A stretch of DNA of 37,850 nucleotides from a virus. The stretch lies in the UHGV virus genome UHGV-0195539. One strand, 5' to 3'. The translations under genes and the position numbers were made by a program. The notes beneath the pieces are model-generated. The model was not told the origin of the DNA. It saw nothing but the letters and a program-made list of their open reading frames with translations, and searched no databases. How positions within the stretch are numbered: the first letter of the stretch is position 1; each line of letters begins with the position of its first letter. This document shows positions 1 to 37,850 of the stretch, in pieces.

Positions 1-134
1 TTACACTGCAAGAACGCCGCAAATTCTGACCACATGATGTTAAGTCTGAACTCACACGGCGAACGGTGTATCATCCAGATGGCCAACAACATGGTTAAGC
101 ATAAAATGCTCACGATGATCGTTTTTTGCGGCAT
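1..134 (-). CDS. hypothetical small membrane protein, N-terminal part only (runs off window start)
   Basis: ATG at 134..132 preceded by AAAGGAG-type SD; frame open to window edge; begins MPQKTIIVSILCLTMLLAIWMI. Absent from ORF track because no stop in window. Confidence 0.3.
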   Translation of the reverse strand, partial: MPQKTIIVSILCLTMLLAIWMIHRSPCEFRLNIMWSEFAAFLQC

Positions 135-268
135 AGCGCTTGACTCCTTTTACAGGGAGGCGCTAACCTTCCACTTGTCTAGGGTAGGAATGGTTAGGGC
201 CTCGGGTTAAACAATATGTTTGACTCGGGGCCTTTCCACATCCGGCCTTCAGGTTTTCCTTCCAGCCG

Positions 269-571
269 TCAGCCGAAAGGCACCCGCGCGTAATGTACTG
301 GTTTTAAAGCCATACCGCAATCCTCCAGTTGTAGCGTTAACTGACTGCGTCCCTGATGGGATTTGCGCATTGTCTCCCGTGGAATATCTTTATCGTGGAA
401 GATCAACTGAGGCTGGCCAATAATTCTGTGCACACTTTCCATTGTTGAAAATGTGGCGCTGCACTCAAGGTTATTGCACTGATAGTATTTGTAGCGGATG
501 GTGCCGGTATCATTGGCGGCTTTACTGGTACGGATCCGGGCAGATGCGCCGCAGAATGGACAATGAAACAT
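269..571 (-). CDS. ogr: Ogr/Delta-family zinc-finger late transcription activator
   Basis: Internal Met of track ORF 269..646 starts MFHCPFCG...YYQCNNLECSATF, the Cys4 Ogr signature. About 100 aa, longer than the 72-aa P2 Ogr. Confidence 0.85.
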   Translation of the reverse strand: MFHCPFCGASARIRTSKAANDTGTIRYKYYQCNNLECSATFSTMESVHRIIGQPQLIFHDKDIPRETMRKSHQGRSQLTLQLEDCGMALKPVHYARVPFG

Positions 572-615
572 TGATATACCCCCCTGGCTGAACTGGGGTT
601 GAACTCGTCGCCATT

Positions 616-1740
616 CTAACCATTGCTTTCCTTTTCGGCTATCCACTCGGGTATTCTTGCCTCCAGTTCAAGCCTTGTGGTGAAGCCGCTTCCGTCGATA
701 TTGTGTTCCACTTTTGCAATGAGCCAGTCCTGATTGTCTATTTCGGTTTTAAAGCCGGTTACCGTGCCATGCATTTCAGGGTAAAGCTCCGCTCTGCCCC
801 GGGCCAGCGTGATGGAGAATTCAGCCGCACCGCGCTGTAATTGCTGCCACCTGGCGGCAGCTGCGCGCTGTGCAGCAATTTCATTTGGGTAGGTTTTTCT
901 CAGAACGAACACGTTACCTTCTGCCCCCTCCATGTAGCTGCCTTCCCGGCTGCTGCTCTTTTCAGCGTGAGTTTTTCGTTTTTTTATGTTGACGGCTTTC
1001 TTTTTGCCATGATTCAAATCCAGCCAGTACGCCTTCACCCCTGTGTATGCCTGGCGATCGGCTATTCTGAACTGGTGACTGTCTCCGTCACTGCGTGCCA
1101 GTGCAAATGAGGGGAGTGGGCGCCCGTCAGCTGTCACGCCGCCACCCGGCAGAATGAACAGCAGACAGCCATTTTTGACGGTAGTGATGGCTCCCAGCAT
1201 ATCAGCCATGCGGGTAAGGAATGACATGTCGCTTTCTTCCGTCTGGTCGGCATGATCGATTTCAATATCCATAAGCATATCGCTTATCTGGGCTTTCAGT
1301 CCGTAACGGTGGGCAATAGCGGAAACCACGCGTTCAACAGTCACGTCGTGCCAGGATACTTCCCGTTTGACGTTAAATTCCTCCCTGAAGTCTGCGCTGT
1401 TTGCACTCAGTGTCAGCCGATCCGGAGGTCCTTCATGAGCGACCTCATCAACAATGTAGGTGCCTTTATCAACCAGAGGTTCTCCCTTCCATCCCAGCAT
1501 GACTCTGATGTGTGTTCCCCGCCCGGGGAGAGCCAGCTGCCCGTCGGCATCATCCAGCACAAGAGTGACCCTGTCTGCTTCAAACCCCCGGTTGTCTGTC
1601 ATGGAAAGCGATATCACCCGGTTACTCAGTTCCTGAAGTGTGTTTTTATCCTGCTCCCTGTCCAGTGAAACGCTGAAATCAGGCATTTTCACCAGTTCTT
1701 TCAGGGGGGAATAAACCGTGTTACCGTTCAGCAATACCAT
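616..1740 (-). CDS. D: phage tail protein D (late control gene D family)
   Basis: Motifs DNRGFEAD, GWKGE, LVDKG, AEFSI, GSGFTT recalled from P2 gpD. Start set at internal Met (MVLLNGN) with GGAGG SD. Confidence 0.85.
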   Translation of the reverse strand: MVLLNGNTVYSPLKELVKMPDFSVSLDREQDKNTLQELSNRVISLSMTDNRGFEADRVTLVLDDADGQLALPGRGTHIRVMLGWKGEPLVDKGTYIVDEVAHEGPPDRLTLSANSADFREEFNVKREVSWHDVTVERVVSAIAHRYGLKAQISDMLMDIEIDHADQTEESDMSFLTRMADMLGAITTVKNGCLLFILPGGGVTADGRPLPSFALARSDGDSHQFRIADRQAYTGVKAYWLDLNHGKKKAVNIKKRKTHAEKSSSREGSYMEGAEGNVFVLRKTYPNEIAAQRAAAARWQQLQRGAAEFSITLARGRAELYPEMHGTVTGFKTEIDNQDWLIAKVEHNIDGSGFTTRLELEARIPEWIAEKESNG

Positions 1741-1894
1741 AATTCCTCCGTTTTTCCCGCCACAGTTGCATACCAGAAACACCACCGGAATGAGTTTGGG
1801 TTGTATGTGTATTGCGAGAAACCGCAGTTCGTGAAAAAGCTCCCCGTGTTCGTAAAGATCTCTGCTGAACTCACACGAATGCATGGTGAATAAT

Positions 1895-3082
1895 ATGGCT
1901 GAAACCCGTTTCCATGGCGTGCGGGTCCGGGAGAATGCGGATCTGGTCACGGCCATTAATGATATTGACTCCAGTGTGATTGGTATCGTGGCTGTTGCTG
2001 ATGATGCTGATGCAAAAACATTTCCGCTGGATAAGCCGGTGCTCCTGACGCGCGTTATGGATGTGCTGGGTAAGGCCGGGAAAACCGGCACGCTGTACAA
2101 AAGTCTGAAAGCTATTGCCGATCAGGTCAGCACCAGAGTTGTTGTGGTGCGGGTTGCTGCTGCGAAGGAGGGGGATGGTCAGCCGACACAAACGCAGCTT
2201 GTTATTGGTGAGGTCAAAAATGACGGAACCTATACAGGCATGCAGGCGCTCCTGGTGGCTGAACAGAATGAGGCTGTTGGTGTTCGTCCCAGGATCCTGG
2301 CTGTGCCATCGCTTGACACCAAAGAGGTGGTGGCGGCACTGGTAACCGTCGCGAAAAAGCTGCGTGCCTTTGTGTATGCGGGCTGTCCCGGCTGTAATAC
2401 CGTGCAGGAGGCTGTCACCTGGCGCGCCGATCTTGCTCACCGTGAAGTTATGCTGATCTGGCCTGATTTTATCGCGTACAACCCTAACAGTGGCCAGAAT
2501 GAGGCTTTTCCTGCATCTGCGTATGCGTGCGGGTTGCGTGCGAAGATTGACCACGAGCAGGGCTGGCATAAATCCCTGTCCAATGTGGCAGTGAATAATG
2601 TCCTGGGTATTTCTGTGCCGGTGTTCTGGTCGCTCCAGGCAGAGGACAGTGACGCGGAAACCCTCAATGACAAGGAGATCACGACACTCATTAAACGTAA
2701 CGGCTTCCGTTTCTGGGGTAACCGGACTCTCGACACCACTACCTACACCTTTGAGACCTACACGCGTACGGCGCAGTCGCTGGCGGATACCATCGCCGAA
2801 TCGCAGTTTGAAACCGTGGACAAGCCGCTGACGCCGTCGAACGTGAAGGATGTGTTAAGCGATATCCGGGCAAAACTGAGTGCCTTTGTGACAGCGGGTA
2901 AACTTATCGGGGCAGAGTGCTGGTATGACGTGGTGGATAACGGCACAACGGATCTGCGTCAGGGGGTTGTGCGCATTCGCTACAAGTATACGCCGGTGCC
3001 ACCGCTTGAAGATCTTGAGCTTCACCAGACGTTTACCGATGAATTCTTTGCGGGTGCATTTGCATCACTGGGAGGTGAGTAA
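1895..3082 (+). CDS. FI: contractile tail sheath protein FI
   Basis: N-terminus HGVRV, FPLDKPVLL, GTL, and LRAF, PDF, KIDHEQGWHKSLSNV, NRT, YTPVPPLEDL match P2 FI. Second in-frame ATG chosen for GGTGA SD; stop overlaps FII start (TAATG). Confidence 0.9.
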   Translation: MAETRFHGVRVRENADLVTAINDIDSSVIGIVAVADDADAKTFPLDKPVLLTRVMDVLGKAGKTGTLYKSLKAIADQVSTRVVVVRVAAAKEGDGQPTQTQLVIGEVKNDGTYTGMQALLVAEQNEAVGVRPRILAVPSLDTKEVVAALVTVAKKLRAFVYAGCPGCNTVQEAVTWRADLAHREVMLIWPDFIAYNPNSGQNEAFPASAYACGLRAKIDHEQGWHKSLSNVAVNNVLGISVPVFWSLQAEDSDAETLNDKEITTLIKRNGFRFWGNRTLDTTTYTFETYTRTAQSLADTIAESQFETVDKPLTPSNVKDVLSDIRAKLSAFVTAGKLIGAECWYDVVDNGTTDLRQGVVRIRYKYTPVPPLEDLELHQTFTDEFFAGAFASLGGE

Positions 3083-3591
3083 TGGCGGTACCAAACAAAC
3101 TTCGCGTTTTCACGGTGTACATCGATGGCGAAAACAAGCTGGGGCGGGTGACGTCCTTCACGTCGCCTAAACTGACCCGAAAAACGGAGTCCTTCCGTGG
3201 TGCCGGGATGCCCGGCAGTGTTTCCGTCGACTTTGGTCTTGATGATGGTGCACTGGATCTCTCTTTTGCGGTAGGCGGCGCAGATGCCCACCTTTTCTCC
3301 CGTTATGCCGGGTCACTTGATGAAGTCCGTCTTCGCTTTTCCGGTGAGTACTATTCGGATGCGGATATCAGATATGTGGATATTGAGGTCCGTGGGCGCA
3401 TCACTGAAATCGATATGGGGGAGGCGAAGCAGGGTGAAGACACTGAGCACAGTTATTCGATGAAAAACACCTGGTACAGACTGAGCGTGGATGATCGGGA
3501 AAAAATCGAATTTGATGTGCTGAATTTTATCTGGCGCATTGACGGTAAGGATGTGCTGCCGGATCGCACCCGCTCGATGCTGGGCTTCTGA
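3082..3591 (+). CDS. FII: tail tube protein FII
   Basis: 169-aa ORF directly after the sheath gene; size and position are typical of P2 FII. Confidence 0.85.
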   Translation: MAVPNKLRVFTVYIDGENKLGRVTSFTSPKLTRKTESFRGAGMPGSVSVDFGLDDGALDLSFAVGGADAHLFSRYAGSLDEVRLRFSGEYYSDADIRYVDIEVRGRITEIDMGEAKQGEDTEHSYSMKNTWYRLSVDDREKIEFDVLNFIWRIDGKDVLPDRTRSMLGF

Positions 3592-3609
3592 TTATTGTTT
3601 AACAGAGAA

Positions 3610-3626
3610 CGGCGGGGATCCCGCCG
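3610..3626 (+). terminator. GC-rich stem-loop between tail tube and chaperone genes (possible attenuator)
   Basis: Inverted repeat CGGCGGG-GAT-CCCGCCG seen directly; no U-tract follows, so probably not a full terminator. Confidence 0.3.
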
Positions 3627-3638
3627 TGGAGACTGAAA

Positions 3639-4028
3639 ATGGATAAAGAAACGGAAATGACCACTGACACTGCCGTCAGTAACGGGGAGGCTTCCGCGGT
3701 GGCGGTTGCCGCTACGGCTGCACCTAAGAACGTGGTGAAGCTGACGGTGCCTGTTGTGCGCGGAGATGTGTCGTACAGTGAAATTAAAATCGGTCCGCTG
3801 GCGAATCAGGCCGGATCGCTGCGTGGGCTGTCTTTGCTTGCGCTTTATAATATGAACTGTGATGCCATGGTCACCTGGCTTGCGCGTGTGACAGAGCCAA
3901 AACTCAAGGAGGCCGAAATGTATGCCATGAATGTGGCGGATTTTACGGCGCTGAGCTCGGCGGCGGTTAATTTTTTCGCACCCTCGGGGTCGAATGCACC
4001 GGCACCGGAGAACACGGCAGAGCCGTAA
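3639..4028 (+). CDS. E: tail assembly chaperone E
   Basis: 129-aa ORF between tube and tape-measure genes with GGAGA SD; contains a slippery heptamer near its 3' end. Confidence 0.8.
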   Translation: MDKETEMTTDTAVSNGEASAVAVAATAAPKNVVKLTVPVVRGDVSYSEIKIGPLANQAGSLRGLSLLALYNMNCDAMVTWLARVTEPKLKEAEMYAMNVADFTALSSAAVNFFAPSGSNAPAPENTAEP

Positions 4029-4186
4029 CCTGTCTTTGCTTTGACTGCATTGAAGATCCCGTTGCGGATATTGCTGTTATTTTTAACTGGCCGCCCGCAG
4101 AGATATTTGCAATGACGCCTGCAGAGGTGGTCGCCTGGCGTGAGCGGGCGGCTGCCAGAAGCGGAAGTCACAATCATGATGAATAA
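3639..4186 (+). CDS. tail assembly chaperone E+E', predicted programmed -1 frameshift product
   Basis: Heptamer T TTT TTC at about 3971..3977 in the E frame; the -1 frame then stays open for about 70 codons to TAA at 4184..4186, overlapping the start of T. Confidence 0.5.
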
Positions 4187-6968
4187 TCTGCATATCAGGG
4201 TTGCTCTGGCGGCGGCAGACACCCTGACACAACCTCTCAGGCGCGCCCGCGAAACCGTGGGCGCGCTTTCTGATTCCCTCCGTGAAACTCAGGACTCCAT
4301 CCGCTCGCTTGAACGGCAGAGTGAAGCCTTTGCTGCGGCACAGACTAAATTTGACGAAGCCACCCGGAAAATTGCCGCTGTTCAGCAGCAACTGAACCGT
4401 CTGCAGCAGGCGGAGCGTGAGGGTACCGTGCTCAGTGAACGGCAGCGTGAAATGATGGCTTCGCTGACCACCCGGCTTGAACGTCTGAACCGGGTGAGGG
4501 ATGTACATCAGCGACGCCTGGAGGATTCACGCCGGGAGCTGGAGAGACACGGTATTGCCGCAGAGGGCAGCAGTCAGACCATACAGGCAGCCATTCGCCG
4601 GACGGCAGAGTATAACGAAGAGCTGGCGCGACAGCGGCAGGCGCTCGCACAGGTGACCCGTGCACAGCAACGCTATGAACAGGCGCAGGAGCGACTCGGG
4701 CGGATACGTAATGCCGGTGCGGCGGCACTGGCTGCCGGTGCAGCAGGACTTTACGCTGGCGGGCGTGCTGTTGCGCCGGTGATGGATCTCCAGCGTCATG
4801 GTGCCGTCATTGCGGCTCAGGCAGGAGAGGGCGCGTCAGATGCCGTGGGGTATACCGGGGTTATAAACCACATGGTTCATACCGGTATCACACCGGATGC
4901 ACAACTGGCGGCTGAAGCTGTGGGTGCTGTCCGCTCCACTCTGGGTGGGCTGGGGGCGGTTAGTGAGAATGAACTGACCCGAATCACCCGAAAAATGCTG
5001 GATATGCAGGCCGTGATGGGGGGCGATATCCCGCAGCACATTCAGGCGGCTGCCATCATGATCAAAAACGGTCTTGCACGCAGCAGTGACGAGGCGGTTG
5101 ATCTGATGGTGGCGGGCATGCAGCGCATGGGGCCGGTTATGCGCGATGAGCTGCCTGAGATCCTTCACGAGTATTCGACCCATTTTCGTAACATGGGGCT
5201 GACAGGGTCGGAAACCATGACGCTCCTTGCGGATATGGCGCAGCAGGGGAAGTTTGCGCTGGATAAAACCGGCGATGCCATCAAGGAGTTCAGTATTCGC
5301 GGCTCCGATATGTCAAAGGCGAGTGCTGAAGCGTATGCGCTTATCGGGCTGGATGCAGCCAGGATGTCATCGGCTGTAGCCAGTGGTGGAACGGCTGCAC
5401 GGGCTGCGCTGCAGAAAACAGCCTCGGGTCTGTTGCAGATCGTCGATCCGGCTGAGCGGGCCAATGCGGCCATCGCACTTTTTGGTACACCGGTTGAAGA
5501 TCTGTCTGTCGATCAAATCCCTGCCTTTCTTGGCGCGCTGGCGCGGGTGTCTGACCGTATGGCTGACGTGTCTGGTGTGGCGGACCGGATGGGGCAAACC
5601 CTGCGTGACAATCTGAGTGGTGATGTGGCGCGGCTTACCGGGACGTTCAGCGCGCTGAGAAGTGGGATTATCGGGGAGATTACGGACGATCTGCGTGGGC
5701 TTGTCCGGATGGCCACAGCGTGGGGTGAGCGTCTGCAGGCGTGGGTGAATGCGCATCCGGAACTGGTGCGAATGATTGCGCTGACGACGGGAGCGGTGCT
5801 GGCGTTAACCACAGCGATGGGGGCGTTGTCCGTTGCGGCCTGGATGGTTGTCGCACCGTTACTGAAACTGCGTCTGGGGCTTGCCCTGCTTCGCGCGATC
5901 CCGGCCGGACTCTCTGTTGCCGGTACGCTGTTTGGCGGACTGACGGGTGTGATTTCAGCCGTGGGGGCTGCGCTGGGGGCGCTGACCTGGCCGGTTGTGG
6001 TGGCGGTGGGAGCCCTGGTCGGTGGTGCTCTGCTGATCTGGCGCTACTGGGATCGGGTCAGGGCGTTTGTGAGCGGATTTATTGAAGGGGTACAGTCAGC
6101 ACTGGCGCCCTTCATGGCGACAGCCTCCCGTTTTGCGCCGCTGCTGGATCTGGTTTCAGGGGCACTGTCCCGTATTCTGGGATGGTTTAAATCCCTGTTA
6201 ACGCCAGTCTCCTCCACGCGTGATTTGCTTGAGCAGTGCACCTCTGCCGGGCAGACGTTCGGGAGCTCTCTGGCCGGTGCGTTAGCCACGGTTTTTTCGC
6301 CCCTGAAAGCTCTGATTGACGGTCTGGCGTGGGTGCTGGAAAAACTCGGTGTTCTGCCCGGTGAAGCTGAGCGGGTTAAGCGAAAACTGGATGAGGCCCG
6401 TAAAACGCCGGTGGCATGGGAGTGGGATCCGGAACAGAAAAAAATGGTTCAGAAGGCGTGGCACTGGTCGCCTCCTGGTGGGGCCAGTGTGCCTTCCGGC
6501 GCCTCCGGTACACAGCCTCCGCCGGTGGCGCTCCCTGCGGGGATAGCGCCGGACGGTAACCGTAACGTTCTCCGTCACCTGAAAGGCATTGAGGGGAATA
6601 CCGGTGGTCTGCTGGCTGAAAACCGTAAACGTATCGGACCCGGAGATATTGTGTTTAAACATCTTCCACGGGCGCTGGCGGTCCGGGGGCAGTGGCATGA
6701 ACCTGTCGTTGCGCCGTCTTCCGGCGGAATGCGCGCGCTGCCACAGGAGGAGATTCAGGTGCAGCAATGGCCGACGGCACGCCCGGCGCCACGAATGCAC
6801 CAGCAGGAAACCTTCGCCAGCGCCTTTCAGGGGGAGATACATGTGCATCTTCACGGGGTGAGTTCGCATAATCCCCGGGAACTGGCGCGCATGGTTGGTG
6901 ACGCTGTCAGGGCGGAAATGAACAGAATGGCACGTGCCGGAACCGGCAGCTTCCGCGATCGCGACTGA
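4140..6968 (+). CDS. T: tail tape measure protein T
   Basis: 942-aa ORF with coiled-coil N-terminal region, central Ala/Gly-rich hydrophobic segments and P2 tail gene position. GTG start with GAGGTG SD; ATG at 4176 is an alternative. Confidence 0.85.
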   Translation: MSGRLPEAEVTIMMNNLHIRVALAAADTLTQPLRRARETVGALSDSLRETQDSIRSLERQSEAFAAAQTKFDEATRKIAAVQQQLNRLQQAEREGTVLSERQREMMASLTTRLERLNRVRDVHQRRLEDSRRELERHGIAAEGSSQTIQAAIRRTAEYNEELARQRQALAQVTRAQQRYEQAQERLGRIRNAGAAALAAGAAGLYAGGRAVAPVMDLQRHGAVIAAQAGEGASDAVGYTGVINHMVHTGITPDAQLAAEAVGAVRSTLGGLGAVSENELTRITRKMLDMQAVMGGDIPQHIQAAAIMIKNGLARSSDEAVDLMVAGMQRMGPVMRDELPEILHEYSTHFRNMGLTGSETMTLLADMAQQGKFALDKTGDAIKEFSIRGSDMSKASAEAYALIGLDAARMSSAVASGGTAARAALQKTASGLLQIVDPAERANAAIALFGTPVEDLSVDQIPAFLGALARVSDRMADVSGVADRMGQTLRDNLSGDVARLTGTFSALRSGIIGEITDDLRGLVRMATAWGERLQAWVNAHPELVRMIALTTGAVLALTTAMGALSVAAWMVVAPLLKLRLGLALLRAIPAGLSVAGTLFGGLTGVISAVGAALGALTWPVVVAVGALVGGALLIWRYWDRVRAFVSGFIEGVQSALAPFMATASRFAPLLDLVSGALSRILGWFKSLLTPVSSTRDLLEQCTSAGQTFGSSLAGALATVFSPLKALIDGLAWVLEKLGVLPGEAERVKRKLDEARKTPVAWEWDPEQKKMVQKAWHWSPPGGASVPSGASGTQPPPVALPAGIAPDGNRNVLRHLKGIEGNTGGLLAENRKRIGPGDIVFKHLPRALAVRGQWHEPVVAPSSGGMRALPQEEIQVQQWPTARPAPRMHQQETFASAFQGEIHVHLHGVSSHNPRELARMVGDAVRAEMNRMARAGTGSFRDRD

Positions 6969-6978
6969 GGTGAAAAAG

Positions 6979-7470
6979 ATGATGATGATTTATGGGATGT
7001 TTGTGTTTCAGTTAAGTACCCTGCCGCATCAGCAGGTGGAACAGAGTAAACGCTGGCGACACGTCAGTAATGAACGGGTTAACCGTTCATCCTCCTGGCA
7101 GTATATTGGCTCTGGTGAAGATCACATCACGATGTCCGGTGTGCTCTGTCCGGAAATCACCGGCGGGGAGGTGTCACTGACTGCCCTGAACACCCTGGCC
7201 TACACAGGATTACCCTGGCCACTGATTGATGGTGTCGGACAGATTTACGGGATGTATGTCATTACGGAAATCAGGACCACCCGTCAGGAGCTGGATCGCT
7301 ATGGCATGGCCCGCAAAATTGAGTTCACTGTCAGCTTTCAGCGATGCAATGAAGATCTGCGTGAGCGTCTTCAGTCGGGCTCGGTGGGTGATCTGATGGC
7401 AGGATTAAAAAACAGCGCGTCGTCGGCCCTGTCGTCGGCGTCCTCTGCGCTGTCTGGTCTCATGTTGTGA
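6979..7470 (+). CDS. U: tail protein U
   Basis: Starts MMMIYGMFVF after GAGGTG SD, abutting the T stop; 163 aa; gpU-like by position and size. Confidence 0.8.
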   Translation: MMMIYGMFVFQLSTLPHQQVEQSKRWRHVSNERVNRSSSWQYIGSGEDHITMSGVLCPEITGGEVSLTALNTLAYTGLPWPLIDGVGQIYGMYVITEIRTTRQELDRYGMARKIEFTVSFQRCNEDLRERLQSGSVGDLMAGLKNSASSALSSASSALSGLML

Positions 7471-7480
7471 AGGTCACTGT

Positions 7481-8068
7481 TCAGGCTTCGGCTTCTTTTC
7501 CCCAGCCAACCTTATAGTCCAGAATCGCCGCCGTATCGTTCAGGGCGGCGATCTCTTTTTTCATGTTACGCTGGCGAATGTGAATTTCCATCCCTTTGGC
7601 AAACAGGGCTTTTGCGGCTGCATCGCTGAGGGCAATCAGCTCATCAGCAGAAACAGGAACATCGTTGTTCTGTGCATCAGTCCAGAAAAAATCCAGCGGC
7701 AGGATCCCCGCTTTTGCGGCAGCAACGGAAGGCTCAAGGCGGGCCTGCGTTGACTTCCCGTAGTCCCATTTCCTGCCGTTATGTTCAAAGGTGTAACTCG
7801 CCGCTTCCATCGCATTACGCCAGGCGTTGATTTCGTCGTTTTTCAGGCGTCTGGCGTTTTCCCTGTCAGTGTCGTTTTCCTGGTATTCAGATACAGGGCC
7901 GTGATTTCCTGCTTTCAGTTCGCCCCAGAGTTTTTTGCCGTGTGGCGAGTTGTCATATTCGGTTGCCGTATAGGGCAGCCAGCTCTCCTCCCCTTCAAAC
8001 TGGATCTCACAGTCGATAGTGCCGTCACGGTTATAAGCGGCATTTCTTGCTGATTTGATTGTGTGCAT
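7481..8068 (-). CDS. G: tail fiber assembly protein G
   Basis: 195-aa ORF immediately downstream of the tail fiber gene on the same strand; Tfa/gpG-like. Confidence 0.75.
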   Translation of the reverse strand: MHTIKSARNAAYNRDGTIDCEIQFEGEESWLPYTATEYDNSPHGKKLWGELKAGNHGPVSEYQENDTDRENARRLKNDEINAWRNAMEAASYTFEHNGRKWDYGKSTQARLEPSVAAAKAGILPLDFFWTDAQNNDVPVSADELIALSDAAAKALFAKGMEIHIRQRNMKKEIAALNDTAAILDYKVGWGKEAEA

Positions 8069-8079
8069 GAGTCTCTCCG

Positions 8080-9417
8080 TCAGGCAATGCGCTCAAATAT
8101 TCCGATTCCTGCGCCTGCATAAATGTCAGCGCAGGCCCGCCACGTGCCCGGTGGCCTGCGGTTTGTGTTCCAGTTTTGCATGGATTCACGGGGGCCGAAG
8201 TTGCCTTCGGAATGAGTCAGGCTTATCAGTCTGAGTTTACTGCCCGGGCGGGTGTTTCCGGCCGTTATATCAATTTTGGCTGGCCACTCCCCTTCGGCAT
8301 CCGTTGCCGCCAGAATAAAGCTGCCCACATCCCAGAGTGTCCGCTGTGTTTTTGCCTGTGCAGCCTCCAGTGCTTGCCGTGCTTTCTGCCCGGCGTTTTC
8401 TGCTGCCGTCATGGCCGTCTTCACAGCTTTTGGTGTGGCAGCCAGCACTTCACTGTCACTGTCCGTTGCGCTGCTTAGCTGAACAATACCTCGCTCTGTC
8501 AGGGAGGCATCGCCGGTCTGCGTGAGGGGGAGTATGGCAACCTCCTTCCATTCAGACCATGGCCCGTTGCCGGTGAAGTTACCTGTCACTGTCCGGATAA
8601 ATTTTCGTGGTGGATTCCAGGCGGTGTATTCCTGCTGGCAGAATCCCCATGCGCCCATCCTGATGGATAATGATCCGGCTGATGTTACCGGGTAGTGATG
8701 TGCTGTAGTGGCGCCGTTGTTGTTGGGCTGATAGTAGTCACCATGATGTTCAGGTCTCCCCAGTGTATTCAGATCCACGGCGAGGGGGGCTGTTGGTCTT
8801 GTTACTGTCAGCGCCTTAAGTGCTTTTATTGCTTTGGGTGTGGCTGCCCGGGTTTCATCATCACTGTCGGTTTCACTACTGAGCTGAGTAAATCCTTTAC
8901 TGGTGGTTGTGGCATCCGGGTGTTTACCGTTTTGTTCATGCTGCTTTATCATTTCTGCCACGCCAGCCTGTGTTGCCATGGTGGTTGATGAGTCGGCTGT
9001 CAGATTTACAGAGGCTTCGTTGCTCAGCAGAATCACCATGCGGAATACCTGTTCTCTGCCTGAGCCCTCATCAAGCTGCGGTTTGTAACCTTCCGCAACA
9101 TTACCTACGGCGATGAGTGTGCCTTTGCTGTCAAACAGACCGATTTCGCGGATCCAGAATCCTCCTTCATTCGCAGGAATGATCACTTCGGCGGTTAAAA
9201 AACTGGTGTTTTCCGCGTCACGGCTGACCCTGCTGACCTCGCCCCGCCAGACCTCTTTAACGAGAGCGGTTTGCGTGGCCAGTGGTTCTGTGGGTTTACC
9301 GTTACCGTCTCCGACGGCGATATGTGTCAGCGTGATCTTTTCTCCATCCGGTAACACCGCAGCTGCGAGGGCTGCTGTGCCGGCATTTGTGATAATGGTT
9401 TTGTATTTTGCGGCCAT
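8080..9417 (-). CDS. H: tail fiber protein H
   Basis: N-terminus MAAKYKTIITNAGTAALAAA, LIAVGNVAEGYKPQ, GFTQLSS and the repeated LAATPKAVK motif match the P2 gpH N-terminal region; C-terminal half differs. Second Met chosen for SD spacing. Confidence 0.85.
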   Translation of the reverse strand: MAAKYKTIITNAGTAALAAAVLPDGEKITLTHIAVGDGNGKPTEPLATQTALVKEVWRGEVSRVSRDAENTSFLTAEVIIPANEGGFWIREIGLFDSKGTLIAVGNVAEGYKPQLDEGSGREQVFRMVILLSNEASVNLTADSSTTMATQAGVAEMIKQHEQNGKHPDATTTSKGFTQLSSETDSDDETRAATPKAIKALKALTVTRPTAPLAVDLNTLGRPEHHGDYYQPNNNGATTAHHYPVTSAGSLSIRMGAWGFCQQEYTAWNPPRKFIRTVTGNFTGNGPWSEWKEVAILPLTQTGDASLTERGIVQLSSATDSDSEVLAATPKAVKTAMTAAENAGQKARQALEAAQAKTQRTLWDVGSFILAATDAEGEWPAKIDITAGNTRPGSKLRLISLTHSEGNFGPRESMQNWNTNRRPPGTWRACADIYAGAGIGIFERIA

Positions 9418-9419
9418 CA

Positions 9420-10043
9420 TTACTCCTTGTCCGGTCTGATGGTTACTGTGATGCCTTCATAGGTGACTCCACCCGGGTGGATGTCACCACTGACTGACAG
9501 CGGGCTTGTCAGTTCTGCTGCCGGATATACCACGATGGTTTCCCCGGTCAGCGTGGCCCCGGTTATGCGGGATACACCCCGTGCAACGTAGGTCATTTTC
9601 ATGGCGGCAAGGTGTCGGCTTACCGGGCGAACGGTGGTAATCATTCGCTCCATCTCCTGCCGGGTTTCCTCTGTCAGTCCGCGCTCCGATATGTCAATAT
9701 CCAGCCTGAATGACCCCGGCGGATCGTTGTTCTCCCACCATTCTGTAATACTCAGTATCGCGCCGAAGGGCTCCACAGCCCGACGCATGGCGCTGATGGT
9801 GCCTTTGTGGCGGTGAATATGCCACGAGTCACGGATGATCTGACGACGTGCCTCTTCACTCCATGTTTCATCCCAGCGGTCAACGGAAAGCGCCCAGGCA
9901 AGCCATGGCAGCAGATGGGCTGGGCAGGTGTCGGGGTTCCAGAGGGTGTTGATATGGATCGGCAGCTCTGACAGGCGCTGAGCGCCCTGTTCCGAATGAT
10001 GCAGGAAGGAGGGCGATGATGGCGGCAGCAGTCGGTTATTCAT
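9420..10043 (-). CDS. I: baseplate/tail protein I
   Basis: LWNPDTCPAHLLPWLAWALSVDRWDE and ITEWWENNDPPGSFRLDI match P2 gpI; ATG with AGGTGG SD. Confidence 0.85.
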   Translation of the reverse strand: MNNRLLPPSSPSFLHHSEQGAQRLSELPIHINTLWNPDTCPAHLLPWLAWALSVDRWDETWSEEARRQIIRDSWHIHRHKGTISAMRRAVEPFGAILSITEWWENNDPPGSFRLDIDISERGLTEETRQEMERMITTVRPVSRHLAAMKMTYVARGVSRITGATLTGETIVVYPAAELTSPLSVSGDIHPGGVTYEGITVTIRPDKE

Positions 10044-10932
10044 CGGTGCCACCTGCAGAGATGTTCCGGGATGTGCAGCGGGCTGACTGGGTGTTACTGA
10101 TCACCACATTCTGCGCTGGTTTCTTCAGCTCGACTCGCTGAACGCCCGGTACGTGTAGCGTTGCCATAATGGCAGAGCGGGCCACATCACGCCCTATGGC
10201 ATTCTGAGTCTTCAGCCATGTGTCAAGTGCATCTCTGGCGGCGGCAAGAATGGGTTCAGATTCCGGGCCAGGATAAAAATAGAGTACGGCCTCAATATCG
10301 TAACTGACGATGGTCGCACTCTGTACCGTGAGTCTGTCGGCCAGGGGGCGCACAGTTTCATCATTGAGAGCCCGGCTGACGGTCGCGATTAATTCCGGTG
10401 ACGCTGTGCCGTCTCCTTCCGTTGAGAGAATGGAGACAATGACCGTCGCAGGTGACGGACTGGTTGCCCGTGCATCGGCAACAAGACCGCTGGCACTGCG
10501 GGCAAAATATTCATATGCAGCAGAGGGGCCTGCGACGCTGAAACCTTCAAATCCGGATTGTGCCCGCAGACGGAACGCGCTGTCGCTCTCCATGATGGCA
10601 GCTTCTGTATCAGTAGCAGGTTTCAGTTCAAGGCGTTTCGCATTCACGATAGCGGCGAGATTATCCAGGTCTGTGGATACGGCATGGCTGAGCATGCACC
10701 CCGCCGCTGCATCGTTGATCCGCTGACGGAGCAGCATTTCGCGAAAGGCGATGGCCTGAGCAATGATGTTGAGTGGCTCTGATTCCAGCGCAATGGCTGC
10801 GCTGACGGCACTGCGCATGTTTTCAGGGAAGGCATCAATCATAAAGGCCTTCACGTCTTTCAGTATGCTCTCATAATCCAGTGATTCAATGATCTGCGGA
10901 CGTGGTAACTGAGACAGGTCAATTGTCGGCAT
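10036..10932 (-). CDS. J: baseplate assembly protein J
   Basis: MPTIDLSQLP, SVAG, VSILS, RPLADRVTVQSA, LYFYPGPESEPI, LHVPGVQRVEL match P2 gpJ. Confidence 0.9.
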   Translation of the reverse strand: MPTIDLSQLPRPQIIESLDYESILKDVKAFMIDAFPENMRSAVSAAIALESEPLNIIAQAIAFREMLLRQRINDAAAGCMLSHAVSTDLDNLAAIVNAKRLELKPATDTEAAIMESDSAFRLRAQSGFEGFSVAGPSAAYEYFARSASGLVADARATSPSPATVIVSILSTEGDGTASPELIATVSRALNDETVRPLADRLTVQSATIVSYDIEAVLYFYPGPESEPILAAARDALDTWLKTQNAIGRDVARSAIMATLHVPGVQRVELKKPAQNVVISNTQSARCTSRNISAGGTDE

Positions 10933-11284
10933 TACTCCCCCTCAGCGGAATGCTCATCTGTACGGGCTGCATTGTGCGGGTGAGCACGCCTGAGATGGCC
11001 AGCAGAGCGCGTCCGTCAGGCAGCCAGGCGATATCCACCCGGTTAATGGCGATCCGGGGCTCCCACTGTGCGAGCGCCATAACCACCGCGCTCATGCACT
11101 GCAGACGCGTCACGTCGTTTTGTGGCGCATCGAGCAGTTCAGGTAACAGGCTGCCATACTCTCTTCGCATGATGCGACTGCCGCGCGGGGTGGTCAGAAT
11201 ATTGTTTACAGAGTGGCGGAGGTGTTCTGTGTCACTGATGCATCCGCTACCATGCGGGTTCATGCCTGTGCATACCGGTGTCAT
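10919..11284 (-). CDS. W: baseplate assembly protein W (GPW/gp25 family)
   Basis: GMN, ILTTPRGSRIMRREYGSLL, QWEPRI match P2 gpW; ATGA overlap with the V stop. Confidence 0.85.
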   Translation of the reverse strand: MTPVCTGMNPHGSGCISDTEHLRHSVNNILTTPRGSRIMRREYGSLLPELLDAPQNDVTRLQCMSAVVMALAQWEPRIAINRVDIAWLPDGRALLAISGVLTRTMQPVQMSIPLRGSNADN

Positions 11285-11877
11285 TTCGGCCCCCCTGTCA
11301 TGCTTCCGCCGGACTGAACACCGTTATGAACGTGCGTATGCACGGTAACACCATTTGAGCGTAAGTTTCCGTTACTGTGTGTGATATCCCCTTTCATGGT
11401 GCCACCGTCAGTCAGTTCAAACGTCCTGGCCTTCAGATGTTTTGTGCACTCTACGGCCGGTGTGTCCAGGGTAATACGTGTTTCCGCAGAGATCTCTGCG
11501 GTTTTGATTCCTTTCACCGTCAGCGCGCCTTTTTCTGCGTCATAGCGTATCTCGGCACCGTCAGGTGCAAGGAGTATCACTTCATTCTGTTTTGTGCCGG
11601 GCGCCGGGTGTTCTTCGCTGTAGAGACTGCCAGCCACAACGGCCATTTCAGGACTGCCGCCCGGGCAGAGCAACAGCACCTGTTCACCGGGGGAGGGGGG
11701 CAGCCAGATTTTAAACGCCCCGGCGCGTGTGCAGTTCCAGCGGAGCCAGTCCGTTGTCAGTCCGCCGCTGGTAGCGCGAATGCGCCAGTTTTTCAGATCC
11801 ACCTCCGAAACGACGCCGGTGCGGACCATGTTTTCCAGCAGTCGCATGATTTCAGCATTCAACGGGTGTTTCTCCAC
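11281..11877 (-). CDS. V: baseplate spike/assembly protein V
   Basis: NMVRTG, TDWL, GEQVLLL, RITLDTP, GGTMKG, SNG, HTH matches to P2 gpV; start may be GTG at 11877 or ATG at 11847. Confidence 0.8.
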   Translation of the reverse strand: MEKHPLNAEIMRLLENMVRTGVVSEVDLKNWRIRATSGGLTTDWLRWNCTRAGAFKIWLPPSPGEQVLLLCPGGSPEMAVVAGSLYSEEHPAPGTKQNEVILLAPDGAEIRYDAEKGALTVKGIKTAEISAETRITLDTPAVECTKHLKARTFELTDGGTMKGDITHSNGNLRSNGVTVHTHVHNGVQSGGSMTGGPK

Positions 11878-12503
11878 AGGTTGTTGATAATGATTTCCGT
11901 CACTTTCTGTCTGTCGGCTTCACTGAATCCCAGCAGTTCGCGTTGCGGATAGCGGACGGCATTACCGGCAGAGACCAGTGACACTTCGCCGAACTGATGA
12001 ACGCGGGCAATGCGGGCTGCGCGGCCTTCAAATCCCACGCTGACGCCGCCGGGATCGGTTTTTACCTTCAGAAAGCGGTTTGTCCGAAGCTGCTCAAACA
12101 TGGGTGGACGCTTAATGGCGCTCTGCGTTCGCCTGCGGGTGTCAATTTCCAGGTATTCTTCAATATCGGCTTTGTGGAACGAGCGTATTCCCCGGCGCTC
12201 CGTGTCGTAACCGGTGATCATGGGGCCGTACCGGCCGGTTGTTGTCCGCCAGTTTTTCAGTCGTCTCACCTGAGTGCCGTTCCAGATGAACACCACACCT
12301 GCCTGGACACGGAATACACGTTTTTTACGGGCGGGCCACCGGTTACCGTCCGGTGATTGTTGCGAACGTATACGCTTTTGTTGCGCGGCGCGGACAGCCT
12401 GACCGACAGCACGTGCTGTTTTGTTTATACCGGCAGCGGACAGACCACTGAGGATCTCCTGAAAGAGACCGTCCAGTCTGTGCAGGTCATCCGGAGCCAT
12501 CAT
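11859..12503 (-). CDS. S: tail completion / virion morphogenesis protein S
   Basis: Position between R and V; ARIARVHQFGE-type C-terminal motif typical of virion morphogenesis proteins; internal Met chosen, start uncertain. Confidence 0.65.
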   Translation of the reverse strand: MMAPDDLHRLDGLFQEILSGLSAAGINKTARAVGQAVRAAQQKRIRSQQSPDGNRWPARKKRVFRVQAGVVFIWNGTQVRRLKNWRTTTGRYGPMITGYDTERRGIRSFHKADIEEYLEIDTRRRTQSAIKRPPMFEQLRTNRFLKVKTDPGGVSVGFEGRAARIARVHQFGEVSLVSAGNAVRYPQRELLGFSEADRQKVTEIIINNLWRNTR

Positions 12504-12954
12504 TCTGACCCCATGTGACATCTTCGAGGGTGACGCGCCATGCTTCCAGGGCCCGGCTGACAGGCGGCTCTCCGATGTGTTCTGCGTGAACAGTGCCATC
12601 ATCATTACGGCGGATAATCACCCGCTCCCATACCGGGATTTCCAGCAGGATATCGGTGCTGTCGTCGTCATTGATGGCAACAGAAAATTTGATATCCCTG
12701 TTTTTCTCCGGATTAAGCAGGAGATCAGGCTGATTGCGGTACAGCCAGCGCATCAGCGGCACCATCAGTTCATCGAGATCCTGCGTGAAGTCCATGACAA
12801 AGATCCCAAGCGTGTAACGGTAAAGATATGAGGGGGATTCGCCGGTCGTCTCAATGCCTCCGTTATTCACATACACAGTGAATTTCTCCGGGTTGGCGCG
12901 ACACCATGGGCAGGCGTCAGTCATGGCGTCGCGCAGGGTGTTAATTTTCAGCAT
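12487..12954 (-). CDS. R: tail completion protein R
   Basis: 155-aa ORF with MLK...LR...TDA start, NGG and RNQPDL resembling P2 gpR; AGGAGGGGG SD. Confidence 0.8.
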   Translation of the reverse strand: MLKINTLRDAMTDACPWCRANPEKFTVYVNNGGIETTGESPSYLYRYTLGIFVMDFTQDLDELMVPLMRWLYRNQPDLLLNPEKNRDIKFSVAINDDDSTDILLEIPVWERVIIRRNDDGTVHAEHIGEPPVSRALEAWRVTLEDVTWGQNDGSG

Positions 12955-12969
12955 GCCCCCTCCTGTGTG

Positions 12970-13143
12970 TTATGGCATGTTCTGGTTGTTCTGTTGTGCA
13001 GACTTCTGACTGATTTTTTCAGCGGCGCGCTCGTCAATTTTTCGCTGAAAATAATTTCTGATAACACTGTAACCGCCGCTGATCAGATACAGCGCGCAGA
13101 CGGCAGTACATAAATACAGCATGATCTGATGAATGAATAACAT
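12970..13143 (-). CDS. hypothetical small single-pass membrane protein
   Basis: 57-aa product from internal ATG with GAGGTG SD; one hydrophobic helix followed by a charged tail. No P2 counterpart at this position. Confidence 0.4.
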   Translation of the reverse strand: MLFIHQIMLYLCTAVCALYLISGGYSVIRNYFQRKIDERAAEKISQKSAQQNNQNMP

Positions 13144-13289
13144 AATCACCTCACACAAATGATTGACATAACGATGTCTGGCGTTTTAAAAAAAATGAAT
13201 AACAATAATAAACACTCTCCATAATTCCTCTTGCGCTCCCGTCAGGTATCTTTTCCTCTCAGTCTTGCCTGCCGGGAGCCTCTTTTTTC

Positions 13290-15335
13290 TTATGCGGCGT
13301 TGCTGTTATTGATATCCACCGTCACATACTCAATCAGCACGGGGTAGGTGTCCTTGTTACTGGTGATATCCGTGATCAGCAGTTTGTCGTTATCCAGTCC
13401 TGCCGCCGGGCATTTCGCCAGATTAAAGGCCGCCTGGGTCTGACCGTTGATGACCGGTGTCACGCTGATGCTGTTATTTCCGGCAAACCGGAACACCACG
13501 TTGTGCCAGTTATGATTAAATGCCCCGAAGGTTCCCAGTTTTGCATTCTGTTGTTTGTGCTGCATCAGATTCAGGTTTGCGCTGTCGCTCTGGATGAAGA
13601 AGGCGGCCAGCATATCGTTTCCTGCGCTGCCTTCCAGAACAACGTTTTCAGGTAGCTGAGAAACCGGCCAGTGCAGAGCCATGGCGAAGCGGTTTTCTGC
13701 CAGCTGAACACCTTCCGGGATTTTGAAACGAAAGGCAATTTCCCCGCCTTTCTGAAGTAATTCAGCTGCTTTACTTGCAGGCACATCGTGGGCGATTTTC
13801 CAGGCTGTTTGTTGCCCCTGGACTTTTTCCACTCGCATGGCTTTACCGCTCTGAGCAGCAGAGTCATTTACGACGGAGGCTTTTCCATCTGCCCCTGTCC
13901 AGCCCTGTTCTTTCAGTTTCCCTTCCTGTGCGTCTGCGCGATAAGCGACGGCCGTTGTTCTTGCCGGTGATGACTGCGTACCTGCGCCCGGCTGAGGTGC
14001 AGGTGTGTAGGGCTGCGGGCTTTCCGTGGTGGTGCTGTCTGAACCGGCCGTGGCGGGAGGTACTGCGACCACGCTGAACGGTGCGGGTGCACCTTTCAGG
14101 AAGGCGACGGTCTTCCCGGCATGCATCAGGATCGCCGTTGCCAGGCGGTCAGAAATAATGCCGCGGCGGGCCCATGAACTGAAATGCGTGGCGCGATCTG
14201 AAGAGGTCCAGTTTCCGTTACTACGGGATGCAGCACCGTAATAACCGGCTTCTGCCAGGTCAGGATCTTCGGCAGGCAGGTTTGTTGGCGTGTTAGCACC
14301 TTTCTCATCGGTCATCAGGGGCACAAAATAAATTTTTTGCGCTTCTTTGTTCTGATATGCACCGTAAACCACCGGGTACTGAGAGGTATATTGTTGTTTC
14401 CAGATATAGGTGGTATCGCCGCAAATCCAGGGAACAAGTGATGCGTTGCCTCCGGTGCACTGTGCAGCATATGCGCTGAGATCGGCGCGGAACTGATTCA
14501 CCATGTTCAGGAATAATTGCGGGTGCTGTGCGTATGTTGCTGATTTCAGATCAAACTCTCCCAGCATCCAGACCACGGATAACAGGACGTTTTTGGGGTT
14601 TTTATCCAGCGCGGCTTTTGTACGGGTAAGCAGATCGTTATACAGCGGTTTGCCGACGCCCCACAGGGATGATTCGGCCGTTGCTCCTGAAGATTCACTG
14701 AATGCCCCCTCAGCGCCGGAAGTAAGCGCTGACCCTCCACGACAGCAAGGTACCAGGAGGATCCCTGCATTTTTCGGGATAAACGCCAGTAATTTTTTGG
14801 CAATATGTAAACCCTGTCCGACGCAGCCATACTGACCTTTTGACAGATCGGCGTTCGGATGATTAAGGCTGCTCATATCCTGTACATCATGGAGACAGTG
14901 ATCTGCCGGAATAATATCGTTATAGGTACATGCAGCGCCGCCCGGTGTTACCGTACTGCGACGCGCTAACTGTTTAATTCGTGGATCAGGACTGTCGAAT
15001 GTATCGGGTAATGGCAGCCCCTCACCGTATGCCATGCCATTGGACTGACCAGCCAGTGGCACCACATAATAAAACTCTGGCTCAGTTGTGTGTCCAGTGT
15101 CGTATCCGTCGGTAGTGCCCGGTACGGGGTTTTCCTCGCCTTTTGGTACCGGAATGGCTGATGGCAGGTCTCTGTCAGTGACCAGTGCCTGCATCAGGTA
15201 AAATGGTGCTCCCGGCTCTGATGCTGAGACAGGTCCCCCAAGAAGTCCCCATCCTTCCCTGAGCATGGGCGCAAGTTTTTCGGCAAGTTCCTTGTTCGTC
15301 ATTGCCGTCACAAGCTGATAATGTTTCGGTACCAT
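13290..15335 (-). CDS. NanS-p-like sialate O-acetylesterase (SASA/SGNH-type esterase domain) with N- and C-terminal extensions
   Basis: GQSNG motif (PLAGQSNGMAYGEG) characteristic of SASA 9-O-acetylesterases; N-terminal YQLVTAMT...GW region resembles the DUF1737 domain of Stx-phage NanS-p. Start moved to second Met for GGAG SD. Confidence 0.7.
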   Translation of the reverse strand: MVPKHYQLVTAMTNKELAEKLAPMLREGWGLLGGPVSASEPGAPFYLMQALVTDRDLPSAIPVPKGEENPVPGTTDGYDTGHTTEPEFYYVVPLAGQSNGMAYGEGLPLPDTFDSPDPRIKQLARRSTVTPGGAACTYNDIIPADHCLHDVQDMSSLNHPNADLSKGQYGCVGQGLHIAKKLLAFIPKNAGILLVPCCRGGSALTSGAEGAFSESSGATAESSLWGVGKPLYNDLLTRTKAALDKNPKNVLLSVVWMLGEFDLKSATYAQHPQLFLNMVNQFRADLSAYAAQCTGGNASLVPWICGDTTYIWKQQYTSQYPVVYGAYQNKEAQKIYFVPLMTDEKGANTPTNLPAEDPDLAEAGYYGAASRSNGNWTSSDRATHFSSWARRGIISDRLATAILMHAGKTVAFLKGAPAPFSVVAVPPATAGSDSTTTESPQPYTPAPQPGAGTQSSPARTTAVAYRADAQEGKLKEQGWTGADGKASVVNDSAAQSGKAMRVEKVQGQQTAWKIAHDVPASKAAELLQKGGEIAFRFKIPEGVQLAENRFAMALHWPVSQLPENVVLEGSAGNDMLAAFFIQSDSANLNLMQHKQQNAKLGTFGAFNHNWHNVVFRFAGNNSISVTPVINGQTQAAFNLAKCPAAGLDNDKLLITDITSNKDTYPVLIEYVTVDINNSNAA

Positions 15336-15345
15336 AGTGACTCCG

Positions 15346-15621
15346 TTATTTTTCATGAGTGTTCATTCGTGCTGTCCGCTGCCGCTCCAGCCCGGCAATG
15401 GCGGCTTTATCGGCATTACAACTGTCCAGGGCATCTACCAGTCGGTCTCCCCAGTCAGCCACATCAGCCCATATCATGTGTTGCGGCAGCACCGGTACCG
15501 GTGTCTGTCTGGTCAGACTTTCCGGCACGCTCCCGCAAATGACGCCGGTTTTCAGCGGCGCTGGCGTGTTGTTGCAGGCTGTCAGCAACATCAGCAGGGG
15601 GAGAAGTGCGTGCGCACTCAT
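15346..15621 (-). CDS. o-spanin (Rz1/LysC-like outer-membrane lipoprotein)
   Basis: Signal peptide with lipobox LTAC (MSAHALLPLLMLLTAC); reading frame overlaps the 3' end of the i-spanin gene and extends past it. Confidence 0.6.
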   Translation of the reverse strand: MSAHALLPLLMLLTACNNTPAPLKTGVICGSVPESLTRQTPVPVLPQHMIWADVADWGDRLVDALDSCNADKAAIAGLERQRTARMNTHEK

Positions 15622-15889
15622 CCGCCTGTAAGTTTTTCCGCATCGTTTCACGTCGTTCTTCCCCTCTGGCTGCACGCTCCTGATCTTCGCGCCGGATAGC
15701 GGCCAGCGCTGACTGTGTCTCCGCCGTGGCCTTAAGCAACTCCCGGACGGTCGTATTGCTCTCTTTCACGGCTTTTTCCAGCGCTTCATAACGGGTGCTC
15801 TCCTGACCTGAGCGATAGGCCCGGATGACCACCATTGCCTGCAGCGAAATGGTCAGCAGCAGCGCACAAAGGATAATGTTCAGTTTCAT
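15464..15889 (-). CDS. i-spanin (Rz/LysB-like)
   Basis: N-terminal transmembrane helix then charged coiled-coil region; ATGA overlap with the endolysin stop. Confidence 0.7.
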   Translation of the reverse strand: MKLNIILCALLLTISLQAMVVIRAYRSGQESTRYEALEKAVKESNTTVRELLKATAETQSALAAIRREDQERAARGEERRETMRKNLQADECARTSPPADVADSLQQHASAAENRRHLRERAGKSDQTDTGTGAAATHDMG

Positions 15890-16437
15890 GGCTGCGCTCC
15901 CGCGTCTTTCAGGCACCAGTTCTTAAAATCATTCCGGCGGTTAACCAGTCCCTGCGTGCGCGTTCCGCCACTGTTCACAAAATCTGTCAGCCGGTAACAC
16001 ATGAGGCGCCATTGCCGTGTCTGCGCGTGTTTCCAGATGGTGGTGCGTTGCGGCGTGCCGTTTTTGTTTTTAAACCACATCAGATTCCGGCAGCCCAGGT
16101 TAAAGGCGGCGTCCGTCATGGCTTCGAATGCAGACTGCGGCATCTGCTGCCCCCTGAAATTCTGTGTGATGCAGTTCTCAGCGCGGCGCATATCGTTGAT
16201 CCACCGCCCGGCCACTTCCTCCTGTGTGTACAGGCGGTTTTCCACGTTACCGGTGGATCCGCATCCGACCGTACCGACCCCCACCAGATCACGGTAGGGT
16301 CGGGCCCGGCACTCCTCCCATGTGGCAATTTTGATTTGTGCCTCGCGGGAGGTTCTCAGTTCTCCGGGAGCCAGGGAGATCCCCAGCGCCACAATGGCGG
16401 CCACGGCGTAACGCTTAGGTCCGGCCATCGTGCTCAT
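15886..16437 (-). CDS. endolysin, T4-lysozyme-like (GH24), probable SAR type
   Basis: Catalytic-region motif TWEECRARPYRD...GVGTVGCG (Glu/Asp/Thr triad pattern); Ala/Gly-rich weakly hydrophobic N-terminus (AVAAIVALGISLAPG) typical of a SAR anchor. Confidence 0.85.
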   Translation of the reverse strand: MSTMAGPKRYAVAAIVALGISLAPGELRTSREAQIKIATWEECRARPYRDLVGVGTVGCGSTGNVENRLYTQEEVAGRWINDMRRAENCITQNFRGQQMPQSAFEAMTDAAFNLGCRNLMWFKNKNGTPQRTTIWKHAQTRQWRLMCYRLTDFVNSGGTRTQGLVNRRNDFKNWCLKDAGAQP

Positions 16438-16699
16438 CCTGCTTCAGAAGCATCATTGCCCGGCGCTCTGCGTCGTTCAGCTCCCTTCCTTCTGACTGCA
16501 TAAGGATTTTTTCAATCAGTTCGTTGCGCCTTGCCTGGGCGATCTCCATCCTGCGGCGGTGAAGCCAGGCACGAAGCAGTGACAGCGTTCCCAGCACAAA
16601 ACCGGCCACGGCAATTTTTTCGCTCAGCGTCATCACGCCGATACCGGCTGTCGTCACTGACGCCCAGAACGTGATGTGATCACAAAGCCGCTGAAACAT
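16415..16699 (-). CDS. holin, two-TMD (pinholin-like)
   Basis: Two hydrophobic helices then a basic C-terminus; GGGGGTG SD; first gene of the lysis cassette upstream of the SAR endolysin. Confidence 0.65.
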   Translation of the reverse strand: MFQRLCDHITFWASVTTAGIGVMTLSEKIAVAGFVLGTLSLLRAWLHRRRMEIAQARRNELIEKILMQSEGRELNDAERRAMMLLKQDEHDGRT

Positions 16700-16701
16700 T
16701 C

Positions 16702-16902
16702 TCACCCCCACAACTGGATCATTTCACGCCGGGTCTGCCCCTGCAGCTCCGGCAGCTCCACTTCCTGTCCGGCATGCAGAAACATGACGGCTGAAATCCC
16801 CGGATTGGCGGCCAGTACCGCCTCAGTCACCCCCTGCGTGGTGCCGTAATGGCGCTGACAGAGTAAATCGACGGTGTCACCGTCCAGAGCCATTACTTTC
16901 AT
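16702..16902 (-). CDS. X: tail protein X (LysM-like)
   Basis: MKVMALDGDTVDLLCQRHYG...AANPG motif matches P2 gpX. Confidence 0.8.
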   Translation of the reverse strand: MKVMALDGDTVDLLCQRHYGTTQGVTEAVLAANPGISAVMFLHAGQEVELPELQGQTRREMIQLWG

Positions 16903-17396
16903 CAGACCAGCTCCGCATAAATGCGGGTGACACCGCGTATGTCTGATATTGCCCAGCGGGCATCCCGCCACAAATCCTCAACCTGCATGTCCAGCGCGTC
17001 AGCCCTGCGGTCGCCTTTATCGGTGGTATCCACATCCCGGGTGCGCTCCAGTACAAACGCGCGGGTGAGTGCGAAAACGGCCCTGCGGTAGCGGTGGACG
17101 TGTACACTCTCTCCGTTCACCTGCGTGGCCGGAACGTCAGCCAGTGAGGCCGCGCCTTCAGCCATCCGCTCACGTTTCCAGAGCTCCAGTTCGGCGATCA
17201 CATGGGCGACCGCTTCCGTTGCTGCATGTAACAGACGGGTTGTTGTTGTCCTCCCCGGAATGCGGGAAGCCAGGCGAATTTCATGCAGTGAGATCGCCGG
17301 CCAGAAGTCACCCGCGCTCACCATGGCGTCGCCGTCATCGGTGTCGGTGGTATCTGTGTCAGCGCTGTTCACGCGGGGTCTGGCTATCAGACTCAT
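16902..17396 (-). CDS. L: head completion/stabilization protein L
   Basis: 164-aa ORF between M and X with GGAGA SD. Confidence 0.75.
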   Translation of the reverse strand: MSLIARPRVNSADTDTTDTDDGDAMVSAGDFWPAISLHEIRLASRIPGRTTTTRLLHAATEAVAHVIAELELWKRERMAEGAASLADVPATQVNGESVHVHRYRRAVFALTRAFVLERTRDVDTTDKGDRRADALDMQVEDLWRDARWAISDIRGVTRIYAELV

Positions 17397-17500
17397 GCCT
17401 GTCTCCGTAAAAATCAGGCGGTGGGCAACCGGTAAAAAGAACGCGAAGCCTGTTCAGATCACCGGTTGCGCCGCCTGCCGACGAGGTGCGGTTCGTTAAA

Positions 17501-18298
17501 TCAGTTTGTTTTGCGCGCGGCTTTTTTCTGGCTGGCAGCGCTTTTCTTTTTTGCGCTGCTCTTTTTCCCGCCGGTGGTGGTTTTCCTGCCCGTTGTGGAT
17601 GCAGGCACTACCTGATTTCCGTCTGCCAGTTTCCTGACCGCGCGCTCCAGCGTGGCAATTTCACGCTTCACTCCCGAAGCCGGATTGATCCGCATGGCTT
17701 CACGTAACAGGCTCAGCGACAGACGCAGATCATCGGGAGAGGAGGAGGCGCGGCGGGAAAATGCGCGTGCCTTGTGCAGTTTTGACCTGACCTGGTCCGG
17801 CATATCCTGCTCACTGACCAGGTGGTTCAGCTCATCAAGCATGGCGGTGTACACAGACAAATCCGCCTCGCTGTCCGTTGTGGCCTGCGTCAGAACGGCG
17901 TCAGTAATCTCTTCAGCCAGTACCGTGGCGGCGTCACGGCCAAAGTTATCCGGCAGCGCCAGACCATGGCGGATCACGTACTCCCCGATACGCAGTGCCA
18001 GCGGGTAGTCACGGCAGTCAATGGCCCACACCATCATGGTGGTGATGACCTCATCCTGGCGTCCGCTGTCTCCTGCCAGGGTGCCTTCAATCCACCCTTC
18101 AAAGTCAGGCAACAGATGTTTTTTAAGCTCTGCCCTGGCGACGTTTGACTGAATACCCTTCAGCTGCATCTGTGCCAGCCTTAACTGGTGAAGGACCTGT
18201 TCATGTGCGGTTCTTTCCCGTTGTGTTTCCCGGGCGTTCATGGTCACCCGGTTGCGGGCCACCGCCTGTTGCACATAGCGTTGTGCCGGTGTCAGCAT
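17501..18298 (-). CDS. M: terminase endonuclease (small) subunit M
   Basis: N-terminus MLTPAQR and basic Lys-rich C-terminal tail resemble P2 gpM; AGGAG SD. Confidence 0.85.
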   Translation of the reverse strand: MLTPAQRYVQQAVARNRVTMNARETQRERTAHEQVLHQLRLAQMQLKGIQSNVARAELKKHLLPDFEGWIEGTLAGDSGRQDEVITTMMVWAIDCRDYPLALRIGEYVIRHGLALPDNFGRDAATVLAEEITDAVLTQATTDSEADLSVYTAMLDELNHLVSEQDMPDQVRSKLHKARAFSRRASSSPDDLRLSLSLLREAMRINPASGVKREIATLERAVRKLADGNQVVPASTTGRKTTTGGKKSSAKKKSAASQKKAARKTN

Positions 18299-18338
18299 TT
18301 CTCAGCTCCTGTTAACGGGCGCGGCGCGCCCGTCCGGG

Positions 18339-19439
18339 TTATGCTTCGGGTTGCGGCTGTCCGCTTTCGGCGTTGTTGTCCGGATCTTCACCTGCGAAGG
18401 TGATCCCCTCAATCAGCGCGCATTTTCCGTAGTCTTCCACCACGTAGCAGTCATTCATGGACTGGTAAGTCGCGATACGGTTGTATTCCGGCTCCTCGCG
18501 AATGAAACGGCGCAGTGAGCCTTTCTGGAAGTAGATCGACAGGTTTTTCAGCGACGTGATGAGCATGGCGTCTTTCGGGAAGTACGGCGCAAGATACGTC
18601 TGAAGACCACCGACGGTACGGGACGCCACAATCAGCTGCCCGGCAACAAGCTCAGTGTTCGGGTTGGTGGTGCTGATGGCGTTAATCATGGGAAGACGCA
18701 GTGTATTGAACAGATCCCGCCCCATCAGTACGACCAGATCCGGTGCGTCCTTATGCCATTCATCCAGCACGGATGAGCGGATGTCGTGCACCATGGCATC
18801 CGGGTTACCATAGTCACCTTTTGCCACCAGTTTGTTTTCATCATCGCGACGGGTCAGGGTCATCCCTTTAACCACGCGGGTGGCAGCCTTGTCGCGGATG
18901 TGTTTCAGCCAGCCCGGGTTGACGTCCTGCAGGAGAGGGTTAGTGGCACGATCGGAAATCAGCGCGTGTGACTCCCCGTTGAAACCAATCATGATTCGAT
19001 CCAGGGCTACCTGGCGGGTGATTTGCGCGCTCAGCAGTTGCTGAAAGTTTTTCTGGCTGCTCCATGCGTCAATCTGTGCGTAGCTGATGAAGGTATCGTA
19101 GTTCACCTGCTCGCAGCGGTAACGGCGTGCATCCAGATCAGCAACTGATGCAGGATTGCGGCGTTTCACTCCGTCGCTCGTTGCGTTCGTGCTGGCAATG
19201 GGGCCGCTGGTGTCAATCAGGACTTTTTCACCTTCCTGGTCATCCACACCGATAAAATTGATTTCCTGTAACAGTCCGGCGCTTTCCTTGATGGCGTTCT
19301 CCATCTTCTGCTGAATGGATGGATCCACGCTGAAGGTTTTACCCAGGCGCTCTGTTGTGATACCAGCCAGCGATGCCTGCTGAATCATATAGCGTTCCAG
19401 ACTGTCACGTCCTTCACGGGAAAGGGATAAACGGGCCAT
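18339..19439 (-). CDS. N: major capsid protein N
   Basis: IMIGFNG, SDR, NPLLQDV, GWL, EWHKDAPDLVV, YFP, AMLITSLKNLSIY, YVVEDY match P2 gpN. Confidence 0.9.
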   Translation of the reverse strand: MARLSLSREGRDSLERYMIQQASLAGITTERLGKTFSVDPSIQQKMENAIKESAGLLQEINFIGVDDQEGEKVLIDTSGPIASTNATSDGVKRRNPASVADLDARRYRCEQVNYDTFISYAQIDAWSSQKNFQQLLSAQITRQVALDRIMIGFNGESHALISDRATNPLLQDVNPGWLKHIRDKAATRVVKGMTLTRRDDENKLVAKGDYGNPDAMVHDIRSSVLDEWHKDAPDLVVLMGRDLFNTLRLPMINAISTTNPNTELVAGQLIVASRTVGGLQTYLAPYFPKDAMLITSLKNLSIYFQKGSLRRFIREEPEYNRIATYQSMNDCYVVEDYGKCALIEGITFAGEDPDNNAESGQPQPEA

Positions 19440-19456
19440 AAATTACTCTTCTCCTG

Positions 19457-20293
19457 TCAGAATTCAGCCAGTGTCTGGTCAGTGCCGCCAGCGGAAGTAA
19501 AACGCTGCTGTGGATCGGCATCCTGGTTTCTCAGTTGCGCTTTCAGTGCTGCAAGCTCGTGACTGAGCTCATCCAGCGCCGTTTTGTCGAGGGCATGTTT
19601 CTGCTCCAGAGTGCTGAAACGGTCGATAAGATCTGCATGATCGGATGCGATGTTTTCCACAACGTCGCGCAGCTGGCTGAACTGCTCGCCATCCGCTGTG
19701 CGTGTTTTGCTGATGAGTGCCATGACGCGGCTGAACCACTGACGGCTCTCTTCCGTTCGCTGTTCTGTGGTGGTAAGCATCTCTGCTTCCATGGCGACGG
19801 TGAACATGGGGGGTTCTGTTGTGCACTTACTGAACTGCATGATGCTGGCGCGTTGCTGTGCGGCAAACTCCAGGCGTTCAGTGCCCAGACTTGCTGGCGT
19901 GTCGGTCATTGCCAGACCCACAATGTAAGGCCCCTTGACGGCGTCCAGCTCAGGCAACATCTCAATGCTCGAATACACTTTTTTCCCGTCAGCAATCATG
20001 TTTTTCATGCGGTCGGTGGGTTCAATTTCGGCATATAACGCTGTACGCCCTGCCAGTTTCCCTTCGGTGATTTCATCAGTTGACAGAGCGATCAGATCAC
20101 CCACTGCGCAGAGTTCACTGGATGGCCACATCGAAAGGACGTGCTCAATGTTCACCCGGGAGGCGTAAACGGACGGGTCATAGTTTTCTGCGGCCTGACG
20201 CAGCATTTCACCAGAAATTTCACGTCCGTCGATGGTTGAACCGGAAACGGCAACGCGAAATTTTTTGCGCTCTGGCGTGTTTTTGCTTCCCAT
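19457..20293 (-). CDS. O: capsid scaffolding protein O
   Basis: KKFRVAVSGSTIDGREISGEM, PTD, GLAMTDTPASLGTERLEF match P2 gpO; internal ATG with GGAGAA SD. Confidence 0.85.
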   Translation of the reverse strand: MGSKNTPERKKFRVAVSGSTIDGREISGEMLRQAAENYDPSVYASRVNIEHVLSMWPSSELCAVGDLIALSTDEITEGKLAGRTALYAEIEPTDRMKNMIADGKKVYSSIEMLPELDAVKGPYIVGLAMTDTPASLGTERLEFAAQQRASIMQFSKCTTEPPMFTVAMEAEMLTTTEQRTEESRQWFSRVMALISKTRTADGEQFSQLRDVVENIASDHADLIDRFSTLEQKHALDKTALDELSHELAALKAQLRNQDADPQQRFTSAGGTDQTLAEF

Positions 20294-20365
20294 GGAAATT
20301 CTCCATAACCTGGTCGTTTTTCCCATGATGGCGGCAGATAACGGTGTGTCTCAAGGTGCTTAAGT

Positions 20366-20383
20366 TGTATGGCGACGGGGACA
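20366..20383. promoter_or_regulatory. candidate Ogr-dependent late promoter box (TGT-N12-ACA) in the divergent O/P intergenic region
   Basis: Exact TGT-atggcgacgggg-ACA read from the sequence, centred about 55 nt upstream of a plausible start site for P. Confidence 0.4.
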
Positions 20384-20448
20384 ACGCGGGCTGGTATCAG
20401 GCGGTATTGCTGAGGCTTAATCTTGCCCTGTTAATGTCAGGGGGTGCA

Positions 20449-22182
20449 ATGATCCAGGATGTCTTTATTCGTATGCGGGCGAAACAGCTTTACTGGCAGG
20501 GGTATACCCCGGCGGATATCGCTCAGCTGATGGGAATAAACCAGAACACGATTTATTCGTGGAAAAAACGCGATGAGTGGGATGCCACTCCCCCGATCCA
20601 GCGGGTCACCCAGTCCATTGATGCACGCCTGATACAGCTCACCGCCAAACCGGATAAAAGCGGCGGTGACTTTAAGGAAATTGACCTGCTGACGCGCCAG
20701 CTGAAAAAACTGAATGACGGTCAGGGAGAACAGGCTGTTTCCGGTAAGAAGCCCCGCAGGCGCAAACTGAAAAATCACTTCACCGAAGAGCAGATTGTCG
20801 CACTCAGGGAAAAAATCCTGCCGTCACTGGCCTGGCATCAGCGCGAATGGTACGACAACCGCCATCACCGCAACCGCATGATCCTGAAGTCGCGTCAGAT
20901 TGGTGCGACCTGGTATTTTGCGCGCGAAGCACTCCTTGATGCACTGCGTGATGATGTCTCCGCCGGGTACCAGCGCAACCAGATATTTTTGTCCGCATCC
21001 CGTCGCCAGGCGTATCAGTTCAAACACTTTATTCAGCAGGCGGCGCTGGAAGTTGATGTCGAACTGAAAGGGGGTGACAAGATTGTTTTGTCTAACGGTG
21101 CAGAGCTTCACTTCCTTGGCACATCGGCAGCAACCGCTCAGTCGTATACCGGACACCTTAAATTTGATGAATTTTTCTGGGTCAGTAACTTTGTGGAACT
21201 CAGGAAGGTTGCTGGGGCAATGGCGACACTGGAAGGGCTTACGCGAACCTACTTTTCAACACCGTCAGGTGAAACACATGAGGCGTATCAGTTCTGGACG
21301 GGGGACCGCTGGAACAGCGAACAGCCACGCTCAAAACGCAGTGAGTTTGATGTTTCACATGCGCATCTGAAGGGGGGCGTGCTCTTTCCTGACGAAACAT
21401 GGCGGCAGATTGTCACTATTGAGGATGCTGTCGCTAACGGATGGCGGTACACCAATATTGGTGTTATTCGCGGCGAAAATACAGAAAGTGAATTTCGTAA
21501 TCTGTACATGTGCGAATTTGTCCGTGATGGTGAGGCAGCCTTCAGCCTGAGTGCGCTCACCGGCTGCGGTGTTGACGGCTATGACGAATGGCCTGACTGG
21601 AAACCTTTTGCTGCCCGCCCTATGGGGGTGAGGGAGGTCTGGCTTGGGTATGACGCCAACGGCAGCAGCGGGAAGGGGGACTGCGGGGCACTGTCGGTGT
21701 GCGTGCCGCCCCTTGTTGCCGGTGGGCGTTTTCGCACGGTGGAAACTGTCAGGGTTCAGGGGATGGAGTTTGAACAGCAGGCCGCACTGATTGAGGAATA
21801 CACCCAAAAATATAACGTGAAACATATCGGCATTGATGTGACCGGCGGGAACGGGGAGGGGGTTTATCAGATTGTGAAAAAGTTTTTCCCGATGGCCGTA
21901 CCGTACAACTTCAATATCGCCTCCAAGCGGGCACTGGTCATGAAAATGCTTCAGGTGGTGCGTGCCGGACGCTGGGAGTATGACCGCAGTGAACGTGACC
22001 TGATCCAGGCATTCGCATCGGTGCGAAAAATACAGACACCCGGCGGCTATATCACCTACGACACCGACCGCTCCCGTGGCGTCAGCCATGGTGACCTCGC
22101 CTGGGCAACCATGCTTGCTGTTATCAATGAGCCAATTGGTGCGGAGCGTGAGGATAATCGCGGCTTTGCAATGGAGTTCTGA
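20449..22182 (+). CDS. P: terminase ATPase (large) subunit P
   Basis: LYWQGYTPADIAQ and IYSWKKR in the N-terminal domain; ATPase and nuclease regions throughout; ATG with AGGGGG SD. Confidence 0.9.
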   Translation: MIQDVFIRMRAKQLYWQGYTPADIAQLMGINQNTIYSWKKRDEWDATPPIQRVTQSIDARLIQLTAKPDKSGGDFKEIDLLTRQLKKLNDGQGEQAVSGKKPRRRKLKNHFTEEQIVALREKILPSLAWHQREWYDNRHHRNRMILKSRQIGATWYFAREALLDALRDDVSAGYQRNQIFLSASRRQAYQFKHFIQQAALEVDVELKGGDKIVLSNGAELHFLGTSAATAQSYTGHLKFDEFFWVSNFVELRKVAGAMATLEGLTRTYFSTPSGETHEAYQFWTGDRWNSEQPRSKRSEFDVSHAHLKGGVLFPDETWRQIVTIEDAVANGWRYTNIGVIRGENTESEFRNLYMCEFVRDGEAAFSLSALTGCGVDGYDEWPDWKPFAARPMGVREVWLGYDANGSSGKGDCGALSVCVPPLVAGGRFRTVETVRVQGMEFEQQAALIEEYTQKYNVKHIGIDVTGGNGEGVYQIVKKFFPMAVPYNFNIASKRALVMKMLQVVRAGRWEYDRSERDLIQAFASVRKIQTPGGYITYDTDRSRGVSHGDLAWATMLAVINEPIGAEREDNRGFAMEF

Positions 22183-22187
22183 ACACA

Positions 22188-23231
22188 ATGAGTAAACGCA
22201 AAAAATACACCGGAAAGCGGGGGCAGGATTCGCTACACGATGCACTGAAATCAACGCCTGCACTCAGCGCATTCACCTTTGATGGGCCCTATGAAGTCAG
22301 CCACATGGATCTCCTGGATAACATGTCATGTGCAGATAACGGGCGCTACTTTGATACCCCCATGGACTGGAACGCTATCGCCCGTGCATCCCGTCGTGCG
22401 TCCTGGCATCAGTCGGCTTTGTACTTCAAGCGCAACGCCCTGAACGGGTGCTTTGTTCCTCACCCTCTGCTGTCCCGCCAGGCGTTTTCAGCCTTTGCGC
22501 TCGACTGGTTTGTGTTTGGTAATGCCTATCTTGAAGTGCGGCGTAACAGGCTGGGGGAACCACTCCTGCTTCGCCCGGCACTGGCAAAATATACACGCAG
22601 GGGAAGTGACCTGGATACCTACTGGTATCTCAACGACGACGGTACGGAGTTCAGTTTCAGGAAAGGGACTGTGTGCCACGTGCTTAATCCTGATATTAAT
22701 CAGGAGATCTACGGGATGCCGGAATATATCGGCGGGTTGCTGTCTGTCAGCCTGTCAAACTCAGCGGATACATTCCGCAAGCTCTACTACGATAACGGCT
22801 CGCATGCCGGGTGTATTATCTATGTAGGCACACCTCAGGCGAATGCGGAAAGTGTCGAGGCCATTAAAAAAACGCTTACGGATTCCCGTGGTCGCGGGGC
22901 GTTTAAAAACCTGTTTCTTCATGCGCCGGGTGGTGGCAAGGATGGTGTGCAAATACTGCCGTTCCAGCAGATAACCGCAAAGGATGAATTCCTGAACATC
23001 AAGGGGAGCGCCCGCGACGATATCCTTGCTGCCCATCGTGTACCACCTCAACTGATGGGGGCAATGCCTGACGGGAATGCGGCGTTTGGTGACGTTGAGA
23101 AAGCGGCGAGGGTGTTTTTCATCAACGAGTTGCAACCTGTCATGGAGGCCATGAAGCATGTCAATGAATGGCTTGGCGTTGAGGTGATGCGCTTTAACCC
23201 CTATGCCCTGCTTCTGGATAACGCCAGCTGA
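22188..23231 (+). CDS. Q: portal protein Q
   Basis: 347-aa ORF immediately after the large terminase gene, P2 gpQ-like in size and position. Confidence 0.9.
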   Translation: MSKRKKYTGKRGQDSLHDALKSTPALSAFTFDGPYEVSHMDLLDNMSCADNGRYFDTPMDWNAIARASRRASWHQSALYFKRNALNGCFVPHPLLSRQAFSAFALDWFVFGNAYLEVRRNRLGEPLLLRPALAKYTRRGSDLDTYWYLNDDGTEFSFRKGTVCHVLNPDINQEIYGMPEYIGGLLSVSLSNSADTFRKLYYDNGSHAGCIIYVGTPQANAESVEAIKKTLTDSRGRGAFKNLFLHAPGGGKDGVQILPFQQITAKDEFLNIKGSARDDILAAHRVPPQLMGAMPDGNAAFGDVEKAARVFFINELQPVMEAMKHVNEWLGVEVMRFNPYALLLDNAS

Positions 23232-23258
23232 CGCGCTTCGCTTGTCTGCTGCTTCGCC

Positions 23259-23281
23259 GGGGCATAAAAAATTTATGCCCC
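23259..23281. terminator. bidirectional hairpin between converging portal gene and orphan gene
   Basis: Inverted repeat GGGGCATAAA-AAA-TTTATGCCCC seen directly. Confidence 0.45.
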
Positions 23282-23296
23282 GACTCTCCAGCTCTC

Positions 23297-23800
23297 TTAA
23301 CGGAATGCGGATGGCGTTCTTCTTTGCAGCTTGCTGATAATATGCATCTTCATACTGTTTACTATCGGCAGCCATTCCCTGTCACCGTCTCCGTTGATGA
23401 CCACGCGAATGGAGGTATCATCTTCCACGCGAACCCGAAGAGATACACCGTCTTTTCCGACGGAATGTAACTCCATTGCCAGGACTATGTTTACCGACTC
23501 TCCTTCATCGTGTGAGTCAACCCATGTTCTTACAGCCATCCGGAATATGTTATCTGTGTCGGTTGCAATCATATTTACCGGAAATGGCCTGAAGTCCCGA
23601 TCGTTTCTGCACGGAAACCCCGTATCAACGTAACGATGATGCTCGCCGTCTTTGTCTTCCCATGTCTCTGAAGGCAATTCCAGCCACTGCTCATAAAAAG
23701 CAACCAGCTTTTCAGCCTGATTGCGCAGAATCCCTGTAACCTCCCGCCTCGCGTCCCGGCTCTTTTTGTTTGCCAGGTACAAATCGCGAAAATGGCTCAT
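23297..23800 (-). CDS. hypothetical protein (orphan cargo gene, 167 aa)
   Basis: Clean ORF with its own upstream intergenic region, converging on Q; no family recognised from sequence. Confidence 0.55.
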   Translation of the reverse strand: MSHFRDLYLANKKSRDARREVTGILRNQAEKLVAFYEQWLELPSETWEDKDGEHHRYVDTGFPCRNDRDFRPFPVNMIATDTDNIFRMAVRTWVDSHDEGESVNIVLAMELHSVGKDGVSLRVRVEDDTSIRVVINGDGDREWLPIVNSMKMHIISKLQRRTPSAFR

Positions 23801-24336
23801 GTCGCTCTCCTTTGGTCTGTTTATGCCAGCCTGTATTCTGCGCTCACCTCATATTGTGCGCAAGTTTTCACCCGTGAATGACTGATACTTTAAATTCTAT
23901 TAACTTTATGATTTCAGTGATTTTTGTCTCTCTTTTTTATCCCGTTCGTCACGTCCGTTTCCCTCCCGATCTCCGACCTCGCCAGACGCAATCAGACGCA
24001 TTCTGACGGCCTGTTTCCCTGACCATGTTTTGATGTGGTTTTTCAAAACTGACTTTACTGCGTGCGTATCACGCGCCATACGACCCCAAATAAAGCAACC
24101 CGCCTTCCATCCCTCAATTCGGGCGCCCTTCCCTCGTCGCCTGCGCGCTGCAATTGCCTCGTTTTTCGTGCACCGTGCAAACCGGCCTCAGCCAGCGCCG
24201 TTACCGGGCGGAATGGGGAAAAAGTACATTAGAAAAATTGTGCAATTTCGTGCGCTTTTGTGCAGTTTTGATCTTGCGATTTTTTGTGGCAGGTGGTGAT
24301 GATATTCATCTGTCTGAATCAGTGGGAGACTGCCGG

Positions 24337-24882
24337 GTGAGAACTGTGAAAAATTACTCATATCCTTATTTAACTTTTGTCACGCTTTCTGTTTTGGGGG
24401 GGATTTTTCTTTTTATTTGGTGGCGAAACGATGTTTACAGAATTACCTACCTTTATTCGTTCACGACAAACTGCCTTGTTTCAGTGTCTGTGGTGCTTTC
24501 GGTTTTTGTCTCACTGTGCCTGTTGAAAAAGAACCTGGTTGATCGGTCTAAATTTACCGGGGTTACATCGTATCTTAAGTTTTTTTCGGGTATGTGCCTT
24601 CTTACCTGGATGATTCTGTTTACCCTCCTGGTTACGCTGATATATTTTCTTCCGGGTGAAGATTCATTCTATTCCGCTCCCTATGAGTACAGTCGCGGTA
24701 GCTCAAAAAGTTGTTCAGGGGCATTTGTTGATGATCCTGATTTGCAAAAAACAATATTTATTTGCTACCCATACGGTGACTATCAGGATGGTAATGTGAT
24801 TTATGTGAAGAAGCGTGTGAATGCGCTGGGGGCGGTGGTCACCTATGCATACGCGACAAGCGGCCGATTTCGGTTTGACTGA
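24337..24882 (+). CDS. hypothetical multi-pass membrane protein with C-terminal soluble domain (about 181 aa)
   Basis: About three hydrophobic helices then a 75-aa Tyr/Gly-rich tail. Visibly AT-rich relative to neighbours. Track ORF begins at an upstream TTG; GTG with GGGAG SD preferred, start uncertain. Confidence 0.5.
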   Translation: MRTVKNYSYPYLTFVTLSVLGGIFLFIWWRNDVYRITYLYSFTTNCLVSVSVVLSVFVSLCLLKKNLVDRSKFTGVTSYLKFFSGMCLLTWMILFTLLVTLIYFLPGEDSFYSAPYEYSRGSSKSCSGAFVDDPDLQKTIFICYPYGDYQDGNVIYVKKRVNALGAVVTYAYATSGRFRFD

Positions 24883-24897
24883 AAAAAGAAATCCTGT

Positions 24898-24921
24898 GTT
24901 ACCCTCGCTGCTGAGGGTAAC
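24898..24921 (-). terminator. rho-independent terminator closing the replication operon
   Basis: Perfect 9-bp inverted repeat GTTACCCTC-GCTGCT-GAGGGTAAC followed on the minus strand by a T-rich run. Confidence 0.55.
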
Positions 24922-24931
24922 ATGCGTGAAG

Positions 24932-25249
24932 TCATCGCCCGGTTCTTGAGCTGATAATGCTTTGCGCCAGCAACTGCCAGCCCTCTTTCTGTTGCCCGTA
25001 CTTGTCCTGATACCTGTTTACCTGCAAGTTTCCGTGCACCAGAATCAGATCGCCTTTTCTGTGTTTTGCCAGTTCTTCGTGCTGCTTCCCGAATGCAATA
25101 AGGTAAAGCCACATTGTGGTTGGCTGTTCTGCGCCATGGCAGGGTAGTGATACCGCCAGTTGTGCCGTTGTGACGTTGGTTCCTTTGGTTGTTCTCCTTG
25201 TGTTCGGGTCTGCTGCCAGTCGTCCCTCTGTTGCAACCTGTGTTGGCAT
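24932..25249 (-). CDS. SSB-like OB-fold protein (short, no C-terminal tail)
   Basis: Pattern aligns with the SSB OB-fold (e.g. WLYLIAFGKQHEELAKHRKGDLILVHGNLQVNRYQDK versus [36 protein letters not shown]); GGGAGA SD. Confidence 0.65.
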   Translation of the reverse strand: MPTQVATEGRLAADPNTRRTTKGTNVTTAQLAVSLPCHGAEQPTTMWLYLIAFGKQHEELAKHRKGDLILVHGNLQVNRYQDKYGQQKEGWQLLAQSIISSRTGR

Positions 25250-25281
25250 ATTTGTCTCCCGTGTTGGTTTTATTGTTGGGG

Positions 25282-25620
25282 TTAGATGACTGGCAGCTCT
25301 TCGCCAGCGCCGTAGATAAACAGAATTCGCTTCATGATTTCGCTGCGCTTGCAGGCTTCAATTACGGACGGCTCTTGTTGCCATTCTGCCCGTTGCGCCA
25401 GCTCCAGTCGTTCCTTTTCCGTTAGCTTCCGGTAATGCGTTATCTTGTCCGTGTACCCGTCCACAACCAGCAGCCCTTCGCGTACCATCTTCCCGGCGGC
25501 CTGATTAATGATGGTCCTTTTCACGCCCAGTTTTTCAACCAGCTCTGGTGCGCTGAAGCGTGCGTGCGTTTCCAGGTAGCGTAAAATGATTACCTTTCCG
25601 GTCATTCTGGGTGTCTTCAT
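25282..25620 (-). CDS. winged-helix DNA-binding protein (putative regulator)
   Basis: HTH-like segment FSAPELVEKLGVKRTIINQAAGKMVREGLL; ATGA overlap with the upstream gene stop. Confidence 0.55.
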   Translation of the reverse strand: MKTPRMTGKVIILRYLETHARFSAPELVEKLGVKRTIINQAAGKMVREGLLVVDGYTDKITHYRKLTEKERLELAQRAEWQQEPSVIEACKRSEIMKRILFIYGAGEELPVI

Positions 25621-25787
25621 TTGGCGGCTCCTTCGTTGTTCCGGCGTTCGCGGAGTTCGGTCAGTGCTGCCAGTAAATTTTCCCACCATGTTTCTTCCAC
25701 AACCGGATTTCGTCGTGAAAGCAGCTGCTGCGCCGACTCAATCATTTTCGTAAGCTCTTTGTCGCTGATCCTCCTGATGTCGTTCAT
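25617..25787 (-). CDS. hypothetical small protein (56 aa)
   Basis: Internal ATG with AAGGAG SD at 7-nt spacing. Confidence 0.45.
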   Translation of the reverse strand: MNDIRRISDKELTKMIESAQQLLSRRNPVVEETWWENLLAALTELRERRNNEGAAK

Positions 25788-25835
25788 GGTGTGCTCCTTC
25801 GGTTTGCTGTTTCTGGTCATGTTCATGGTCTTTTG

Positions 25836-26240
25836 TTACCTGCGTGATTGCCTGCTGGCGGCCGAATGCACATAGCGGACAATTGCCGCTTTTCGGTTAA
25901 CGACGGCCAGCGTTCTTGCCAGTTCTTCGTTGAGTTTTCTGGTCTGTTTTTCGTGGTATGCCTGCATGATTTTTCCTACGGGAGTCAGTGGTTCAGGCTC
26001 TGATATGGCGCGACGAGGGCGCACGGCAACGATGAATGCGCTTCTGTCGGTGTTGATTCTTGCAGTCAGGATGTCGGTCATAACGGTGTCTGTGCTGCGA
26101 TCGGGACTGGCGATCGTGATTTCCAGTTCGTCGCCTGGCTGCGGTCGAACACTGACGCCGCTCAGTGTCAGTGCCGGAATGCGTGCGTTCATGATGGTGC
26201 TGAAATCATGGCGCTGGAGTACGCAATGGAATCGTGTCAT
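25836..26240 (-). CDS. hypothetical protein (134 aa)
   Basis: ATGA overlap with the replication gene stop; GGAGG SD. Confidence 0.55.
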   Translation of the reverse strand: MTRFHCVLQRHDFSTIMNARIPALTLSGVSVRPQPGDELEITIASPDRSTDTVMTDILTARINTDRSAFIVAVRPRRAISEPEPLTPVGKIMQAYHEKQTRKLNEELARTLAVVNRKAAIVRYVHSAASRQSRR

Positions 26241-28750
26241 GGGTTAACCTCCGGTTGATCTGCTGCCACCAGGCTTCGTGATTTTTCATCCCAGTGCACA
26301 ATCCGCCCGTCAGGCAGGCGAACGCGTGCACCTCTGTGTACGGAAAGTGCTGCGCCACTGTGTAGCTCCTCGCCCGTCGTGCTCAGTGCCGACTTGATCA
26401 CGGTGGTGGTGACGTCAGTCAGTGGCAATGCTGTACGTACATGTATGACGTCATCGGGCGTGGTGGAGCCGCCGGTTTTCACGGTTTTTGTGTCAGATGG
26501 CGCATCTTTCAGCTGCCTGGTGAGTTGTTTTCTCTCTGTGGGGGTCAGTGACCTTAACCATTCGCTCAAATCACCTTCCGGGATGGTCAGTTTTTGTTCT
26601 TTCCTGGTTTCCGGTGGTGGGGTTTTCCCCTCTCCGGTGTCTGTTTTTTCATCATGGGGACAGTTATTGCCACGAGTCCAAGGTGCGGCAAAGCCGCACT
26701 CAACGTCAAAACCCTCGTCCGTGCTGTTGTCGGCTTTCGCTTCTTTTCTGACCAGTTTCCACTCGTCCGGATGGGTACAGATGGTGTAGCGCTCGCCGAG
26801 CGACGGGGCGCAAATTCCGTAGATGCGCTGCGGGAATTCGCCGTAGTCGTTGGCCTCATCTGCGGTTTCGTATGCGGTGCGGACCAGGTACGCGTTGCGG
26901 GGAATGAGCACGCCACCCTGGCGGGTGATGTAGGTGGCAAAACACCCCACGTCAGCAGCGGCCAGAATGGCGTCAATGTCGTCATGATCCAGGCGCTTCG
27001 GTGATGCCGGGTTGCGCTCCATCTGTCCGGCAAGGCGGCGTAGTTCACGCCACACCTGGCGGGGCGGGATGCCGAAGAACTGGAACTGACGGATGCGATG
27101 GAGACTCGCCCAGGCAATGGCGTTTTCCACGGTTTCGGCCATGGTTTTCCCTGATTCCTCATCGGCGTAAGGTTTGCCGGTTTTCGGGTCATTGTCGTGA
27201 AAGGCGCTGGCGTCCAGGTTCTTGCCGATATAGGTTGCGATGTAACTTGCCGGTGTGCCTTTTGCCGGGTCGATTTTTTCGCACTTGAAGCGCGGCGAAA
27301 TATCATCCCCCAGTTCTGCGCGATCTGATTTGACTGCCGCGTCACGCATGATTGCAATGATGCGTTCTTCATTGTCCGGGGAGGTGAATACCAGCATGTG
27401 CCAGTGCGGTGTGCCGTCATGGTGTGGCTCAACGGTGCGCACCCCGTACCAGCTCAGGCCTTCTTTGTTGAGTTTTTTTCTTACAGCTGCAAAGACGTCG
27501 TACACCAGATAATCGCTGGCATCGCGCACGGTGGCACCGTTGTATTTCGGGTTCAGGCTGCCGTCCTCGTTTACGCTGTGAAAGCGGGAAGGGCAGGTCA
27601 CTGTCACGAAGAACGCGGAGTCACCACGCGATTCGGCGACCTGTTCCATCCCTCTGACGCAGGCCATCATCTCGTTGCGGCGGTTGCGCGGATTCCCCAG
27701 CCCTGACCAGTACACGTCCTCCAGGCTCAGGCGTTCACCGTCTTCGTTTTCAATGTCCCAGCTTTTGAGAAAATCACGGGTGCGCTGGCGTTTCTCCCGG
27801 AATTCCTGGAGTGACTCATGGCTGATGTAGGGGGATGCCTTGCGCGATACTCTTCCGGCGGCACGCAGTAATTCCTCCCGCCAGAGATCGGCGAGGTGGC
27901 GCAGCTGGTTGTTCCACCAGGTGGCGCAGGTGATGCGCATTACTGCACCCGGTACCCGTTCAGGGTCTGGTGCCGTGCGGCGGTCACGTCTGAGCTCGAG
28001 TGACGGCCAGCATGGTGGGGTCACGCCCAGTTTTAACGCCATGCGCGCCAGCTGCTGGTAAGTCAGCAACCAGGTAAACAGGTTATCGTCGCCTTTTCCT
28101 GTCCGCTCAGTAACTTCATCACATATGCGTTCCAGTTCGGTGGAAAATGCCGCCGCTGTTAGTGTGGCAAGGCGCTGAATTTGATCACGGTTGAGTTGTG
28201 GCAGCATGAGTAATTCATCAAGGCGATGGCGTGCTGCGGTGGCTTTGAATGCCGTCGTGGCGAAGCATTCATTCACCTGTTCGATGCGTTTCAGGCGTGT
28301 GCGCAGTCCACGGCGAACAAAGTTATCAGCCACGTGTGTATTGTTGTTTTTCACGCCTTCATGGCGGGCGCTTTGCTGTTTGCGGTTTAAACGCGCCAGA
28401 TCACGAATGAGCGCGTTGCCAAGAAACGAGGGCAGGGCGCGAAGTTCTGCCATGGCTTCCGATACCACTGTGGGCGGATTTTCGCGTTTGTGTCTCGCCA
28501 GTTTTTCCAGTCTGATCCGGCGCTCTTCGTCGTGGTGAAGATGCGAATTAATTCGCTTGCCTTCGTCTGTGTTTGTCAGGAAGTCGACGGTCTCTTCATC
28601 CAGTCTTGCATCAATGCGAATGTCTTCGTTGATGTAGCTCTGAATGGCCTGGCGTAATGCGGTTGGTTGCGCTCTGCCGAACGTTTCAGGATCGATAACC
28701 GGTAGCGGGGCGTTCCACGGGTACGCCAGTTGTGCGTTATGGTCGCTCAT
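26237..28750 (-). CDS. A: replication initiation endonuclease A (rolling-circle, HUH type)
   Basis: HWHMLVF HUH-type motif and large size match P2 gpA; ATG with GGGGAG SD, ATGA overlap with upstream gene. Confidence 0.9.
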   Translation of the reverse strand: MSDHNAQLAYPWNAPLPVIDPETFGRAQPTALRQAIQSYINEDIRIDARLDEETVDFLTNTDEGKRINSHLHHDEERRIRLEKLARHKRENPPTVVSEAMAELRALPSFLGNALIRDLARLNRKQQSARHEGVKNNNTHVADNFVRRGLRTRLKRIEQVNECFATTAFKATAARHRLDELLMLPQLNRDQIQRLATLTAAAFSTELERICDEVTERTGKGDDNLFTWLLTYQQLARMALKLGVTPPCWPSLELRRDRRTAPDPERVPGAVMRITCATWWNNQLRHLADLWREELLRAAGRVSRKASPYISHESLQEFREKRQRTRDFLKSWDIENEDGERLSLEDVYWSGLGNPRNRRNEMMACVRGMEQVAESRGDSAFFVTVTCPSRFHSVNEDGSLNPKYNGATVRDASDYLVYDVFAAVRKKLNKEGLSWYGVRTVEPHHDGTPHWHMLVFTSPDNEERIIAIMRDAAVKSDRAELGDDISPRFKCEKIDPAKGTPASYIATYIGKNLDASAFHDNDPKTGKPYADEESGKTMAETVENAIAWASLHRIRQFQFFGIPPRQVWRELRRLAGQMERNPASPKRLDHDDIDAILAAADVGCFATYITRQGGVLIPRNAYLVRTAYETADEANDYGEFPQRIYGICAPSLGERYTICTHPDEWKLVRKEAKADNSTDEGFDVECGFAAPWTRGNNCPHDEKTDTGEGKTPPPETRKEQKLTIPEGDLSEWLRSLTPTERKQLTRQLKDAPSDTKTVKTGGSTTPDDVIHVRTALPLTDVTTTVIKSALSTTGEELHSGAALSVHRGARVRLPDGRIVHWDEKSRSLVAADQPEVNP

Positions 28751-29163
28751 GCGTCGCACTCCCCGGCAGTCGCCGCCTGAAACGCCGCGCGGTACAGCAT
28801 GAGAAGGCGCTGGTATTCGCCGATAAAACCTTCTGCGGTGTATATACCTTTCACGGCCACGCTGTGGTTTGTCATTTCCAGAACCAGCGCCATCTCTGAT
28901 GACGACCAGCTGATGGTGGTGCTGTCGGTGCCGTTGATGTGAAATAAACCCAGTCCATCACCATCACCTTTCACGTCCACGCGGTAACGACCGTCAACGG
29001 TGAAGGAGAAATCCCCGGATGTGGTGATGCTGCGGGCAGCCTGTTTACAGGCGCGGCGGTAATAGTCGTGCCAGTCGTTCAGGCGGGAAGCCAGCCGGGG
29101 ATCCACTGCCCACATCCAGTTAAAAAAATCCTGAATATCTGAAAGTCCCTTAACGCTCTTCAT
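28747..29163 (-). CDS. hypothetical early protein (138 aa)
   Basis: GGAGG SD; ATGA overlap with A start. Confidence 0.55.
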   Translation of the reverse strand: MKSVKGLSDIQDFFNWMWAVDPRLASRLNDWHDYYRRACKQAARSITTSGDFSFTVDGRYRVDVKGDGDGLGLFHINGTDSTTISWSSSEMALVLEMTNHSVAVKGIYTAEGFIGEYQRLLMLYRAAFQAATAGECDA

Positions 29164-29231
29164 GAGAACCTCCGGTAACAGATGTGCGGAAGCCTCCCGC
29201 GTACGGGTGCGGGATGGCTTCAGGATGTTGT

Positions 29232-29459
29232 TTAGTGGTGGTGTTGCTGGTTGATAAGGTCCTGCAGCTCCGCGAGATCATCCGCCAGGTAGCTGAAAAC
29301 AGCGGCACAGTAACGGTTTGACAGAGCGTGAGTGCGCTCATGCAGCATGTTGATATGCATGATTTGCGCGACGCGTGTTGCGCGGAAAAGTCTGCGGTTG
29401 ATTTCAGTCTGGATGTGACGACGCTCAGCGCGGGCGCGCTGTTGCTTGCGGTTTGCCAT
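29232..29459 (-). CDS. hypothetical small basic protein (75 aa)
   Basis: GAAGAGG SD; Arg-rich N-terminus. Confidence 0.45.
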   Translation of the reverse strand: MANRKQQRARAERRHIQTEINRRLFRATRVAQIMHINMLHERTHALSNRYCAAVFSYLADDLAELQDLINQQHHH

Positions 29460-29842
29460 GGTGTGGCCTCTTCGTTTGTGAATTTTGAAAACTCACCAAC
29501 CAGAGGTGGAAAACTCAGGGTGGCGAGACGTACAGGGTTTCCACAACCGGCAAACGAAGAAACCGGCCCGACCGAAGTCGGCCCTGTACGCCCCGCCATA
29601 ATTCTGACGCGAAAAAGACGTGGCGATACAGTACGCACAAAAAAACCGCTGGCGCGGCTGTGCGCTTCGTTTGTCAGCGGGGTGGAAATCCCGGCACCCG
29701 TTTTATGAGGTGCAGCGGAAATGTAACCCGACACGACGAGCGCTGGCAAGCGGTTTTTGTGTTGCGTGCTGATGTGGTTAGAATGTGGCGAATTAATATC
29801 ACCTGGCAACTGGTGATTGTCTGCATACGCGGGGTGTTTCTG

Positions 29843-30307
29843 ATGAGTGATAAGCTCCCTTCTGATTACGACATTCTTTTTGACCTGTGGTACAGCTACT
29901 GGCTTGAACGTATTACATGTGTGTTTCACCGACGCGTTTCTGCTGCTCTGCGAATCAGCGCCTTTCTGGTTGGTGTTGCGGCGTTTGTCCTGTGTGATTT
30001 TGTTGTGTTGGTACTCTTCAGTGTGGTTCTGTTTCTGCTCTGGCAGTGCATGGCTGCCAGTTTTGAACGCAGGGCTGAAAAGGCTGAATGGCAGACAGTC
30101 AGTTACCAGCGCCTTATCAGTCAGCGCCATGTGATTAGTAAGGAATGCATGATTGCGCGCCTCTCCTTTGTTGAGGAAAGTGACAGTCCCATCATGGAGT
30201 GCATGATTAATCTTGCCTGGAATAAAGCCTGTGAGGCGGTTGGCAGCTCTTCGCGCAATCATGTTTCGTTCTCCGGTCGGTTACTCAGTCGCCTGTGCGG
30301 CTTCTGA
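29843..30307 (+). CDS. hypothetical membrane protein encoded antisense to the early operon
   Basis: Hydrophobic core ISAFLVGVAAFVLCDFVVLVLFSVVLFLLW; upstream TTGTGT-16 nt-TAGAAT sigma70-like promoter. Start chosen at MSDKLP; 3' end overlaps the convergent next gene. Confidence 0.4.
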   Translation: MSDKLPSDYDILFDLWYSYWLERITCVFHRRVSAALRISAFLVGVAAFVLCDFVVLVLFSVVLFLLWQCMAASFERRAEKAEWQTVSYQRLISQRHVISKECMIARLSFVEESDSPIMECMINLAWNKACEAVGSSSRNHVSFSGRLLSRLCGF

Positions 30308-30631
30308 CTGGCGAAGCAGCTGGGTGATGCTTTCACCGGCTGCCCTGTTTTCCGGGAATGACACCGGCATGTTCAGCTTGCGTGCCATTGCGTACTCTGC
30401 CCGTGCGCCAGCTGACTCCGTCCAGCCTTCCAGTAAGTAAATGGCATCGGCACACATGAGCATCGAAATACAAATGCTCATGTACTGCTGCTGGCTTAGT
30501 CCGTCCGGCAGTATGGCAGGGTTGAGTGCGGTGTATCCGGCTGACTTAAGCTTCATCGCCGCCATGGAAAACGCCGTTCTGTTGTGGTCTTTGTATCCGG
30601 TCATGGGACCGGCGATATAAATCACTGCCAT
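30281..30631 (-). CDS. DUF4406-like protein (nucleoside 2-deoxyribosyltransferase-like fold)
   Basis: N-terminal VIYIAGPMTG motif; GGGAGG SD. Confidence 0.55.
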   Translation of the reverse strand: MAVIYIAGPMTGYKDHNRTAFSMAAMKLKSAGYTALNPAILPDGLSQQQYMSICISMLMCADAIYLLEGWTESAGARAEYAMARKLNMPVSFPENRAAGESITQLLRQSEAAQATE

Positions 30632-30840
30632 GCTGTACCTCCCGTGTTGCGTGTTGCTGTCAGCACGCGTACTTCTTCCATGTTCGTGGCGCAGAAGTGC
30701 GAGCCGTTGATAAGGCGGATGTGATGCATCTCAGGATTGCGTGAGTCCTGGCGTGTCATGCCCGGGTCAATCAGGCTTTCGTCGACTTCGTACTGACGGC
30801 CGTTGGCTGTGAACCGGATAACGGTTGATTCCTGGATCAT
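30622..30840 (-). CDS. hypothetical small protein (72 aa)
   Basis: GAGGAAGGGG SD; ATGA overlap with upstream gene. Confidence 0.45.
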   Translation of the reverse strand: MIQESTVIRFTANGRQYEVDESLIDPGMTRQDSRNPEMHHIRLINGSHFCATNMEEVRVLTATRNTGGTAWQ

Positions 30841-31109
30841 TGTTCGCCCCTTCCTCTCCGTTCCTTGTTTGCTGCGGTTTTAAGTGCCTCAATTTCCCGT
30901 TGCTGCTCCTCAATGAATTCAGCGGACCTGCTGGCAAGCATTGCCGTATAGCTGTGTCCAAGTGCCACAAATATCCCCGAATCCCGCTTCTCCACCGCCT
31001 CTCTTGCTTCCTGTTGTTTGATGCAGGCCAGATATCTCAGTGCTGAAACGACGATTGATTGCTGCGTGCTTTTGTTATTCACCGGTTGACTCCTGTGTTG
31101 CTGATTCAT
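30837..31109 (-). CDS. hypothetical protein (about 90 aa)
   Basis: Internal ATG just downstream of the dam stop; the longer track ORF would overlap dam. Confidence 0.4.
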   Translation of the reverse strand: MNQQHRSQPVNNKSTQQSIVVSALRYLACIKQQEAREAVEKRDSGIFVALGHSYTAMLASRSAEFIEEQQREIEALKTAANKERRGRGEQ

Positions 31110-31117
31110 CTGGTTAT

Positions 31118-32092
31118 TCACGGGTGAGCAGAGGTAAACATCGCGCTGTACGTTGCATCTCCCGTCGCCGGGCCGCAGTCCGGGCACCAGCCACCGCCAT
31201 GGCGACCGCAGGTGTCGCACTGCTTCAGGGTGGCGATAACTTCCATTGCGGGTTCACTGGTTCTTGCGCCAACGCTTCGTGGTGCCTGTATGCAGTTCAT
31301 CCGGTAACCCTGATAAATGCGTCTGGTTTCCGGTGTGTCGGAATTGGAGATGGTGATGCTGGTCATGCCGCCCGTTTCCTGTGAAAGGCGGTCAAGCGCT
31401 GCTCTCAGGCGAATGTGGTCGTCCTTCGTGAAGGGTTTTCCATAGGCGGTGAAATTGTCCCGGCCACTGAATGGCAGGTAAGGGGGATCGCAGTACACGC
31501 AAAGCGTGTTACCCATGCTGAACAGGTGGCTGGCACAGCTCAGCGTTTTTCGAAAATCGCCATGAACAAGCAGTGTTCGGGTGCTGTTTGCCTTGTCTGC
31601 AAATGCGCGGATCTCCCGCTCAGGAAAATAAGGTTTGCTGTAGCTGCCGAAAGGCACGTTAAAATCGCCTTTTCCATTCACGCGGAACAGGCCGTTAAAA
31701 CAGTGTCGGTTGAGGTACAAAAACATGGCGGCCAGTCGCAGTTTCCGACGGTCGCTTATTCCCGTGCTCAGGAATGCATGATTCTCTGCATTAAAGGTGT
31801 TGCGGATGGCGAGATAGTCAGCCCTGTTGTTATGTTCCAGGAACAGGTCTTTTGCCTCATCGATCAGGCTGTCGGTGTTGTCCCGTGCTGCCCGCCAGAA
31901 ATTAATCAGCGCACCGTTGGAATCTCCAAGGATGCAGCGGCTGTAACGGGTGTTCATGAATACCGATGCGCCACCCACGAACGGCTCAACCAGGCAGTCA
32001 GCTTCTGGCAGGTGCGCCTTCAGTGTGTCCATGATGCGGTTTTTTCCGCCCACCCATTTCAGCGGTGTGCCGGATAACAGTTTTTCGCTCAT
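31118..32092 (-). CDS. dam: DNA adenine methyltransferase (Dam-like) with C-terminal Cys-rich zinc-ribbon-like tail
   Basis: DPPY catalytic motif (VYCDPPY) and GG...VFMN SAM-binding region; C-terminal CDTCGRHGGGWCPDCG. Confidence 0.85.
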   Translation of the reverse strand: MSEKLLSGTPLKWVGGKNRIMDTLKAHLPEADCLVEPFVGGASVFMNTRYSRCILGDSNGALINFWRAARDNTDSLIDEAKDLFLEHNNRADYLAIRNTFNAENHAFLSTGISDRRKLRLAAMFLYLNRHCFNGLFRVNGKGDFNVPFGSYSKPYFPEREIRAFADKANSTRTLLVHGDFRKTLSCASHLFSMGNTLCVYCDPPYLPFSGRDNFTAYGKPFTKDDHIRLRAALDRLSQETGGMTSITISNSDTPETRRIYQGYRMNCIQAPRSVGARTSEPAMEVIATLKQCDTCGRHGGGWCPDCGPATGDATYSAMFTSAHP

Positions 32093-32316
32093 AACGCGGC
32101 CTCTCTGTTATAGGTTTCGTGCGTTAATAAATCCCATGACTTCCCGTTGTTTTTGCTCAGTAATCGCCAGCGAAAACCGATTCTTATGACCAGGTAGTCG
32201 TGGGGCTTTATGCGTGAAAAATTCCGCGCTCCGTTGCGAAATAAGCGCAGAGACGTGCGGGCTTTTGTTTCCACGTTCAGGGGGGGGCGGCAACGCATAT
32301 TCAGGATGGCGACCAT
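32089..32316 (-). CDS. hypothetical small basic protein (75 aa), stop overlaps dam start
   Basis: GAGGTG SD; stop overlaps the dam ATG (ATGA). Confidence 0.4.
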   Translation of the reverse strand: MVAILNMRCRPPLNVETKARTSLRLFRNGARNFSRIKPHDYLVIRIGFRWRLLSKNNGKSWDLLTHETYNREAAL

Positions 32317-32325
32317 GGCTTCACC

Positions 32326-32907
32326 TCATATGTTCAGGAATGGTGTTGTGAAGCGCTGCCAGATTTCTGACACGATCTTTGCCTGGTAAATGGCGTCGCT
32401 TAGTGCGGTGTGAGCAATGGCCTCTTTTCCTGATCTGCCTGGCATTTTCCAGCCCGTTGACTCAGCCATGGCGATAAGCGGGCGCATACAGCGCTCGTTC
32501 CAGTAGCACCACGGAATGCTTTTTTCTCCGGCTGTGCGTGTTATGGCGGATTTCAGGATCGGGAAATCGAAGGATGCGCCCTTGCACCATATGGTCAGTG
32601 AATTGCCCGGGCTTTCGTCATGCATGTTGCGTGAAATGAACGCCAGAAATTCGGTCACAGCTGCAAGCTCTGTTCCCTTTGCGTTGCGCAGGCAGGCTCT
32701 GGCTTCCACGGATTGTCCGGCCCACCATACAGTGGTTGCTGCATTGACGGTTCCGCCGTTGCGTTCTGAATCCACCGGGTCGATGAATTGCTCAAACTGC
32801 TTGCCCAGCTTTCCGGTGAACGGGTCGAAAAACACCGCGCCAATTGCGAATATGACGGCATCCGGTCCGGAGCCCAGTGTTTCAGTGTCAATCATGAGGT
32901 GGTTCAT
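32326..32907 (-). CDS. 3'-5' exonuclease (DEDD/DnaQ-like)
   Basis: N-terminal MIDTETLG exo I motif and distal H...D motif. Confidence 0.75.
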   Translation of the reverse strand: MNHLMIDTETLGSGPDAVIFAIGAVFFDPFTGKLGKQFEQFIDPVDSERNGGTVNAATTVWWAGQSVEARACLRNAKGTELAAVTEFLAFISRNMHDESPGNSLTIWCKGASFDFPILKSAITRTAGEKSIPWCYWNERCMRPLIAMAESTGWKMPGRSGKEAIAHTALSDAIYQAKIVSEIWQRFTTPFLNI

Positions 32908-33137
32908 TGTGCGTTACCTTTCTGTTCACGGGTGTTCATGAGCACAGCAATTAATCGCTCAATGGCTGAGTAGATTTGTTCCGGGGATGCGTTAATTTCT
33001 TTCATCCCGTCAATCCGCTCGCGCAGTATTTCGCAGATATGCGCACGCTCGGCATTTCTTGCGGCCATGCTGATATGTGCGTGCATGTGCTCCTGTCCGG
33101 TGCTTATTTCTTTGTCAGGTGATTTAACGGTTTTCAT
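32904..33137 (-). CDS. hypothetical small protein (77 aa)
   Basis: ATGA-type overlap with the exonuclease gene. Confidence 0.45.
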   Translation of the reverse strand: MKTVKSPDKEISTGQEHMHAHISMAARNAERAHICEILRERIDGMKEINASPEQIYSAIERLIAVLMNTREQKGNAQ

Positions 33138-33234
33138 TGTTGTCTCATGAAAAAAGACAAAGGGAACCCGAAGGCATGAATGCCTTAATTAACTGTTCAT
33201 GTGTGTTCTGGTGTTATCGGAAGTTCATTTGCTG

Positions 33235-33339
33235 TTACAGATTTAAATATTGAGTAAGCAGCTTCACCACGAAATAAGAAACAACGAATGACGCCAGTAA
33301 TATCACCCATGACGCGATAATGATTAATGTTGAACTCAT
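33235..33339 (-). CDS. predicted 34-aa hydrophobic peptide (MSSTLIIIASWVILLASFVVSYFVVKLLTQYLNL)
   Basis: ATG overlaps the stop of the upstream 79-aa gene (ATGA); uninterrupted 34 codons; palindrome AAGGCAT-GA-ATGCCTT lies downstream. Not in ORF track (too short). Confidence 0.3.
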   Translation of the reverse strand: MSSTLIIIASWVILLASFVVSYFVVKLLTQYLNL

Positions 33340-33575
33340 ACGACCGCCAGATTGTAGGGCTGGATGTACCCATCAATATCCATCTGGCTGATGAGCTCGT
33401 TTATTTCGGTAAGCGCCTCACTGTCGTCAGCGCAGAATGCTGCCCGTTGTAACCCGCTGAGGCCCAGTATCAGGGAGTTGTCGGCGGCAGTTTTATTTTC
33501 TCCGTTTGTTTTTGCCAGTGAAAAACTGTGGCGCTCAAGGAGCAAATTCACTAATTGTTTGTAGTGGTTGTTCAT
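33336..33575 (-). CDS. hypothetical small acidic protein (79 aa)
   Basis: ORF in an AT-rich stretch; no recognisable family. Confidence 0.45.
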   Translation of the reverse strand: MNNHYKQLVNLLLERHSFSLAKTNGENKTAADNSLILGLSGLQRAAFCADDSEALTEINELISQMDIDGYIQPYNLAVV

Positions 33576-33599
33576 GTCTGTCTCCTTTCTCTCCTGTGA

Positions 33600-33824
33600 T
33601 TAAAATACAATCCAGTCCGCAGGATTTGATCTATTTTTAATGGTTTTTATTATTGCGCTTACGCATTTAACAGCGTTGCTTTCCGTGTCAGTAATCAAAT
33701 TAATTTCAACACCTTCTTTAAGAATAATTTTTACTTCACGGTCATGTCTGGTAGCAGAGCTAATACTACTTATTTTAATTATCCCGGACTCACGTGTGCT
33801 TTCATAAAGATAATATTTTTTCAT
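33600..33824 (-). CDS. hypothetical small protein (74 aa), AT-rich
   Basis: ORF with strongly AT-biased codon use compared with flanking phage genes. Confidence 0.4.
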   Translation of the reverse strand: MKKYYLYESTRESGIIKISSISSATRHDREVKIILKEGVEINLITDTESNAVKCVSAIIKTIKNRSNPADWIVF

Positions 33825-33837
33825 ATTTCCACCCGCG

Positions 33838-34188
33838 TTAGTTGTTGTGAAAACTTCTTCCGTTTATCAGGCGGTCTGCTGTCCTTAAGGCTTCAAAAAG
33901 TGTGAAGTCCTGCCCGAAATATTCATCACCCCGTGTCAGAGAAAAATTAAATCTGCCAGTAACAGGGCTGCGAAGGCTTTTGTGAATGACGATGCCGGTA
34001 TCGCCAACCGTCCAGGTGTGTTTGCCGGTTTGTGTTACAGGGCGGCCGTCAGGTGTTGCATGGATTTCAGTGGTTGCGGTCGCACCATTTTTACGGTGGG
34101 ACTGACACGCAACGTTGCGTTCTGCGCCACTGCGCAATTTGTGGCGTTCAGTGTTGTTATGGATGCGCGCATTTCGTTGTTGCTTCAT
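33838..34188 (-). CDS. hypothetical protein (116 aa)
   Basis: ORF in the early operon; no motif recognised. Confidence 0.45.
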   Translation of the reverse strand: MKQQRNARIHNNTERHKLRSGAERNVACQSHRKNGATATTEIHATPDGRPVTQTGKHTWTVGDTGIVIHKSLRSPVTGRFNFSLTRGDEYFGQDFTLFEALRTADRLINGRSFHNN

Positions 34189-34213
34189 TCTTCACTCGGT
34201 CCTTATGCGATGA

Positions 34214-34408
34214 TTACAGTGATTCGTCTCTTGTCAGCCTAAAAATCACTTCAGCCATGACTTCGCTAATTACATCGATCCCCTGATCGGTAAGGGCTTC
34301 TTTCCAGGCCTTGCTTGCACGTGTTGGATCCATCCTGCCTGATTGCTGTTGTATGATGATGAAGCGTAAATCGCTGTATAAGTCTTTTGTTTGAGTGGAG
34401 TCAGTCAT
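34214..34408 (-). CDS. hypothetical small protein (64 aa)
   Basis: ORF following the Cox-like gene. Confidence 0.4.
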   Translation of the reverse strand: MTDSTQTKDLYSDLRFIIIQQQSGRMDPTRASKAWKEALTDQGIDVISEVMAEVIFRLTRDESL

Positions 34409-34459
34409 GTCAACACCTTCAAATCCCGATGCTCTTAATGATCCCGGTTTGTTTTGATG

Positions 34460-34984
34460 TCACTGGTTGCCTTCGCTGTATTGGTGTTGCTCCAGTTTTG
34501 ACTTTCTTCCTGTGTAAACCCGCTTTCCATTGATGGTCTGGCAGTCTTCTTTGTTTGCCGGGGAAAACTTTCTTTTCTGTCGGTCGTACGTCCAGTAGCT
34601 TTTCCAGTTGTGCCATTCTGGCGGCTCGCATTCTGGTAGTTCGTCAGCCAGCTTGTCCCACTCTCTGGCGTTAAACCACCATACGCCATCCGAATTTTCA
34701 TCTTCAGGGTTTGAACGGGTCTTGTGTCCAGGCATCTGATTTCGCTGAAGCGCCACGCGCAATGCAGCTTTTGTCAACCCGATATAGGCTGCCCCTTTTT
34801 CAAGTGAGCAAAGTCCGGCTACCGGGCCATCCAGTCGCAAGGTTGCCCCTTTTTTGTAGGTGCGTTTTTTCTTTTCCTCTTGGTGTTCATCGTCGTTTGC
34901 CGCGCCAACGGATTCGGTGATGCTGTCGTTTTCATGAAGGGCTTGTGTGTCAGATAACTCTTTATCGGCAATTGACTTCCGCAT
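34460..34984 (-). CDS. Cox/Apl-like early regulator (putative excisionase/repressor), unusually long
   Basis: First gene of the early operon, divergent from C; HTH-like YIGLTKAALRVAL and WWFNAREWDKLA resemble P2 Cox; AAGAGGA SD. 174 aa versus 91 aa for P2 Cox. Confidence 0.45.
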   Translation of the reverse strand: MRKSIADKELSDTQALHENDSITESVGAANDDEHQEEKKKRTYKKGATLRLDGPVAGLCSLEKGAAYIGLTKAALRVALQRNQMPGHKTRSNPEDENSDGVWWFNAREWDKLADELPECEPPEWHNWKSYWTYDRQKRKFSPANKEDCQTINGKRVYTGRKSKLEQHQYSEGNQ

Positions 34985-35044
34985 TTGCTATCCTCTTGCG
35001 TTGGTGCGCTTGTCGCGCATCATGAAGGTTTGTTTAGGTTTATA

Positions 35045-35068
35045 AAAGATACTCGCACGAGTATCTTT
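35045..35068. promoter_or_regulatory. perfect 24-bp palindromic operator candidate in the C/cox switch region
   Basis: AAAGATACTCG-CA-CGAGTATCTTT read directly; overlaps a TATAAA -10-like element. Confidence 0.5.
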
Positions 35069-35088
35069 CGCGAGAGGTTAATACTCAA

Positions 35089-35430
35089 ATGGTTATCTTG
35101 TCAATAGACTATGCAAAAAAGCTACGTCAAATACGCAAGGCTGAAGGGCTAACGCAAAAGGAATTTGCGGATATTACGGGGTTGTCTTTAGCTGCCATAA
35201 GGAACTATGAATCAGGGCAAAAAAGCGCCAGAGCCAAAATTGTTGAGATGGTTCTCCAAGTTGATCGGTTTGAAAAATACATGATGTGGCTAATAAAAGA
35301 TAAGACAGTGCCTGCTGCCGGTCAGATAGCTCCGGCTCTCTCTCTTGATGGCTCCATTCAGTCGGAGGACGATCAGGATTCAATCCCAGCCACCCAAAAA
35401 TCATCCCGATCAGGCCGCAATGCTGGCTAA
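35089..35430 (+). CDS. C: immunity repressor C (XRE-type HTH)
   Basis: HTH LTQKEFADITGLSLAAIRNYESGQ and QIAPAL motif match P2 C repressor; directly upstream of int. Confidence 0.8.
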   Translation: MVILSIDYAKKLRQIRKAEGLTQKEFADITGLSLAAIRNYESGQKSARAKIVEMVLQVDRFEKYMMWLIKDKTVPAAGQIAPALSLDGSIQSEDDQDSIPATQKSSRSGRNAG

Positions 35431-35499
35431 CGCTGTACATCGAGCGGGTTTCATCCCGTAGAGAGTGTACGGCTGATTTATCCGTTGGAGGGGCTAATC

Positions 35500-36492
35500 A
35501 TGTCGATTAAGCAACTCAAAGACGGGCGTTATAAGGTTGATGTAAGACCGCAAGGGACGGAAGGAAAGCGGATCCGTAAGATTTTTACCCTGAAGTCAAA
35601 GGCACAGGAGTTTGAAAGGTATGTTTTGCAGAATTTCCACGATAAACCGTGGCAGGCCAAGCCAGCTGATCAGCGTCGGTTATCCGAACTGATAGATGCC
35701 TGGTGGGTGCTTGATGGCCGGAATCAGCCTTACGGGGATACTTACAGGGTCAGGCTGGAAAAAATAAACCGTGAGATGAGGGACCCCCGCGCCAGTGAGA
35801 TGACGCGAAAGTTTATGCTCGGGTATCGTTCAGACAAATTACAGGCCGGATTAATGCCCTCCAGTGTTAATCGTGATTTGTGTGCCTTGTCTGCAATGTT
35901 TACCTCGCTGATTGATGCGGAGGTTTTCCATAACGAAAACCCGGTGCGTGGAATACGCAAGCTCAAGGTCAGGAATACAGAAATGGCCTTTCTTTCAGAT
36001 GATGAGATTGATCGGCTGCTTGAACGACTCGAGGGGGATGCGCGTCGCGTTGCTGTTCTGTGTCTTTCCACTGGCGCAAGGTGGGGGGAAGCAGCTGGTT
36101 TACGTGGTGAGCATATCGTTGGTAACCGCGTAATGTTCTTTAACACAAAGAATGGAAAATCCCGTGCGGTTCCTGTTTCTGACACGGTGCTTTCGTTGAT
36201 AAAAACCCGAAAAACCGGGCTATTGTACCAGGCTGATTACATCCGTTTTAGGGATATCCTTCAGGAGGTGAAACCGGATTTACCCAAAGGTCAGGCGACT
36301 CACGTTATGCGTCACACGTTCGCCACGCATTTCATGATGAACGGCGGAAATATCGTTACGTTACAGCGAATCCTTGGGCACGCCACGATTCAACAAACGA
36401 TGACGTATGCGCATTTTTCACCGGACTTTTTACAGGATGCGATTAGCTTTAATCCGCTGGCTGATAGTGTCCATAAACTGTCCATTGACTAG
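35500..36492 (+). CDS. int: tyrosine integrase (P2 Int family)
   Basis: MSIKQLKDGRYKVDVRP start, STGARWGEAAGLR, ATHVMRHTFATHFMMNGGNI, LQRILGH, YAHF catalytic region; GGAGGGG SD before the ATG. Confidence 0.9.
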   Translation: MSIKQLKDGRYKVDVRPQGTEGKRIRKIFTLKSKAQEFERYVLQNFHDKPWQAKPADQRRLSELIDAWWVLDGRNQPYGDTYRVRLEKINREMRDPRASEMTRKFMLGYRSDKLQAGLMPSSVNRDLCALSAMFTSLIDAEVFHNENPVRGIRKLKVRNTEMAFLSDDEIDRLLERLEGDARRVAVLCLSTGARWGEAAGLRGEHIVGNRVMFFNTKNGKSRAVPVSDTVLSLIKTRKTGLLYQADYIRFRDILQEVKPDLPKGQATHVMRHTFATHFMMNGGNIVTLQRILGHATIQQTMTYAHFSPDFLQDAISFNPLADSVHKLSID

Positions 36493-36607
36493 TTGTAATT
36501 TGCGTTAATTTGCTCCCCTTGTTTTGATTTAGTCATTGAAAAATAAGTAAATCATCAAGGGGAGTAAGGTGTGTTAAATCTCCTGCGGGCGCTTTTTTTG
36601 TCTCCCT

Positions 36608-36621
36608 TTGATACCGAACAA
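36608..36621. promoter_or_regulatory. FNR-like half-site pair (TTGATaccgAACAA) in the host dmsA promoter region
   Basis: Resembles FNR consensus TTGAT-N4-ATCAA; dmsA is a known FNR-activated gene. Confidence 0.3.
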
Positions 36622-36791
36622 TAATTACTCCTCACTTACACGTAATACTACTTTCGAGTGAAAATCTACCTATCTCTTTGATTTTCAAATTATTCGATGT
36701 ATACAAGCCTATATAGCGAACTGCTATAGAAATAATTACACAATACGGTTTGTTACTGGAATCAATCGTGAGCAAGCTTGAGTGAGCCATT

Positions 36792-37850
36792 ATGAAAACG
36801 AAAATCCCTGATGCGGTATTGGCTGCTGAGGTGAGTCGCCGTGGTTTGGTAAAAACGACAGCGATCGGCGGCCTGGCAATGGCCAGCAGCGCATTAACAT
36901 TACCTTTTAGTCGGATTGCGCACGCTGTCGATAGCGCCATTCCAACAAAATCAGACGAAAAGGTTATCTGGAGCGCCTGTACAGTTAACTGTGGTAGTCG
37001 CTGCCCGCTACGTATGCACGTCGTGGACGGTGAAATCAAATATGTCGAAACGGACAATACCGGCGATGACAATTACGACGGCCTGCACCAGGTTCGCGCC
37101 TGTCTGCGTGGGCGTTCCATGCGTCGCCGTGTCTACAATCCGGACCGCCTGAAATATCCGATGAAACGAGTCGGGGCGCGCGGTGAAGGCAAATTCGAGC
37201 GCATTAGCTGGGAAGAAGCCTACGACATCATCGCGACCAATATGCAGCGCCTGATCAAAGAGTACGGCAACGAGTCTATCTATCTGAACTATGGCACCGG
37301 TACGCTGGGCGGCACCATGACCCGCTCCTGGCCGCCGGGAAATACCCTGGTCGCGCGCCTGATGAACTGCTGCGGCGGTTATCTTAACCATTACGGTGAC
37401 TACTCTTCTGCGCAAATTGCGGAAGGTTTGAACTATACCTACGGCGGCTGGGCAGATGGTAACAGCCCGTCGGATATCGAAAACAGTAAATTGGTAGTGC
37501 TGTTTGGTAATAACCCAGGCGAAACGCGAATGAGTGGCGGTGGGGTGACTTACTATCTTGAACAGGCACGCCAGAAATCTAATGCCCGCATGATCATCAT
37601 CGATCCGCGCTATACCGACACCGGTGCCGGGCGCGAAGATGAGTGGATCCCTATTCGTCCAGGAACAGATGCCGCACTGGTTAACGGTCTGGCGTATGTC
37701 ATGATCACCGAAAACCTGGTGGATCAGGCATTCCTTGATAAATATTGCGTTGGCTACGATGAGAAAACCCTGCCCGCTAGCGCGCCGAAAAATGGCCACT
37801 ATAAAGCTTATATTCTGGGTGAAGGGCCAGATGGCGTGGCTAAAACACCG
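36792..37850 (+). CDS. dmsA: anaerobic DMSO reductase catalytic subunit DmsA, N-terminal part (runs off window end)
   Basis: Begins MKTKIPDAVLAAEVSRRGLVKTTAIGGLAMASSAL (twin-arginine signal) with CTVNCGSRCPL cluster motif; matches E. coli DmsA as recalled. Not in ORF track because no stop in window. Confidence 0.85.
   Translation, partial: MKTKIPDAVLAAEVSRRGLVKTTAIGGLAMASSALTLPFSRIAHAVDSAIPTKSDEKVIWSACTVNCGSRCPLRMHVVDGEIKYVETDNTGDDNYDGLHQVRACLRGRSMRRRVYNPDRLKYPMKRVGARGEGKFERISWEEAYDIIATNMQRLIKEYGNESIYLNYGTGTLGGTMTRSWPPGNTLVARLMNCCGGYLNHYGDYSSAQIAEGLNYTYGGWADGNSPSDIENSKLVVLFGNNPGETRMSGGGVTYYLEQARQKSNARMIIIDPRYTDTGAGREDEWIPIRPGTDAALVNGLAYVMITENLVDQAFLDKYCVGYDEKTLPASAPKNGHYKAYILGEGPDGVAKTP

Follow-up and report, generated by a model that had tools for sequence, protein, structure and literature searches.

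The divergent tail-gene block of a P2-like Escherichia coli prophage follows the common gene order of the P88 branch

In the window (the whole 37,850-nt stretch of viral genome UHGV-0195539 that was analysed), the tail genes FI, FII, E/E′, T and U lie on the plus strand and face away from D and ogr on the minus strand. The first-pass annotation described this block as inverted relative to P2 and left a real inversion, a lineage-specific arrangement and an assembly artefact as options. Our analysis indicates, with a probability of about 0.9, that the flipped block is the normal, fixed order of a large and already sequenced P88 group rather than a private oddity. The chief value of this result is negative: what looked anomalous is how a widespread and already sequenced P2-like branch is normally laid out, and the window therefore needs neither a misassembly check nor a special explanation.

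The gene map (Table 1) was built on the ORF listing together with PHROG and Pfam matches. These confirmed the opposite orientations of FI–U (1895–7470) and of ogr and D, and the 154-bp D/FI gap and the 10 bp between the stop codons of U and G, both reported earlier, were confirmed in the sequence. All tail genes of the window are intact ORFs, and the contractile tail module is complete, comprising FI, FII, E/E′ with a −1 shift, T, U, D and the Ogr-type activator. P2-family capsid, scaffold, terminase, gpL, gpR, gpS and gpA domains were found elsewhere in the window, which represents an almost complete E. coli prophage of the P2-like type (Peduoviridae). The equivalent of the 269–571 gene in relatives L003 and L004 is annotated as “ogr/Delta-like zinc finger family protein”, and the equivalent of 4049–4186 in L003 was annotated by PGAP as “GpE family phage tail protein”. 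The ogr protein of the window is 51% identical to P2 Ogr and contains CX2CX24CX4C, with a loop two residues longer than that of the CX2CX22CX4C motif by which the Ogr/Delta zinc finger was defined (PMC3931495).

Table 1. Features of the tail-gene region and of the D/FI and U/G junctions (window coordinates).
Feature	Coordinates	Strand	Remarks
ogr/Delta-type zinc-finger late activator gene	269..571	-	100 aa; PHROG 603 transcriptional regulator
Gene D (late control D / tail protein)	616..1740	-	374 aa; PHROG 52, E = 1.8e-151
D/FI divergent control region	1741..1894		154 bp
Shine-Dalgarno for D	1743-1749	-	GGAGGAA; from sequence
Predicted extended -10 of leftward D late promoter	1762..1770	-	TGcAACTGT; predicted start ~1755
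Ogr-type activator box	1802..1819		TGTATGTGTATTGCGAGA; TGT-N12-AGA, one mismatch to TGT-N12-ACA; centre 1810.5
Predicted -10 of rightward pF-like late promoter	1854..1859	+	AAAGAT; +35..+40 from box edge; predicted start ~1866
FI, tail sheath	1895..3082	+	PHROG 23, E = 1.5e-117; alternative ATG at 1883
FII, tail tube	3082..3591	+	PHROG 55; “phage major tail tube protein” in L003
E, tail assembly chaperone	3639..4028	+	PHROG 103; E stop at 4028
E+E′, chaperone	3639..4186	+	-1 frameshift on slippery T TTT TTC (3971-3977); E′ stop at 4186; three-frame translation
T, tape measure protein	4176..6968	+	PHROG 28, E = 2.2e-105; start per L003 annotation
U, tail protein	6979..7470	+	PHROG 76, E = 2.8e-66
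Weaker candidate terminator of ...H-G transcript	7405..7455	-	antisense inside 3′ end of U
U/G gap	7471..7480		10 bp between convergent stops: U 7468-7470, G 7481-7483 (complement)
Candidate intrinsic terminator of FI-U transcript	7524..7562	+	9-bp GC-rich stem + T-run; antisense inside 3′ end of G
Tail-fibre assembly protein in G position (DUF4376)	7481..8068	-	PHROG 1141, E = 1.1e-76
H	8080-9420	-	followed by I, J, W, V, also minus strand

The same order was found throughout the close relatives. The 80 nearest IMG/VR loci (sheath identity 75–99%) are all consistent, to the extent of each contig, with ogr and D on the minus strand, FI to U on the plus strand, and H, I and J on the minus strand. 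In all 45 listed GenBank phage records with a sheath identity of at least 58.6% (P88, phiSM, SEN4/5, 3LV2017 and others), D is adjacent to the block and on the opposite strand. A scan of one genome per species gave the inverted order at 35 of 35 loci with a sheath identity of at least 57%, ranging from Citrobacter to Xenorhabdus and Morganella, whereas the 45 loci with an identity of 52% or less without exception keep FI–U, D and ogr co-directional. The canonical order was also present in P2, phiCTX and ENT90, and the inverted order in annotated Xuanwuvirus genomes, Chuche, a Reipivirus and a Reginaelenavirus. At one of the 80 IMG/VR loci, U and T were flipped again.

The proteins of the window divide in a similar manner. 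Its sheath is 57–79% identical to those of clade members versus 46–52% to those of canonical-order phages (76% to P88, 48% to P2), and the corresponding values for D are 59–79% versus 46–49% (77–79% to the P88-type D, 47% to P2 D). The window does not fit the canonical P2/186-type synteny of Peduovirus and most Peduoviridae, in which FI–U, D and ogr are co-directional with V, W, J, I, H and G, and D closes the pF operon. It fits the layout of the P88-type branch, in which ogr–D diverges from FI across some 150–165 bp, and FI–U converges with the fibre and baseplate genes. It belongs to this branch along with Xuanwuvirus (P88), phiSM, SEN4/5, Klebsiella 3LV2017 (Reginaelenavirus) and Kp4848-1 (Reipivirus). 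Since the inverted order is common in close relatives, it is not an anomaly. The first-pass annotation had itself named a shared order among close relatives as the finding that would speak against its suspicion, and the 80 IMG/VR loci, 35 species genomes and 45 phage records all share it; of its options, the lineage-specific arrangement is the one borne out.

The orientation of the block is genuine. Positions 1–12000 of the window are colinear with 12 complete E. coli chromosomes at 95–99.7% identity, as a single alignment piece in most of them. An assembly artefact, in which the FI–U block had been misjoined in the wrong orientation, was prompted solely by a prior suspicion arising from the departure from P2 synteny, and it is for practical purposes ruled out, because both junctions are crossed colinearly in these 12 independent genomes; other assemblies and isolated phages add over 150 loci with the same order. 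In the E. coli genomes the prophage occupies at least two chromosomal sites, adjoining cycA in one strain and serS in another.

It is hardly credible that the inversion is recent, private to this prophage and possibly disabling. Nothing beyond the contrast with P2 suggests such an event, while the order reaches relatives with as little as 57% sheath identity in many Enterobacterales genera, the tail ORFs of the window are intact, and phages proven to make infectious virions have the same order. P88 can be induced and causes lysis of E. coli, and phiSM is likewise active as a phage (PMC6456863); SEN4/5 form plaques and myovirus particles (PMC5261728).

The DNA invertase located at the U/G junction in Xuanwuvirus members would be compatible with a programmed invertible segment that exists in two orientations, like the tail-fibre segments controlled by Gin, Cin or Pin. 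However, tblastn with the P88 invertase detected no homologue in the window, and a search for inverted repeats at both block junctions, a check proposed in the first-pass annotation, found none, the best pairs lying inside coding regions. Moreover, D and FI are divergent in every clade locus that covers both (at least 117), and the other orientation was never seen, making a switch of this kind extremely improbable. The strongest inverted-repeat pair (1693–1720 and 6287–6314) was considered as an inversion scar and rejected, as it sits within D and T.

The simplest reading of these data is that one old inversion marks the clade. The pF–FI–FII–E–T–U segment would have been inverted once in the common ancestor of the P88-type branch, with one breakpoint upstream of pF and the other at the U/D boundary, and the inverted order would then have become fixed, so that the arrangement in the window would be inherited, stable and functional. 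We infer this single origin from the clean threshold in sheath identity, not from a rooted phylogeny. The gap at 7471–7480 would be the right breakpoint of the old inversion. The lineage-specific arrangement offered in the first-pass annotation is best read as an old inversion that is now fixed. An explicit description of the FI–U inversion or of a D promoter was not found in papers on P88, phiSM, SEN4/5, Serratia PP4/KSP20, Burkholderia P2-like phages or the diversity of P2-like viruses. The missing Z/fun locus, also pointed out earlier, is indeed missing (tblastn of P2 Fun(Z) against the window gave no match, best E = 5.8), but its absence is uninformative, because P2 alone among 171 loci carries it.

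The earlier statement that D is separated from its usual promoter holds relative to P2. However, in the inverted order the pF activator box lies just upstream of D, which probably has a late promoter of its own, judging from conserved promoter elements in mirror-image arrangement. A search of 1741–1894 for Ogr boxes, as the first-pass annotation had proposed, yielded one box with a single mismatch, at 1802–1819. Exact TGT-N12-ACA sites number 8 in the window versus 9.8 expected by chance, and none is in 1741–1894; the D/FI box becomes apparent only in a comparison with relatives that tolerates one mismatch. The sites of P2's own pF and pP/pO, TGT-N12-CCA, are likewise imperfect. Among 86 distinct D/FI intergenic sequences from the clade, 85 keep the box at this position, and in many of them it reads as a perfect TGT-N12-ACA. 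Clade members have one box of this type, 80–89 nt from the FI ATG and 67–85 nt from the D ATG (exception, L105, 110 nt), in a D/FI gap of 149–166 bp (one exception, 195 bp). In the window, the distance from the box centre to the FI ATG is 84 nt, compared with 83 nt for P2 pF, and the D ATG is 70 nt away. A TGT-N12-ACA match at 12379–12396 was considered as a pV promoter and set aside, being inside gene S and within chance expectation.

In a set of 29 non-redundant sequences, the box is flanked to the left and right by mirror-image nAnnAT hexamers at +35 to +40. On the FI side of these relatives, A36, A39 and T40 carry 1.6–1.8 bits. The D side mirrors this pattern, with TG at +32/33 and nAnnnT at +35 to +40 from the box edge; here A36 carries 1.6 bits, G33 about 1.2 bits, and A39 and T40 about 1 bit each. 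Conservation among related sequences partly reflects inheritance and not selection. The start sites in Table 1 are predictions from the mapped geometry of P2 and the conserved −10-like hexamers. A generic sigma-70 promoter scan gave no match in the D/FI gap in either direction, as would be expected of activator-dependent promoters.

From the sequence, it appears reasonably likely that the box at 1802–1819 is shared by two divergent late promoters, the predicted pF and pD. Through the inversion, the Ogr activator box of pF, which is dyad-symmetric, would have come to lie immediately upstream of D, where it would serve two promoters, each about 55 nt away: pF, directed rightward to FI–U, and a new pD, directed leftward to D and possibly ogr. 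P2 has a like arrangement at its divergent promoters pP and pO, for which its record annotates a single activator site (3057–3087); pP starts at 3016 and pO at 3127, both 55.5 nt from the box centre. The O/P region of the window has the same geometry, with one perfect box (20366–20383) in a 155-bp gap. The wider proposal, namely that a single dyad Ogr box drives D and FI–U in both directions as a second case of the pP/pO design, we hold at slightly better than even odds; the symmetry of the box could have allowed the ancestral inversion to be viable at once, as a single step. If this is correct, the late transcription map of the branch would consist of two box-sharing divergent pairs, pP/pO and pD/pF. 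Against sharing, the window box is one mismatch off (AGA for ACA), and the D-side −10 (AACTGT) is weak.

It is also conceivable, though unlikely, that within the clade-typical order D uses an Ogr-independent sigma-70 extended −10 promoter or another signal, with the mirror symmetry being coincidental or serving another protein. The D-side element opens with TG, as is usual in extended −10 promoters that work without an activator, the D side of the window has diverged from that of other members, and the simple sigma-70 scan showed no canonical promoter in the gap. However, the distance between hexamer and box is equal on the D and FI sides in the 29 divergent sequences even though the length of the D 5′ leader varies, exactly such a geometry exists at P2 pP/pO, and D in P2 is a late structural gene transcribed from pF. 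We therefore retain the shared, Ogr-dependent box as the preferred reading. The window lineage is without the CGCGCGCG run found on the D side of other members, and for this reason its D promoter may differ from theirs.

Two hairpins near the U/G junction could terminate the converging transcripts (Table 1). The plus-strand hairpin has a local folding energy of −17 to −18.6 kcal/mol and is followed by TTTTTT. In the minus-strand hairpin, ACAGCGC pairs with GCGCTGT across a long loop, again followed by TTTTTT, and it is assigned to the H–G transcript with low confidence. Both are mere candidates, because the 14 terminators found by the scan are no significant excess over the 8.7 ± 3.3 expected.

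As a clean structural marker, the orientation of FI–U distinguishes the P88 branch (sheath identity of at least 57%) from P2-like phages of canonical order (52% or less); it could aid annotation and classification. The conserved mirror-symmetric D/FI region offers a testable example of one activator site for two late promoters, and suggests how the inversion of a structural operon could be tolerated.

The window has the same gene order and strands as the Xuanwuvirus phages P88, P884B11 and Citrobacter phage Shae_phiSM, in which hok/mok–ogr–D is on one strand, FI, FII, E, E′, T and U are on the other, and the fibre and baseplate genes H, I, J, W and V are back on the first; the D/FI gap of about 154 bp and the Ogr-type box at the equivalent place are also shared. 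It differs from these phages in the D-side promoter sequence and in protein identity, which is only 39–79% (D 77–79%, sheath 76%, T and E 39%), and megablast aligns only 8–9% of window positions 1–9500, at 75–76% identity. Where the window has only the 10-bp U/G gap, Xuanwuvirus carries a DNA invertase together with an alternative fibre cassette. The ICTV genus criterion is approximately 70% nucleotide identity over the genome, and the megablast of 1–9500 together with the 39% protein identity of E and T places the window probably outside Xuanwuvirus.

With the P2 F operon (pF–FI–FII–E–E′–T–U–D, then ogr), the window shares the gene set, the E/E′ −1 frameshift on a T-run, the Ogr-type activator and the spacing between box and FI ATG. 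The order in the P2 record, V W J I H G / fun(Z) / FI FII E T U D ogr, is co-directional with D last in the pF operon, whereas in the window pF–FI–U is inverted and D diverges from FI. The D/FI region is also similar to P2 pP/pO, with one dyad box midway, starts about 55 nt to either side (mapped in P2, predicted in the window) and an intergenic region of approximately 155–170 bp; pP/pO drives the head and packaging operons from mapped starts, whereas its D/FI counterpart is proposed from sequence conservation. Stenotrophomonas phage Smp131 differs from the window in being a distant lineage in which members of the V and F operons were exchanged without an FI–U inversion. It is nevertheless a published example of a P2-like phage in which reshuffled late operons, with their TGT-N12-ACA promoters in new places, are tolerated, and its PP′/PO′ promoters have one shared site (PMC3931495).

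The gene map of the window was drawn from the ORF list and from PHROG and Pfam searches, and it was compared with the P2 record, in which the genes run co-directionally in the canonical order V W J I H G / fun(Z) / FI FII E T U D ogr. Against this record, the map supports the first-pass annotation in that the segment comprising the late promoter pF and FI to U is inverted; the 154-bp gap between D and FI and the 10 bp between the stop codons of U and G were both confirmed in the sequence. Outside the inverted block, the rest of the window amounts to a nearly complete P2-like prophage. No homologue of P2 Fun(Z), labelled non-essential in the P2 record, was found in the window or in the other 170 loci compared. 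The reported absence of Z/fun is thus correct for the window but not unusual, since P2 alone has Fun(Z) and absence is the norm.

Features of the inverted block and remainder of the window
Feature	Coordinates	Strand	Basis or remark
ogr/Delta-type zinc-finger gene	269-571	minus	ORF, PHROG/Pfam
D	616-1740	minus	ORF, PHROG/Pfam
D/FI gap	1741-1894		154 bp
Predicted -10, D side (TGcAACTGT)	1762-1770	minus	predicted start near 1755
Predicted -10, FI side (AAAGAT)	1854-1859	plus	predicted start near 1866
FI, sheath	1895-3082	plus	alternative in-frame ATG upstream at 1883
FII, tube	3082-3591	plus	
E	3639-4028	plus	
E', extension of E	end 4186	plus	-1 shift on T TTT TTC, 3971-3977
T, tape measure	4176-6968	plus	
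U	6979-7470	plus	
Weaker candidate terminator	7405-7455	minus	folding; antisense in 3' end of U
Tail-fibre assembly gene, G position	7481-8068	minus	
Stronger candidate terminator	7524-7552, T-run to 7562	plus	folding; antisense in 3' end of G
H	8080-9420	minus	
I, J, W, V		minus	
S, R			rest of window; tail completion
Phage lysozyme			rest of window; lysis
L, M, N, O, P, Q			rest of window; head and packaging
Gene A, Dam-type methylase			rest of window; replication
Integrase			rest of window; integration

When 13 tail proteins of the window were compared by tblastn with the 80 nearest IMG/VR contigs (sheath 75-99% identical), all 80 had ogr and D on the minus strand, FI to U on the plus strand and (G), H, I and J on the minus strand, within the reach of each contig. 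A species scan, based on sheath alignment with one genome per bacterial species, yielded 80 loci. All 35 with sheath identity of at least 57% were inverted (in Citrobacter, Salmonella, Enterobacter, Kosakonia, Symbiopectobacterium, Erwinia tracheiphila, Trabulsiella, Mixta, Klebsiella, Serratia, Raoultella, Pantoea, Yokenella, Chania, Xenorhabdus, Photorhabdus, Pectobacterium, Morganella and Dryocola), and all 45 with identity of 52% or less had FI to U, D and ogr co-directional. Among the GenBank phage records listed with sheath identity of at least 58.6%, D was adjacent and on the opposite strand in 45/45, a set including P88, 500465-2, PhiR44_2, phiT5282H, ST16-OXA48phi5.4, the Kp48xx series, KSP20, 3LV2017, 520873 and SEN4/5. 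Because inverted and canonical loci split cleanly by sequence identity, these data favour a single old inversion that a large branch of P2-like phages has inherited. The inversion is therefore not an anomaly, being the common arrangement of close relatives, and the suggestion of a lineage-specific arrangement holds for the IMG/VR, species-scan and GenBank relatives alike. Further rearrangements were observed in L100 (Trabulsiella odontotermitis), L145 (Rahnella sp. AA) and one of the 80 IMG/VR contigs, in which U and T are flipped again (U- T-); the others are I+ H+ downstream of U, and V W apart from J I H. These may represent second prophages, confusion of best hits or genuine extra rearrangements.

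Misassembly of the FI-U block, raised as an alternative in the first-pass annotation, is excluded, as is a recent inversion private to this prophage. By megablast against complete E. coli genomes, 12 chromosomes covered all of window 1-12000 at 95.5-99.7% identity and were colinear over both junctions, most of them aligning across these as a single piece, and the close relatives share the order. Moreover, the prophage adjoins cycA in E. coli JNEC-KY177 and serS in SCU-106, the same element having integrated independently in the two strains with identical internal order. The element was found in these 12 genomes and one IMG/VR contig; no deposited phage genome matches it closely, the best aligning over at most 9% of the window's first 9.5 kb at ~76% identity. 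The window opens (1-305) within a Hok/Gef (MokW-like) toxin locus at the end of the prophage, which shares 87% identity with loci of Stx-converting phages; in two related E. coli prophages, hok/gef is present as two tandem copies beside the chromosomal flank (L003 2522-3134; L004 994-1606). In the window, the H tail-fibre ORF (446 aa) is intact, with 99-100% identity to its counterparts in these relatives; PGAP nevertheless annotates the region as a pair of partial pseudogenes in each of the two E. coli genomes (L003 11419-12417; L004 9888-10892), which probably reflects a short or chimeric fibre, not real decay.

Many relatives have an invertase at the convergent junction of U and G. A segment flipping back and forth is nevertheless excluded for the window, in which no invertase homologue was found; inverted repeats, proposed as a check on the junctions, were absent from the block borders, and a single orientation was seen in all loci. 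Both hairpins at the U/G junction remain candidate terminators, because a general terminator scan gave no significant enrichment.

The late promoters of P2 are Ogr-dependent and contain a TGT-N12-ACA element (PMC3931495). In the P2 record, a single activator site (3057-3087) is annotated for the divergent promoters pP and pO, whose mapped starts (3016 and 3127) are both 55.5 nt away from the centre of a TGT-N12-CCA box. The search of 1741-1894 for Ogr boxes, as earlier proposed, gave no exact TGT-N12-ACA match in the D/FI gap; with one mismatch allowed, TGTATGTGTATTGCGAGA was found at 1802-1819, centred 70 nt from the D ATG and 84 nt from the FI ATG, compared with 83 nt for the pF box of P2. 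Of 86 distinct sequences of the D/FI gap across the clade, 85 contained a homologous box, often a perfect TGT-N12-ACA; it lay 80-89 nt from FI and, with the exception of one member, 67-85 nt from D. Alignment of 29 non-redundant sequences (<85% identity), anchored on the box, revealed a -10-like hexamer, nAnnAT, on either side of the box, at +35..+40 from its edge: GAttAT toward FI (A36, A39 and T40, 1.6-1.8 bits) and TG-n-aAncAT toward D (A36, 1.6 bits; G33, ~1.2 bits; A39 and T40, ~1 bit each), with little information at flanking positions. The predicted FI and D starts, ~55 nt from the box centre, would reproduce the pP/pO geometry, and the latter would leave D a 15-nt leader with GGAGGAA. 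From these sequence features we infer that the inversion placed the symmetric pF box beside D, a single Ogr box now serving both pF and a new promoter, pD.

Most clade members share two further conserved elements in this gap (D/FI intergenic regions of L001, L006, L087, L088 and L091-L125): an alternating CGCGCGCG run at +22..+30 from the box toward D, and GCGTGA at +10..+15 toward FI. A less likely but live alternative, which bears on the mechanism alone, is that D is driven by an Ogr-independent extended -10 promoter, as the TG dinucleotide of the D-side element and the divergent D side of the window lineage, which lacks the CGCGCGCG run, would suggest. A good -10 hexamer, TAGAAT (613-618, minus), overlaps the D stop, preceding the ogr ATG (571) by 35-40 nt, and is a candidate promoter belonging to ogr itself, analogous to the separate ogr promoter of P2. 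The 15-20 N-terminal residues of D are hypervariable among lineages. A 28-nt imperfect repeat (24/28 matches, above the maximum of 22 in all 30 shuffles) occurs in sense orientation in D (1693-1720; codons 7-16, NTVYSPLKEL) and T (6287-6314; residues ~718-727, TVFSPLKAL), and was absent from 25 other lineages checked.

A second divergent gap, between O and P (20294-20448, 155 bp), contains one perfect TGT-N12-ACA box (20366-20383). The true starts are likely the O ATG at 20293 (minus), preceded by GGAGA, and the P ATG at 20449 (plus); longer ORF calls begin at 20326 and 20344. S and V overlap by 4 nt (11859-11862), leaving no room between these genes for a P2-type pV; transcription of R-S-V-W-J-I-H-G may come by read-through from upstream or start at an internal promoter. 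Between R/S and the lysis genes lies a gene for a 688-aa cargo protein (13290-15356, minus) with DUF1737, SASA (sialate O-acetylesterase-like) and DUF6645 domains, annotated as "DUF6645 domain-containing protein" in E. coli JNEC-KY177 and presumably resembling the NanS-p esterases of Stx prophages. A low-GC stretch (33000-37000; 43-49% versus ~55% elsewhere) surrounds the integrase gene (35485-36492), includes several ORFs without a Pfam match, and is probably accessory or immunity cargo.

The inversion is unmentioned in the papers examined on P88, phiSM, SEN4/5, Serratia PP4/KSP20, Burkholderia P2-like phages and P2-like virus diversity, and is therefore documented in deposited genomes, not in what these papers say. 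P88 can be induced and lyses many strains of E. coli, phiSM is spontaneously active (PMC6456863), and SEN4/5 form plaques and myovirus particles (PMC5261728); since these phages are active, the inverted arrangement works in phages carrying it. The window's gene order is thus ordinary and clade-typical, and the only mildly new element is the inferred shared-box pD/pF pair. In the Xuanwuvirus genomes P88_4B11 and Citrobacter phage Shae_phiSM, MokW, ogr and D lie on one strand and FI FII E E' T U on the opposite one, followed by a DNA invertase and fibre cassette and then by G H I J W V on the first strand. The inverted order of the window also occurs in phage Chuche, a Klebsiella Reipivirus and a Reginaelenavirus, whereas P2, phiCTX and ENT90 have the canonical order.

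Follow-up and report, generated by a model that had tools for sequence, protein, structure and literature searches.

A NanS-p-type sialate O-acetylesterase gene with a clade-specific DUF1737 domain in the late operon of P2-family prophages

What is a gene of the NanS-p type, familiar from lambdoid prophages, doing among the lysis and tail genes of a P2-family phage? The window analysed here, 37,850 nucleotides of the virus genome UHGV-0195539, contains a complete P2-family (Peduoviridae) prophage, as judged by Pfam and PHROG matches and by the RefSeq annotation of an identical prophage. Its late genes carry P2-type Pfam families and run in the order O-N-M-L-X-holin-lysozyme-LysB/LysC-R-S-V-W-J-I; ogr, cox and int are also present. 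Within this order lies a minus-strand coding sequence of 2046 nt (positions 13290 to 15335; 681 amino acids plus stop) identified as a NanS-p-type sialate O-acetylesterase from its ORF and from Pfam, PHROG (phrog_143, E=1e-294), PDB and RefSeq matches, with the domain order DUF1737, SASA/SGNH, linker and DUF6645. It is bounded upstream by the minus-strand spanin genes, LysB (15464 to 15889) with embedded LysC (15346 to 15555; PF23793, PHROG Rz-like spanins, RefSeq), and downstream by the tail completion gene R (gpR, 12487 to 12954, minus strand; PF06891, E=5.7e-40).

The start of the gene was read from the sequence: a GGAG Shine-Dalgarno element (15341 to 15344, minus strand) lies 5 nt before the ATG at 15335, which itself follows the lysC stop codon (TAA, 15348-15346) by 10 nt. 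An alternative ATG at 15356, giving 688 amino acids, was rejected; it has no Shine-Dalgarno element, and none of the homologs begins there. RefSeq annotates the same coding sequence in E. coli LZSFT34 (WP_196612864.1). Since its name there is merely "DUF6645 domain-containing protein", the P2-family copies escape counts of nanS-p dosage. Carrier strains include SCU-106, LZSFT34, G1/2 and SCU-172.

All three Pfam domains score above the gathering threshold in this esterase and likewise in four other P2-family alleles. The N-terminal DUF1737 domain (amino acids 4-53; 15177 to 15326, minus strand) is the "class B" variant of the P2-family clade and matches PF08410 with E=1.9e-7 and 31.3 bits (cut-off 24), as well as phrog_2036. 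The SGNH/SASA catalytic domain (amino acids 84-404; 14124 to 15086, minus strand), delimited by alignment with the E. coli NanS structure 3PT5 and by invariant columns, gives a SASA Pfam match of E=2.1e-9 and a PDB match to 3PT5 of E=5.8e-119 over the same residues. Beyond a Pro/Thr/Ser-rich interdomain linker (amino acids 405-459; 13959 to 14123, minus strand; pLDDT <50, with SSP at 455-457) lies the DUF6645 domain, a lectin-like beta-sandwich (amino acids 460-681; 13293 to 13958, minus strand). This domain matches PF20350 (E=9e-40) and, over amino acids 460-676, the C-terminal domain of phi24B NanS-p (6YP6, E=8.7e-60); it is all-beta in the AF2 model with pLDDT 80-90, the full-length model having a mean pLDDT of 63. 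The first-pass annotation had described a 681-residue esterase with a GQSN motif and a DUF1737-like N-terminus; the ORF, Pfam and PDB matches agree, and the search that it proposed for SASA and DUF1737 matched both families.

Catalytic residues were assigned with block definitions taken from PMC10792757 and PMC9487903. Block I is GQSN (amino acids 96-99) with the nucleophile Ser98 (codon 15042-15044, minus strand), Block II is RGGS (199-202), Block III is MLGEFD (257-262) and Block V is THFSS with His384 (codon 14184-14186, minus strand). Across an alignment of 19 alleles, S98, R199, G200, S202, G259, E260 and H384 are invariant. The entire G96-Q97-S98-N99 motif is likewise invariant and aligns with GQSNA 17-21 of 3PT5, Gln97 being the oxyanion Gln. 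RGGS 199-202 and the THFSS H384 are also invariant, and the Block V His has no accompanying Asp, which is the NanS-type Ser-His arrangement; the catalytic blocks of 3PT5 include RGGSAF and SHFS (PMC10792757). The Ser and His of the SGNH/SASA site, which the first-pass annotation wanted sought on alignment, are thus both in place. One substitution counts against a functional esterase: Block III reads W-M-L-G-E-F-D, retaining the Gly and Glu but replacing with Leu the Gln of SASA (H)QGE and NanS MQGEFD, a residue that belongs to the SASA oxyanion-hole network (PMC9487903). Yet the same Leu is carried by 44 of 120 alleles, lambdoid ones among them. The reading preferred here, held with slightly better than even confidence as a whole, includes a 681-residue protein that is, to judge by its conserved residues, a functional NanS-p-type sialate O-acetylesterase. 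Purifying selection acts on each of the three domains, dN/dS being 0.04 for DUF1737, 0.05 for the catalytic domain and 0.22 for the C-terminal domain. Because dN/dS is low and the ORFs are intact in five lineages, the idea of a decaying passenger was rejected.

P88 and five further relatives (Izhakiella, Enterobacter, Mixta, Erwinia) have an empty slot between LysB and gpR, gpR beginning 5-137 nt past the LysB-like ORF in these outgroups. Since the slot is empty in six relatives of other genera, the esterase is an insertion, in keeping with the earlier claim of an insert that the P2 gene order lacks. That claim also placed the esterase between the spanins and R, which is correct as far as it goes; it overlooked a minus-strand DUF1378 mini-ORF (12970 to 13143; 57 amino acids, one hydrophobic helix; PF07125, E=5e-26, RefSeq CDS) between the esterase and gpR. 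Of the 80 loci with sequence extending beyond the esterase, nearly all have DUF1378 next in line, though two P2-family lineages have it in truncated or broken form. It was co-inserted with the esterase. The esterase occupies the same slot in five of five E. coli lineages that share the backbone, which stand at about 78-81 % nucleotide identity to one another; the esterase genes themselves stand at 75-82 %, similar to their flanks. It is also found in 12 of 12 genomes with a backbone at least 99 % identical and in all 16 listed genomes of types L087 and L088. The gene is fixed within the examined E. coli clade of P2-family prophages.

Insertions of this kind invite the term moron, which the first-pass annotation used together with lysogenic conversion. 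Such a gene would be an autonomous unit transcribed from the repressed prophage to the benefit of the lysogen. The esterase resembles one in being present in five E. coli lineages and missing from the collinear P88 and five others, and thus in being extra DNA relative to P2 and to these six relatives. Its GC content is slightly below that of the backbone (0.46-0.56 versus 0.55-0.61) and its ancestry is lambdoid, the co-travelling DUF1378 included. However, consensus scans predicted no sigma-70-like promoter and no terminator on the coding (minus) strand around the cassette, so that the promoter and terminator of its own that mark a moron are missing from their results. A terminator there would have a polar effect on R and S, which are essential; lysC and the esterase are separated by only 10 nt, and every examined member of the clade carries the gene with no polymorphism. 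In the strict sense the term finds no support in a fixed rather than sporadic gene of this arrangement, and a classical moron is very improbable. No Ogr-type TGT-N12-ACA site was found near the cassette, and the intergenic RNA at the esterase is unstructured (z=-1.5). With its ATG 10 nt after lysC, the esterase should be expressed late, alongside the structural genes.

The lambdoid connection is evident at the DNA level. A block from 13085 to 15084 is 94 % identical in nucleotides to a nanS-p allele of a lambdoid prophage in E. coli 2012EL-2448 (blastn, protein alignments). It begins at codon 84, the boundary between DUF1737 and the catalytic domain, and stops at codon 20 of DUF1378; upstream of codon 84, DNA homology is absent. 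Neighbour-joining trees gave no resolution of the direction in which the 94 % core was exchanged between the P2-family and lambdoid phages. In trees of the catalytic domain and of the C-terminal domain, P2-family alleles are interleaved with lambdoid ones, whereas in the N-domain tree the four P2-family alleles included are monophyletic. The catalytic and lectin domains have been swapped by recombination with lambdoid nanS-p alleles, DUF1737 remaining specific to the clade. A payload that moves between phage families while its N-terminal module stays is the pattern expected of an adaptor to a virion partner. Against an adaptor, the N-domain could be staying with its backbone simply as a consequence of where homologous crossovers can occur.

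Over 88 loci the class of the N-terminus follows the backbone, with class A in lambdoid phages, class B in the P2 family and class C adjoining Mu-like tail genes. The 61 class-A IMG/VR loci, and L002 in addition, were lambdoid wherever the flank was long enough to judge. Among lambdoid loci, N-terminal subtypes were also compared with a head/terminase ORF family; the SY.D.G type occurred with family F0 in seven of seven loci and the AITPY type with F1 in 5/7, an association that is suggestive but sparse and non-independent. Stand-alone relatives of the class-B domain were not found among 1.84e9 representatives in an exhaustive HMMER search, which returned only N-terminal fragments of such esterases. 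A word-indexed protein search with the 83-residue N-terminus matched a single fragment, and a scan of genome representatives matched none.

Within class B, conservation is concentrated in one loop and strand, ASEPGAPFYLMQA (amino acids 38-50; 15186 to 15224, minus strand; from the alignment). The pattern ASEPGxP[F/W]YLMQA is invariant across five of five P2-family lineages, and outside it the domain diverges to 42-53 % identity. By alignment, the loop is longer than its lambdoid counterpart and takes the same position as the anchor loop of phi24B gp84 that carries Tyr42. The AF2 model of the N-domain, with pLDDT of only 45-65, has a strand at 6-10, a helix at 14-26, a strand at 29-36, a loop at 37-46 and a strand at 47-52; F45 and Y46 fall at the end of the loop in this low-confidence model. 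The monophyly of P2-family DUF1737 domains, seen for four lineages in the tree, and the invariance of the loop in five are new here, as read from these alignments.

P2-type capsids have T=7 shells, which lack a face-centre hexon of the T=9 kind, and we know of no decoration protein for P2 itself; the capsid protein of the window is encoded at 18339 to 19439 (minus strand). A structural precedent for DUF1737 comes from a 2026 preprint on phi24B, in which the domain of gp84 is a hexameric capsid-binding plug with Tyr42 in its anchor loop. According to the preprint, the gp84 N-domain folds into one helix and three antiparallel strands with an aromatic "tooth" in the anchor loop, SSP motifs are candidate self-processing sites, and gp84, seated as a hexamer in the hexon pore, binds a T=9 shell at its face-centre hexons only. 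The other suggestion of the first-pass annotation, virion-associated cargo, draws indirect support from this capsid-binding role of DUF1737 and from the backbone specificity of the variant found here.

On balance, the most probable account, which we rate a little above even, is that one clade has fixed the esterase as a late gene, that lysis sets the enzyme free, and that its N-terminus acts as an adaptor specific to the backbone. The gene would be transcribed only among the late genes following induction. The protein has no signal peptide, because its N-terminus is the DUF1737 domain, and would leave the cell upon phage lysis. Like the characterised NanS and NanS-p enzymes, it would strip 7-, 8- and 9-O-acetyl groups off mucin sialic acids. 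DUF1737 would serve as an adaptor fitted to the P2-family backbone and, by analogy with phi24B gp84, may dock the enzyme on P2-type capsid hexons, so that virions would at least transiently bear a mucin-binding, mucin-modifying enzyme. Such docking is plausible, and within this account it is most probably what DUF1737 does. Against it stand the phi24B site, a T=9 face-centre hexon for which a T=7 shell would offer no equivalent, the absence from the P2-family esterase of the SISSP motif found beside the phi24B N-domain, and the low confidence of the AF2 model.

A purely nutritional role as a "public good" would require no place on the virion, DUF1737 serving just oligomerisation or stability; we consider this rather unlikely. 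In the corresponding scheme, given the same weight, a spontaneously induced subset of cells makes the esterase, lysis frees it, and sibling lysogens use O-acetylated sialic acids. Published work on NanS-p fits this scheme, with growth on Neu5,9Ac2, de-O-acetylation of mucin glycans and induction-dependent expression (PMC8065619, PMC10462455), as do the retained catalytic residues, the missing signal peptide and the place in the late operon. What it leaves unexplained is the strict backbone specificity of the DUF1737 variant, an invariant loop in a domain that has drifted to 42-53 % identity, and selection on DUF1737 (dN/dS 0.04) that equals in strength that on the catalytic domain. Moreover, the homologous phi24B domain has been observed on the capsid (preprint).

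Alternatively, the enzyme could aid adsorption by de-O-acetylating O-acetylated polysialic acid (K1) capsule or other acetylated surface glycans, giving the P2-type tail access to its receptor. This idea has been raised for NanS-p in a review (PMC8065619). The tail-completion genes R and S are neighbours of the esterase gene, whose presence in every examined clade member points to an advantage for the phage itself. Pfam and PHROG searches detected no tail, fibre or baseplate-attachment domain in the esterase, however; the sole structural precedent puts the N-domain on the capsid rather than the tail, and the substrates characterised so far are sialic acids, either free or bound to mucin. A role in adsorption is quite improbable.

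Beyond the late, lysis-released esterase with its adaptor, we offer more tentatively, and at well short of even confidence, the view that NanS-p proteins may be modular virion-displayed enzymes, by analogy with gp84, with an N-terminal domain interchangeable as a capsid or virion adaptor for each backbone. Class A would then suit lambdoid heads, class B P2-type heads and the 121-residue class C phages with Mu-like tails. If true, the P2 family would gain its first capsid-decoration protein and its first glycan-modifying enzyme carried on the virion, with T=7 hexons bound via the invariant ASEPGxP[F/W]YLMQA loop. P2-type capsids, being well understood, are tractable for testing DUF1737 as a general capsid-docking module, and also suit a test of whether the heads of temperate gut phages bear mucin-directed enzymes. 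The nanS-p pool, associated in pathogenic E. coli with mucin use and gut fitness, is not confined to lambdoid and Stx phages but also includes P2-family prophages.

The proposed mode, a capsid-docking module with outward carbohydrate-directed domains, would resemble that of T4 Hoc (cited in the preprint) and of the phi24B gp84 N-domain. The capsid geometry of the P2-family case differs from that of phi24B.

The closest relatives are the NanS-p proteins of lambdoid Stx and non-Stx phages (vb_24B_21/gp84 of phi24B; z1466/L0105 of 933W), which share the DUF1737-SASA-DUF6645 architecture, SGNH blocks with Ser and His but no Block V Asp, a downstream DUF1378 partner, late expression (predicted for the present gene) and the lack of a signal peptide. 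Overall identity to most lambdoid alleles is 55-61 %; with three representative alleles the catalytic domain shares 74-96 % identity, and with one of these the core shares 94 % of its nucleotides. The Leu in place of Gln in Block III occurs in a subset of lambdoid alleles too. Unlike the lambdoid genes, which lie between Q/stx and holin S, the present gene belongs to a P2-family myovirus backbone with spanins upstream and gpR downstream. Its DUF1737 forms a separate clade (23-42 % identity over the P2-family and lambdoid pairs compared), with a longer, invariant loop and no SISSP motif. Chromosomal E. coli NanS (YjhS, 3PT5) aligns over the full length of the catalytic domain, with Blocks I, II and V of the same kind; it differs in being a single-domain protein of the nan regulon, without DUF1737 or DUF6645, and with MQGEFD as Block III. 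Non-essential cargo genes of the P2 family, such as orf30, old, tin and Z/fun of P2, are typically AT-rich, sporadic among lineages, separately transcribed and expressed in the lysogen. Like them, the esterase is extra DNA between conserved late or early genes; unlike them, it forms part of the late operon and is conserved throughout its clade.

The esterase gene (window 13290..15335, minus strand) encodes a 681-aa protein starting at an ATG at 15335, with GGAG 5 nt and the lysC stop codon (15346-15348) 10 nt upstream of that ATG. RefSeq carries the same CDS in the near-identical prophage of E. coli LZSFT34, named "DUF6645 domain-containing protein". The protein matches the Pfam families DUF1737 (aa 4-53), SASA and DUF6645, each above the gathering score, and matches phrog_143 over its full length. 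The first-pass annotation was right about the coordinates, the length, the GQSN motif (aa 96-99) and the DUF1737-like N-terminus, and SASA and DUF1737, the domains it had named for a search, were both found. Among solved structures, aa 84-404 resemble E. coli NanS/YjhS (3PT5; E=5.8e-119) and aa 460-676 the C-terminal domain of phi24B NanS-p (6YP6; E=8.7e-60). The AF2 model has a low-confidence N-domain of strand-helix-strand-loop-strand form and a confident C-domain, a beta-sandwich.

The blocks defined for 3PT5 are GQSNA, RGGSAF, MQGEFD and SHFS, with a Block V that contains no Asp (PMC10792757; PMC9487903 agrees). The window esterase has GQSN (Ser98), RGGS (199-202) and THFSS (His384), all invariant in 19 aligned alleles, so that the SGNH/SASA catalytic residues implied by the first-pass annotation are present on alignment. 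Its Block III reads MLGEFD, with Leu (codon 258; window 14562-14564, minus strand) replacing the Gln of the SASA (H)QGE or NanS MQGEFD motif; this is a subclade trait common to 44 of the 120 collected alleles, lambdoid ones among them. Purifying selection (dN/dS is 0.04 across DUF1737, 0.05 across the catalytic domain and 0.22 across the C-domain; synonymous sites approach saturation) argues that the predicted function is retained despite this Leu.

The window amounts essentially to a single complete P2-family prophage, running from ogr through tail and baseplate genes, R and S, lysis genes, L, M, N and O to P and Q, then replication genes, cox, the repressor and the integrase. The LZSFT34 prophage adjoins serS. 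The ogr end carries a hok/gef-type toxin locus in tandem duplicate (window 1-304; L001:7123-7735, in another class-B locus), and window 1-304 is 93% identical to a second hok/gef copy lying about 470 nt off in LZSFT34. A low-GC (0.46-0.48) variable cargo slot (window 23297-24900) separates the portal gene from the SSB/MarR genes and contains two ORFs, one a phrog_5091 member and one of 242 aa with a phrog_1416 C-terminus; PADLOC gave no match in this slot. The LZSFT34 prophage, otherwise 99.6% identical, has a TumE/HVO_A0114 toxin-antitoxin pair there.

Downstream of the esterase, before gpR, is a 57-aa DUF1378 ORF (window 12970..13143, minus strand) that the first-pass annotation did not mention. 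The nearest deposited phages are Xuanwuvirus/P88-like, with just 57% gpR identity; in P88, a DUF2570/LysB gene is followed by a 137-nt gap and gpR, and in five relatives (Izhakiella, Enterobacter soli, Mixta and two Erwinia species; gpR 54-57%) a LysB-like ORF ends 5-25 nt before gpR. Because P88 and these relatives lack the esterase-DUF1378 pair, the pair is DNA inserted into the gene plan of the family, which is what the first-pass annotation had held for the esterase against P2.

Of 5,426 complete E. coli genomes, 12 contain the exact esterase locus, and precisely these 12 have a backbone at least 99% identical; the clade as a whole reaches about 29 of the 5,426, and the esterase's 90% protein cluster has 744 member sequences. 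Backbone relatives at about 78-81% nucleotide identity all have a DUF1737-SASA-DUF6645 gene in the same lysC-to-gpR slot: L003 (a Logan assembly), L086 (strain Bongo), L087 (strain SCU-172) and L088 (strain G1/2, with 13 similar genomes). At the nucleotide level, the esterases of the window and L003 are 75-82% identical and their flanking structural genes 75-89%. The gene is an old component of the clade, retained and under selection. DUF1378, which encodes one hydrophobic helix, is the next gene after the esterase at nearly all loci with enough 3' sequence, whether the context is lambdoid, P2-family or class-C. It is intact in three P2-family lineages, shortened to 37 aa in strain Bongo (L086:3296-3409) and broken by stop codons in SCU-172 (L087:2437-2736), and so seems to be a dispensable passenger here, decaying within the clade.

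The first-pass annotation had called the esterase a moron. From 11800 to 19600, the coding strand has no predicted sigma-70-like promoter, and no terminator is predicted on either side of the cassette; any such terminator would have polar effects on R and S. The only nearby Ogr-type TGT-N12-ACA sites are at 20366 (the O/P divergent region) and 12379 (inside S), and the 146-nt spacer 3' of the esterase is folded no more stably than shuffled versions of it (z=-1.47). From this anatomy the esterase should be transcribed with the late genes. The rival reading of a true moron has the insertion on its side, but with no promoter or terminator of its own predicted, the gene is not a classical moron.

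The esterase is a mosaic at the level of its domains. A 2.0-kb block of 94% nucleotide identity is common to the window (13085..15084) and the lambdoid prophage of 2012EL-2448, where the order is Q ... esterase, DUF1378, DUF826, holin, lysozyme, Rz. This shared block runs from codon 84, the DUF1737/catalytic boundary, to DUF1378 codon 20; the N-terminal 83 aa of the two proteins are just about 26% identical by domain alignment. Three N-terminal classes were drawn from 80 IMG/VR loci and annotated loci. Class A, a DUF1737 beginning M.FKHYDVVRAAS..., comprises 61 IMG/VR loci and the lambdoid locus L002, with lambdoid lysis or Q markers where the flank suffices and never P2 or Mu markers. Class B, a DUF1737 beginning MVPKHYQLVTAMT... 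and its relatives, occurs exclusively in P2-family loci (the window, L001, L048, L003, L086, L087 and L088). Class C (17 IMG/VR loci and L004) has a 121-aa module (MSDSKWKMLSAMPGEF...) without Pfam or PHROG match, and Mu-like baseplate/fibre genes adjoin where upstream sequence suffices.

In neighbor-joining trees of four of the five P2-family lineages (L088 left out), the P2-family N-domains form one clade separate from all lambdoid N-domains, whereas the catalytic and C-terminal domains of these proteins are dispersed through the lambdoid and class-C alleles. The loop ASEPGxP[F/W]YLMQA is identical in all five lineages; outside it, class-B DUF1737 is 42-56% identical between more distant lineages. 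No stand-alone relative of class-B DUF1737 was found among 1.84 billion representatives, nor the domain itself in 185,579 species-representative genomes or 50,697 deposited phage genomes; among the phage genomes the best matches were class A (39-40%).

Several other arrangements were observed. The class-C module stands in place of DUF1737 in NanS-p-like esterases (L004:8001-10031, L042:3545-5608, L071:5695-7746 and 15 further IMG/VR loci) that lie just 3' of Mu-like baseplate, fibre and fibre-assembly genes wherever upstream sequence exists; DUF1378 follows wherever sequence reaches, with DUF826 and lambdoid-type lysis genes in some loci. P0131 (294 aa) joins a class-A DUF1737 straight to the DUF6645 lectin-like domain without a catalytic domain, and in the esterase P0045 (730 aa) a stretch of about 80 aa within the catalytic domain is duplicated in tandem. 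Among IMG/VR class-A loci of lambdoid phages (L006-L085), loop subtypes of DUF1737 seem to vary together with a large ORF 3' of the lysis genes, probably a terminase or head module: AITPYTLMQ-type loops occur with family F1 in 5/7 loci and SY.D.G-type loops with family F0 in 7/7, a sparse, non-independent sample.

Stx and other lambdoid prophage NanS-p enzymes de-O-acetylate Neu5,9Ac2 and mucin glycans, aid lysogen growth and are induced along with late genes (PMC8065619; PMC10462455). The best-supported reading of the window protein is a predicted late-expressed, lysis-released sialate O-acetylesterase long kept by the P2-family clade, whose N-terminal DUF1737 would act as a backbone-specific adaptor. 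As rivals, the protein may be a soluble public-good enzyme only, or a bacterial-surface de-acetylase aiding adsorption. For the proposed adaptor, the most economical hypothesis is that it docks on the P2-type capsid. However, the fidelity of the domain to its backbone could be due in part to where homologous crossovers are possible, and P2-type capsids are T=7, without the face-centre hexon used in phi24B.

In the literature searched, P2-like phages and an O-acetylesterase were not found together, DUF1737 turns up in just five papers, and NanS-p modular diversity is described only within Stx and lambdoid phages. The enzyme family is already known; the novelty lies in the phage family that carries it, its genomic slot and its clade-specific N-terminal module. 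A 2026 preprint (10.64898/2026.04.10.717836) reports that the lambdoid homolog phi24B gp84 is a virion protein whose DUF1737, as a hexamer, occupies the central pore of hexons at the face centres of a T=9 capsid, anchored by a Tyr42-bearing loop, and that gp84 appears proteolytically processed at linkers containing SSP. Lambdoid L002 has exactly the residues named there (Ala2, Tyr42, Gly54, Ser57 and SISSP), and its N-terminus recurs at an identity of at least 99% in 206 Stx-phage records. Unlike gp84, the window esterase has a longer equivalent loop, ending in Phe45-Tyr46, and is missing the first SSP motif but has the second, at aa 455-457.

What the first reader, a model, noticed from the sequence alone, without database searches (positions are those of the whole stretch)
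23232..24931. Cargo island at the portal / cos / replication-operon junction: two divergent orphan genes flanked by inverted-repeat hairpins
In P2-like phages the interval between gene A and the portal gene Q holds tin and old and is a documented hotspot for anti-phage systems. Here it holds a 167-aa orphan (minus) and an AT-rich multi-pass membrane protein (plus) diverging from a 536-bp non-coding region. Neither resembles Old or any family I can name, so they are the best candidates for an undescribed defence or exclusion function.
Basis: partly seen in the sequence, partly recalled or inferred. Interest (0 to 1): 0.75.

Follow-up and report, generated by a model that had tools for sequence, protein, structure and literature searches.

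The report
Two independent cargo genes flanking cos
In a P2-like prophage of E. coli, the gap between the portal gene and the replication operon holds two unrelated, separately exchangeable accessory genes of unknown function, one on each side of the DNA-packaging site; they are reasonable but unproven candidates for phage-exclusion functions in a hotspot that is already documented.

Summary
A 167-aa ORF (23297-23800, minus) and a 178/181-aa three-helix membrane ORF (24337/24346-24882, plus) lie between portal gene Q and the end of the early operon of a P88-like (Xuanwuvirus) prophage, bounded by two perfect hairpins. They are not a divergent pair with a shared control region. The 536-bp spacer contains a backbone-like segment (23951-24268) that carries the packaging (cos) region, so the genes sit at opposite ends of virion DNA. 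Among the 27 of 5426 E. coli genomes with this cos segment, 6 have both genes, 5 have ORF167 with a DUF4760 gene, and 16 have the membrane gene only. Each is a low-GC single-gene cassette. Neither matches Pfam, NCBIfam, PADLOC or PDB sequences. Both belong to PHROGs of unknown function and recur in accessory slots of lambdoid prophages. ORF167 gives a confident AlphaFold model (pLDDT 91) with no close structural relative. The membrane protein has the size and layout of inner-membrane superinfection-exclusion proteins but is not homologous to SieA. Defence function is plausible but untested. These are new cargo in a known hotspot.

The parts
22188..23231 (+). Portal gene Q (left flank, backbone)
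   Evidence: ORF of 347 aa. PGAP names it 'phage portal protein' in a 99.8%-identical locus.
23258..23282 (.). Hairpin 1: perfect 11-bp stem with a 3-nt loop. It is the conserved terminator after Q and is positioned to stop ORF167 transcripts too (ORF167's stop codon is 15 nt away).
   Evidence: dG -17.7 and -24.5 kcal/mol, z -4.1 and -5.0. It is 100% conserved in P88 and relatives that lack the cargo. P2 has an annotated tQ terminator at the equivalent place.
23297..23800 (-). ORF167: a soluble, mildly acidic 167-aa protein (pI 6.1) and member of phrog_5091. It belongs to a new small alpha/beta family.
23801..23950 (-). Upstream region that travels with ORF167. It holds the RBS AAGGAG (23807-23812) and weak sigma-70-like candidates (ATCACT-16-TAGAAT, with the -10 at 23894-23899).
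   Evidence: Cassette boundaries 23294/23951 and 23306/23969 come from comparison with relatives that lack ORF167. The promoter scan gave 8 of 12 matches, and no strong consensus site was found.
23951..24268 (.). Backbone segment between the two cargo cassettes. Its GC is 0.54, like the backbone, and it holds the packaging (cos) region, placed at roughly 24170-24225.
   Evidence: Relatives share it whatever cargo flanks it (27 genomes, 82-99.7% identity). The end of the linear record of phage P88_4B11 maps to about 24219. Resemblance to the P2 cos region at 24175-24193 is weak and not significant window-wide.
24238..24268 (+). Three TTGTGCA-like repeats next to cos: two TTGTGCA plus a variant TTCGTGC between them.
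   Evidence: family D1. The same triple repeat is at the same place in P88 and P88_4B11. The function was not tested.
24346..24882 (+). Membrane protein gene of 178 aa (181 aa if it starts at GTG 24337). It has three predicted transmembrane helices and a conserved C-terminal beta domain of about 75 aa with two invariant cysteines. The C-terminal half matches phrog_1416.
   Evidence: The model is low-confidence (pLDDT 63). The gene is present in 22 of 5426 E. coli genomes at >=99.4% identity.
24897..24922 (.). Hairpin 2: perfect 10-bp stem with a 6-nt loop. On the minus strand it is followed by UUUCUUUUUU, so it looks like the intrinsic terminator of the early operon after ssb. It may also stop the membrane gene's transcript.
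   Evidence: It travels with the membrane-gene cassette. A relative with DUF4760 instead has a different hairpin.
24932..25249 (-). Short SSB gene (105 aa, OB fold only), the last gene of the early/replication operon (right flank, backbone).
   Evidence: Pfam SSB, E 1.5e-14. PGAP annotation.

Best explanation
The interval is the cos-proximal accessory hotspot of a P88-like (P2-family) prophage. It holds two separate single-gene 'moron' cassettes, one on each side of the packaging site. Shown: each cassette has lower GC than the backbone, a terminator hairpin at its 3' end and at most weak promoter candidates. Each is present or absent independently of the other in close relatives, and each has homologues in accessory slots of unrelated (lambdoid) temperate phages. 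Inferred function of the right-hand gene (24346-24882): it occupies the position and orientation of P2 old, reading away from cos. It encodes an N-in, three-helix inner-membrane protein whose most conserved part is a periplasmic beta domain with a probable disulfide. It is most likely made by the lysogen and acts at the envelope, most plausibly by blocking genome entry of superinfecting phages, as P22 SieA or HK97 gp15 do. Inferred function of the left-hand gene (23297-23800): it encodes a small cytoplasmic alpha/beta protein with no catalytic signature. It most likely works by binding another protein, either as a single-protein exclusion factor or as an inhibitor of a host or phage function.
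For: Anatomy. The gene order O(-), P(+), Q(+), [interval], ssb/MarR/gpA(-) matches P2 with the cos junction in the middle. Only the Q terminator matches known phages.

Independence. Of the 27 genomes carrying this cos segment, 6 have both genes, 5 have ORF167 plus DUF4760, and 16 have the membrane gene only. A 77% ORF167 variant sits with a TumE/HVO_A0114 pair instead.

Cassette character. GC is 0.47 and 0.43 for the cassettes, 0.54 for the cos segment and 0.53-0.57 for the backbone. The cargo genes are >=99.4% identical across genomes, while the segment between them is 82-99.7% identical, mostly 90-98%. Both hairpins are real.

Real genes. ORF167 has dN/dS 0.16. The membrane family has 41 invariant columns, nearly all in the C-terminal domain.

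Other accessory slots. Membrane homologues (51% identity) lie in phages 434, mEp332 and 2B8 between xis and exo, antisense to the pL operon. They also lie at the same portal-proximal slot of Salmonella P2-like prophages. ORF167 relatives lie between antiterminator Q and the holin in lambdoid prophages of Salmonella, Yersinia, Citrobacter and Serratia.

Expression hint. The only Ogr-type TGT-N12-ACA motif between 19 and 26.5 kb is at the O/P promoters (20366-20383). Neither cargo gene has one upstream.

Topology. Three hydrophobic peaks and a strongly basic second loop (KKNLVDRSKFTGVTSYLK) place the C-terminal domain, with its two invariant Cys, in the periplasm.

Known analogue. P22 SieA is 162-164 aa, has three predicted TM helices and no signal peptide, sits in the inner membrane and blocks DNA injection (PMC10883804).

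Hotspot precedent. The gpA-gpQ locus is a documented hotspot of anti-phage systems (PMC9122126). In the 2026 survey, 19% of P2-like elements carry only unknown genes there, and 6 of 8 such unknown loci tested in P4 gave protection (PMC13586616).
Against: There is no functional evidence of any kind. PADLOC has no match for either protein. The membrane protein is not homologous to SieA (hhalign probability 0.18). It has no tblastn match at E<=1e-3 in the phage collection other than the 434 type, so any similarity to HK97 gp15, T4 Imm and similar proteins rests on layout alone. Its model is low-confidence and its fold search is uninformative. A homologue also sits in the Citrobacter chromosome, next to a histidine-kinase gene and tus and outside any visible prophage, so the family is not strictly phage-borne. 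In lambdoid prophages the ORF167 family is co-oriented with the late operon. That placement suits a lytic-cycle role at least as well as a lysogen-expressed defence. The promoter candidates for both genes are weak. In P2 itself only 15-32% of unknown hotspot proteins were predicted defensive by machine learning.
Confidence: 0.45

Rival explanations
1. The two genes form one divergently transcribed two-component defence system that shares the 536-bp control region.
For: They are adjacent and divergent, and both lack known domains.
Against: They assort independently: 6 genomes have both, 5 have ORF167 only and 16 have the membrane gene only among 27 genomes. Distant homologues of each occur alone in other phages. 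The spacer holds a backbone segment with the cos region, so in virion DNA the genes are at opposite ends.
Confidence: 0.04
2. ORF167 serves the phage's own lytic cycle, as an anti-defence or host-takeover inhibitor that binds a host protein. It is not a protection factor for the lysogen.
Against: In the P88-like phage it is convergent with the late P-Q operon and has no Ogr-type motif upstream, so late co-transcription is not evident there. Late expression is an odd time for an anti-defence protein. No similarity to a known anti-defence protein was found.
Confidence: 0.25
3. The membrane protein is a lysogenic-conversion or immunity factor unrelated to phage entry. It could be an orphan immunity protein against a membrane-acting bacteriocin or effector, or an envelope-physiology factor.
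For: A homologue is fixed in the Citrobacter chromosome outside any visible prophage, in a cluster with 524 member sequences. The periplasmic domain is strongly conserved rather than diversifying. Its small size and three-helix layout also resemble pore-forming colicin immunity proteins (this last point is from my own knowledge, not tested).
Against: It recurs at accessory slots of two unrelated temperate phage families and in 70 IMG/VR viral contigs. No toxin partner is nearby. The P2 slot it occupies is dominated by anti-phage cargo.
Confidence: 0.22
4. One or both ORFs are non-functional remnants, or chance ORFs in packaging-region DNA.
For: No database function is recorded. One genome (STEC17-183) has a 2-nt length difference in the membrane gene and no annotated CDS there.
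Against: ORF167 has dN/dS 0.16 and a strong RBS, and its AlphaFold model is confident. Both families are conserved down to 20-50% identity across genera.
Confidence: 0.04

Closest known systems
P2 old/tin locus and the gpA-gpQ cos-proximal hotspot of P2-like phages (Rousset et al. 2022, PMC9122126; NAR 2026, PMC13586616)
   Same: It is the same genomic position, between portal gene Q and the end of the replication operon and next to cos. Content varies between close relatives. The membrane gene has the position and orientation of old, reading away from cos and convergent with the early operon.
   Different: There is no homology to Old, Tin or any PADLOC model. The cargo is split into two slots, one on each side of cos. 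ORF167 lies between Q and cos, where P2 has only 187 nt and no gene.
P22 SieA, an inner-membrane superinfection-exclusion protein (PMC10883804)
   Same: Both are about 160-180 aa, with no signal peptide and three predicted transmembrane helices. Both are single genes encoded by a prophage outside the operons of the lytic cycle.
   Different: There is no sequence or profile similarity (hhalign probability 0.18). SieA's conserved motif FxRYPxEAxxFNK is cytoplasmic, whereas here the conserved part is a C-terminal beta domain predicted to be periplasmic. SieA genes are confined to P22-like prophages between genes 16 and 9.
HK97 gp15 and other moron-encoded exclusion proteins (Cumby et al. 2012, cited in PMC11436027; the paper itself is not held)
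   Same: It follows the moron concept: a single small membrane protein gene inserted between backbone genes, with its own transcription signals, that protects the lysogen (for the citation; details are from my own knowledge).
   Different: There is no sequence similarity. tblastn of the membrane protein against 50,697 phage records finds only the 434/2B8/mEp332 type. The mechanism is untested here.
Cargo of the lambdoid Q-holin slot (the position of stx in Stx phages; PMC8065619)
   Same: Distant ORF167 relatives occupy exactly this slot, between the antiterminator and the holin, in Salmonella, Yersinia, Citrobacter and Serratia prophages.
   Different: The window's copy is in a P2-like phage, on the strand opposite to the late P-Q operon. 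The protein is unrelated to any toxin or other known cargo of that slot.
DUF4760 proteins at the same slot of P2-like prophages
   Same: A DUF4760 protein replaces the membrane gene at exactly the same junction (after 24268) in 5 related genomes. DUF4760 occurs 197 times in the supplementary file of Rousset et al. that lists P2-hotspot loci.
   Different: The sequences are unrelated. DUF4760 has one N-terminal helix and a helical cytoplasmic body. Its function is also unknown.

Membership tests
P2-like gpA-gpQ cos-proximal hotspot cargo | Lies between portal gene Q and replication gene A, adjacent to cos | tested here: met
   Gene order compared with P2. The hotspot definition is in PMC9122126 and PMC13586616.
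P2-like gpA-gpQ cos-proximal hotspot cargo | Content differs between closely related prophages | tested here: met
P2-like gpA-gpQ cos-proximal hotspot cargo | Encodes a recognised anti-phage system | tested here: not met
   No PADLOC match for either protein at E<=1. No Pfam or NCBIfam match.
P2-like gpA-gpQ cos-proximal hotspot cargo | Confers resistance to phage infection when expressed | not testable with these tools
   This needs cloning and plaque assays.
Moron (independent accessory transcription unit in a phage genome) | Present or absent between otherwise collinear relatives, with sharp boundaries | tested here: met
   The ORF167 cassette is 23295/23307-23950/23968. The membrane cassette is 24269-24931.
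Moron (independent accessory transcription unit in a phage genome) | Base composition differs from the flanking backbone | tested here: met
   GC is 0.47 and 0.43 for the cassettes against 0.53-0.57 for the backbone.
Moron (independent accessory transcription unit in a phage genome) | Own terminator | tested here: met
   Perfect hairpins lie 15 nt after each stop codon. Hairpin 1 is shared with the Q operon. Hairpin 2 has its U-tract on the opposite strand.
Moron (independent accessory transcription unit in a phage genome) | Own promoter, active in the lysogen | tested here: inconclusive
   Only weak sigma-70-like matches, 8 of 12, and none at the stricter threshold on the relevant strands. 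No expression data are available.
P22 SieA family | Sequence or profile homology, including the motif FxRYPxEAxxFNK | tested here: not met
   hhalign probability 0.18. The motif is described and is absent from alignment A1.
P22 SieA family | About 160 aa, three transmembrane helices, no signal peptide | tested here: met
   Hydropathy compared with the description. This is a resemblance of layout only.
OLD-family nuclease / Tin | ATPase and Toprim domains (Old), or homology to Tin | tested here: not met
   No Pfam or PADLOC match. The proteins are 167 and 178 aa, whereas P2 Old is about 586 aa (1761-nt CDS).
PHROG families phrog_5091 and phrog_1416 (unknown function) | Significant match to the family profile | tested here: met
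   ORF167 matches phrog_5091 at E 1e-40 over the full length. Membrane protein residues 92-181 match phrog_1416 at E 8e-50.

The most novel reading that the evidence does not exclude
Both cassettes are undescribed single-protein anti-phage functions that move between the P2 cos hotspot and lambdoid accessory slots. The membrane protein would found a new family of inner-membrane DNA-entry blockers, analogous to SieA but unrelated to it, acting through a disulfide-bonded periplasmic domain. ORF167 would be a new-fold cytoplasmic exclusion or anti-defence protein. In addition, the hotspot would really be two slots, one at each end of the virion chromosome.
Probability: 0.25. Interest if true: 0.6.

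Novelty: new member of a known kind. Interest (0 to 1): 0.4.

Why it matters
The cos-proximal hotspot of P2-like phages is one of the most productive places for finding anti-phage systems. About a fifth of these elements carry only unknown genes there. This window offers two compact single-gene candidates of 504 and 537 nt. Each has clear cassette boundaries, natural presence/absence controls in sequenced strains, and homologues in the classic accessory slots of lambdoid phages. That makes them cheap to test. If the membrane protein blocks DNA entry, it would add a second inner-membrane exclusion family shared by myovirus-type and lambdoid temperate phages. ORF167 has a confident predicted fold with no close structural relative, so it is worth solving or screening for partners. 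If neither gene has a phage phenotype, that would be a useful caution against reading every hotspot gene as defence.

Tried and rejected
1. I searched for the P2 cos 19-mer (GGCGAGGCGGGGAAAGCAC) with up to 3 mismatches and found no match. A permissive local alignment with the P2 cos junction put a cos-like 19-mer at 24175-24193. A stricter window-wide test was not better than shuffled queries: best score 28 at an unrelated site, against a shuffle mean of 24.7 and maximum of 30. The cos position therefore rests mainly on the end of the linear P88_4B11 record and on synteny, and it is given only as a range.

2. The linear record CP025901.1 did not help, because it is not cut at cos.

3. The exhaustive HMMER search linked ORF167 residues ~100-160 to giant cadherin, Ig-repeat and beta-propeller proteins. 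These hits are multi-stretch matches to repetitive beta-strand proteins from unrelated Pfam families. I rejected them as compositional or repeat artefacts.

6. Profile searches of both families against PDB sequences found nothing.

7. Rfam found no RNA family in 23100-25300.

8. I looked for the current protein accessions in the supplementary tables of Rousset et al. and did not find them. An older accession (WP_001537152) appears in 'hypothetical + SSB + hypothetical' loci, but I could not establish which gene it names.

9. I tested the idea that the membrane protein is a divergent SieA and rejected it.

10. Literature searches for functional data on the phage 434 homologue, DUF4760 or Xuanwuvirus found nothing relevant.

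Full report
**What the window is.** The window is a P2-family prophage of the P88 type (Xuanwuvirus), read in the reverse of the usual P2 map.
- The order is scaffold gene O (minus), terminase P (20344-22182, plus), portal Q (22188-23231, plus), the interval in question, and then a minus-strand early operon.
- That operon ends with a short SSB (24932-25249), a MarR-type winged-helix protein, two small unknown genes and the replication endonuclease gpA (26237-28759).
- Further right are Dam-type methylase, exonuclease, Cox, a C-type repressor and integrase genes.
- In P2 the same junction holds cos, with old and tin on the far side.

**Check of the observation.**
- ORF167 runs 23297-23800 on the minus strand, with an AAGGAG site 6 nt before its ATG.
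- The membrane ORF ends at 24882. PGAP starts it at GTG 24175, but homologues start at the residue that equals GTG 24346, 'MKNYSYPYL', and GTG 24337 has a good Shine-Dalgarno sequence.
- The protein has three hydrophobic peaks and a hydrophilic tail of about 75 residues. The gene's GC is 0.42.
- The two hairpins are perfect, with 11-bp and 10-bp stems, and fold far better than shuffled sequence.
- The interval is variable. Only its first 63 nt, the Q terminator, match any of 50,697 phage records. The whole 1700 nt occur in only 6 of 5426 complete E. coli genomes, while 1140 genomes match part of the query, mostly only its first ~60-100 nt.

**Anatomy of the spacer.** Comparison with relatives splits the interval into three parts.
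- A relative without ORF167 (NZ_CP060083, L009) matches the window up to 23306 and again from 23969.
- Another relative (NZ_CP145707, L010) matches up to 23294 and again from 23951.
- The ORF167 cassette is therefore about 23295-23950: the gene plus 150 nt of its own upstream DNA.
- A relative with a DUF4760 gene in place of the membrane gene (NZ_AP045176, L008) matches the window continuously from the portal gene to 24268 and not beyond. The membrane-gene cassette is therefore 24269-24931.
- The segment between the cassettes, 23951-24268, has backbone-like GC: 0.54, against 0.47 and 0.43 for the cassettes. It is present whatever cargo flanks it, in 27 genomes.

**Position of cos.** This middle segment holds the packaging region.
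- The linear record of phage P88_4B11 is cut at a point that aligns to about 24219 of the window, and its two ends are contiguous there.
- There is a weak resemblance to the P2 cos junction at 24175-24193.
- That resemblance is not significant in a window-wide test, so I give cos only as a range, about 24170-24225.
- Three TTGTGCA-like repeats follow at 24238-24268, as in P88.
- In the packaged linear genome, the two cargo genes therefore lie at opposite ends.

**Independence of the two genes.**
- The ORF167 gene is in 11 of 5426 genomes and the membrane gene in 22.
- Among the 27 genomes with this cos segment, 6 have both genes, 5 have ORF167 with DUF4760, and 16 have the membrane gene without ORF167.
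- A 77%-identical ORF167 variant sits in another P88-like prophage, where the other slot holds a TumE/HVO_A0114 pair.
- Both cargo genes are at least 99.4% identical wherever they occur, while the segment between them is mostly 90-98% identical. This points to recent exchange of the cassettes among diverged backbones.
- The two genes are therefore not a two-component system.

**ORF167.**
- It is a real gene: dN/dS against the 77% variant is 0.16.
- It has no match in Pfam, NCBIfam, PADLOC or PDB sequences. It does match phrog_5091, of unknown function, at E 1e-40.
- The word-indexed search found only two clusters. The exhaustive HMMER search and a profile search revealed a family of 160-180-aa proteins in Escherichia, Salmonella, Citrobacter, Yersinia, Serratia, Pantoea, Kosakonia and others, at 20-46% identity.
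- The invariant residues are mostly aromatic or aliphatic: Y36, L40, L42, W47, Y57, G61, F70, T92 and K151.
- In every distant member examined, the gene sits alone between the late antiterminator Q and the holin of a lambdoid prophage. That is the slot that carries stx in Stx phages.
- The proteins are soluble and mildly acidic.
- AlphaFold2 with a 32-sequence alignment gives pLDDT 91 and pTM 0.85. The model is a long N-terminal helix, a seven-strand antiparallel sheet and a C-terminal helix.
- Nothing suggests an enzyme. A binding or inhibitor role is the most economical inference.

**The membrane protein.**
- Its family has few sequence types: the window type, the 434 type, a Salmonella type, a Citrobacter type, and a 43%-identical IMG/VR variant.
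- The helices vary, but the C-terminal domain is nearly invariant (GSSKSCSGA-VDDPDL ... ICYP ... IYV-K ... LGAVVT), with two invariant cysteines.
- The basic second loop places that domain in the periplasm. This is an inference from the positive-inside rule.
- The C-terminal half matches phrog_1416.
- Homologues at 51% identity lie in phages 434, mEp332 and 2B8 between xis and exo, on the strand opposite to the pL operon. They occur in 70 IMG/VR contigs and at the same portal-proximal slot of Salmonella P2-like prophages.
- One type sits in the Citrobacter chromosome next to a histidine-kinase gene and tus.
- The AlphaFold model is poor (pLDDT 63), and its fold search is uninformative.

**Likely mechanisms.**
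- Neither gene has an Ogr-type late-promoter motif upstream. The only one nearby is at the O/P promoters. Both genes have only weak sigma-70 candidates.
- The membrane gene has the position and orientation of P2 old. [quoted passage not shown] It is not homologous to SieA.
- I therefore propose that the lysogen expresses it and that it acts at the envelope, most plausibly by blocking genome entry of superinfecting phages through its periplasmic domain. I put this at about one chance in three.
- For ORF167 I propose a protein-binding role. I cannot decide between a lysogen-protecting exclusion factor and a lytic-cycle inhibitor. Its late-operon placement in lambdoid phages favours the second about as much as the P2 hotspot favours the first.

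**Comparison with what is known, and novelty.**
- The gpA-gpQ hotspot and its rapid cargo turnover are documented (PMC9122126, PMC13586616). About 19% of P2-like elements carry only unknown genes there.
- This window is one such case. Loci of the 'hypothetical + SSB + hypothetical' type already appear in the published tables.
- Three points add something here:
  1. The interval resolves into two independent slots separated by cos.
  2. Both cargo families are linked to lambdoid accessory slots.
  3. ORF167 has a confident, unmatched predicted fold.
- This is new cargo of a known kind, and it is of moderate interest until someone tests it.

Noticed in passing
L010 (NZ_CP145707.1) 1782-5250: A related prophage carries two copies of the cos-region segment, one 82.5% and one 99.6% identical to the window's. 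They flank a three-gene plus-strand cassette (458, 114 and 263 aa) with no Pfam or PADLOC match. This cassette is another unknown candidate system, and the duplicated packaging region suggests recombination between two phages at cos.
   Followed up: partly
window 24238-24268: Three TTGTGCA-like repeats lie immediately beside the cos region. They are conserved in number and position in P88 and P88_4B11 although the surrounding sequence differs. They could be terminase or host-factor binding sites.
   Followed up: no
window 29660-30307 (+); PGAP equivalent about 29783-30307: An ORF on the strand opposite to the early operon lies between the derepression-protein gene and a DUF4406 gene. It has no Pfam match and may be another moron.
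   Followed up: partly
NZ_CP075652.1 (STEC17-183) 859647-860185: In this genome the membrane gene matches over 539 nt instead of 537 nt and has no annotated CDS, so it is probably a frameshifted copy.
   Followed up: no
L028 (Citrobacter portucalensis NZ_MVFY01000001.1) 4001-4519; L026: A 172-aa homologue of the membrane protein (about 50% identity) sits in a chromosomal context, next to a 433-aa ORF and a 309-aa ORF whose L026 counterparts hit HAMP/HisKA histidine-kinase and Ter (tus) Pfam families, with no prophage genes in view. Its 90% cluster has 524 member sequences.
   Followed up: partly
L008 (NZ_AP045176.1) 6150-6290: Upstream of the DUF4760 gene that replaces the membrane gene is an 11-codon mini-ORF with a strong Shine-Dalgarno sequence, followed by a GC-rich hairpin and a T-run. 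This looks like a leader or attenuator.
   Followed up: no
window 24932-25249: The SSB at the end of the early operon is only 105 aa. It consists of an OB fold without the usual long C-terminal tail, and it keeps this length in relatives.
   Followed up: no
window 20366-20383: This is the only TGT-N12-ACA motif between 19 and 26.5 kb. It sits between the divergent O and P genes, where the Ogr-dependent late promoters of P2-like phages are expected.
   Followed up: no
ORF167 residues ~100-160 (window 23321-23500): The beta-strand-rich C-terminal half produces multi-stretch HMMER hits to giant cadherin, Ig-repeat and beta-propeller proteins, with E down to 3e-17. I judged these to be repeat or composition artefacts, but they could mislead automated annotation.
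   Followed up: yes

Follow-up and report, generated by a model that had tools for sequence, protein, structure and literature searches.

A candidate phage-conflict gene of the PHROG 5091 family between the portal gene and cos of a P2-like Escherichia coli prophage

In P2-like phages, the interval between the replication gene A and the portal gene Q has been described as moron position 1 (Wiles 2013, PMC3573123) and as a cos-proximal defence hotspot (Rousset et al. 2022, PMC9122126). The hotspot was re-examined in 2026 across thousands of P2-like prophages (PMC13586616). Many hotspot genes without known function have proved to be defensive (PMC9122126, PMC13586616). [quoted passage not shown] The hotspot also carries cytolethal distending toxin and partition systems (PMC9122126), and the morons of P2-like phages include fitness genes that are not involved in defence (PMC3573123). 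Gene content near cosL is reported to vary in the P2-like phages of Ralstonia as well (PMC5694545).

The DNA analysed here, referred to as the window, is a stretch of 37,850 nucleotides (UHGV virus genome UHGV-0195539). It represents a P2-like E. coli prophage of the P88/Xuanwuvirus type (Peduoviridae), with approximately 80% nucleotide identity to P88 across the portal region. Positions 23200-24950 are 99-100% identical to six complete E. coli chromosomes. The gene of interest (23297-23800, minus strand) encodes a protein of 167 amino acids, and is situated between the replication gene A (26237-28759, minus strand) and the portal gene Q (22188-23231, plus strand; PF04860, E 2.4e-18), the latter preceded by the gene P for the terminase large subunit (20344-22182, plus strand). 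As Q is encoded on the plus strand and the 167-aa gene on the minus strand, the two genes converge. About 400 bp separate the 167-aa gene from a cos-like junction, and cos together with a plus strand gene cuts it off from the other minus strand genes. A first-pass annotation, made from the sequence alone, had placed the gene between Q and cos, in agreement with these coordinates. The GC content of the gene (48-49%) is mildly atypical compared to the core genes P and Q (52-55%). The membrane-protein gene beside it has a GC content of 39-41% and is clearly atypical.

Among the closest described counterparts are the old and tin genes of P2 and the A-Q hotspot in general. Like them, the 167-aa gene lies in the A-Q interval next to cos, is non-essential, and is variably present. 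Like old and tin, it is also a probable transcription unit of its own that reads away from cos. However, old and tin are located on the A side of cos, whereas the 167-aa gene is on the Q side, and the A-side hotspot cargo swaps, whereas the 167-aa gene stays constant. Tin has no sequence relation to the 167-aa protein (hhalign probability 0.3%). In P2 itself, the Q side of cos holds no gene, as the first-pass annotation had pointed out: cosL is at 1-19, the terminator tQ at 160-181 and Q at 187-1221, which leaves a space of 167 bp. The novelty that this empty slot seemed to imply was overstated. The A-Q interval is the published moron position (PMC3573123) and defence hotspot (PMC9122126, PMC13586616), and other P2-like prophages carry either a homologue with 24% identity or an ogr/Delta-like gene in the Q-to-cos slot.

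The homologue with 24% identity (BLASTP E 1e-10) is WP_000236495, a protein of 174 amino acids encoded by phage vB_EcoM-705R2 and by the ST131 strain EC958. Its gene occupies the same slot, is also convergent on Q, and is further found in phages 569R5 and PhiR44_2; Yersinia copies exist too. Among 5426 complete E. coli genomes, this type is far more common than the window type (397 versus 11 genomes). Both types together account for 408 genomes, or about 7.5%, ST131 among them. Presence is thus variable, a point on which the first-pass annotation had suggested a comparison of related prophages. The isolated phage P88_4B11 has the hairpin and cos, and lacks the 167-aa gene. The gene is dispensable for this phage type, because it is absent from P2 and P88_4B11 and occurs in only 11 of the 5426 genomes. 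When present, a family member is a faithful neighbour of the portal gene, which it adjoins in nearly all of 44 loci (from IMG/VR and genomes) spanning E. coli, Salmonella and Trabulsiella. In one exceptional locus (L005), the portal match is a fragment at a contig end about 2.7 kb away.

The two types differ in their insertion points. The window gene is located between the hairpin that follows Q and cos. In contrast, the WP_000236495 gene lies before the hairpin: in both 705R2 (3770-4447 of locus L002) and EC958 (L066), only 14 bp separate it from the stop codon of Q, and the terminator hairpin, which in 705R2 is part of a 68-bp element, comes after it. As a consequence of this placement, late P-Q transcripts would run antisense across the homologue before they meet the hairpin. 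The slot has also been taken by a gene of another kind. In E. coli O22:H8 strain 154 (L070), an ogr/Delta-like zinc-finger gene (2241-2504) separates the portal gene from the same hairpin element, so that the Q-to-cos slot hosts unrelated small genes.

The 167-aa open reading frame is a real gene under purifying selection. A comparison with the 77% identical allele of other E. coli prophages (81.5% nucleotide identity) gave a dN of 0.116, a dS of 0.735 and a dN/dS ratio of 0.157. The reality of the gene is further supported by homologues of full length in more than 100 clusters, by a confident AlphaFold2 fold, and by an ATG start codon with a Shine-Dalgarno sequence (AAGGAG, 23807-23812, minus strand, read from the sequence) 6 nt before it. 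The selection data and the conservation of the family speak against the possibility that the frame is not a gene. Nor is it an orphan, as the first-pass annotation had called it. The PHROG 5091 HMM matches the protein over its full length (residues 1-165 versus 2-162 of the 164 profile positions, E 1e-40, 140 bits). The protein is identical to UniProt B7MRY5 from E. coli ED1a, and at least 1000 contigs carry its exact sequence. A search with an HMM among 1.84 billion representatives identified 111 clusters at 50% identity (44 at E <= 1e-10), nearly all of them single-domain proteins of 150-180 amino acids. All 63 aligned relatives match PHROG 5091 and no other PHROG. The motif common to the family is Y..SL.LP...W.D..G....YV, together with a conserved Thr and a conserved Lys.

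PHROG 5091 is a family without an assigned function and without a Pfam or NCBIfam model. Scans of the 167-aa protein and the 63 relatives against Pfam and NCBIfam returned nothing beyond single marginal matches. A search against 5027 PADLOC (v2) defence models identified no match for the 167-aa protein or for 62 of the 63 relatives; the remaining relative had a marginal match to PDC-S26 (E 0.009). Literature searches by accession, UniProt identifier and PHROG identifier retrieved no paper that deals with the 167-aa protein, WP_000236495 or PHROG 5091. WP_000236495 is listed at least 167 times as "hypothetical" in the available part of Table S5 of Rousset et al., and there is no sign in the searched text of that study that it was singled out or tested. 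The accessions WP_000017881 and WP_135402300 were not found among the matches listed for the tables of the same study.

AlphaFold2 predicts the 167-aa protein as a single domain with high confidence (pLDDT 90.6, pTM 0.85, alignment of 63 sequences). In the model, an N-terminal helix of 37 residues (3-39) and a C-terminal helix of 20 residues (141-160) flank a five-stranded antiparallel sheet. A model built from an alignment of only 10 sequences had the same topology (pLDDT 77). The protein is predicted to be soluble and mildly acidic (pI 6.1; family median 5.2). With a pI of about 6, it does not qualify as a strongly acidic DNA mimic. No signal peptide, membrane segment or conserved catalytic-type residues were detected in it, and the earlier statement that it has no recognisable motif holds. 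A search of the PDB by sequence profile was empty, and Foldseek, run with the less confident model, found no match in the PDB or BFVD at E <= 1e-3. FP domains (PI31, Fbxo7), the actin-capping protein beta subunit and T3SS-chaperone-like alpha-beta folds are among the closest known comparisons. Remote homology and structure prediction, which the first-pass annotation had recommended, have thus yielded a family and a confident fold, and no functional lead. A non-enzymatic binding protein would be the most economical reading. The annotation had also named homology to a conserved packaging or head accessory protein as an outcome that would speak against an orphan accessory gene. Such homology was looked for in comparisons with Pfam, PHROG, PDB and BFVD, and none was found, neither to packaging nor to head proteins. 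We infer that the 167-aa product is probably not a packaging or head protein.

As stated in the first-pass annotation, the gene has its own upstream region and converges on Q at a hairpin. The hairpin (23258-23282) has a perfect 11-bp stem and a 3-nt loop, and is located directly 3' of the stop codon of the 167-aa gene, between the converging genes and common to both. As RNA, it has a folding energy of -24 kcal/mol on the plus strand (z -4.0) and -30.7 kcal/mol on the minus strand (z -5.6) relative to shuffled sequence. A terminator scan did not call it, because it lacks a T-run. Its position corresponds to that of the P2 terminator tQ, and the surrounding 68-bp element (23227-23294) is 98.5% identical in phage 705R2.

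Signals for the expression of the 167-aa gene are less conspicuous. The promoter scan found no sigma-70 site with at least 9 of 12 matches on the minus strand for this gene. A weak sigma-70-like candidate (23835-23863, minus strand), with 7 of 12 matches and below the scan threshold, consists of a -35 element TTGCGC (23858-23863), a 17-nt spacer and a -10 element CAGAAT (23835-23840), which reads GAAAAT in the 77% identical allele. Just upstream of the -35 candidate, a palindrome TTCAC-GG-GTGAA (23867-23878, minus strand) is part of a 25-nt block without any change in the allele of 82% identity; speculatively, it could be a regulator site. The promoter candidate is located within this block or adjoins it. 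The Ogr/Delta late-promoter element TGT-N12-ACA does not occur upstream of the 167-aa gene (23800-24300). The nearest copy (20366-20383) is found upstream of P, between the divergent capsid-scaffold gene O and P. The P2 late promoter is expected upstream of the P gene, so that this site serves as a positive control. Judged from these sequence elements, expression would fit a promoter that is weak or needs a regulator and works apart from the late regulon.

Further sequence features were noted in the region. The conserved 400-bp spacer between the 167-aa gene and cos contains a tandem 10-mer (CAGACGCAAT / CAGACGCATT, 23983-24002), and Rfam identified no family matches in 23100-25300. Each of the two genes that read away from cos is preceded by a 12-nt motif CGGGTGA(A/G)AACT (23863-23874 and 24334-24345). 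The two copies have matching orientations with respect to their genes and form the inverted repeat I5 with 92% identity. The pair may be a shared regulatory site, or may have arisen by chance.

The P2 cos 19-mer has no copy in the window within three mismatches, and cos was therefore placed by alignment to P88-type ends. Positions 24129-24265 align with the joined ends of the linear P88_4B11 record (NC_049391) and with the matching part of 705R2. This homology to record ends, as distinct from mapped termini, suggests a cos junction at approximately 24200-24220, within a cos-like region that extends from 24149 to 24269. As candidate binding sites for terminase, several GCAC(A/G)AA-type repeats (24149-24264, with TGCAATT..GTGCA units 92 bp apart) flank the junction; their conservation extends to P88_4B11 and 705R2.

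The hairpin, the 167-aa gene, the 400-bp upstream region and cos together form a module of 1046 bp (23224-24269). This module is 84% identical in prophages with the 77% identical allele, and homology breaks off just past cos, at the outer edge 24269. The identical 167-aa gene was seen beside three different cargos across cos, namely an AT-rich membrane protein with an SSB in the window, a TumE/DUF6516 toxin-antitoxin pair in another prophage, and a DUF4760 protein with an SSB in another. The gene thus travels with the hairpin, the upstream region and cos as a 1-kb module, while the cargo past cos swaps.

The cargo of the window begins with the multi-pass membrane-protein gene (24346-24882, plus strand), which is AT-rich (39-41% GC) and replaced by other cargo in sister prophages. 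Only the C-terminal 90 amino acids of its product match a family, phrog_1416. The RefSeq start (equivalent to 24175) or a TTG codon at 24154 would make the gene cross the cos-like junction, so that the in-frame GTG at 24346 is probably the true start. Between A and cos, positions 24932-25689 (minus strand) encode a short SSB of 105 amino acids and a MarR/winged-helix protein that matches the "Ren-like exclusion protein" family (phrog_142, E 2e-28), both within the A-side accessory region. Elsewhere in the window, the early region encodes a D12-class Dam methyltransferase (31118-32092, minus strand) and a protein of the Rv2179c-like 3'-5' exoribonuclease family (32326-32907, minus strand). A gene among the late genes (13290-15356, minus strand) codes for 688 amino acids, in which DUF1737, SASA (sialate O-acetylesterase) and DUF6645 domains are recognised. 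It is another moron in this P2-like prophage, and its product resembles the NanS-p esterases of Stx prophages.

Outside the P2-like phages, distant PHROG 5091 members are found at sites that are classic for morons, and the phages concerned package their DNA with unrelated machinery. Several are found between the lambdoid antiterminator Q and the holin/lysis genes (loci L053 and L059, and CharmingMan), one follows a lysis cassette and precedes an HNH gene, others are beside Arc/Mnt/antirepressor modules, and one is inside the baseplate genes of an E217-like myovirus (Mu/E217-like). No partner gene recurs across these contexts. Some relatives are chromosomal, standing alone beside metabolic genes and unlinked to phages. 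The slot taken in L053, L059 and CharmingMan is exactly the one that is used by the lambdoid morons stx and nanS-p. However, these belong to another phage type with another expression logic, and Stx and NanS-p have no sequence relation to the 167-aa protein.

We consider that the chances are about even that the 167-aa gene stands alone as an accessory ("moron") gene and that its product takes part, through binding, in conflicts between phages or between phage and host. The gene would then be an accessory gene on the Q side of cos, within the cos-proximal A-Q hotspot. A weak or regulated promoter of its own would drive its transcription separately from the late operons under Ogr control, and transcription would stop at the hairpin that is shared with Q. 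The product would be a small, soluble, non-enzymatic alpha/beta protein that binds another protein, probably as a dimer-type helix-sheet-helix module. Its most likely role would be prophage-encoded exclusion or defence, followed by inhibition of host defence. Several observations argue against such a conflict moron: the constancy of the gene, its mild GC deviation, the lack of a good sigma-70 promoter, and the chromosomal relatives. The lack of PADLOC matches for the protein and 62 of its 63 relatives also counts against a role in conflict or defence. Moreover, late expression would be expected of the family members downstream of the lambdoid Q, and this is not typical of defence genes expressed in the lysogen. 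The gene also fits poorly with the picture of swapping cargo, in that it stays beside Q, and that two distant homologues have independently been placed on either side of the hairpin. That it is constant beside the portal gene while the neighbouring cargo swaps hints at a role intrinsic to the phage.

The latter hint is taken furthest by the idea of a packaging or head accessory tied to cos or the portal, which would, for example, modulate terminase, cos or the portal, or interfere with P4-type satellites. It would explain why the gene adjoins and converges on Q at almost every one of the 44 loci, with homologous copies in Yersinia, why it moves with cos as one conserved module, and why two distant homologues entered on either side of the same hairpin with their orientation kept. 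We nevertheless regard it as improbable. Neither P2 nor the viable P88_4B11 has the gene, and the two types are found in only 11 and 397 of the 5426 genomes; the packaging systems are unrelated in the lambdoid, Mu/E217-like and chromosomal settings of the relatives; and neither an upstream Ogr late-promoter site nor any similarity to known head or packaging proteins was found. It is very improbable that the 167-aa gene forms a two-gene system with its AT-rich neighbour on the other side of cos, which encodes the membrane protein (24346-24882, plus strand). Both genes diverge from the same 550-bp region with the CGGGTGA(A/G)AACT motif upstream of each, and six complete genomes carry both. However, the short repeat may be a chance occurrence, the module boundary at 24269 falls between the two genes, and the occurrence of the identical 167-aa gene with entirely different cargo largely refutes such a system.

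Two further alternatives keep the accessory character of the gene and change its target. The product could be a small binder that neutralises defences of the host or of a competing prophage in lytic growth or after induction. The small, acidic, single-domain, non-enzymatic and well-folded protein, as modelled with a binding-type fold, would suit this task, and the family diverges fast (24% identity at the same locus) in spite of purifying selection within a type. The gene is also fixed with the structural end of the phage while the defence cargo swaps, and the lambdoid relatives are part of the late transcript downstream of Q. Yet anti-defence genes are not usually found at late or left-end genome positions, chromosomal copies exist outside phages, and neither Foldseek nor the PDB profile search pointed to a related protein. 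We regard such counter-defence as unlikely. Lysogenic conversion, i.e. an effect on host physiology or virulence like that of neaT at the other P2 moron position, seems to us a little more doubtful. There are precedents in the non-defence fitness morons (PMC3573123) and in the cytolethal distending toxin and partition systems of the same hotspot (PMC9122126). Clinical lineages, ST131 (EC958) among them, commonly carry the homologue, and chromosomal copies are stable beside metabolic genes. Against conversion, the features that could point to a toxin or to a change of the cell surface (signal peptide, membrane segment, enzymatic motif) are absent from the protein, and there is no link to virulence loci. 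On balance, exclusion or defence appears somewhat likelier than counter-defence, host-directed conversion less likely, and a packaging accessory less likely still.

Among the conflict roles, it is also conceivable, and we propose this only tentatively, that PHROG 5091 is a family of single-protein conflict genes (exclusion or defence effectors, or immunity inhibitors) that are unrelated in fold and sequence to the described systems and have been overlooked as "hypothetical" in surveys of the hotspots. By itself, the 167-aa gene adds another hypothetical gene to a variable region that is already well documented, which leaves the view of how P2-like genomes are organised unchanged, and it is an ordinary candidate for a phage-conflict gene. 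If the family turns out to be directed against phages or against defences, the arsenal of E. coli prophages would gain a common component that is non-enzymatic and consists of a single gene, and the Q side of cos would be a stable accessory slot, distinct from the fast-swapping cargo on the A side.

What the first reader, a model, noticed from the sequence alone, without database searches (positions are those of the whole stretch)
24337..24882. AT-rich multi-pass membrane protein with soluble C-terminal domain
Codon use is visibly more AT-rich than neighbouring phage genes, suggesting recent acquisition. The product has about three TM helices plus a 75-aa Tyr/Gly-rich tail, an architecture common in superinfection-exclusion and abortive-infection effectors. 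The upstream region carries repeated TTGTGC elements that could be an operator.
Basis: partly seen in the sequence, partly recalled or inferred. Interest (0 to 1): 0.7.

Follow-up and report, generated by a model that had tools for sequence, protein, structure and literature searches.

The report
Untested membrane gene in P2 hotspot
This is a real, AT-rich accessory gene in the known cargo slot beside the packaging site of a P2-like E. coli prophage; it encodes an inner-membrane protein with a small periplasmic barrel, has already been catalogued as "3 TM", has never been tested, and most plausibly blocks entry of other phages.

Summary
A 178/181-aa ORF (GTG 24346 or 24337 to 24882, + strand) has 42% GC against 54% for the window. 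It has three hydrophobic helices and a 75-aa Tyr/Gly/Ser-rich tail.

The window is a P2-like prophage. The gene fills the known variable slot between the portal gene, cos and the replication genes. Close relatives carry DUF4760 or a TumE toxin-antitoxin pair in the same slot.

The identical protein is system #4 (470 loci, "3 TM", no domain) in Table S5B of Rousset et al. 2022. It is absent from their table of tested systems.

The family has about 57 clusters at 50% identity, all annotated "hypothetical". Members occur in P2-like and lambdoid phages (434, mEp332) and as chromosomal or plasmid orphans.

Charge bias, an invariant Cys pair and AlphaFold models indicate an N-in topology with a periplasmic five-strand barrel.

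My best guess is exclusion of superinfecting phages at the DNA-entry step (about 0.4). This is inferred, not shown.

The "TTGTGC operator" is real DNA but not an operator of this gene. It is a backbone repeat beside cos, kept whatever the cargo. P2, 186 and P4 carry ATGCA repeats at the matching position.

The parts
24346..24882 (+). The stop is TGA 24880-24882.
   Evidence: ORF list. Homolog N-termini align from residue 3-4. RefSeq has a 178-aa call. In-frame stops upstream in relatives exclude the 235-aa call. The protein is identical to Rousset Table S5B system #4.
24364..24426 (+). TM helix 1 (residues 10-30, numbered from the 24337 start)
   Evidence: Hydropathy; AlphaFold helix 10-33.
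24463..24525 (+). TM helix 2 (residues 43-63)
   Evidence: Hydropathy; AlphaFold helix 41-64.
24526..24585 (+). K/R-rich loop 2 (residues 64-83), predicted cytoplasmic
   Evidence: Across 22 family members it carries 2.6 K+R per 10 aa and a net charge of +2.2 per 10 aa.
24586..24651 (+). TM helix 3 (residues 84-105)
   Evidence: Hydropathy; AlphaFold helix 76-104.
24652..24879 (+). C-terminal five-strand beta-barrel domain (residues 106-181), predicted periplasmic. The invariant Cys codons are at 24712-24714 (C126) and 24763-24765 (C143).
   Evidence: It is the most conserved segment, and the two Cys are invariant in 22 diverse members. The AlphaFold model of the domain alone has pLDDT 86 and pTM 0.72. 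The phrog_1416 profile covers exactly this half plus TM3.
24334..24340 (+). Shine-Dalgarno-like GGGTGAG, 5 nt before GTG 24346
   Evidence: Read from the sequence. It is retained in all variants, whereas GGGAGA (24324-24329) is lost in L018 and L172.
24301..24306 (+). Candidate -10 hexamer GATATT (GATAAT in relatives), with no good -35. The aligned region of other lineages has TGnTAAATT.
   Evidence: Upstream comparisons. The consensus promoter scan found nothing upstream, so this remains a candidate only.
24269..24933 (.). The exchanged cassette: the gene plus 68-77 nt upstream and 51 nt downstream
   Evidence: Relatives with DUF4760 cargo (L004) or TumE/HVO_A0114 cargo (L005) match the window up to 24268/24269 and again from 24934/24940.
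24898..24921 (.). Perfect 9-bp stem-loop (GTTACCCTC-gctgct-GAGGGTAAC) between the convergent 3-TM and SSB genes. A T-rich run follows only on the minus strand.
   Evidence: Read from the sequence. The terminator scan did not list it. It is a plausible terminator of the leftward early operon rather than of this gene.
24237..24264 (+). This is a backbone element at the hotspot border, not part of the cassette.
   Evidence: No shuffle matched (0 of 100). The element is conserved among 38 distinct repeat-bearing sequences, most of them P2-like loci, and the sequence diverges right after the third repeat. Counterparts exist in P2, P4 and 186.
24133..24151 (.). Probable cos core (gcgcccttccctcgtcgcc)
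   Evidence: It matches the P2 cosR complement at 13 of 19 positions (my count). It aligns with the corresponding block of L011 and L021. This is inferred; the cohesive ends were not determined.

Best explanation
The gene is a single-gene accessory cassette (moron) in the cos-proximal variable slot of a P2-like E. coli prophage. It encodes an inner-membrane protein with a cytoplasmic N-terminus and three TM helices. A short loop 1 and a disulfide-stapled five-strand beta-barrel face the periplasm. I infer that it is made in the lysogen from its own weak promoter. I further infer that the periplasmic barrel interferes with the step at which a superinfecting phage takes its DNA across the periplasm and inner membrane, either by binding the phage's ejection or tape-measure proteins or by masking an inner-membrane entry factor. 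That would be superinfection exclusion without cell death.

Shown here: the gene, its slot, cassette exchange, family conservation, and the predicted topology and fold.
Inferred only: expression in the lysogen, any anti-phage activity, and the target.
For: Slot:
- The gene lies between portal/cos and the SSB-to-gpA early genes.
- This is the published P2 defence hotspot that holds old and tin in P2. In phage 186 the same slot holds orf97, annotated 'expression from plasmid blocks 186 infection'.
- Relatives carry DUF4760 or a TumE TA pair in exactly the same place.
- The identical protein is the fourth most frequent cargo, with 470 loci, in Rousset Table S5B.

Mobility:
- The gene sits in three different accessory slots: the P2-like hotspot, between xis and exo on the opposite strand in 434/mEp332/2B8, and between Q and the holin in a Providencia lambdoid prophage.

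Selection:
- The CDS shows 2-3 synonymous and 0-1 nonsynonymous differences between prophages whose upstream 171 nt are visibly much more divergent, by my own count about 12%.
- The family has 57 representatives at 50% identity with an invariant Cys pair.

Topology:
- K/R is enriched in the N-terminus and loop 2, while loop 1 and the C-domain are near neutral.
- In the full-length model a loop-1 strand (residues 37-39) is the only strand outside the C-domain, so it presumably pairs with that domain.
- The periplasmic domain, not the helices, is the most conserved part after the short N-terminal motif. This points to action in the periplasm.

Single gene:
- The cassette has no partner gene that could act as a sensor.
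Against: No experiment exists for any family member. The gene is absent from the tested-systems table of Rousset et al.. It has no PADLOC, Pfam or NCBIfam match and only a PHROG of unknown function. I found no paper mentioning the accession.

There is no detectable homology to P22 SieA and no match at E <= 0.1 to any PHROG annotated as an exclusion protein.

Many relatives are non-syntenic chromosomal or megaplasmid orphans, including 25 Pantoea plasmid records. That fits a general envelope function equally well.

The promoter is only a weak candidate.
Confidence: 0.4

Rival explanations
1. It is an envelope protein unrelated to phage defence, carried as a lysogenic-conversion or fitness gene. 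One possibility is an orphan immunity protein against a toxin that acts in the periplasm (bacteriocin or T6SS effector). Another is a stress or envelope-homeostasis factor that phages picked up from bacterial chromosomes.
For: Distant homologs are stand-alone genes in non-phage settings: after ptsG in Serratia, on Pantoea megaplasmids (25 records, similar position), after the scr operon in Raoultella, and in Kluyvera, Proteus and Pseudomonas. Clusters are also present in Klebsiella and Phytobacter. A membrane-anchored periplasmic domain with a disulfide is the format of known periplasmic immunity proteins such as colicin M immunity (my own knowledge).
Against: No toxin gene lies next to any copy examined. 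The phage copies sit in slots enriched for anti-phage cargo. The chromosomal copies are non-syntenic orphans, which suggests accessory rather than housekeeping genes. The Pseudomonas copy lies beside a type I RM system and a Lon/BrxL-like gene.
Confidence: 0.3
2. It is an abortive-infection effector. The 3-TM protein would depolarise or permeabilise the inner membrane once infection is sensed, killing the cell before phage release.
For: Membrane proteins in hotspot systems are commonly read as suicide effectors (Rousset et al. text). The gene has the hotspot location.
Against: The cassette has no sensor partner. The helices are the least conserved part and the periplasmic domain the most conserved. 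A periplasmic domain is poorly placed to sense cytoplasmic infection cues.
Confidence: 0.12
3. It serves the phage's own lytic cycle, for example lysis timing or protection of progeny from adsorbing to lysing cells, rather than protecting the lysogen.
For: In a Providencia lambdoid prophage the homolog lies between the antiterminator Q and the holin, on the late-gene strand.
Against: In P2-like phages and in 434 it is far from the lysis genes and oriented against the neighbouring operons. It is dispensable, since relatives replace it with unrelated cargo. Chromosomal orphans exist.
Confidence: 0.08
4. The upstream TTGTGC repeats are an operator or activator site that controls this gene.
For: The repeats are non-random. 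They would lie at roughly -55/-65/-75 from a start site placed just after the candidate -10, which is my own estimate from the coordinates and not a mapped start. The aligned region in 434 and in Salmonella P2-likes keeps some copies. In P2 the matching ATGCA repeats lie just upstream of the annotated old-tin mRNA starts.
Against: The repeats lie outside the swapped cassette and are kept with DUF4760, with opposite-strand TumE cargo and with cargo that begins with a terminator hairpin. Phage 186 and satellite P4 have the same triple repeat at the same distance from cos, facing a convergent terminator or the 3' end of psu, so no gene is driven there. The repeats decay to one intact copy in 434 and in Serratia.
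Confidence: 0.12

Closest known systems
P2-hotspot system #4 ('3 TM') in Table S5B of Rousset et al. 2022 (PMC9122126)
   Same: The 181-aa sequence is identical, in the same slot between gpA and gpQ beside cos. It is listed with 470 loci.
   Different: Nothing differs; it is the same entity. The paper gives no domain, no name and no test, and the gene is absent from Table S2 of evaluated systems.
P22 SieA (inner-membrane superinfection exclusion protein, PMC10883804)
   Same: Both are prophage-encoded proteins of about 160-180 aa with three predicted TM helices in the inner membrane. Each is a single gene that is sufficient in SieA's case, and SieA blocks DNA delivery.
   Different: No sequence relationship is detectable (hhalign probability 0.2%). 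SieA's conserved motif FxRYPxEAxxFNK is predicted to be cytoplasmic and is absent here, whereas here the conserved module is a periplasmic beta-barrel. SieA sits between the gene 16 and gene 9 homologs of P22-like phages.
P2 old/tin and 186 orf97 (cargo of the same cos-proximal slot)
   Same: They occupy the same genomic slot. Old and Tin are annotated as lysogenic-conversion genes that block other phages, and orf97 is annotated as blocking 186 when expressed from a plasmid. In P2 they are transcribed away from cos.
   Different: The proteins are unrelated and, to my knowledge, not membrane proteins (Old is annotated as an AAA-family ATPase/exonuclease). No homology was detected with PADLOC or PHROGs.
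HK97 gp15 and T4 Imm/Sp type exclusion proteins (my own knowledge)
   Same: They are small phage-encoded inner-membrane proteins that act at the periplasm or inner membrane to stop genome entry.
   Different: They have one or two TM helices. No match to any annotated exclusion PHROG was seen at E <= 0.1. The resemblance is one of format only.
phrog_1416 (unknown function)
   Same: Strong match, E = 8e-50, covering residues 92-181.
   Different: The 90-residue profile covers only TM3 plus the barrel. This may be because phage annotations start at the internal Met92. The full family is 165-190 aa.

Membership tests
Cargo of the P2 cos-proximal defence hotspot (Rousset et al. 2022) | Lies between the replication gene A side and the portal gene Q, adjacent to cos, in a P2-like prophage | tested here: met
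   terL 20344-22182, portal 22188-23231, probable cos 24133-24151, the gene at 24346-24882, SSB 24932-25249, gpA-like 26237-28759. The definition is quoted.
Cargo of the P2 cos-proximal defence hotspot (Rousset et al. 2022) | The content of the slot varies between otherwise similar prophages | tested here: met
   Flanks are 92-99% identical, with DUF4760 or TumE/HVO_A0114 in place of the gene.
Cargo of the P2 cos-proximal defence hotspot (Rousset et al. 2022) | Confers resistance to phages | not testable with these tools
   Not among the systems the authors evaluated. I found no paper on it.
P22 SieA family | Detectable sequence or profile similarity to SieA types A-C | tested here: not met
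   hhalign of the family profile against P22 SieA gives probability 0.2% and E = 0.26.
P22 SieA family | Conserved C-terminal motif FxRYPxEAxxFNK | tested here: not met
   The motif is described. No RYP..EA..FNK string is present in the 181-aa sequence.
P22 SieA family | Three TM helices, about 160 aa, inner membrane | tested here: inconclusive
   Three predicted helices and a similar size. Localisation was not tested. This shows a shared format only.
Moron (independently transcribed accessory unit in a phage genome) | Composition differs from the surrounding phage genes | tested here: met
   GC 0.421 against 0.538; GC3 0.445 against 0.55-0.63.
Moron (independently transcribed accessory unit in a phage genome) | Own promoter and terminator | tested here: inconclusive
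   There is only a -10-like GATATT/GATAAT, and the consensus scan found nothing upstream. The 9-bp hairpin downstream lacks a T-run on the + strand. 5' and 3' end mapping is needed.
Two-component abortive-infection systems with a membrane effector (RexAB-like) | A partner sensor gene in the same cassette | tested here: not met
   The exchanged cassette 24269-24933 holds a single gene.
phrog_1416 | Significant match to the profile HMM | tested here: met
   E = 8e-50, 167.7 bits, profile positions 1-90 of 90 matched to residues 92-181.

The most novel reading that the evidence does not exclude
The protein founds an uncharacterised family of periplasm-facing superinfection-exclusion proteins: three TM helices plus a disulfide-stapled mini-barrel. 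On this reading the family has moved between P2-like phages, lambdoid phages (including the classical phage 434) and chromosomal islets, and it blocks genome entry by a contact not yet described for SieA, gp15 or Imm.
Probability: 0.35. Interest if true: 0.55.

Novelty: new member of a known kind. Interest (0 to 1): 0.4.

Why it matters
This is one of the commonest cargos of the E. coli P2 hotspot: 470 loci, ranked fourth in the published table. It is also present in the textbook phage 434. Yet no family member carries a name, a domain or a phenotype. A single-gene clone and a plaque panel would settle whether it is a new exclusion family. If it is, escape mutants would identify which phage or host component is contacted in the periplasm during DNA entry, a step that is still poorly understood. 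The finding is not conceptually surprising, because prophage-encoded membrane exclusion proteins in this slot are an established theme.

Tried and rejected
- Pfam, NCBIfam and PADLOC scans gave no family.
- PDB sequence search gave nothing.
- A match of the C-domain to ten repeats of a 3074-aa protein (P0079) looked like a lead, but Pfam shows only sub-threshold repeat noise.
- The genome-contig scan with the broad alignment failed for lack of conserved stretches. With the narrow alignment it gave only two loci.
- Viral-contig scans with three distant members found nothing.
- The consensus sigma-70 scan found no promoter upstream. By eye, the repeats did not fit the CRP, MarA/SoxS, DnaA, NtrC, sigma-E or Ogr (TGT-N12-ACA) motifs as I recall them, and I dropped these.
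- The 56-aa 'putative membrane protein' upstream of the 434 homolog was considered as a partner gene. I rejected it because it overlies non-coding sequence homologous to the P2-like cos flank.
- The PGAP 235-aa start was rejected.

Full report
**What is there**

The window is a P2-like prophage. It is 99.8% identical over the tested 1.5 kb to the chromosome of E. coli JNEC-KY203. RefSeq annotates that region, in order, as terminase large subunit, portal, two hypothetical proteins, SSB, a MarR-family regulator, two small hypotheticals and a replication endonuclease. In window coordinates:
- terL 20344-22182 (+)
- portal 22188-23231 (+)
- a 167-aa ORF 23297-23800 (-)
- a non-coding stretch
- the gene of interest
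- SSB 24932-25249 (-)
- a MarR/Ren-like gene 25282-25689 (-)
- a gpA-like gene 26237-28759 (-)

**Checking the observation**

An open frame runs 24154-24882. Three starts are on offer.
- PGAP's GTG 24175 (235 aa) is wrong. In three relatives the stretch 24175-24336 contains in-frame stops and is visibly far more divergent than the CDS (by my own count about 12%), while the downstream CDS is almost invariant.
- GTG 24346 follows GGGTGAG, which is retained everywhere. It coincides with the Met of homologs (MKNYSYPYL, MKKDSYPYL) and with RefSeq WP_000801013.1 of 178 aa.

GC is 0.421 (GC3 0.445) against 0.538 for the window, which puts the gene in the lowest 2.3% of equal-sized windows. Hydropathy gives three segments at about residues 10-30, 43-65 and 84-106. 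The 75-aa tail has 9 Tyr, 7 Gly and 8 Ser.

**The slot**

BLAST against relatives with different cargo places the exchanged segment at 24269-24933. A JNEC-KY179 prophage has a DUF4760 gene there, and an LZSFT34 prophage has an opposite-strand TumE/HVO_A0114 toxin-antitoxin pair. Their flanks match the window to 24268/24269 and again from 24934/24940.

This is the cos-proximal hotspot between gpA and gpQ described by Rousset et al. 2022. In P2 it holds old and tin. In 186 it holds orf97, annotated 'expression from plasmid blocks 186 infection'.

Searching that paper's supplement found the identical 181-aa sequence as system #4 of the P2 hotspot. DUF4760 is #3 with 1102 loci. The sequence does not occur in their table of systems evaluated for defence, in the supplements of a 2026 follow-up preprint or, by accession, in the searchable literature. 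The gene is therefore catalogued but uncharacterised.

**The family**

- Pfam, NCBIfam and PADLOC give nothing. PHROGs gives phrog_1416 (unknown function), whose 90-residue profile covers only residues 92-181.
- An exhaustive HMMER search finds 57 representatives at 50% identity. Nearly all full-length members are 165-190 aa.
- Named members come from Escherichia, Shigella, Salmonella, Citrobacter, Klebsiella, Phytobacter, Kluyvera, Raoultella, Pantoea, Serratia, Providencia, Proteus and Pseudomonas. All are annotated 'hypothetical'.

Phage contexts fall into three types:
- the P2-like hotspot in E. coli and Salmonella, sometimes beside HicAB or YafO modules
- the xis-exo interval of lambdoid phages 434, mEp332 and 2B8, on the strand opposite the pL operon, at 51% identity
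- between antiterminator Q and the holin in a Providencia lambdoid prophage

More distant members are solitary, non-syntenic chromosomal or plasmid genes:
- after ptsG in Serratia
- on Pantoea megaplasmids, 25 records
- after the scr operon in Raoultella
- in Kluyvera, and near mliC in Proteus
- beside a type I RM system and a Lon/BrxL-like gene in Pseudomonas poae

It is not met, but the family is clearly not phage-specific either.

**Structure and topology**

AlphaFold on the full protein (pLDDT 73) gives helices 10-33, 41-64 and 76-104, a short strand at 37-39 and five strands after residue 108. The C-domain alone models well (pLDDT 86, pTM 0.72) as a five-strand barrel.

Across 22 diverse members:
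- The N-terminus and loop 2 are K/R-rich (net +1.9 and +2.2 per 10 residues). Loop 1 and the C-domain are near neutral.
- C126 and C143 are invariant.
- The C-domain is clearly more conserved than the helices and loops, behind only the 9-residue N-terminal motif.

By the positive-inside rule, together with the conserved Cys pair and the loop-1 strand (the only strand outside the C-domain), the topology is N-in with loop 1 and the barrel in the periplasm. This is a prediction, not a measurement.

**Evolution**

Prophages whose flanks differ by several percent carry CDS copies that differ by 2-3 synonymous and 0-1 nonsynonymous sites. This fits recent spread of the cassette under purifying selection, and it agrees with the atypical composition.

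**Mechanism**

The evidence supports a lysogen-expressed envelope protein whose working part is periplasmic. Combined with the slot's record, the most likely role is superinfection exclusion at the DNA-entry step. I put this at about 0.4.

An abortive-infection effector is less likely, at about 0.12. There is no sensor partner, and the helices are the least conserved part.

A non-antiviral envelope role, such as orphan immunity to a toxin acting in the periplasm, stays a serious rival at about 0.3 because of the chromosomal orphans.

P22 SieA is the closest analogue in format: three TM helices, about 162 aa, inner membrane, blocks DNA delivery. It is not a relative, since hhalign gives probability 0.2%, and its conserved motif is cytoplasmic.

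**The TTGTGC elements**

Only two exact hexamers lie upstream, and the hexamer is not enriched in the window. However, T[TC]GTGC occurs three times at exact 10-nt spacing (24238-24263), which never arose in 100 shuffles.

Comparison shows that this is a backbone element.
- Among 38 distinct repeat-bearing sequences, most of them P2-like loci, the consensus is an A6-7 tract followed by TTGTGCAAAATTGTGCAnnnTTGTGCA. A conserved GC-rich block precedes it, and unrelated sequence follows directly after the third repeat. That downstream sequence includes opposite-strand cargo and terminator hairpins.
- In P2 the matching position, about 100-140 nt from cosR, has three ATGCA repeats at 10-12 nt spacing just upstream of the annotated old-tin mRNA starts.
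- Phage 186 and satellite P4 also have three ATGCA repeats at the same distance from cos. There they face a convergent terminator (186) or the 3' end of psu (P4), so nothing is transcribed from them.
- According to Rousset et al., P4 shares only the cos region with P2.

I therefore infer that the repeats belong to an extended packaging signal rather than to an operator of the cargo gene.

Where the gene has left P2-like phages, only one intact copy survives (434 and Serratia).

The gene's own promoter is uncertain. The candidates are a -10-like GATATT (GATAAT in relatives) at 24301-24306, and TGnTAAATT in the aligned region of other lineages. The consensus scan found nothing upstream.

**Verdict**

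The gene is already catalogued. If active, it would be a new family within a known kind of system.

Noticed in passing
window 24133-24264; P2 NC_001895 ~33452-33593; P4 NC_001609 ~11500-11624; 186 NC_001317 ~30500-30624: The side of cos facing the hotspot has a conserved layout. It runs from the cos core through a hairpin and one (A/G)TGCA, then a GC-rich 'GCCGCGCCAG..CTGGCG' block, then three (A/G)TGCA repeats at 10-13 nt spacing. P2, 186 and P4 use ATGCA, while the window's lineage and many other P2-like prophages use GTGCA. The layout extends well beyond the 55-bp cos core cited from Ziermann & Calendar. It may be a cosB-like recognition element, and it marks the exact left border of cargo exchange.
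   Followed up: partly
L001 (phage 434, OL657227) 4810-5007 versus L021 4729-5010: The 434-type accessory gene carries about 200 nt homologous to the non-coding flanks of a P2-like cos region on both sides, with the ~78-nt cos core missing (two abutting BLAST HSPs, 75-76% identity). The lambdoid copy was therefore captured from a P2-like hotspot. The annotated 56-aa 'putative membrane protein' CPT_434B_35 lies over this relic and is probably not a gene.
   Followed up: yes
window 23297-23800 (-): A 167-aa ORF (phrog_5091, unknown function, GC 0.49) lies between the portal gene and cos. It is missing from many relatives, in which the portal stop is only ~555 nt from the 3-TM gene. This is a second variable slot, on the portal side of cos.
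   Followed up: partly
window 29516-29603 (-) and 29639-29713 (-): Rfam matches above the gathering score to C4 antisense RNA (82 bits) and to the isrK Hfq-binding RNA (64 bits). These suggest an RNA-based, P1/P7-like immunity or antirepressor control module in this P2-like prophage.
   Followed up: no
window 36567-36701 (-): Full-length Rfam match to the enterobacterial sRNA STnc130 (125 bits) near the right end of the window.
   Followed up: no
window 25282-25689 (-): The MarR-type winged-helix protein next to SSB matches phrog_142, 'Ren-like exclusion protein' (E = 2e-28). It is conserved in relatives whatever their cargo.
   Followed up: no
window 24175-24882 as annotated in NZ_AP045179.1 (WP_254210625.1, 235 aa): RefSeq carries two start calls for the same gene, 235 aa and 178 aa. 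The longer one runs through the cos-flank repeats and is contradicted by in-frame stops in relatives.
   Followed up: yes
L016 (Serratia marcescens NZ_CP042515.1, labelled plasmid pE28_003): This 67-kb linear 'plasmid' record carries fabF-pabC-mltG-tmk-holB-ptsG and other core chromosomal genes. It looks like a chromosomal fragment that was labelled as a plasmid.
   Followed up: no

Follow-up and report, generated by a model that had tools for sequence, protein, structure and literature searches.

A tail-less SSB-family protein and a Ren homologue closing the replication operon of a P2-like E. coli prophage

In phage P2 the replication gene A is followed by orf91, which overlaps A, and then by tin and old on the opposite strand. 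The interval between gpA and gpQ has been defined as an anti-phage hotspot by Rousset et al. 2022 (PMC9122126). In phage lambda, ren is part of the pR cro-cII-O-P-ren operon (PMC3640518). The lambda gene P spans 1803-2504 and ren spans 2501-2791, an overlap of 4 nt. The resistance to Rex exclusion that is associated with lambda Ren is a genetic phenotype, known from the literature and from record annotations.

The C-terminal tip of SSB, the protein that binds single-stranded DNA, is where the host machinery for genome maintenance docks. E. coli SSB deprived of its C-terminus does not function in vivo, and in mixtures with the wild type it interferes. Naturally short SSBs, among them the SsbB paralogue, have little beyond the OB core, as does SSBc, the core left by proteolysis of E. 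coli SSB. A tip-stripped SSB that is kept under selection in a temperate phage is a natural experiment on the cost and benefit of the tip.

Here we describe such a protein in a rare P2-like E. coli prophage, analysed as a window of 37,850 nt (the whole stretch of DNA studied, from virus genome UHGV-0195539). We propose that the locus forms the distal part of a divergent P2-like prophage's early (replication) operon and is equipped with an accessory lytic-phase SSB and with a Ren homologue; we give this reading a probability of roughly 55%. It describes the operon tail as one lineage-core gene (orf134) followed by a three-gene accessory block (orf56, the Ren homologue and the SSB), in which orf56 and the Ren homologue form a translationally coupled pair. 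In the literature we found no account that describes this SSB or reports Ren from P2-like phages.

Four minus-strand ORFs follow gene A (Table 1), at the coordinates given in the original prediction, which had described a four-gene tail of the replication operon with tight junctions. Both of the ATGA overlaps that it named are present, read as 'tcat' on the plus strand at 26237-26240 (A stop and orf134 start) and at 25617-25620 (orf56 stop and winged-helix gene start). Its comparison with P2 was right in outline. A strong, GGAG-type Shine-Dalgarno sequence lies 6-8 nt upstream of each of the four starts, and the SSB gene begins 32 nt past the gene that precedes it. The tail belongs to the operon of A by its strand, by its overlaps or gaps of at most 48 nt, and by a sole terminator after the SSB gene; a crude sigma-70 consensus scan of the minus strand between 23000 and 29500 found no promoter-like site. 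The RefSeq annotation of identical prophages, in which the product of A is named 'replication endonuclease', has the same four tail CDS. Between the window and its relative L008, dN/dS was 0.23 for orf134, 0.49 for orf56, 0.16 for the winged-helix gene and 0.31, over 42 substitutions, for the SSB gene. Because dN/dS is low and RefSeq annotates the same CDS, we regard the four tail genes as real; all are under purifying selection.

The predicted terminator was also found. Its hairpin (24897-24922) has a 10-bp stem and a 6-nt loop, and is followed by CAGGA and then by UUUCUUUUUU (24882-24891). For the stretch of 69 nt the folding energy was -19.6 kcal/mol (z = -3.1), a stability that none of 200 shuffles reached. 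A strict consensus terminator scan missed this hairpin, because the U-tract begins 5 nt past the stem.

Table 1. Features of the early-operon tail and its surroundings in the window
Feature	Coordinates	Strand	Description
Gene A	26237..28759	-	P2-type rolling-circle replication endonuclease; Pfam Phage_GPA E 1.1e-108; phrog_91 E 4.9e-244
orf134	25836..26240	-	Predicted ASCH/PUA-like beta-barrel and C-terminal helix; coupled to A by ATGA
orf56	25617..25787	-	Small protein, no function assigned; stop overlaps start of Ren-like gene (ATGA)
Ren homologue (winged-helix, MarR-like)	25282..25620	-	112 aa
Tail-less SSB	24932..25249	-	105 aa; SSB-family OB-fold core; last gene of the operon
Intrinsic-terminator-like hairpin and U-tract	24882..24922	-	Closes the early operon
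Variable hotspot cargo	24346..24882	+	178 aa, membrane-protein-like; convergent; RefSeq CDS
orf167	23297..23800	-	Hypothetical, beside portal gene; phrog_5091 E 1e-40

Megablast and blastn of the region 24700-26400 gave no match among 50,697 phage records; the lineage is known only as a prophage. A gene-A scan of genome contigs gave relatives that are only 32-38% identical, none of them with any of the four tail genes, and no close relatives outside E. coli. The P2 cos 19-mer was not found in the window with up to 3 mismatches allowed.

Two of the tail genes had been described as small orphans, which for orf134 is incorrect. The orf134 protein has no Pfam match and no sequence similarity to P2 Orf91 (BLASTP E 17; hhalign probability 0.1%). 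Its structural model consists of an ASCH/PUA-like beta-barrel (residues 1-75) and a long C-terminal helix (87-133), and P2 Orf91 matches Pfam ASCH/DUF3850. On fold and position only, orf134 is the counterpart of P2 Orf91. The orf56 protein had no match in Pfam, in PADLOC or, by tblastn, in phage records; it matches phrog_14672 (E 1.1e-34), with residues 14-69 of the longer form aligned to positions 1-56 of 56. This longer form of 69 aa, called by RefSeq, uses an alternative start at 25826. The 56-aa start has an AAGGAG Shine-Dalgarno sequence upstream and gives an end-to-end match to phrog_14672. The possibility that orf56 is a leftover of the lambda P C-terminus was ruled out by comparison with P.

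The third tail protein is indeed the winged-helix protein that had been predicted, and its relation to Ren had been missed. It is 42% identical to lambda Ren over 100 residues (BLASTP E 3e-24) and matches phrog_142, annotated as 'Ren-like exclusion protein', over 105 of 116 profile positions (E 1.4e-28). Similar sequences were found by tblastn in 170 phage records, the top ones being lambdoid-phage Ren genes that follow closely downstream of P. Against Pfam MarR_2 it scores weakly (25 bits, under the cut-off), and PADLOC returned weak winged-helix matches only, none of them significant. Judged by its sequence, this protein is a homologue of lambda Ren.

The last gene encodes, as predicted, a short SSB-like OB-fold protein of 105 aa. 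It matches Pfam SSB (PF00436) with 54.4 bits against a cut-off of 26, and phrog_44 with E 8.8e-25. Its AF2 monomer model (pLDDT 85) aligned in Foldseek to many bacterial SSB cores with TM 0.7-0.8; all of the top structural matches were SSBs, headed by S. aureus SsbB. The protein falls narrowly below the trusted cut-off of the NCBIfam 'ssb' model TIGR00621 (49.6 vs 53.95 bits), as is expected of a core-only protein. Identity as PriB was ruled out, since TIGR04418 gave 14.2 bits against a cut-off of 72 and the top folds are all SSBs. Compared with E. coli SSB (EcoSSB), three of the four aromatic ssDNA contacts are kept: W54, F60 and W88 correspond to W47, F53 and Y80, and the position of W40 is not aromatic. 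W47 and F53 are invariant across the alignment, and the equivalent of EcoSSB H55 is a leucine. Identity to the host SSB is only 27%, and the only matches in phage records were three remote ones in Faecalibacterium phages (tblastn). Purifying selection and the conserved aromatic contacts point to a functional gene, whose product is predicted to bind ssDNA.

What the original prediction did not notice is that this SSB has specifically lost its C-terminal tail. The protein ends with ...SSRTGR at residue 105; the disordered linker and the acidic or aromatic tip at the C-terminus are both missing. Relatives that are about 50% identical run 30-60 residues further and end in a DDxIPF-like motif or in PYDDDF, so that our SSB stops where the linker of its relatives begins. 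The 105-aa end is common to three E. coli SSB clusters (76-99% identity), and the stop codon has the same position in four cargo contexts. Fragmentary or frameshifted copies of the SSB gene were seen in P0013, P0017 and P0020.

We propose that the four tail genes would be transcribed together with A during lytic growth, and not in the lysogen. The Ren homologue would then act as a counter-exclusion factor, as in lambda, made alongside the replication proteins, and the tail-less SSB would coat the ssDNA arising from A-initiated rolling-circle replication. Lacking the tip, it would fail to recruit host SSB partners (ExoI, RecQ, PriA, RecO and others), and would for that reason be a dispensable protective or fitness accessory, neither the phage's replication SSB nor a Tin-like lysogenic-conversion gene. 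The most likely role of this SSB is that of a lytic-phase ssDNA coat without host-partner recruitment, paired with a counter-exclusion gene.

The distribution of the gene bears on how far replication depends on it. Among 5426 complete E. coli genomes, 63 carry this gene-A lineage, 33 the Ren gene and 27 the SSB gene. The SSB gene is thus not conserved in all relatives, being present in 27 of the 63 genomes of the lineage and absent from the other 36; we found no SSB-like ORF in P2, in 186 or in 80 other P2-like loci. The prophage L176/L178 corresponds gene for gene to L008/L177, in its early operon too, minus the SSB gene; A and the exonuclease, Dam and Ren genes are common to both. Since this near-isogenic prophage lacks only the SSB gene, we call that gene accessory. 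L090 has the order A-orf134-orf56-Ren, and in L091 A and orf134 are followed by other genes; loss of the tail genes looks nested. A clean deletion scar was sought between L008 (with SSB) and L176 (without), and the region proved to be mosaic, with no simple deletion. We conclude that orf56, the Ren homologue and the SSB are optional extras, probably neither core replication genes nor Tin-like defence.

These data make it unlikely that the protein is a true replication SSB, needed for efficient rolling-circle or lagging-strand synthesis through tip-independent contacts of the PriB type or of a core-only protein. Such a function would suit a gene that lies in one operon with A, as the last of the replication genes, whose family always adjoins primase or replication genes, and whose product, under purifying selection, resembles PriB in size and in its OB-only architecture. 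However, more than half of the lineage and the near-isogenic prophage do without the gene, as do all of the other P2-like loci that we examined; the tip, through which every known contact of SSB with the replisome runs, is missing, and the PriB model gives only 14 bits against a cut-off of 72. If the SSB were merely a minor replication helper, the finding would be an ordinary one.

The relatives of the protein suggest another role. They are short-linker, acidic-tip SSBs of satellite-like integrative islands in E. coli and Klebsiella; the close, tip-bearing ones (about 52% identical) are found, in satellite-like islands that encode a primase, in 1819 of the 5426 genomes of E. coli. One satellite SSB is the 140-aa WP_000126661. 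Directly downstream of a primase gene, L002-L007, L179 and about 70 viral contigs have a gene of this SSB family. The SSB could be a poison subunit that co-assembles with the tip-bearing SSB of a satellite or of the host, leaving fewer tips per tetramer, as an anti-satellite or takeover device. The abundance of tip-bearing relatives fits this idea, as does the interference known for E. coli SSB lacking its C-terminus, and a fragment of a P2-type portal gene in the Klebsiella islands that carry an SSB relative hints at interplay with P2-like helpers. Yet the idea is purely inferential, the low identity to the host SSB speaks against mixed tetramers with it, and the E. coli satellites examined sit in or near lambdoid prophages and not P2-like ones; we consider a poison subunit quite unlikely.

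A broader form of this idea, which we hold to be doubtful to a similar degree, is that a helper phage has kept a satellite-type SSB as a 'stealth' or 'poison' protein that makes up, with Ren, a counter-defence or counter-satellite block. As a stealth protein it may coat ssDNA while withholding the tip, and so evade tip-docking host factors or SSB-triggered defences. As a poison it may cripple satellite replication by co-assembling with the 52%-identical tip-bearing SSB. Retron-Eco8, AbpAB, Hna and DRT10 are reported to be defence systems that phage SSBs trigger.

The SSB gene lies inside the gpA-gpQ anti-phage hotspot interval and abuts the cargo junction, a counterpoint to the lytic-phase coat that we prefer. 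The exact protein, WP_032330903, is listed in the supplementary locus table of PMC9122126 and is not among the systems tested there. The cargo-swap junction starts immediately 3' of the SSB stop codon: divergence from the window begins right after the stop in L008 and L092, each of which has its own hairpin just downstream of the SSB gene, and within the hairpin loop in L100. In the window the slot holds the 178-aa cargo, whose C-terminal 90 aa match phrog_1416 and which has no Pfam or PADLOC match. L092 has a DUF4760 gene there instead, and L008 and L176 have a pair of TumE and HVO_A0114 genes; L100 shares the sequence upstream of this pair. orf167, kept in several members of the lineage (99% identity in L008, 53% in L009), bounds the cargo slot on its far side; L090 and L091 have ogr at that place instead.

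The original prediction, noting that P2 Tin is reported to act on T4 SSB, had suggested that the SSB could be a decoy or exclusion factor. Made by the prophage against superinfection, it would functionally stand in for P2 Tin and hamper invading phages by acting, for example, on their ssDNA metabolism. Its place in the hotspot beside swapped cargo and its patchy presence, like that of accessory genes, agree with such a role; it is plausible that an SSB without its tail would disturb transactions on ssDNA, and phage SSBs are reported repeatedly as a contact point with defence systems. Nevertheless, our analysis brought nothing in support of an exclusion function, which we regard as very unlikely. 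The gene is the last cistron of the early lytic operon, with no promoter-like site seen on its strand in the consensus scan, whereas P2 tin and old form a separate transcript on the opposite strand. The homology search proposed along with the suggestion did yield kin, in the SSB family and in replication modules after primases; it gave no similarity to Tin and no defence-family match, the sole PADLOC hit of the SSB being insignificant (BrxA, E 0.019). PADLOC found nothing significant in the four tail proteins and three neighbours together. That the SSB is instead a functionless, decaying remnant, truncated by cargo-swap recombination and heading for loss, is most improbable: the hotspot junction directly after the ORF, the loss of the gene in several relatives and the broken copies mentioned above would fit, but the gene has a dN/dS of 0.31 and a good Shine-Dalgarno site, and its length of 105 aa persists in three clusters, even at 76% identity, and in four downstream contexts.

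The tail-less SSB gains added interest from its neighbours, the homologue of an anti-Rex gene on one side and the P2 defence hotspot on the other. The locus also shows that Ren is not confined to lambdoid phages, and that the gene after A in P2-like phages has a conserved ASCH fold even where it can no longer be recognised by sequence. In its operational definition the 'gpA-gpQ hotspot' takes in genes of the operon tail that probably do not belong to the defence cargo.

Like orf134, P2 Orf91 is encoded by the first gene after A, overlaps the A stop and is an ASCH/PUA-like barrel, but it is without the extra C-terminal helix of orf134 (about 47 residues). The Ren homologue shares with lambda Ren the small winged-helix form, the distal position in a replication operon and the ATGA overlap with the preceding gene. 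It is 16 residues longer, its upstream partner is orf56, unrelated to the P of lambda, and it belongs to a P2-like phage with a rolling-circle gene A and not to a lambdoid O/P phage. P2 tin and old and the hotspot cargo occupy the same gpA-gpQ interval and are variably present; tin and old, however, are transcribed separately, from the opposite strand, whereas the SSB gene is in the operon of A with no promoter-like site in the scan, and it differs from hotspot defence cargo in having no defence-family match. SsbB and SSBc are likewise SSB-family proteins reduced to the OB core with little or no tail, although SsbB-type proteins are chromosomal paralogues of another lineage and ours is encoded in the early operon of a temperate phage. 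With bacterial and mobile-element SSBs (PF00436), especially those of the satellite islands, the SSB shares an OB core at TM of about 0.8, a core identity of 52-55% and the residues W47, F53 and Y80; the satellite genes, too, stand at the end of a replication module. Those proteins carry a linker and a tip, whereas the SSB described here has neither and resides in a helper-type phage rather than in a satellite.

We identify the window as a P2-like E. coli prophage: its 24700-26400 region is 97.5-99.9% identical in the 20 best matching complete E. coli genomes, and gave no nucleotide match among 50,697 phage records. The original prediction placed a coupled four-gene tail with a terminator downstream of the replication gene A, and the sequence bears this out. 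The four open reading frames (see table) are joined by two ATGA overlaps (26237-26240 and 25617-25620), each of the four starts has a GGAG-type ribosome-binding site, and the SSB stop codon is followed by a 10-bp hairpin and then UUUCUUUUUU. The predicted folding energy of this hairpin and U-tract is -19.6 kcal/mol (z -3.1); the 5-nt offset of the U-tract kept it from being picked up by a strict terminator scan. Compared with a diverged relative, LZSFT34 (locus L008), dN/dS was 0.31 for SSB, 0.16 for the wHTH gene, 0.49 for orf56 and 0.23 for orf134; we conclude that selection acts on all four and that they are real genes. RefSeq annotates identical prophages with a replication endonuclease, two hypotheticals, a 'MarR family transcriptional regulator' and a 'single-stranded DNA-binding protein'. 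The only strong match of orf56 is phrog_14672, and orf134 is predicted to be an ASCH-fold counterpart of P2 Orf91.

Genes of the operon tail and contents of the adjoining cargo slot
Feature	Coordinates	Strand	Description
gene A	26237..28759	-	Pfam Phage_GPA, E 1e-108
orf134	25836..26240	-	ORF downstream of gene A
orf56	25617..25787	-	ORF downstream of gene A
wHTH protein (lambda Ren homologue), 112 aa	25282..25620	-	ORF downstream of gene A
SSB-like protein, 105 aa	24932..25249	-	ORF downstream of gene A
cargo slot, window	24346-24882	+	178-aa protein, membrane-protein-like; C-terminus matches phrog_1416
cargo slot, locus L092	3334-3831		DUF4760 gene
cargo slot, locus L008 (also L176)	3649-4397 in L008		TumE + HVO_A0114 toxin-antitoxin-like pair

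Judged by sequence similarity, the wHTH protein is a homologue of lambda Ren (42% identity across 100 residues, E 3e-24; phrog_142, E 1.4e-28). It has matches in 170 phage records, and every one of the best falls on Ren, shortly after the replication gene P in lambdoid phages. Lambda ren is a member of the pR operon cro-cII-O-P-ren (PMC3640518), and in the lambda record it overlaps P by 4 nt; two replication systems that are unrelated thus have a ren-type gene in a like position.

The homology search that had been proposed for the OB-fold protein returned SSB families (phrog_44, E 9e-25; Pfam SSB, 54 bits against a cut-off of 26), and the protein is a true SSB-type OB core. Its AF2 model (pLDDT 85) matches many bacterial SSB cores at a TM of ~0.8, with S. 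aureus SsbB on top and PriB not among the top matches, and equivalents of EcoSSB W54, F60 and W88 are kept, with no aromatic residue at the W40 position. The protein ends at residue 105, where its relatives begin a 30-60-residue linker that terminates in an acidic-aromatic tip such as DDxIPF or PYDDDF. In E. coli, three clusters reaching down to 76% identity have the 105-aa length, and the stop codon position is common to four different downstream contexts; the absence of the tail is therefore long-standing and maintained, not a fresh truncation.

The gene-A lineage (at least 80% nucleotide identity to gene A) is found in 63 of 5426 complete E. coli genomes. The Ren homologue is present in 33 of these 63, and the SSB, whose conservation in all relatives was to count against the original prediction, in 27. 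No SSB-like ORF occurs within 7 kb of gene A in 80 P2-like loci of other species, or in P2 and 186. From match extents and one example locus per class, gene loss appears nested: L090 has A-orf134-orf56-Ren followed by ogr and the portal gene, L091 has A-orf134 and then other small genes, and L009 has A, a diverged orf134 and unrelated genes. JNEC-KY176 (L176/L178) and LZSFT34 (L008/L177) share the TumE cargo and the same early operon (exonuclease, ParE-like, Dam, DUF4406, derepression protein, A, orf133, orf64, Ren); only the SSB is missing from JNEC-KY176. The SSB gene is therefore accessory, and this patchy distribution makes it unlikely that it encodes an essential replication SSB. Some E. 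coli genomes match this prophage type in two places (the maximum per genome); one copy in NZ_CP075697 has a large-terminase gene that its annotation marks as frameshifted.

Divergence between the window and LZSFT34 is strongly mosaic, with protein identities of 60% for orf134, 93% for A, 100% for orf138 and 99% for the portal protein, a pattern suggesting that the operon tail has recombined often.

The close SSB family was small in a word-indexed search, and an exhaustive search gave 2810 representatives (E < 1e-3), most of the nearest being 120-170 aa with a tip. In relatives of ~50-55% identity, seen in Klebsiella (L002-L007), about 70 viral contigs and E. coli (L179), the SSB gene lies directly 3' of a DUF927/Toprim primase-helicase gene, on islands encoding an integrase and an AlpA-like regulator. 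A 140-aa tip-bearing form, 52% identical to the window's SSB, has matches in 1819 of 5426 complete E. coli genomes, about a third. The P2-like copy thus represents a rare branch, lacking the tail, of a satellite-type SSB that is otherwise common. The E. coli island (L179 2754-9423, NZ_CP031653; int - HTH - BRO-N - Icd-like - DUF4222 - primase - SSB) is apparently inserted in the large-terminase gene of a lambdoid prophage, flanked by a truncated terminase and by the capsid protease/major capsid gene. In Klebsiella satellite-like islands (L002 8488-8706; also L133, L168 and L173), a 72-aa ORF directly after SSB matches part of the P2-type portal protein of the window (residues 244-310; 46% identity, E 4e-21); this free-standing fragment may have been left by recombination between helper and satellite, or may serve to interfere with the helper.

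That helper phages and satellites share this gene family would suit a 'stealth' role for the SSB, or one as poison subunit of the satellite SSB. Phage SSBs are also reported to trigger Retron-Eco8, AbpAB, Hna and DRT10, the DRT10 trigger having an FDDDIPF tip. We consider these readings distinctly unlikely. The operon tail with its wHTH and SSB-like proteins stands as originally proposed, and the interpretation given with it finds partial support. Several points speak against a Tin-like decoy expressed in the lysogen: the SSB gene lies in the operon of A, its family sits in replication modules, and a crude sigma-70 consensus scan of the minus strand (23000-29500) found no promoter-like site. 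We regard such a decoy as very improbable. A decaying remnant is scarcely tenable given the dN/dS and conserved length.

The whole interval from gpA to gpQ counts as an anti-phage hotspot by the definition of Rousset et al.; the very same SSB protein is found in their locus table, in arrangements like 'hypothetical + SSB + hypothetical ...', and it lies outside the systems that their main text gives as tested (PMC9122126). PADLOC gave no significant match for the four tail proteins and their neighbours, and none for the cargo-slot proteins. Homology breaks directly 3' of the SSB stop codon in four of five downstream contexts, and within the hairpin loop in the fifth (L100); on the operon side, SSB is therefore the gene that borders the fast-swapping junction, and it is itself variable over a longer timescale. 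Between the SSB terminator and orf167 (23297-23800, minus strand; phrog_5091) lies the cargo slot, whose content is swapped among otherwise similar prophages. Next to orf167, ~545 bp (23801-24345) are apparently non-coding; orf167 adjoins the portal gene in several lineage members, and ogr takes that place in L090 and L091. A search of the whole window for the P2 cos 19-mer, allowing up to 3 mismatches, found none.

We propose that during lytic growth the four tail genes would be read through from A. By analogy with lambda, the Ren homologue would give counter-exclusion while replication runs, and the tail-less SSB would cover the ssDNA of rolling-circle replication but not bring in the host partners that bind an SSB tip. 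We put the probability of this scheme as a whole at roughly 55%.

Upstream of A (window ~28750-35000, minus strand), the early operon, viewed through L001, L177 and L178, carries a DnaQ-like 3'-5' exonuclease, a ParE-like toxin gene, a Dam methylase, DUF4406 and a 'derepression protein', and is interrupted by one opposite-strand gene (29660-30307); it holds more accessory genes than that of P2. What is new is the occurrence, in a P2-like early operon, of a tip-less SSB and a Ren homologue, together with a predicted ASCH-fold counterpart of Orf91, each of them of a known kind.

Follow-up and report, generated by a model that had tools for sequence, protein, structure and literature searches.

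The segment between positions 29460 and 30307 of the window, which is the whole analysed stretch of 37,850 nucleotides from the virus genome UHGV-0195539, is probably the meeting point of two independent modules arranged back to back: an RNA switch on the minus strand, and on the plus strand an accessory prophage gene (moron) for a membrane protein with a likely role in defence. The window contains the early region of a P2-like prophage of E. coli, whose early genes are located on the minus strand in the order exonuclease, Dam, an ORF of 72 residues, a DUF4406 gene, a gap, ORFs of 75 and 138 residues and a gpA-like endonuclease (Table 1). The prophage is a full P2-like element of the helper type with a Xuanwuvirus/P88-like organization. 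Its 138-residue ORF shares a transcription unit with gene A and with the 75-residue ORF, which encodes a derepression protein, and a fragment of a ParE-like toxin is present elsewhere in the same early operon. The membrane gene is convergent with the DUF4406 gene, and the overlap with the 3' end of the latter, noted in a preliminary description of the locus, amounts to 27 bp (30281-30307).

Table 1. Features of the locus and their positions in the window.
Feature	Position	Strand	Basis or remark
gpA-like replication endonuclease (gene A)	28759..26237	minus	
138-aa ORF	28747..29163	minus	PHROG 3237, annotated 'unknown function'; between derepression gene and gene A
370-aa open frame, not a gene	29150..30262	minus	shadow of plus-strand gene; crosses both RNAs
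Derepression gene, 75 aa, P4 epsilon-like antirepressor	29232..29459	minus	PF25738, PHROG 3688
Target sites a2 (UUUCCAC) and b2 (CAAACGAAG)	29470..29512	minus	
C4/P4-CI-type antisense RNA	29516..29603	minus	Rfam RF01695, 82.1 bits, gathering 45
C4 antisense segment: loop b' (CUUCGUUUG) and a' (GUGGAAA)	29538..29559	minus	complementary to a1/b1 and a2/b2
IsrK-like RNA (equivalent of P4 seqA and c4-a1b1)	29639..29713	minus	Rfam RF01394, 64.1 bits, gathering 50
Target sites a1 (UUUCCAC) and b1 (CAAACGAAG)	29665..29688	minus	inside IsrK-like RNA
P(isrK) promoter	29720..29749	minus	TTGCCA, 17/18 nt, TTACAT/TACATT; promoter scan
Candidate sigma-70 promoter of membrane gene	29747..29774	plus	read from sequence
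Weak Shine-Dalgarno GGGG, 8 nt before ATG 29843	29831..29834	plus	aligns with GGAGG in L013
Membrane gene, 154 aa, two-helix hairpin protein	29843..30307	plus	PHROG 6315, dN/dS, homologues
DUF4406 early gene	30281..30631	minus	Pfam PF14359, E=7e-34

The plus-strand open frame extends from a GTG at 29660 to 30307, with the real start at the ATG at 29843, one base away from the position given in the preliminary description. Its assignment as a genuine gene, which had been proposed before, is strongly supported by comparison with related sequences. With respect to an allele that is 80% identical in DNA, the plus frame displays a dN/dS of 0.21 (NG86), with differences distributed as 27/16/48 over the codon positions, and its product matches PHROG 6315 and a family of homologues. 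The opposing frame of 370 residues (30262..29150), already described as non-protein-like, shows a dN/dS of 1.1 and crosses the derepression gene out of frame, as well as isrK and C4. In case of a homologue from a Yersinia phage with 33% identity, the alignment of the plus frames reaches 79 bits compared to 35 bits for the opposite frames. These values rule out the 370-residue frame as a real gene. They also weigh on the reading that the plus-strand ORF is an annotation artefact and that it is the minus strand which functions, either as protein or as untranslated early RNA. Besides the length of the minus frame, such a reading could draw on the record of the Yersinia phage vB_YenM_42.18, which annotates the minus strand of the membrane gene, and on the start sites assigned by PGAP to the plus-strand ORF, which differ between genomes. 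However, in light of the described substitution pattern and alignment scores, the out-of-frame passage of the minus frame through two RNA genes and a further gene, and the well-defined family and confident predicted fold of the plus-strand protein, we regard it as very improbable.

The 383 bp that precede the membrane gene (29460-29842) are not protein-coding, as had been stated, yet the stretch is not empty since it holds two Rfam RNAs on the minus strand. Both were found in a covariance-model search of the kind that had been proposed for this region, where C4 and isrK scored above their gathering thresholds and where the match to C4 covers the full length of the model (1-87 of 87) with no non-canonical pairs. 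The suggested presence of a small RNA was thus borne out, although the molecules reside on the minus strand on the early side of the locus and belong to curated families instead of being new. The promoter P(isrK) is invariant across six loci and ends 7 nt upstream of where the isrK match begins, and a scan has located an intrinsic terminator-like hairpin (29659..29644) with a U-run at the 3' end of the IsrK-like RNA. The antisense segment of C4 is complementary to two pairs of target sites, one of them (a1/b1) inside the IsrK-like RNA and the other (a2/b2) ahead of the derepression gene, where b2 overlaps with the Shine-Dalgarno sequence AAGAGG just before the ATG at 29459. The bipartite pattern TTTCCAC-N-CAAACGAAG is found exactly 3 times in the window compared to 0.00 expected occurrences, with the copies corresponding to the two targets and one complement inside C4, and the 9-mer CAAACGAAG occurs 3 times compared to 0.26 expected. 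When the read-through RNA is folded to minimum free energy (z = -3.7), the antisense segment of C4 pairs with a1/b1.

Judged by these sequence features, the module is the already known immunity switch of the P4/P1 type and not a new system. It is found in 1144 of 5426 complete E. coli genomes (about 21%). On the minus strand, the promoter is followed by the IsrK-like RNA, the C4/CI-like RNA, the epsilon-like derepression gene, the 138-residue ORF and gene A, and the RNAs are part of the early and replication side of the locus and not a leader of the membrane gene. In the literature, the module is referred to as IsrK-C4 immunity system, with seqA and the CI RNA as its equivalents in P4 (PMC3632133, PMC4825925). 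A different interpretation of the 383 bp would view them as a replication element, as had been considered previously, or as the leader of the membrane gene containing a novel small RNA. Such views would be compatible with the structured nature of the minus-strand transcript, as reflected in the described z-score, and with the hairpins in the region. However, all of this structure is explained by the minus-strand RNAs of two curated families, and the predicted start of plus-strand transcription (~29781) is located downstream of both RNAs. Nothing supports a replication element in a stretch where neither iterons nor an AT-rich block are seen and where the GC content is 0.55 over the whole length, and we thus attribute next to no likelihood to either version.

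The relationship of the switch to known immunity regions is illustrated by the gene that it precedes. The derepression protein of 75 residues matches Pfam PF25738 with 30.8 bits (gathering 27), a family where P4 epsilon itself scores 170 bits, and PHROG 3688 with E=2.9e-42. It is 30% identical to epsilon over 50 residues (E=5e-8), and the annotation in P88 and in RefSeq is 'derepression protein'. C4 is predicted to regulate this gene. The immunity region of P4 contains, in this order, P_LE, seqA, the CI RNA, seqC, epsilon, orf151 and alpha, and the immI region of P1 and P7 comprises a1b1, c4, a2b2 and icd/ant. In P4, the two Rfam models match at 8692..8615 (isrK), in the leader of P_LE, and at 8507..8420 (C4), at the locus of the CI RNA, with epsilon following at 8175..7888. 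P4 and the prophage described here thus share the same two Rfam families in the same order and at similar spacing, an antisense loop that is complementary to one upstream and one downstream site, and an epsilon-family derepression gene followed by a small ORF and a replication gene. The 138-residue ORF was considered as counterpart of P4 orf151, and no similarity was found. At the three places occupied by loop and targets, P4 carries a different 8-mer (TTCACAGG, 3 copies), which illustrates that the loop and its targets co-vary. Since these sequences differ between both elements, a different immunity specificity would be expected. The two modules also differ in their context, as the one described here resides in a P2-like prophage ahead of gpA, whereas its P4 equivalent resides in a satellite ahead of the primase.

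A further relative is the isrK-orf45-anrP locus of Gifsy-1 (Hershko-Shalev et al. 2016, PMC4825925). It shares with the module described here an IsrK RNA that is equipped with a separate promoter and a leaky terminator and precedes an antirepressor-type gene, and a pairing of the middle part of IsrK with a downstream segment of the read-through transcript, as found in our fold. In contrast, translation in Gifsy-1 is switched on in trans by the short form of IsrK, with the antiterminator AntQ as output (PMC4825925), whereas the downstream genes in the window encode a derepression protein and replication functions.

These similarities suggest how the module might work. From the constitutive-looking promoter (29749..29720), the IsrK-like RNA would be transcribed, with most transcription halting at its own terminator. 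Read-through would proceed into the C4/CI-type antisense RNA and onward through the derepression gene and the 138-residue ORF to the replication gene A. By analogy to P1 immI and P4, C4 would be cut out of this transcript and its a'/b' segment would pair with a2/b2 at the ribosome-binding site, thereby blocking translation of the derepression gene, and polarity or termination would extend this block to the genes further downstream. The second copy of the target in the IsrK-like RNA (a1/b1) could in turn pair with C4 in cis. Control by the CI and C4 RNAs is exerted at the level of transcription termination in P4 and of translation in P1, and in the present case it may be of either type. While the identity of the RNAs and the complementarity of the a and b segments are evident, we infer the processing and its regulatory outcome from the described analogies, which would equip the P2-like prophage with a second, RNA-based layer of immunity.

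The second module, on the opposite strand, has its own candidate promoter with a -35 element TTGTGT (29747-52) separated by a 16-nt spacer from a -10 box TAGAAT (29769-74). Its -35 box overlaps with that of P(isrK), so that both promoters are placed back to back. The sigma-70-like promoter that had been ascribed to the gene can thus be assigned to a candidate site, although this site is weaker than implied in the preliminary description and not a strong consensus promoter, as it shows only 8 of 12 consensus matches with a conserved -10 box and remained below threshold in a consensus scan. The -10 box accompanies the gene: it reads TATAAT at the corresponding site of an allele with 39% identity (L013), and in an alignment it is missing in four related prophages that do not contain the membrane gene. 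The same holds for the Shine-Dalgarno sequence (GGAGG or GGGG), which is equally absent in prophages without the gene. On the 3' side of the gene, a scan for terminators did not detect a clear candidate.

An orientation opposite to the flanking lytic genes is found for the membrane gene in all five prophage architectures examined, in line with the preliminary description, where it had been regarded as independently transcribed against the direction of the early operon. Two of these architectures are the P2-like early operon (window, L013 and L005) and a position beside a lambdoid S24 repressor (L023/24). The other three are represented by L021/22, where the gene is located between a Q-type antiterminator accompanied by tRNAs and the lysis genes, by L020, where it is found in an immunity region of Vibrio, and by L018, where the surroundings are a series of small genes of the early type. 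At the site in the P2-like prophages, the gene is cleanly swapped for a minus-strand gene of 99 residues between flanks that are 93-95% identical, two very different alleles (39% identical) occupy exactly the same position, promoter-to-promoter with P(isrK), and an SPFH membrane protein is found as alternative cargo. The orientation, the -10 box of its own and the cassette swaps identify it as accessory prophage gene. Its independent orientation, candidate promoter and variable presence among collinear prophages are properties by which morons are recognized, and the opposite-strand layout is typical of such accessory loci (PMC7067206). The full-length element, composed of the gene and its upstream stretch, is rare, with at least 80% of 29460-30307 present in 25 of 5426 complete E. 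coli genomes. Its association with the RNAs is not obligate in either direction, as prophages such as P88 and those of O157:H7 and ST131 contain the RNAs without the gene, and prophages of Yersinia, Citrobacter, Serratia and Vibrio contain the gene without isrK and C4. The membrane gene thus does not depend on the RNA switch, and its description as an independently mobile cassette is strongly supported by these comparisons. The site differs from the gpA-gpQ hotspot for defence genes in P2-like phages (Rousset et al. 2022, PMC9122126), which was considered as context.

The membrane protein contains a continuous hydrophobic stretch (residues 33-73) with Asp 52 as sole interruption, which is preceded by HRR and followed by RRAEK. 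An AlphaFold model with a pLDDT of 90.6 shows a helical hairpin formed by residues 8-50 and 54-93. Hydropathy and model thus agree with the earlier notion of a protein with two transmembrane segments, and they predict a hairpin in the inner membrane with both termini on the inside, after which some 80 residues form a helical tail in the cytoplasm. As the loop connecting both helices comprises only about 1-3 residues, almost nothing of the protein would reach the periplasm. Its match to PHROG 6315 (annotated as 'unknown function') has an E-value of 3.8e-54 and relates residues 6-154 to positions 2-149 of the 152 in the profile. The family, with members of about 155 residues, includes 20 representatives of clusters at 50% identity (E<=0.001), with a profile search returning 37 matches. 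Its members originate from E. coli, Yersinia, Citrobacter, Serratia and Vibrio, are nearly all about 150-176 residues long, and share conserved motifs including YSYWLE...RR, Q..RY..L and DS. The window protein itself gave no match at useful E-values in Pfam, NCBIfam or PADLOC, where attempts at a direct family assignment yielded nothing beyond noise such as Mlo and ECF-S, and a comparison with known defence and exclusion proteins in PADLOC-DB v2 gave no match at E<=1. Searching the literature by protein accession and by PHROG number gave no result.

The distant relatives of the protein provide a lead to its function. Among 41 relatives, 11 co-linearly match the PADLOC model PDLC00712 of a '2TM effector' (best E=2.9e-6, residues 10-99 aligned to profile positions 23-117 of 171), 5 match PDLC00690 and 2 match RTasSLATT (E=2.7e-4). 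Sub-threshold matches of relatives in Pfam include SLATT_fungal (E=0.0062), SLATT_4 (E=0.11), SLATT_3 (E=0.64) and DUF4231 (E=0.061), the latter of which we take to be a member of the SLATT group, and SLATT_4 of NCBIfam was also matched below threshold. In Foldseek comparisons, where all E-values exceed 0.02, 7 of the top 27 matches in BFVD are named SLATT, and searches in the PDB retrieved generic helical hairpins only. The relatives conferring this signal are 20-27% identical to the window protein, and since the signal partly rests on hydrophobic helices, which draw spurious matches, it constitutes a weak, though repeated, lead. In common with the SLATT/2TM effectors of CBASS, Pycsar and DRT/retron systems, the protein is predicted to have an N-terminal helix, a tight hairpin, cytoplasmic ends and further helices. 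In contrast to them, it stands alone and carries, in its C-terminal part, a conserved domain of its own that comprises about 80 residues, and the window protein matches none of their models. SLATT effectors are normally paired with a partner sensor gene. At the 12 loci inspected, no SMODS, SLOG, cyclase or RT gene adjoins the membrane gene, and its neighbours vary by locus with none of them being conserved.

Several exclusion and abortive-infection morons that are expressed in lysogens, such as lambda rexAB, P22 sieA and sieB, P2 old, tin and fun, and HK97 gp15, follow a logic that is shared by the membrane gene: they are small accessory genes with their own promoter, which are located within or next to the immunity or early region, which differ between prophages that are otherwise alike, and whose products are often membrane proteins. 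Comparisons with Pfam, PHROG and PADLOC did not reveal a sequence relationship of the window protein to any of these proteins. In the lysogen, where the early promoter is repressed, the membrane gene would be transcribed, and upon induction its expression would probably be dampened by the early transcripts that run across it from the opposite direction. Its most likely role would be the protection of the lysogen from other phages at the inner membrane. The weak matches of relatives to CBASS and DRT components and the location of the gene in slots of unrelated prophages that are expressed during lysogeny tilt the previous idea of an exclusion or conversion function towards a SLATT-like 2TM effector acting by abortive infection, which is our preferred model, with a block of DNA entry as alternative.

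Instead of acting in defence, the protein could serve the physiology of phage or host, either by lysogenic conversion affecting the envelope or transport, or by modulating the decision between lysis and lysogeny beside the derepression switch. This would be in line with the placement of both divergent alleles at exactly the same site next to P(isrK), with the SPFH membrane protein among the other cargo of the slot, and with the fact that the window protein does not match any validated defence protein. It would less readily account for family members that occur without isrK and C4, for a loop that leaves almost no exposure to the periplasm and for the resemblance of relatives to CBASS and DRT 2TM effectors, and we consider a physiological role unlikely, though well worth bearing in mind. 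We find it distinctly improbable that the protein is a membrane-damaging toxin, curbed by antisense transcription or an unrecognised partner, which would stabilise the prophage instead of excluding phages. The small hydrophobic hairpin and the convergent, overlapping transcription of the DUF4406 gene would fit such a toxin, and the ParE-like fragment in the same operon demonstrates that cargo of this kind occurs. However, a protein of 154 residues with a conserved soluble tail of 80 residues is unlike type I toxins, and none of its neighbours is conserved at the inspected loci. Moreover, the sole obvious source of antisense RNA is the early operon, which is repressed in the lysogen, so that the supposed antidote would be lacking under the very conditions that require it.

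Returning to the protective role, a more far-reaching version of the SLATT-like model is offered as a tentative proposal. Here, the protein of 154 residues would found an undescribed family of stand-alone SLATT-like two-helix effectors, distributed as antisense-oriented morons in P2-like, lambdoid and Vibrio phages, whose C-terminal domain of about 80 residues would sense a superinfecting phage directly and cause membrane collapse, amounting to abortive infection by a single gene, and whose gene would be switched off at induction by the prophage's own early transcription.

Collectively, the described features bear on the annotation and the biology of P2-like prophages. Annotation pipelines have placed spurious proteins on this stretch, including an ORF of 62 residues, fragments assigned to an "ash family" and, in one phage, the wrong strand of the membrane gene, whereas its true products are two regulatory RNAs and a membrane protein. 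The presence of a P4/P1-type RNA switch with an epsilon-like gene in P2-like prophages of the helper type, which is common in that it concerns about one fifth of complete E. coli genomes, bears on the question of how helpers and P4-like satellites share or contest functions in derepression and immunity. The membrane gene constitutes a compact single-gene candidate for a new phage defence or exclusion system with a plausible link to SLATT effectors devoid of a sensor, which, if true, would show how pore-type effectors can be triggered alone.

The coding status of the region was evaluated by comparing the window with a second E. coli allele, which aligns without gaps at 80% DNA identity. In the plus-strand frame, the differences at codon positions 1, 2 and 3 amount to 27, 16 and 48, with a dN/dS ratio (NG86) of 0.21, whereas the long opposing ORF (30262..29150) gives a ratio of 1.1 in its own frame. 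The same distinction is found in a 33% identical homologue of the Yersinia phage vB_YenM_42.18, which scores 79 bits between the plus frames but only 35 bits between the minus frames. It is thus the plus frame that constitutes a gene and not the minus frame, in agreement with the preliminary description, which had proposed a protein with two transmembrane helices and a spurious opposing ORF. In the deposited record of the Yersinia phage (NC_070913), the 221-residue gp08 is placed on the minus strand (locus L005, 4809-5474), opposite to the conserved ORF (4995-5465, plus), and this annotation is probably erroneous. The plus-strand ORF of the window is open from GTG 29660 to 30307, and RefSeq uses three different starts in three genomes. 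Since an ATG in a 39% identical allele that aligns with ATG 29843 is preceded by GGAGG at a distance of 6 nt, with GGGG as equivalent in the window, we have taken the latter as the start of a protein of 154 residues. The 3' end of its gene overlaps with that of the DUF4406 gene by 27 bp. Where the two gap-free E. coli alleles differ, they do so mainly in the membrane hairpin (29910-30140), with the first approximately 70 nt (29843-29910) and the last approximately 170 nt being almost identical, a pattern that could stem from mosaic recombination or from diversifying pressure acting on the hairpin.

A prophage identical to the studied region is found in E. coli JNEC-KY208, where it lies integrated beside dmsA and has a long early operon in addition to an integrase and an HTH repressor. 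Among named phages, the closest are P88-like Peduoviridae (genus Xuanwuvirus). On the minus strand, the early operon contains a 3'-5' exonuclease, a ParE-like fragment, Dam, two small ORFs, DUF4406, the studied stretch, a 75-residue ORF, a 138-residue ORF and the replication endonuclease. The small ParE-family toxin-like ORF between Dam and the exonuclease (about 32089-32316, minus) varies in annotated length between genomes. A match to the Rfam family STnc130 (124.8 bits, 36567-36701, minus), located between the integrase and dmsA, marks an sRNA or leader on the host side of the attachment junction and lies outside the phage.

Features of the membrane gene and the surrounding early region
Feature	Coordinates	Strand	Evidence
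DUF4406 gene	30631..30281	-	
Membrane gene	29843..30307	+	
isrK	29713..29639	-	Rfam, 64.1 bits (gathering score 50), full length
C4	29603..29516	-	Rfam, 82.1 bits (gathering score 45), full length
75-residue ORF (derepression gene)	29459..29232	-	Pfam Derepression
138-residue ORF	29163..28747	-	
P2 gpA-type replication endonuclease	28759..26237	-	

The 383-bp stretch upstream of the membrane gene (29460-29842) had been suspected to hold an sRNA or a replication element. A covariance search has placed two curated Rfam families in this region, isrK and C4, both at full length and on the minus strand. The suspected RNAs are thus present, but they were already known and would regulate the leftward genes instead of the membrane gene, and nothing points to a replication element. 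A sigma-70-like site (TTGCCA and TTACAT, spaced by 17/18 nt) ends 7 nt upstream of the 5' end of isrK, which is closed by a GC hairpin and a U-run. The start codon of the 75-residue ORF (ATG 29459) is located 56 bases downstream of C4, and its product passes the Pfam model Derepression with a score of 30.8 (gathering score 27). The epsilon protein of phage P4, which scores 170 bits with the same model, is 30% identical over 50 residues. The second hairpin of C4 has a 12-nt loop that contains CUUCGUUUG, and GUGGAAA comes after this loop. Their complements, UUUCCAC ... CAAACGAAG, are found as a pair twice on the C4 strand, within isrK (29688..29665) and at 29512..29470, where the CAAACGAAG copy merges into AAGAGG, the Shine-Dalgarno sequence of the derepression gene. 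This bipartite pattern is present in three copies in 37.8 kb (two targets and the antisense copy) compared to 0.00 expected, and the 9-mer alone in three copies compared to 0.26. The predicted fold of the read-through RNA (-107.8 kcal/mol, z = -3.7) pairs the a1/b1 segment of isrK with the antisense segment of C4, resembling the cis structure of isrK in Gifsy-1 (PMC4825925). The block comprising derepression gene, C4 and isrK is found at a coverage of at least 80% in 1144 of 5426 complete E. coli genomes. Two protein annotations overlap with these RNA genes, a 62-residue 'hypothetical protein' of RefSeq/PGAP in the window (WP_024192890, 29520-29708, plus) and an 'ash family protein' pseudogene in another compared locus (L029, 3258-3530), both of which look spurious.

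The arrangement has close counterparts in other phages. It shows the same order as the immI region of P1, where Citron and Schuster reportedly described a layout a1b1 - c4(b'a') - a2b2 in 1990, and the same order as seqA - CI(seqB) - seqC of P4, where both Rfam families are also matched ahead of epsilon. Since the three corresponding positions of P4 carry another 8-mer, TTCACAGG (3 copies compared to 0.39 expected), loop and targets co-vary between the two elements, which is good evidence that pairing of C4 with its targets matters. In the P4 reference record (L025), the C4/CI RNA (8420-8507) is covered by a CDS for a 137-residue 'cI gene product' (8168-8584, minus), a legacy annotation that treats an RNA gene as protein-coding. 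The designation IsrK-C4 immunity system is already used by Barquist et al. (PMC3632133), the corresponding names in P4 being seqA and CI RNA.

By analogy to these systems, P(isrK) would be active in the lysogen, with the majority of transcripts stopping as IsrK-like RNA. Read-through would generate C4, which would pair with the a2/b2 sites of additional transcripts, its own as well as those initiated at the early promoter. The derepression gene would thereby have its ribosome-binding site masked, and polarity or termination would limit the 138-residue ORF and gene A. The module would thus add an RNA immunity layer on top of the C repressor. Its sequence is compatible with either translational control of the derepression gene as in P1 or termination as in P4, and the short IsrK-like RNA could act either as an activator, as in Gifsy-1, or as a decoy.

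The membrane gene appears to be exchangeable cargo next to this module. The 39% identical allele occupies the identical slot in the same orientation in another P2-like prophage, flanked by the IsrK promoter and a MarR-like early gene. Directly upstream of this promoter, a 599-bp segment with the plus-strand gene (L013, 3918-4516) stands in for a 298-bp segment with a minus-strand gene of 99 residues in an O157:H7 prophage (L027, 3489-3786), with flanks being 93-95% identical, and in P88 and an ETEC prophage (ETEC4077) the slot holds an SPFH protein. The site may be an unrecognized cargo hotspot of P2-like prophages that is distinct from the gpA-gpQ hotspot. A -10 box (TAGAAT at 29769-74 in the window, TATAAT in the 39% identical allele) is found only where the membrane gene is present, and a candidate -35 box (TTGTGT, 16-nt spacer) resides in shared sequence, where it overlaps with the -35 of the divergent IsrK promoter. 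An inverted repeat in the putative 5' leader (TCACC-N8-GGTGA, 29799-29816, plus), which has no conserved counterpart in the 39% identical allele, could serve as an operator or form a hairpin in the leader. The full-length element, encompassing gene and upstream stretch, is rare (25 of 5426 complete E. coli genomes). At one locus (L016, 3794-4468), an isolated remnant of isrK and the membrane gene, devoid of C4 and derepression gene, is located between IS fragments and adjoins the type I restriction gene hsdR.

Distant family members are found beside an S24-type repressor in a Citrobacter lambdoid prophage and between a Q-type antiterminator (with tRNAs) and lysis genes in Serratia prophages. 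Further positions are an immunity region in Vibrio, the sequence upstream of gpB in a P2-like phage of Yersinia and, in a metagenomic phage, a series of small early-type genes. The interval between Q antiterminator and lysis genes is the site of toxin genes in Stx phages. At each of these loci, isrK and C4 are absent and the gene is located on the strand opposite to its neighbors. A dedicated promoter and an orientation antisense to lytic genes are regarded by Owen et al. as typical of accessory (moron) loci (PMC7067206).

The encoded protein matches PHROG 6315, a family of unknown function (E = 3.8e-54), and has no informative match in Pfam, NCBIfam or PADLOC. Among 1.8 billion cluster representatives, which were searched exhaustively, 20 relatives were identified at E ≤ 0.001, and a profile search yielded 37 family members. 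Nearly all have 150-176 residues and none is named; their sources are E. coli, Yersinia, Citrobacter, Serratia, Vibrio and metagenomes. Their alignment defines an N-terminal helix with the motif F.L.YSYWLE...RR, two hydrophobic helices, Q..RY..L, a DS motif and a conserved Ala-rich helix. Residues 33-73 of the window protein are hydrophobic without gap, with D52 as sole interruption. Since this stretch is preceded by HRR and followed by RRAEK, the positive-inside rule predicts a hairpin with both termini in the cytoplasm and an almost absent periplasmic loop. An AlphaFold model based on 18 aligned sequences (pLDDT 90.6, pTM 0.82) contains long helices at 8-50 and 54-93, followed by three short C-terminal helices.

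Structure comparisons with the PDB were uninformative and predicted viral structures contained no match at E ≤ 0.001, with 7 of the best 27 matches among the latter (E of 0.06 to 2.2) being named 'SMODS and SLOG-associating 2TM effector' (SLATT), the four best of these with probabilities of 0.98-0.99. When all 41 family members were scanned individually against PADLOC models, 11 matched the CBASS-type '2TM effector' PDLC00712 (best for family member P0038, E = 2.9e-6, residues 10-99 aligned to positions 23-117 of 171), five PDLC00690, two PDLC00710 and two the DRT model 'RTasSLATT' (E = 2.7e-4), all alignments being co-linear with a common offset. Matches below cut-off were obtained for SLATT_fungal (0.0062), DUF4231 (0.061), SLATT_4 (0.11) and SLATT_3 (0.64) of Pfam and SLATT_4 of NCBIfam (0.054), and the window protein itself matched none of these models. 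Taken together, a remote kinship with SLATT/2TM proteins is a consistent lead, with the caveat that hydrophobic helices attract spurious matches. Whereas SLATT systems are defined by a partner gene, no such gene is located near the membrane gene, and we do not class its product as a SLATT member, although it probably works like one. The predicted topology and the resemblance to 2TM effectors favor a membrane-permeabilizing role in abortive infection, with a block of phage DNA entry as alternative.

With a predicted divergent transcription start at about position 29781, the membrane gene should be on in the lysogen. Upon induction, transcription of the early operon would run antisense through it, and since no terminator separates the convergent genes, its expression should fall. 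The antisense orientation in every context examined would fit such damping.

Collectively, the IsrK/C4 module is already known, and its frequent occurrence alongside an epsilon homologue among P2-like prophages of the helper type is notable but not new in kind. The membrane gene is a new, uncharacterized member of a familiar class, prophage morons encoding small membrane proteins, whose tie to partnerless SLATT effectors is plausible but unproven.
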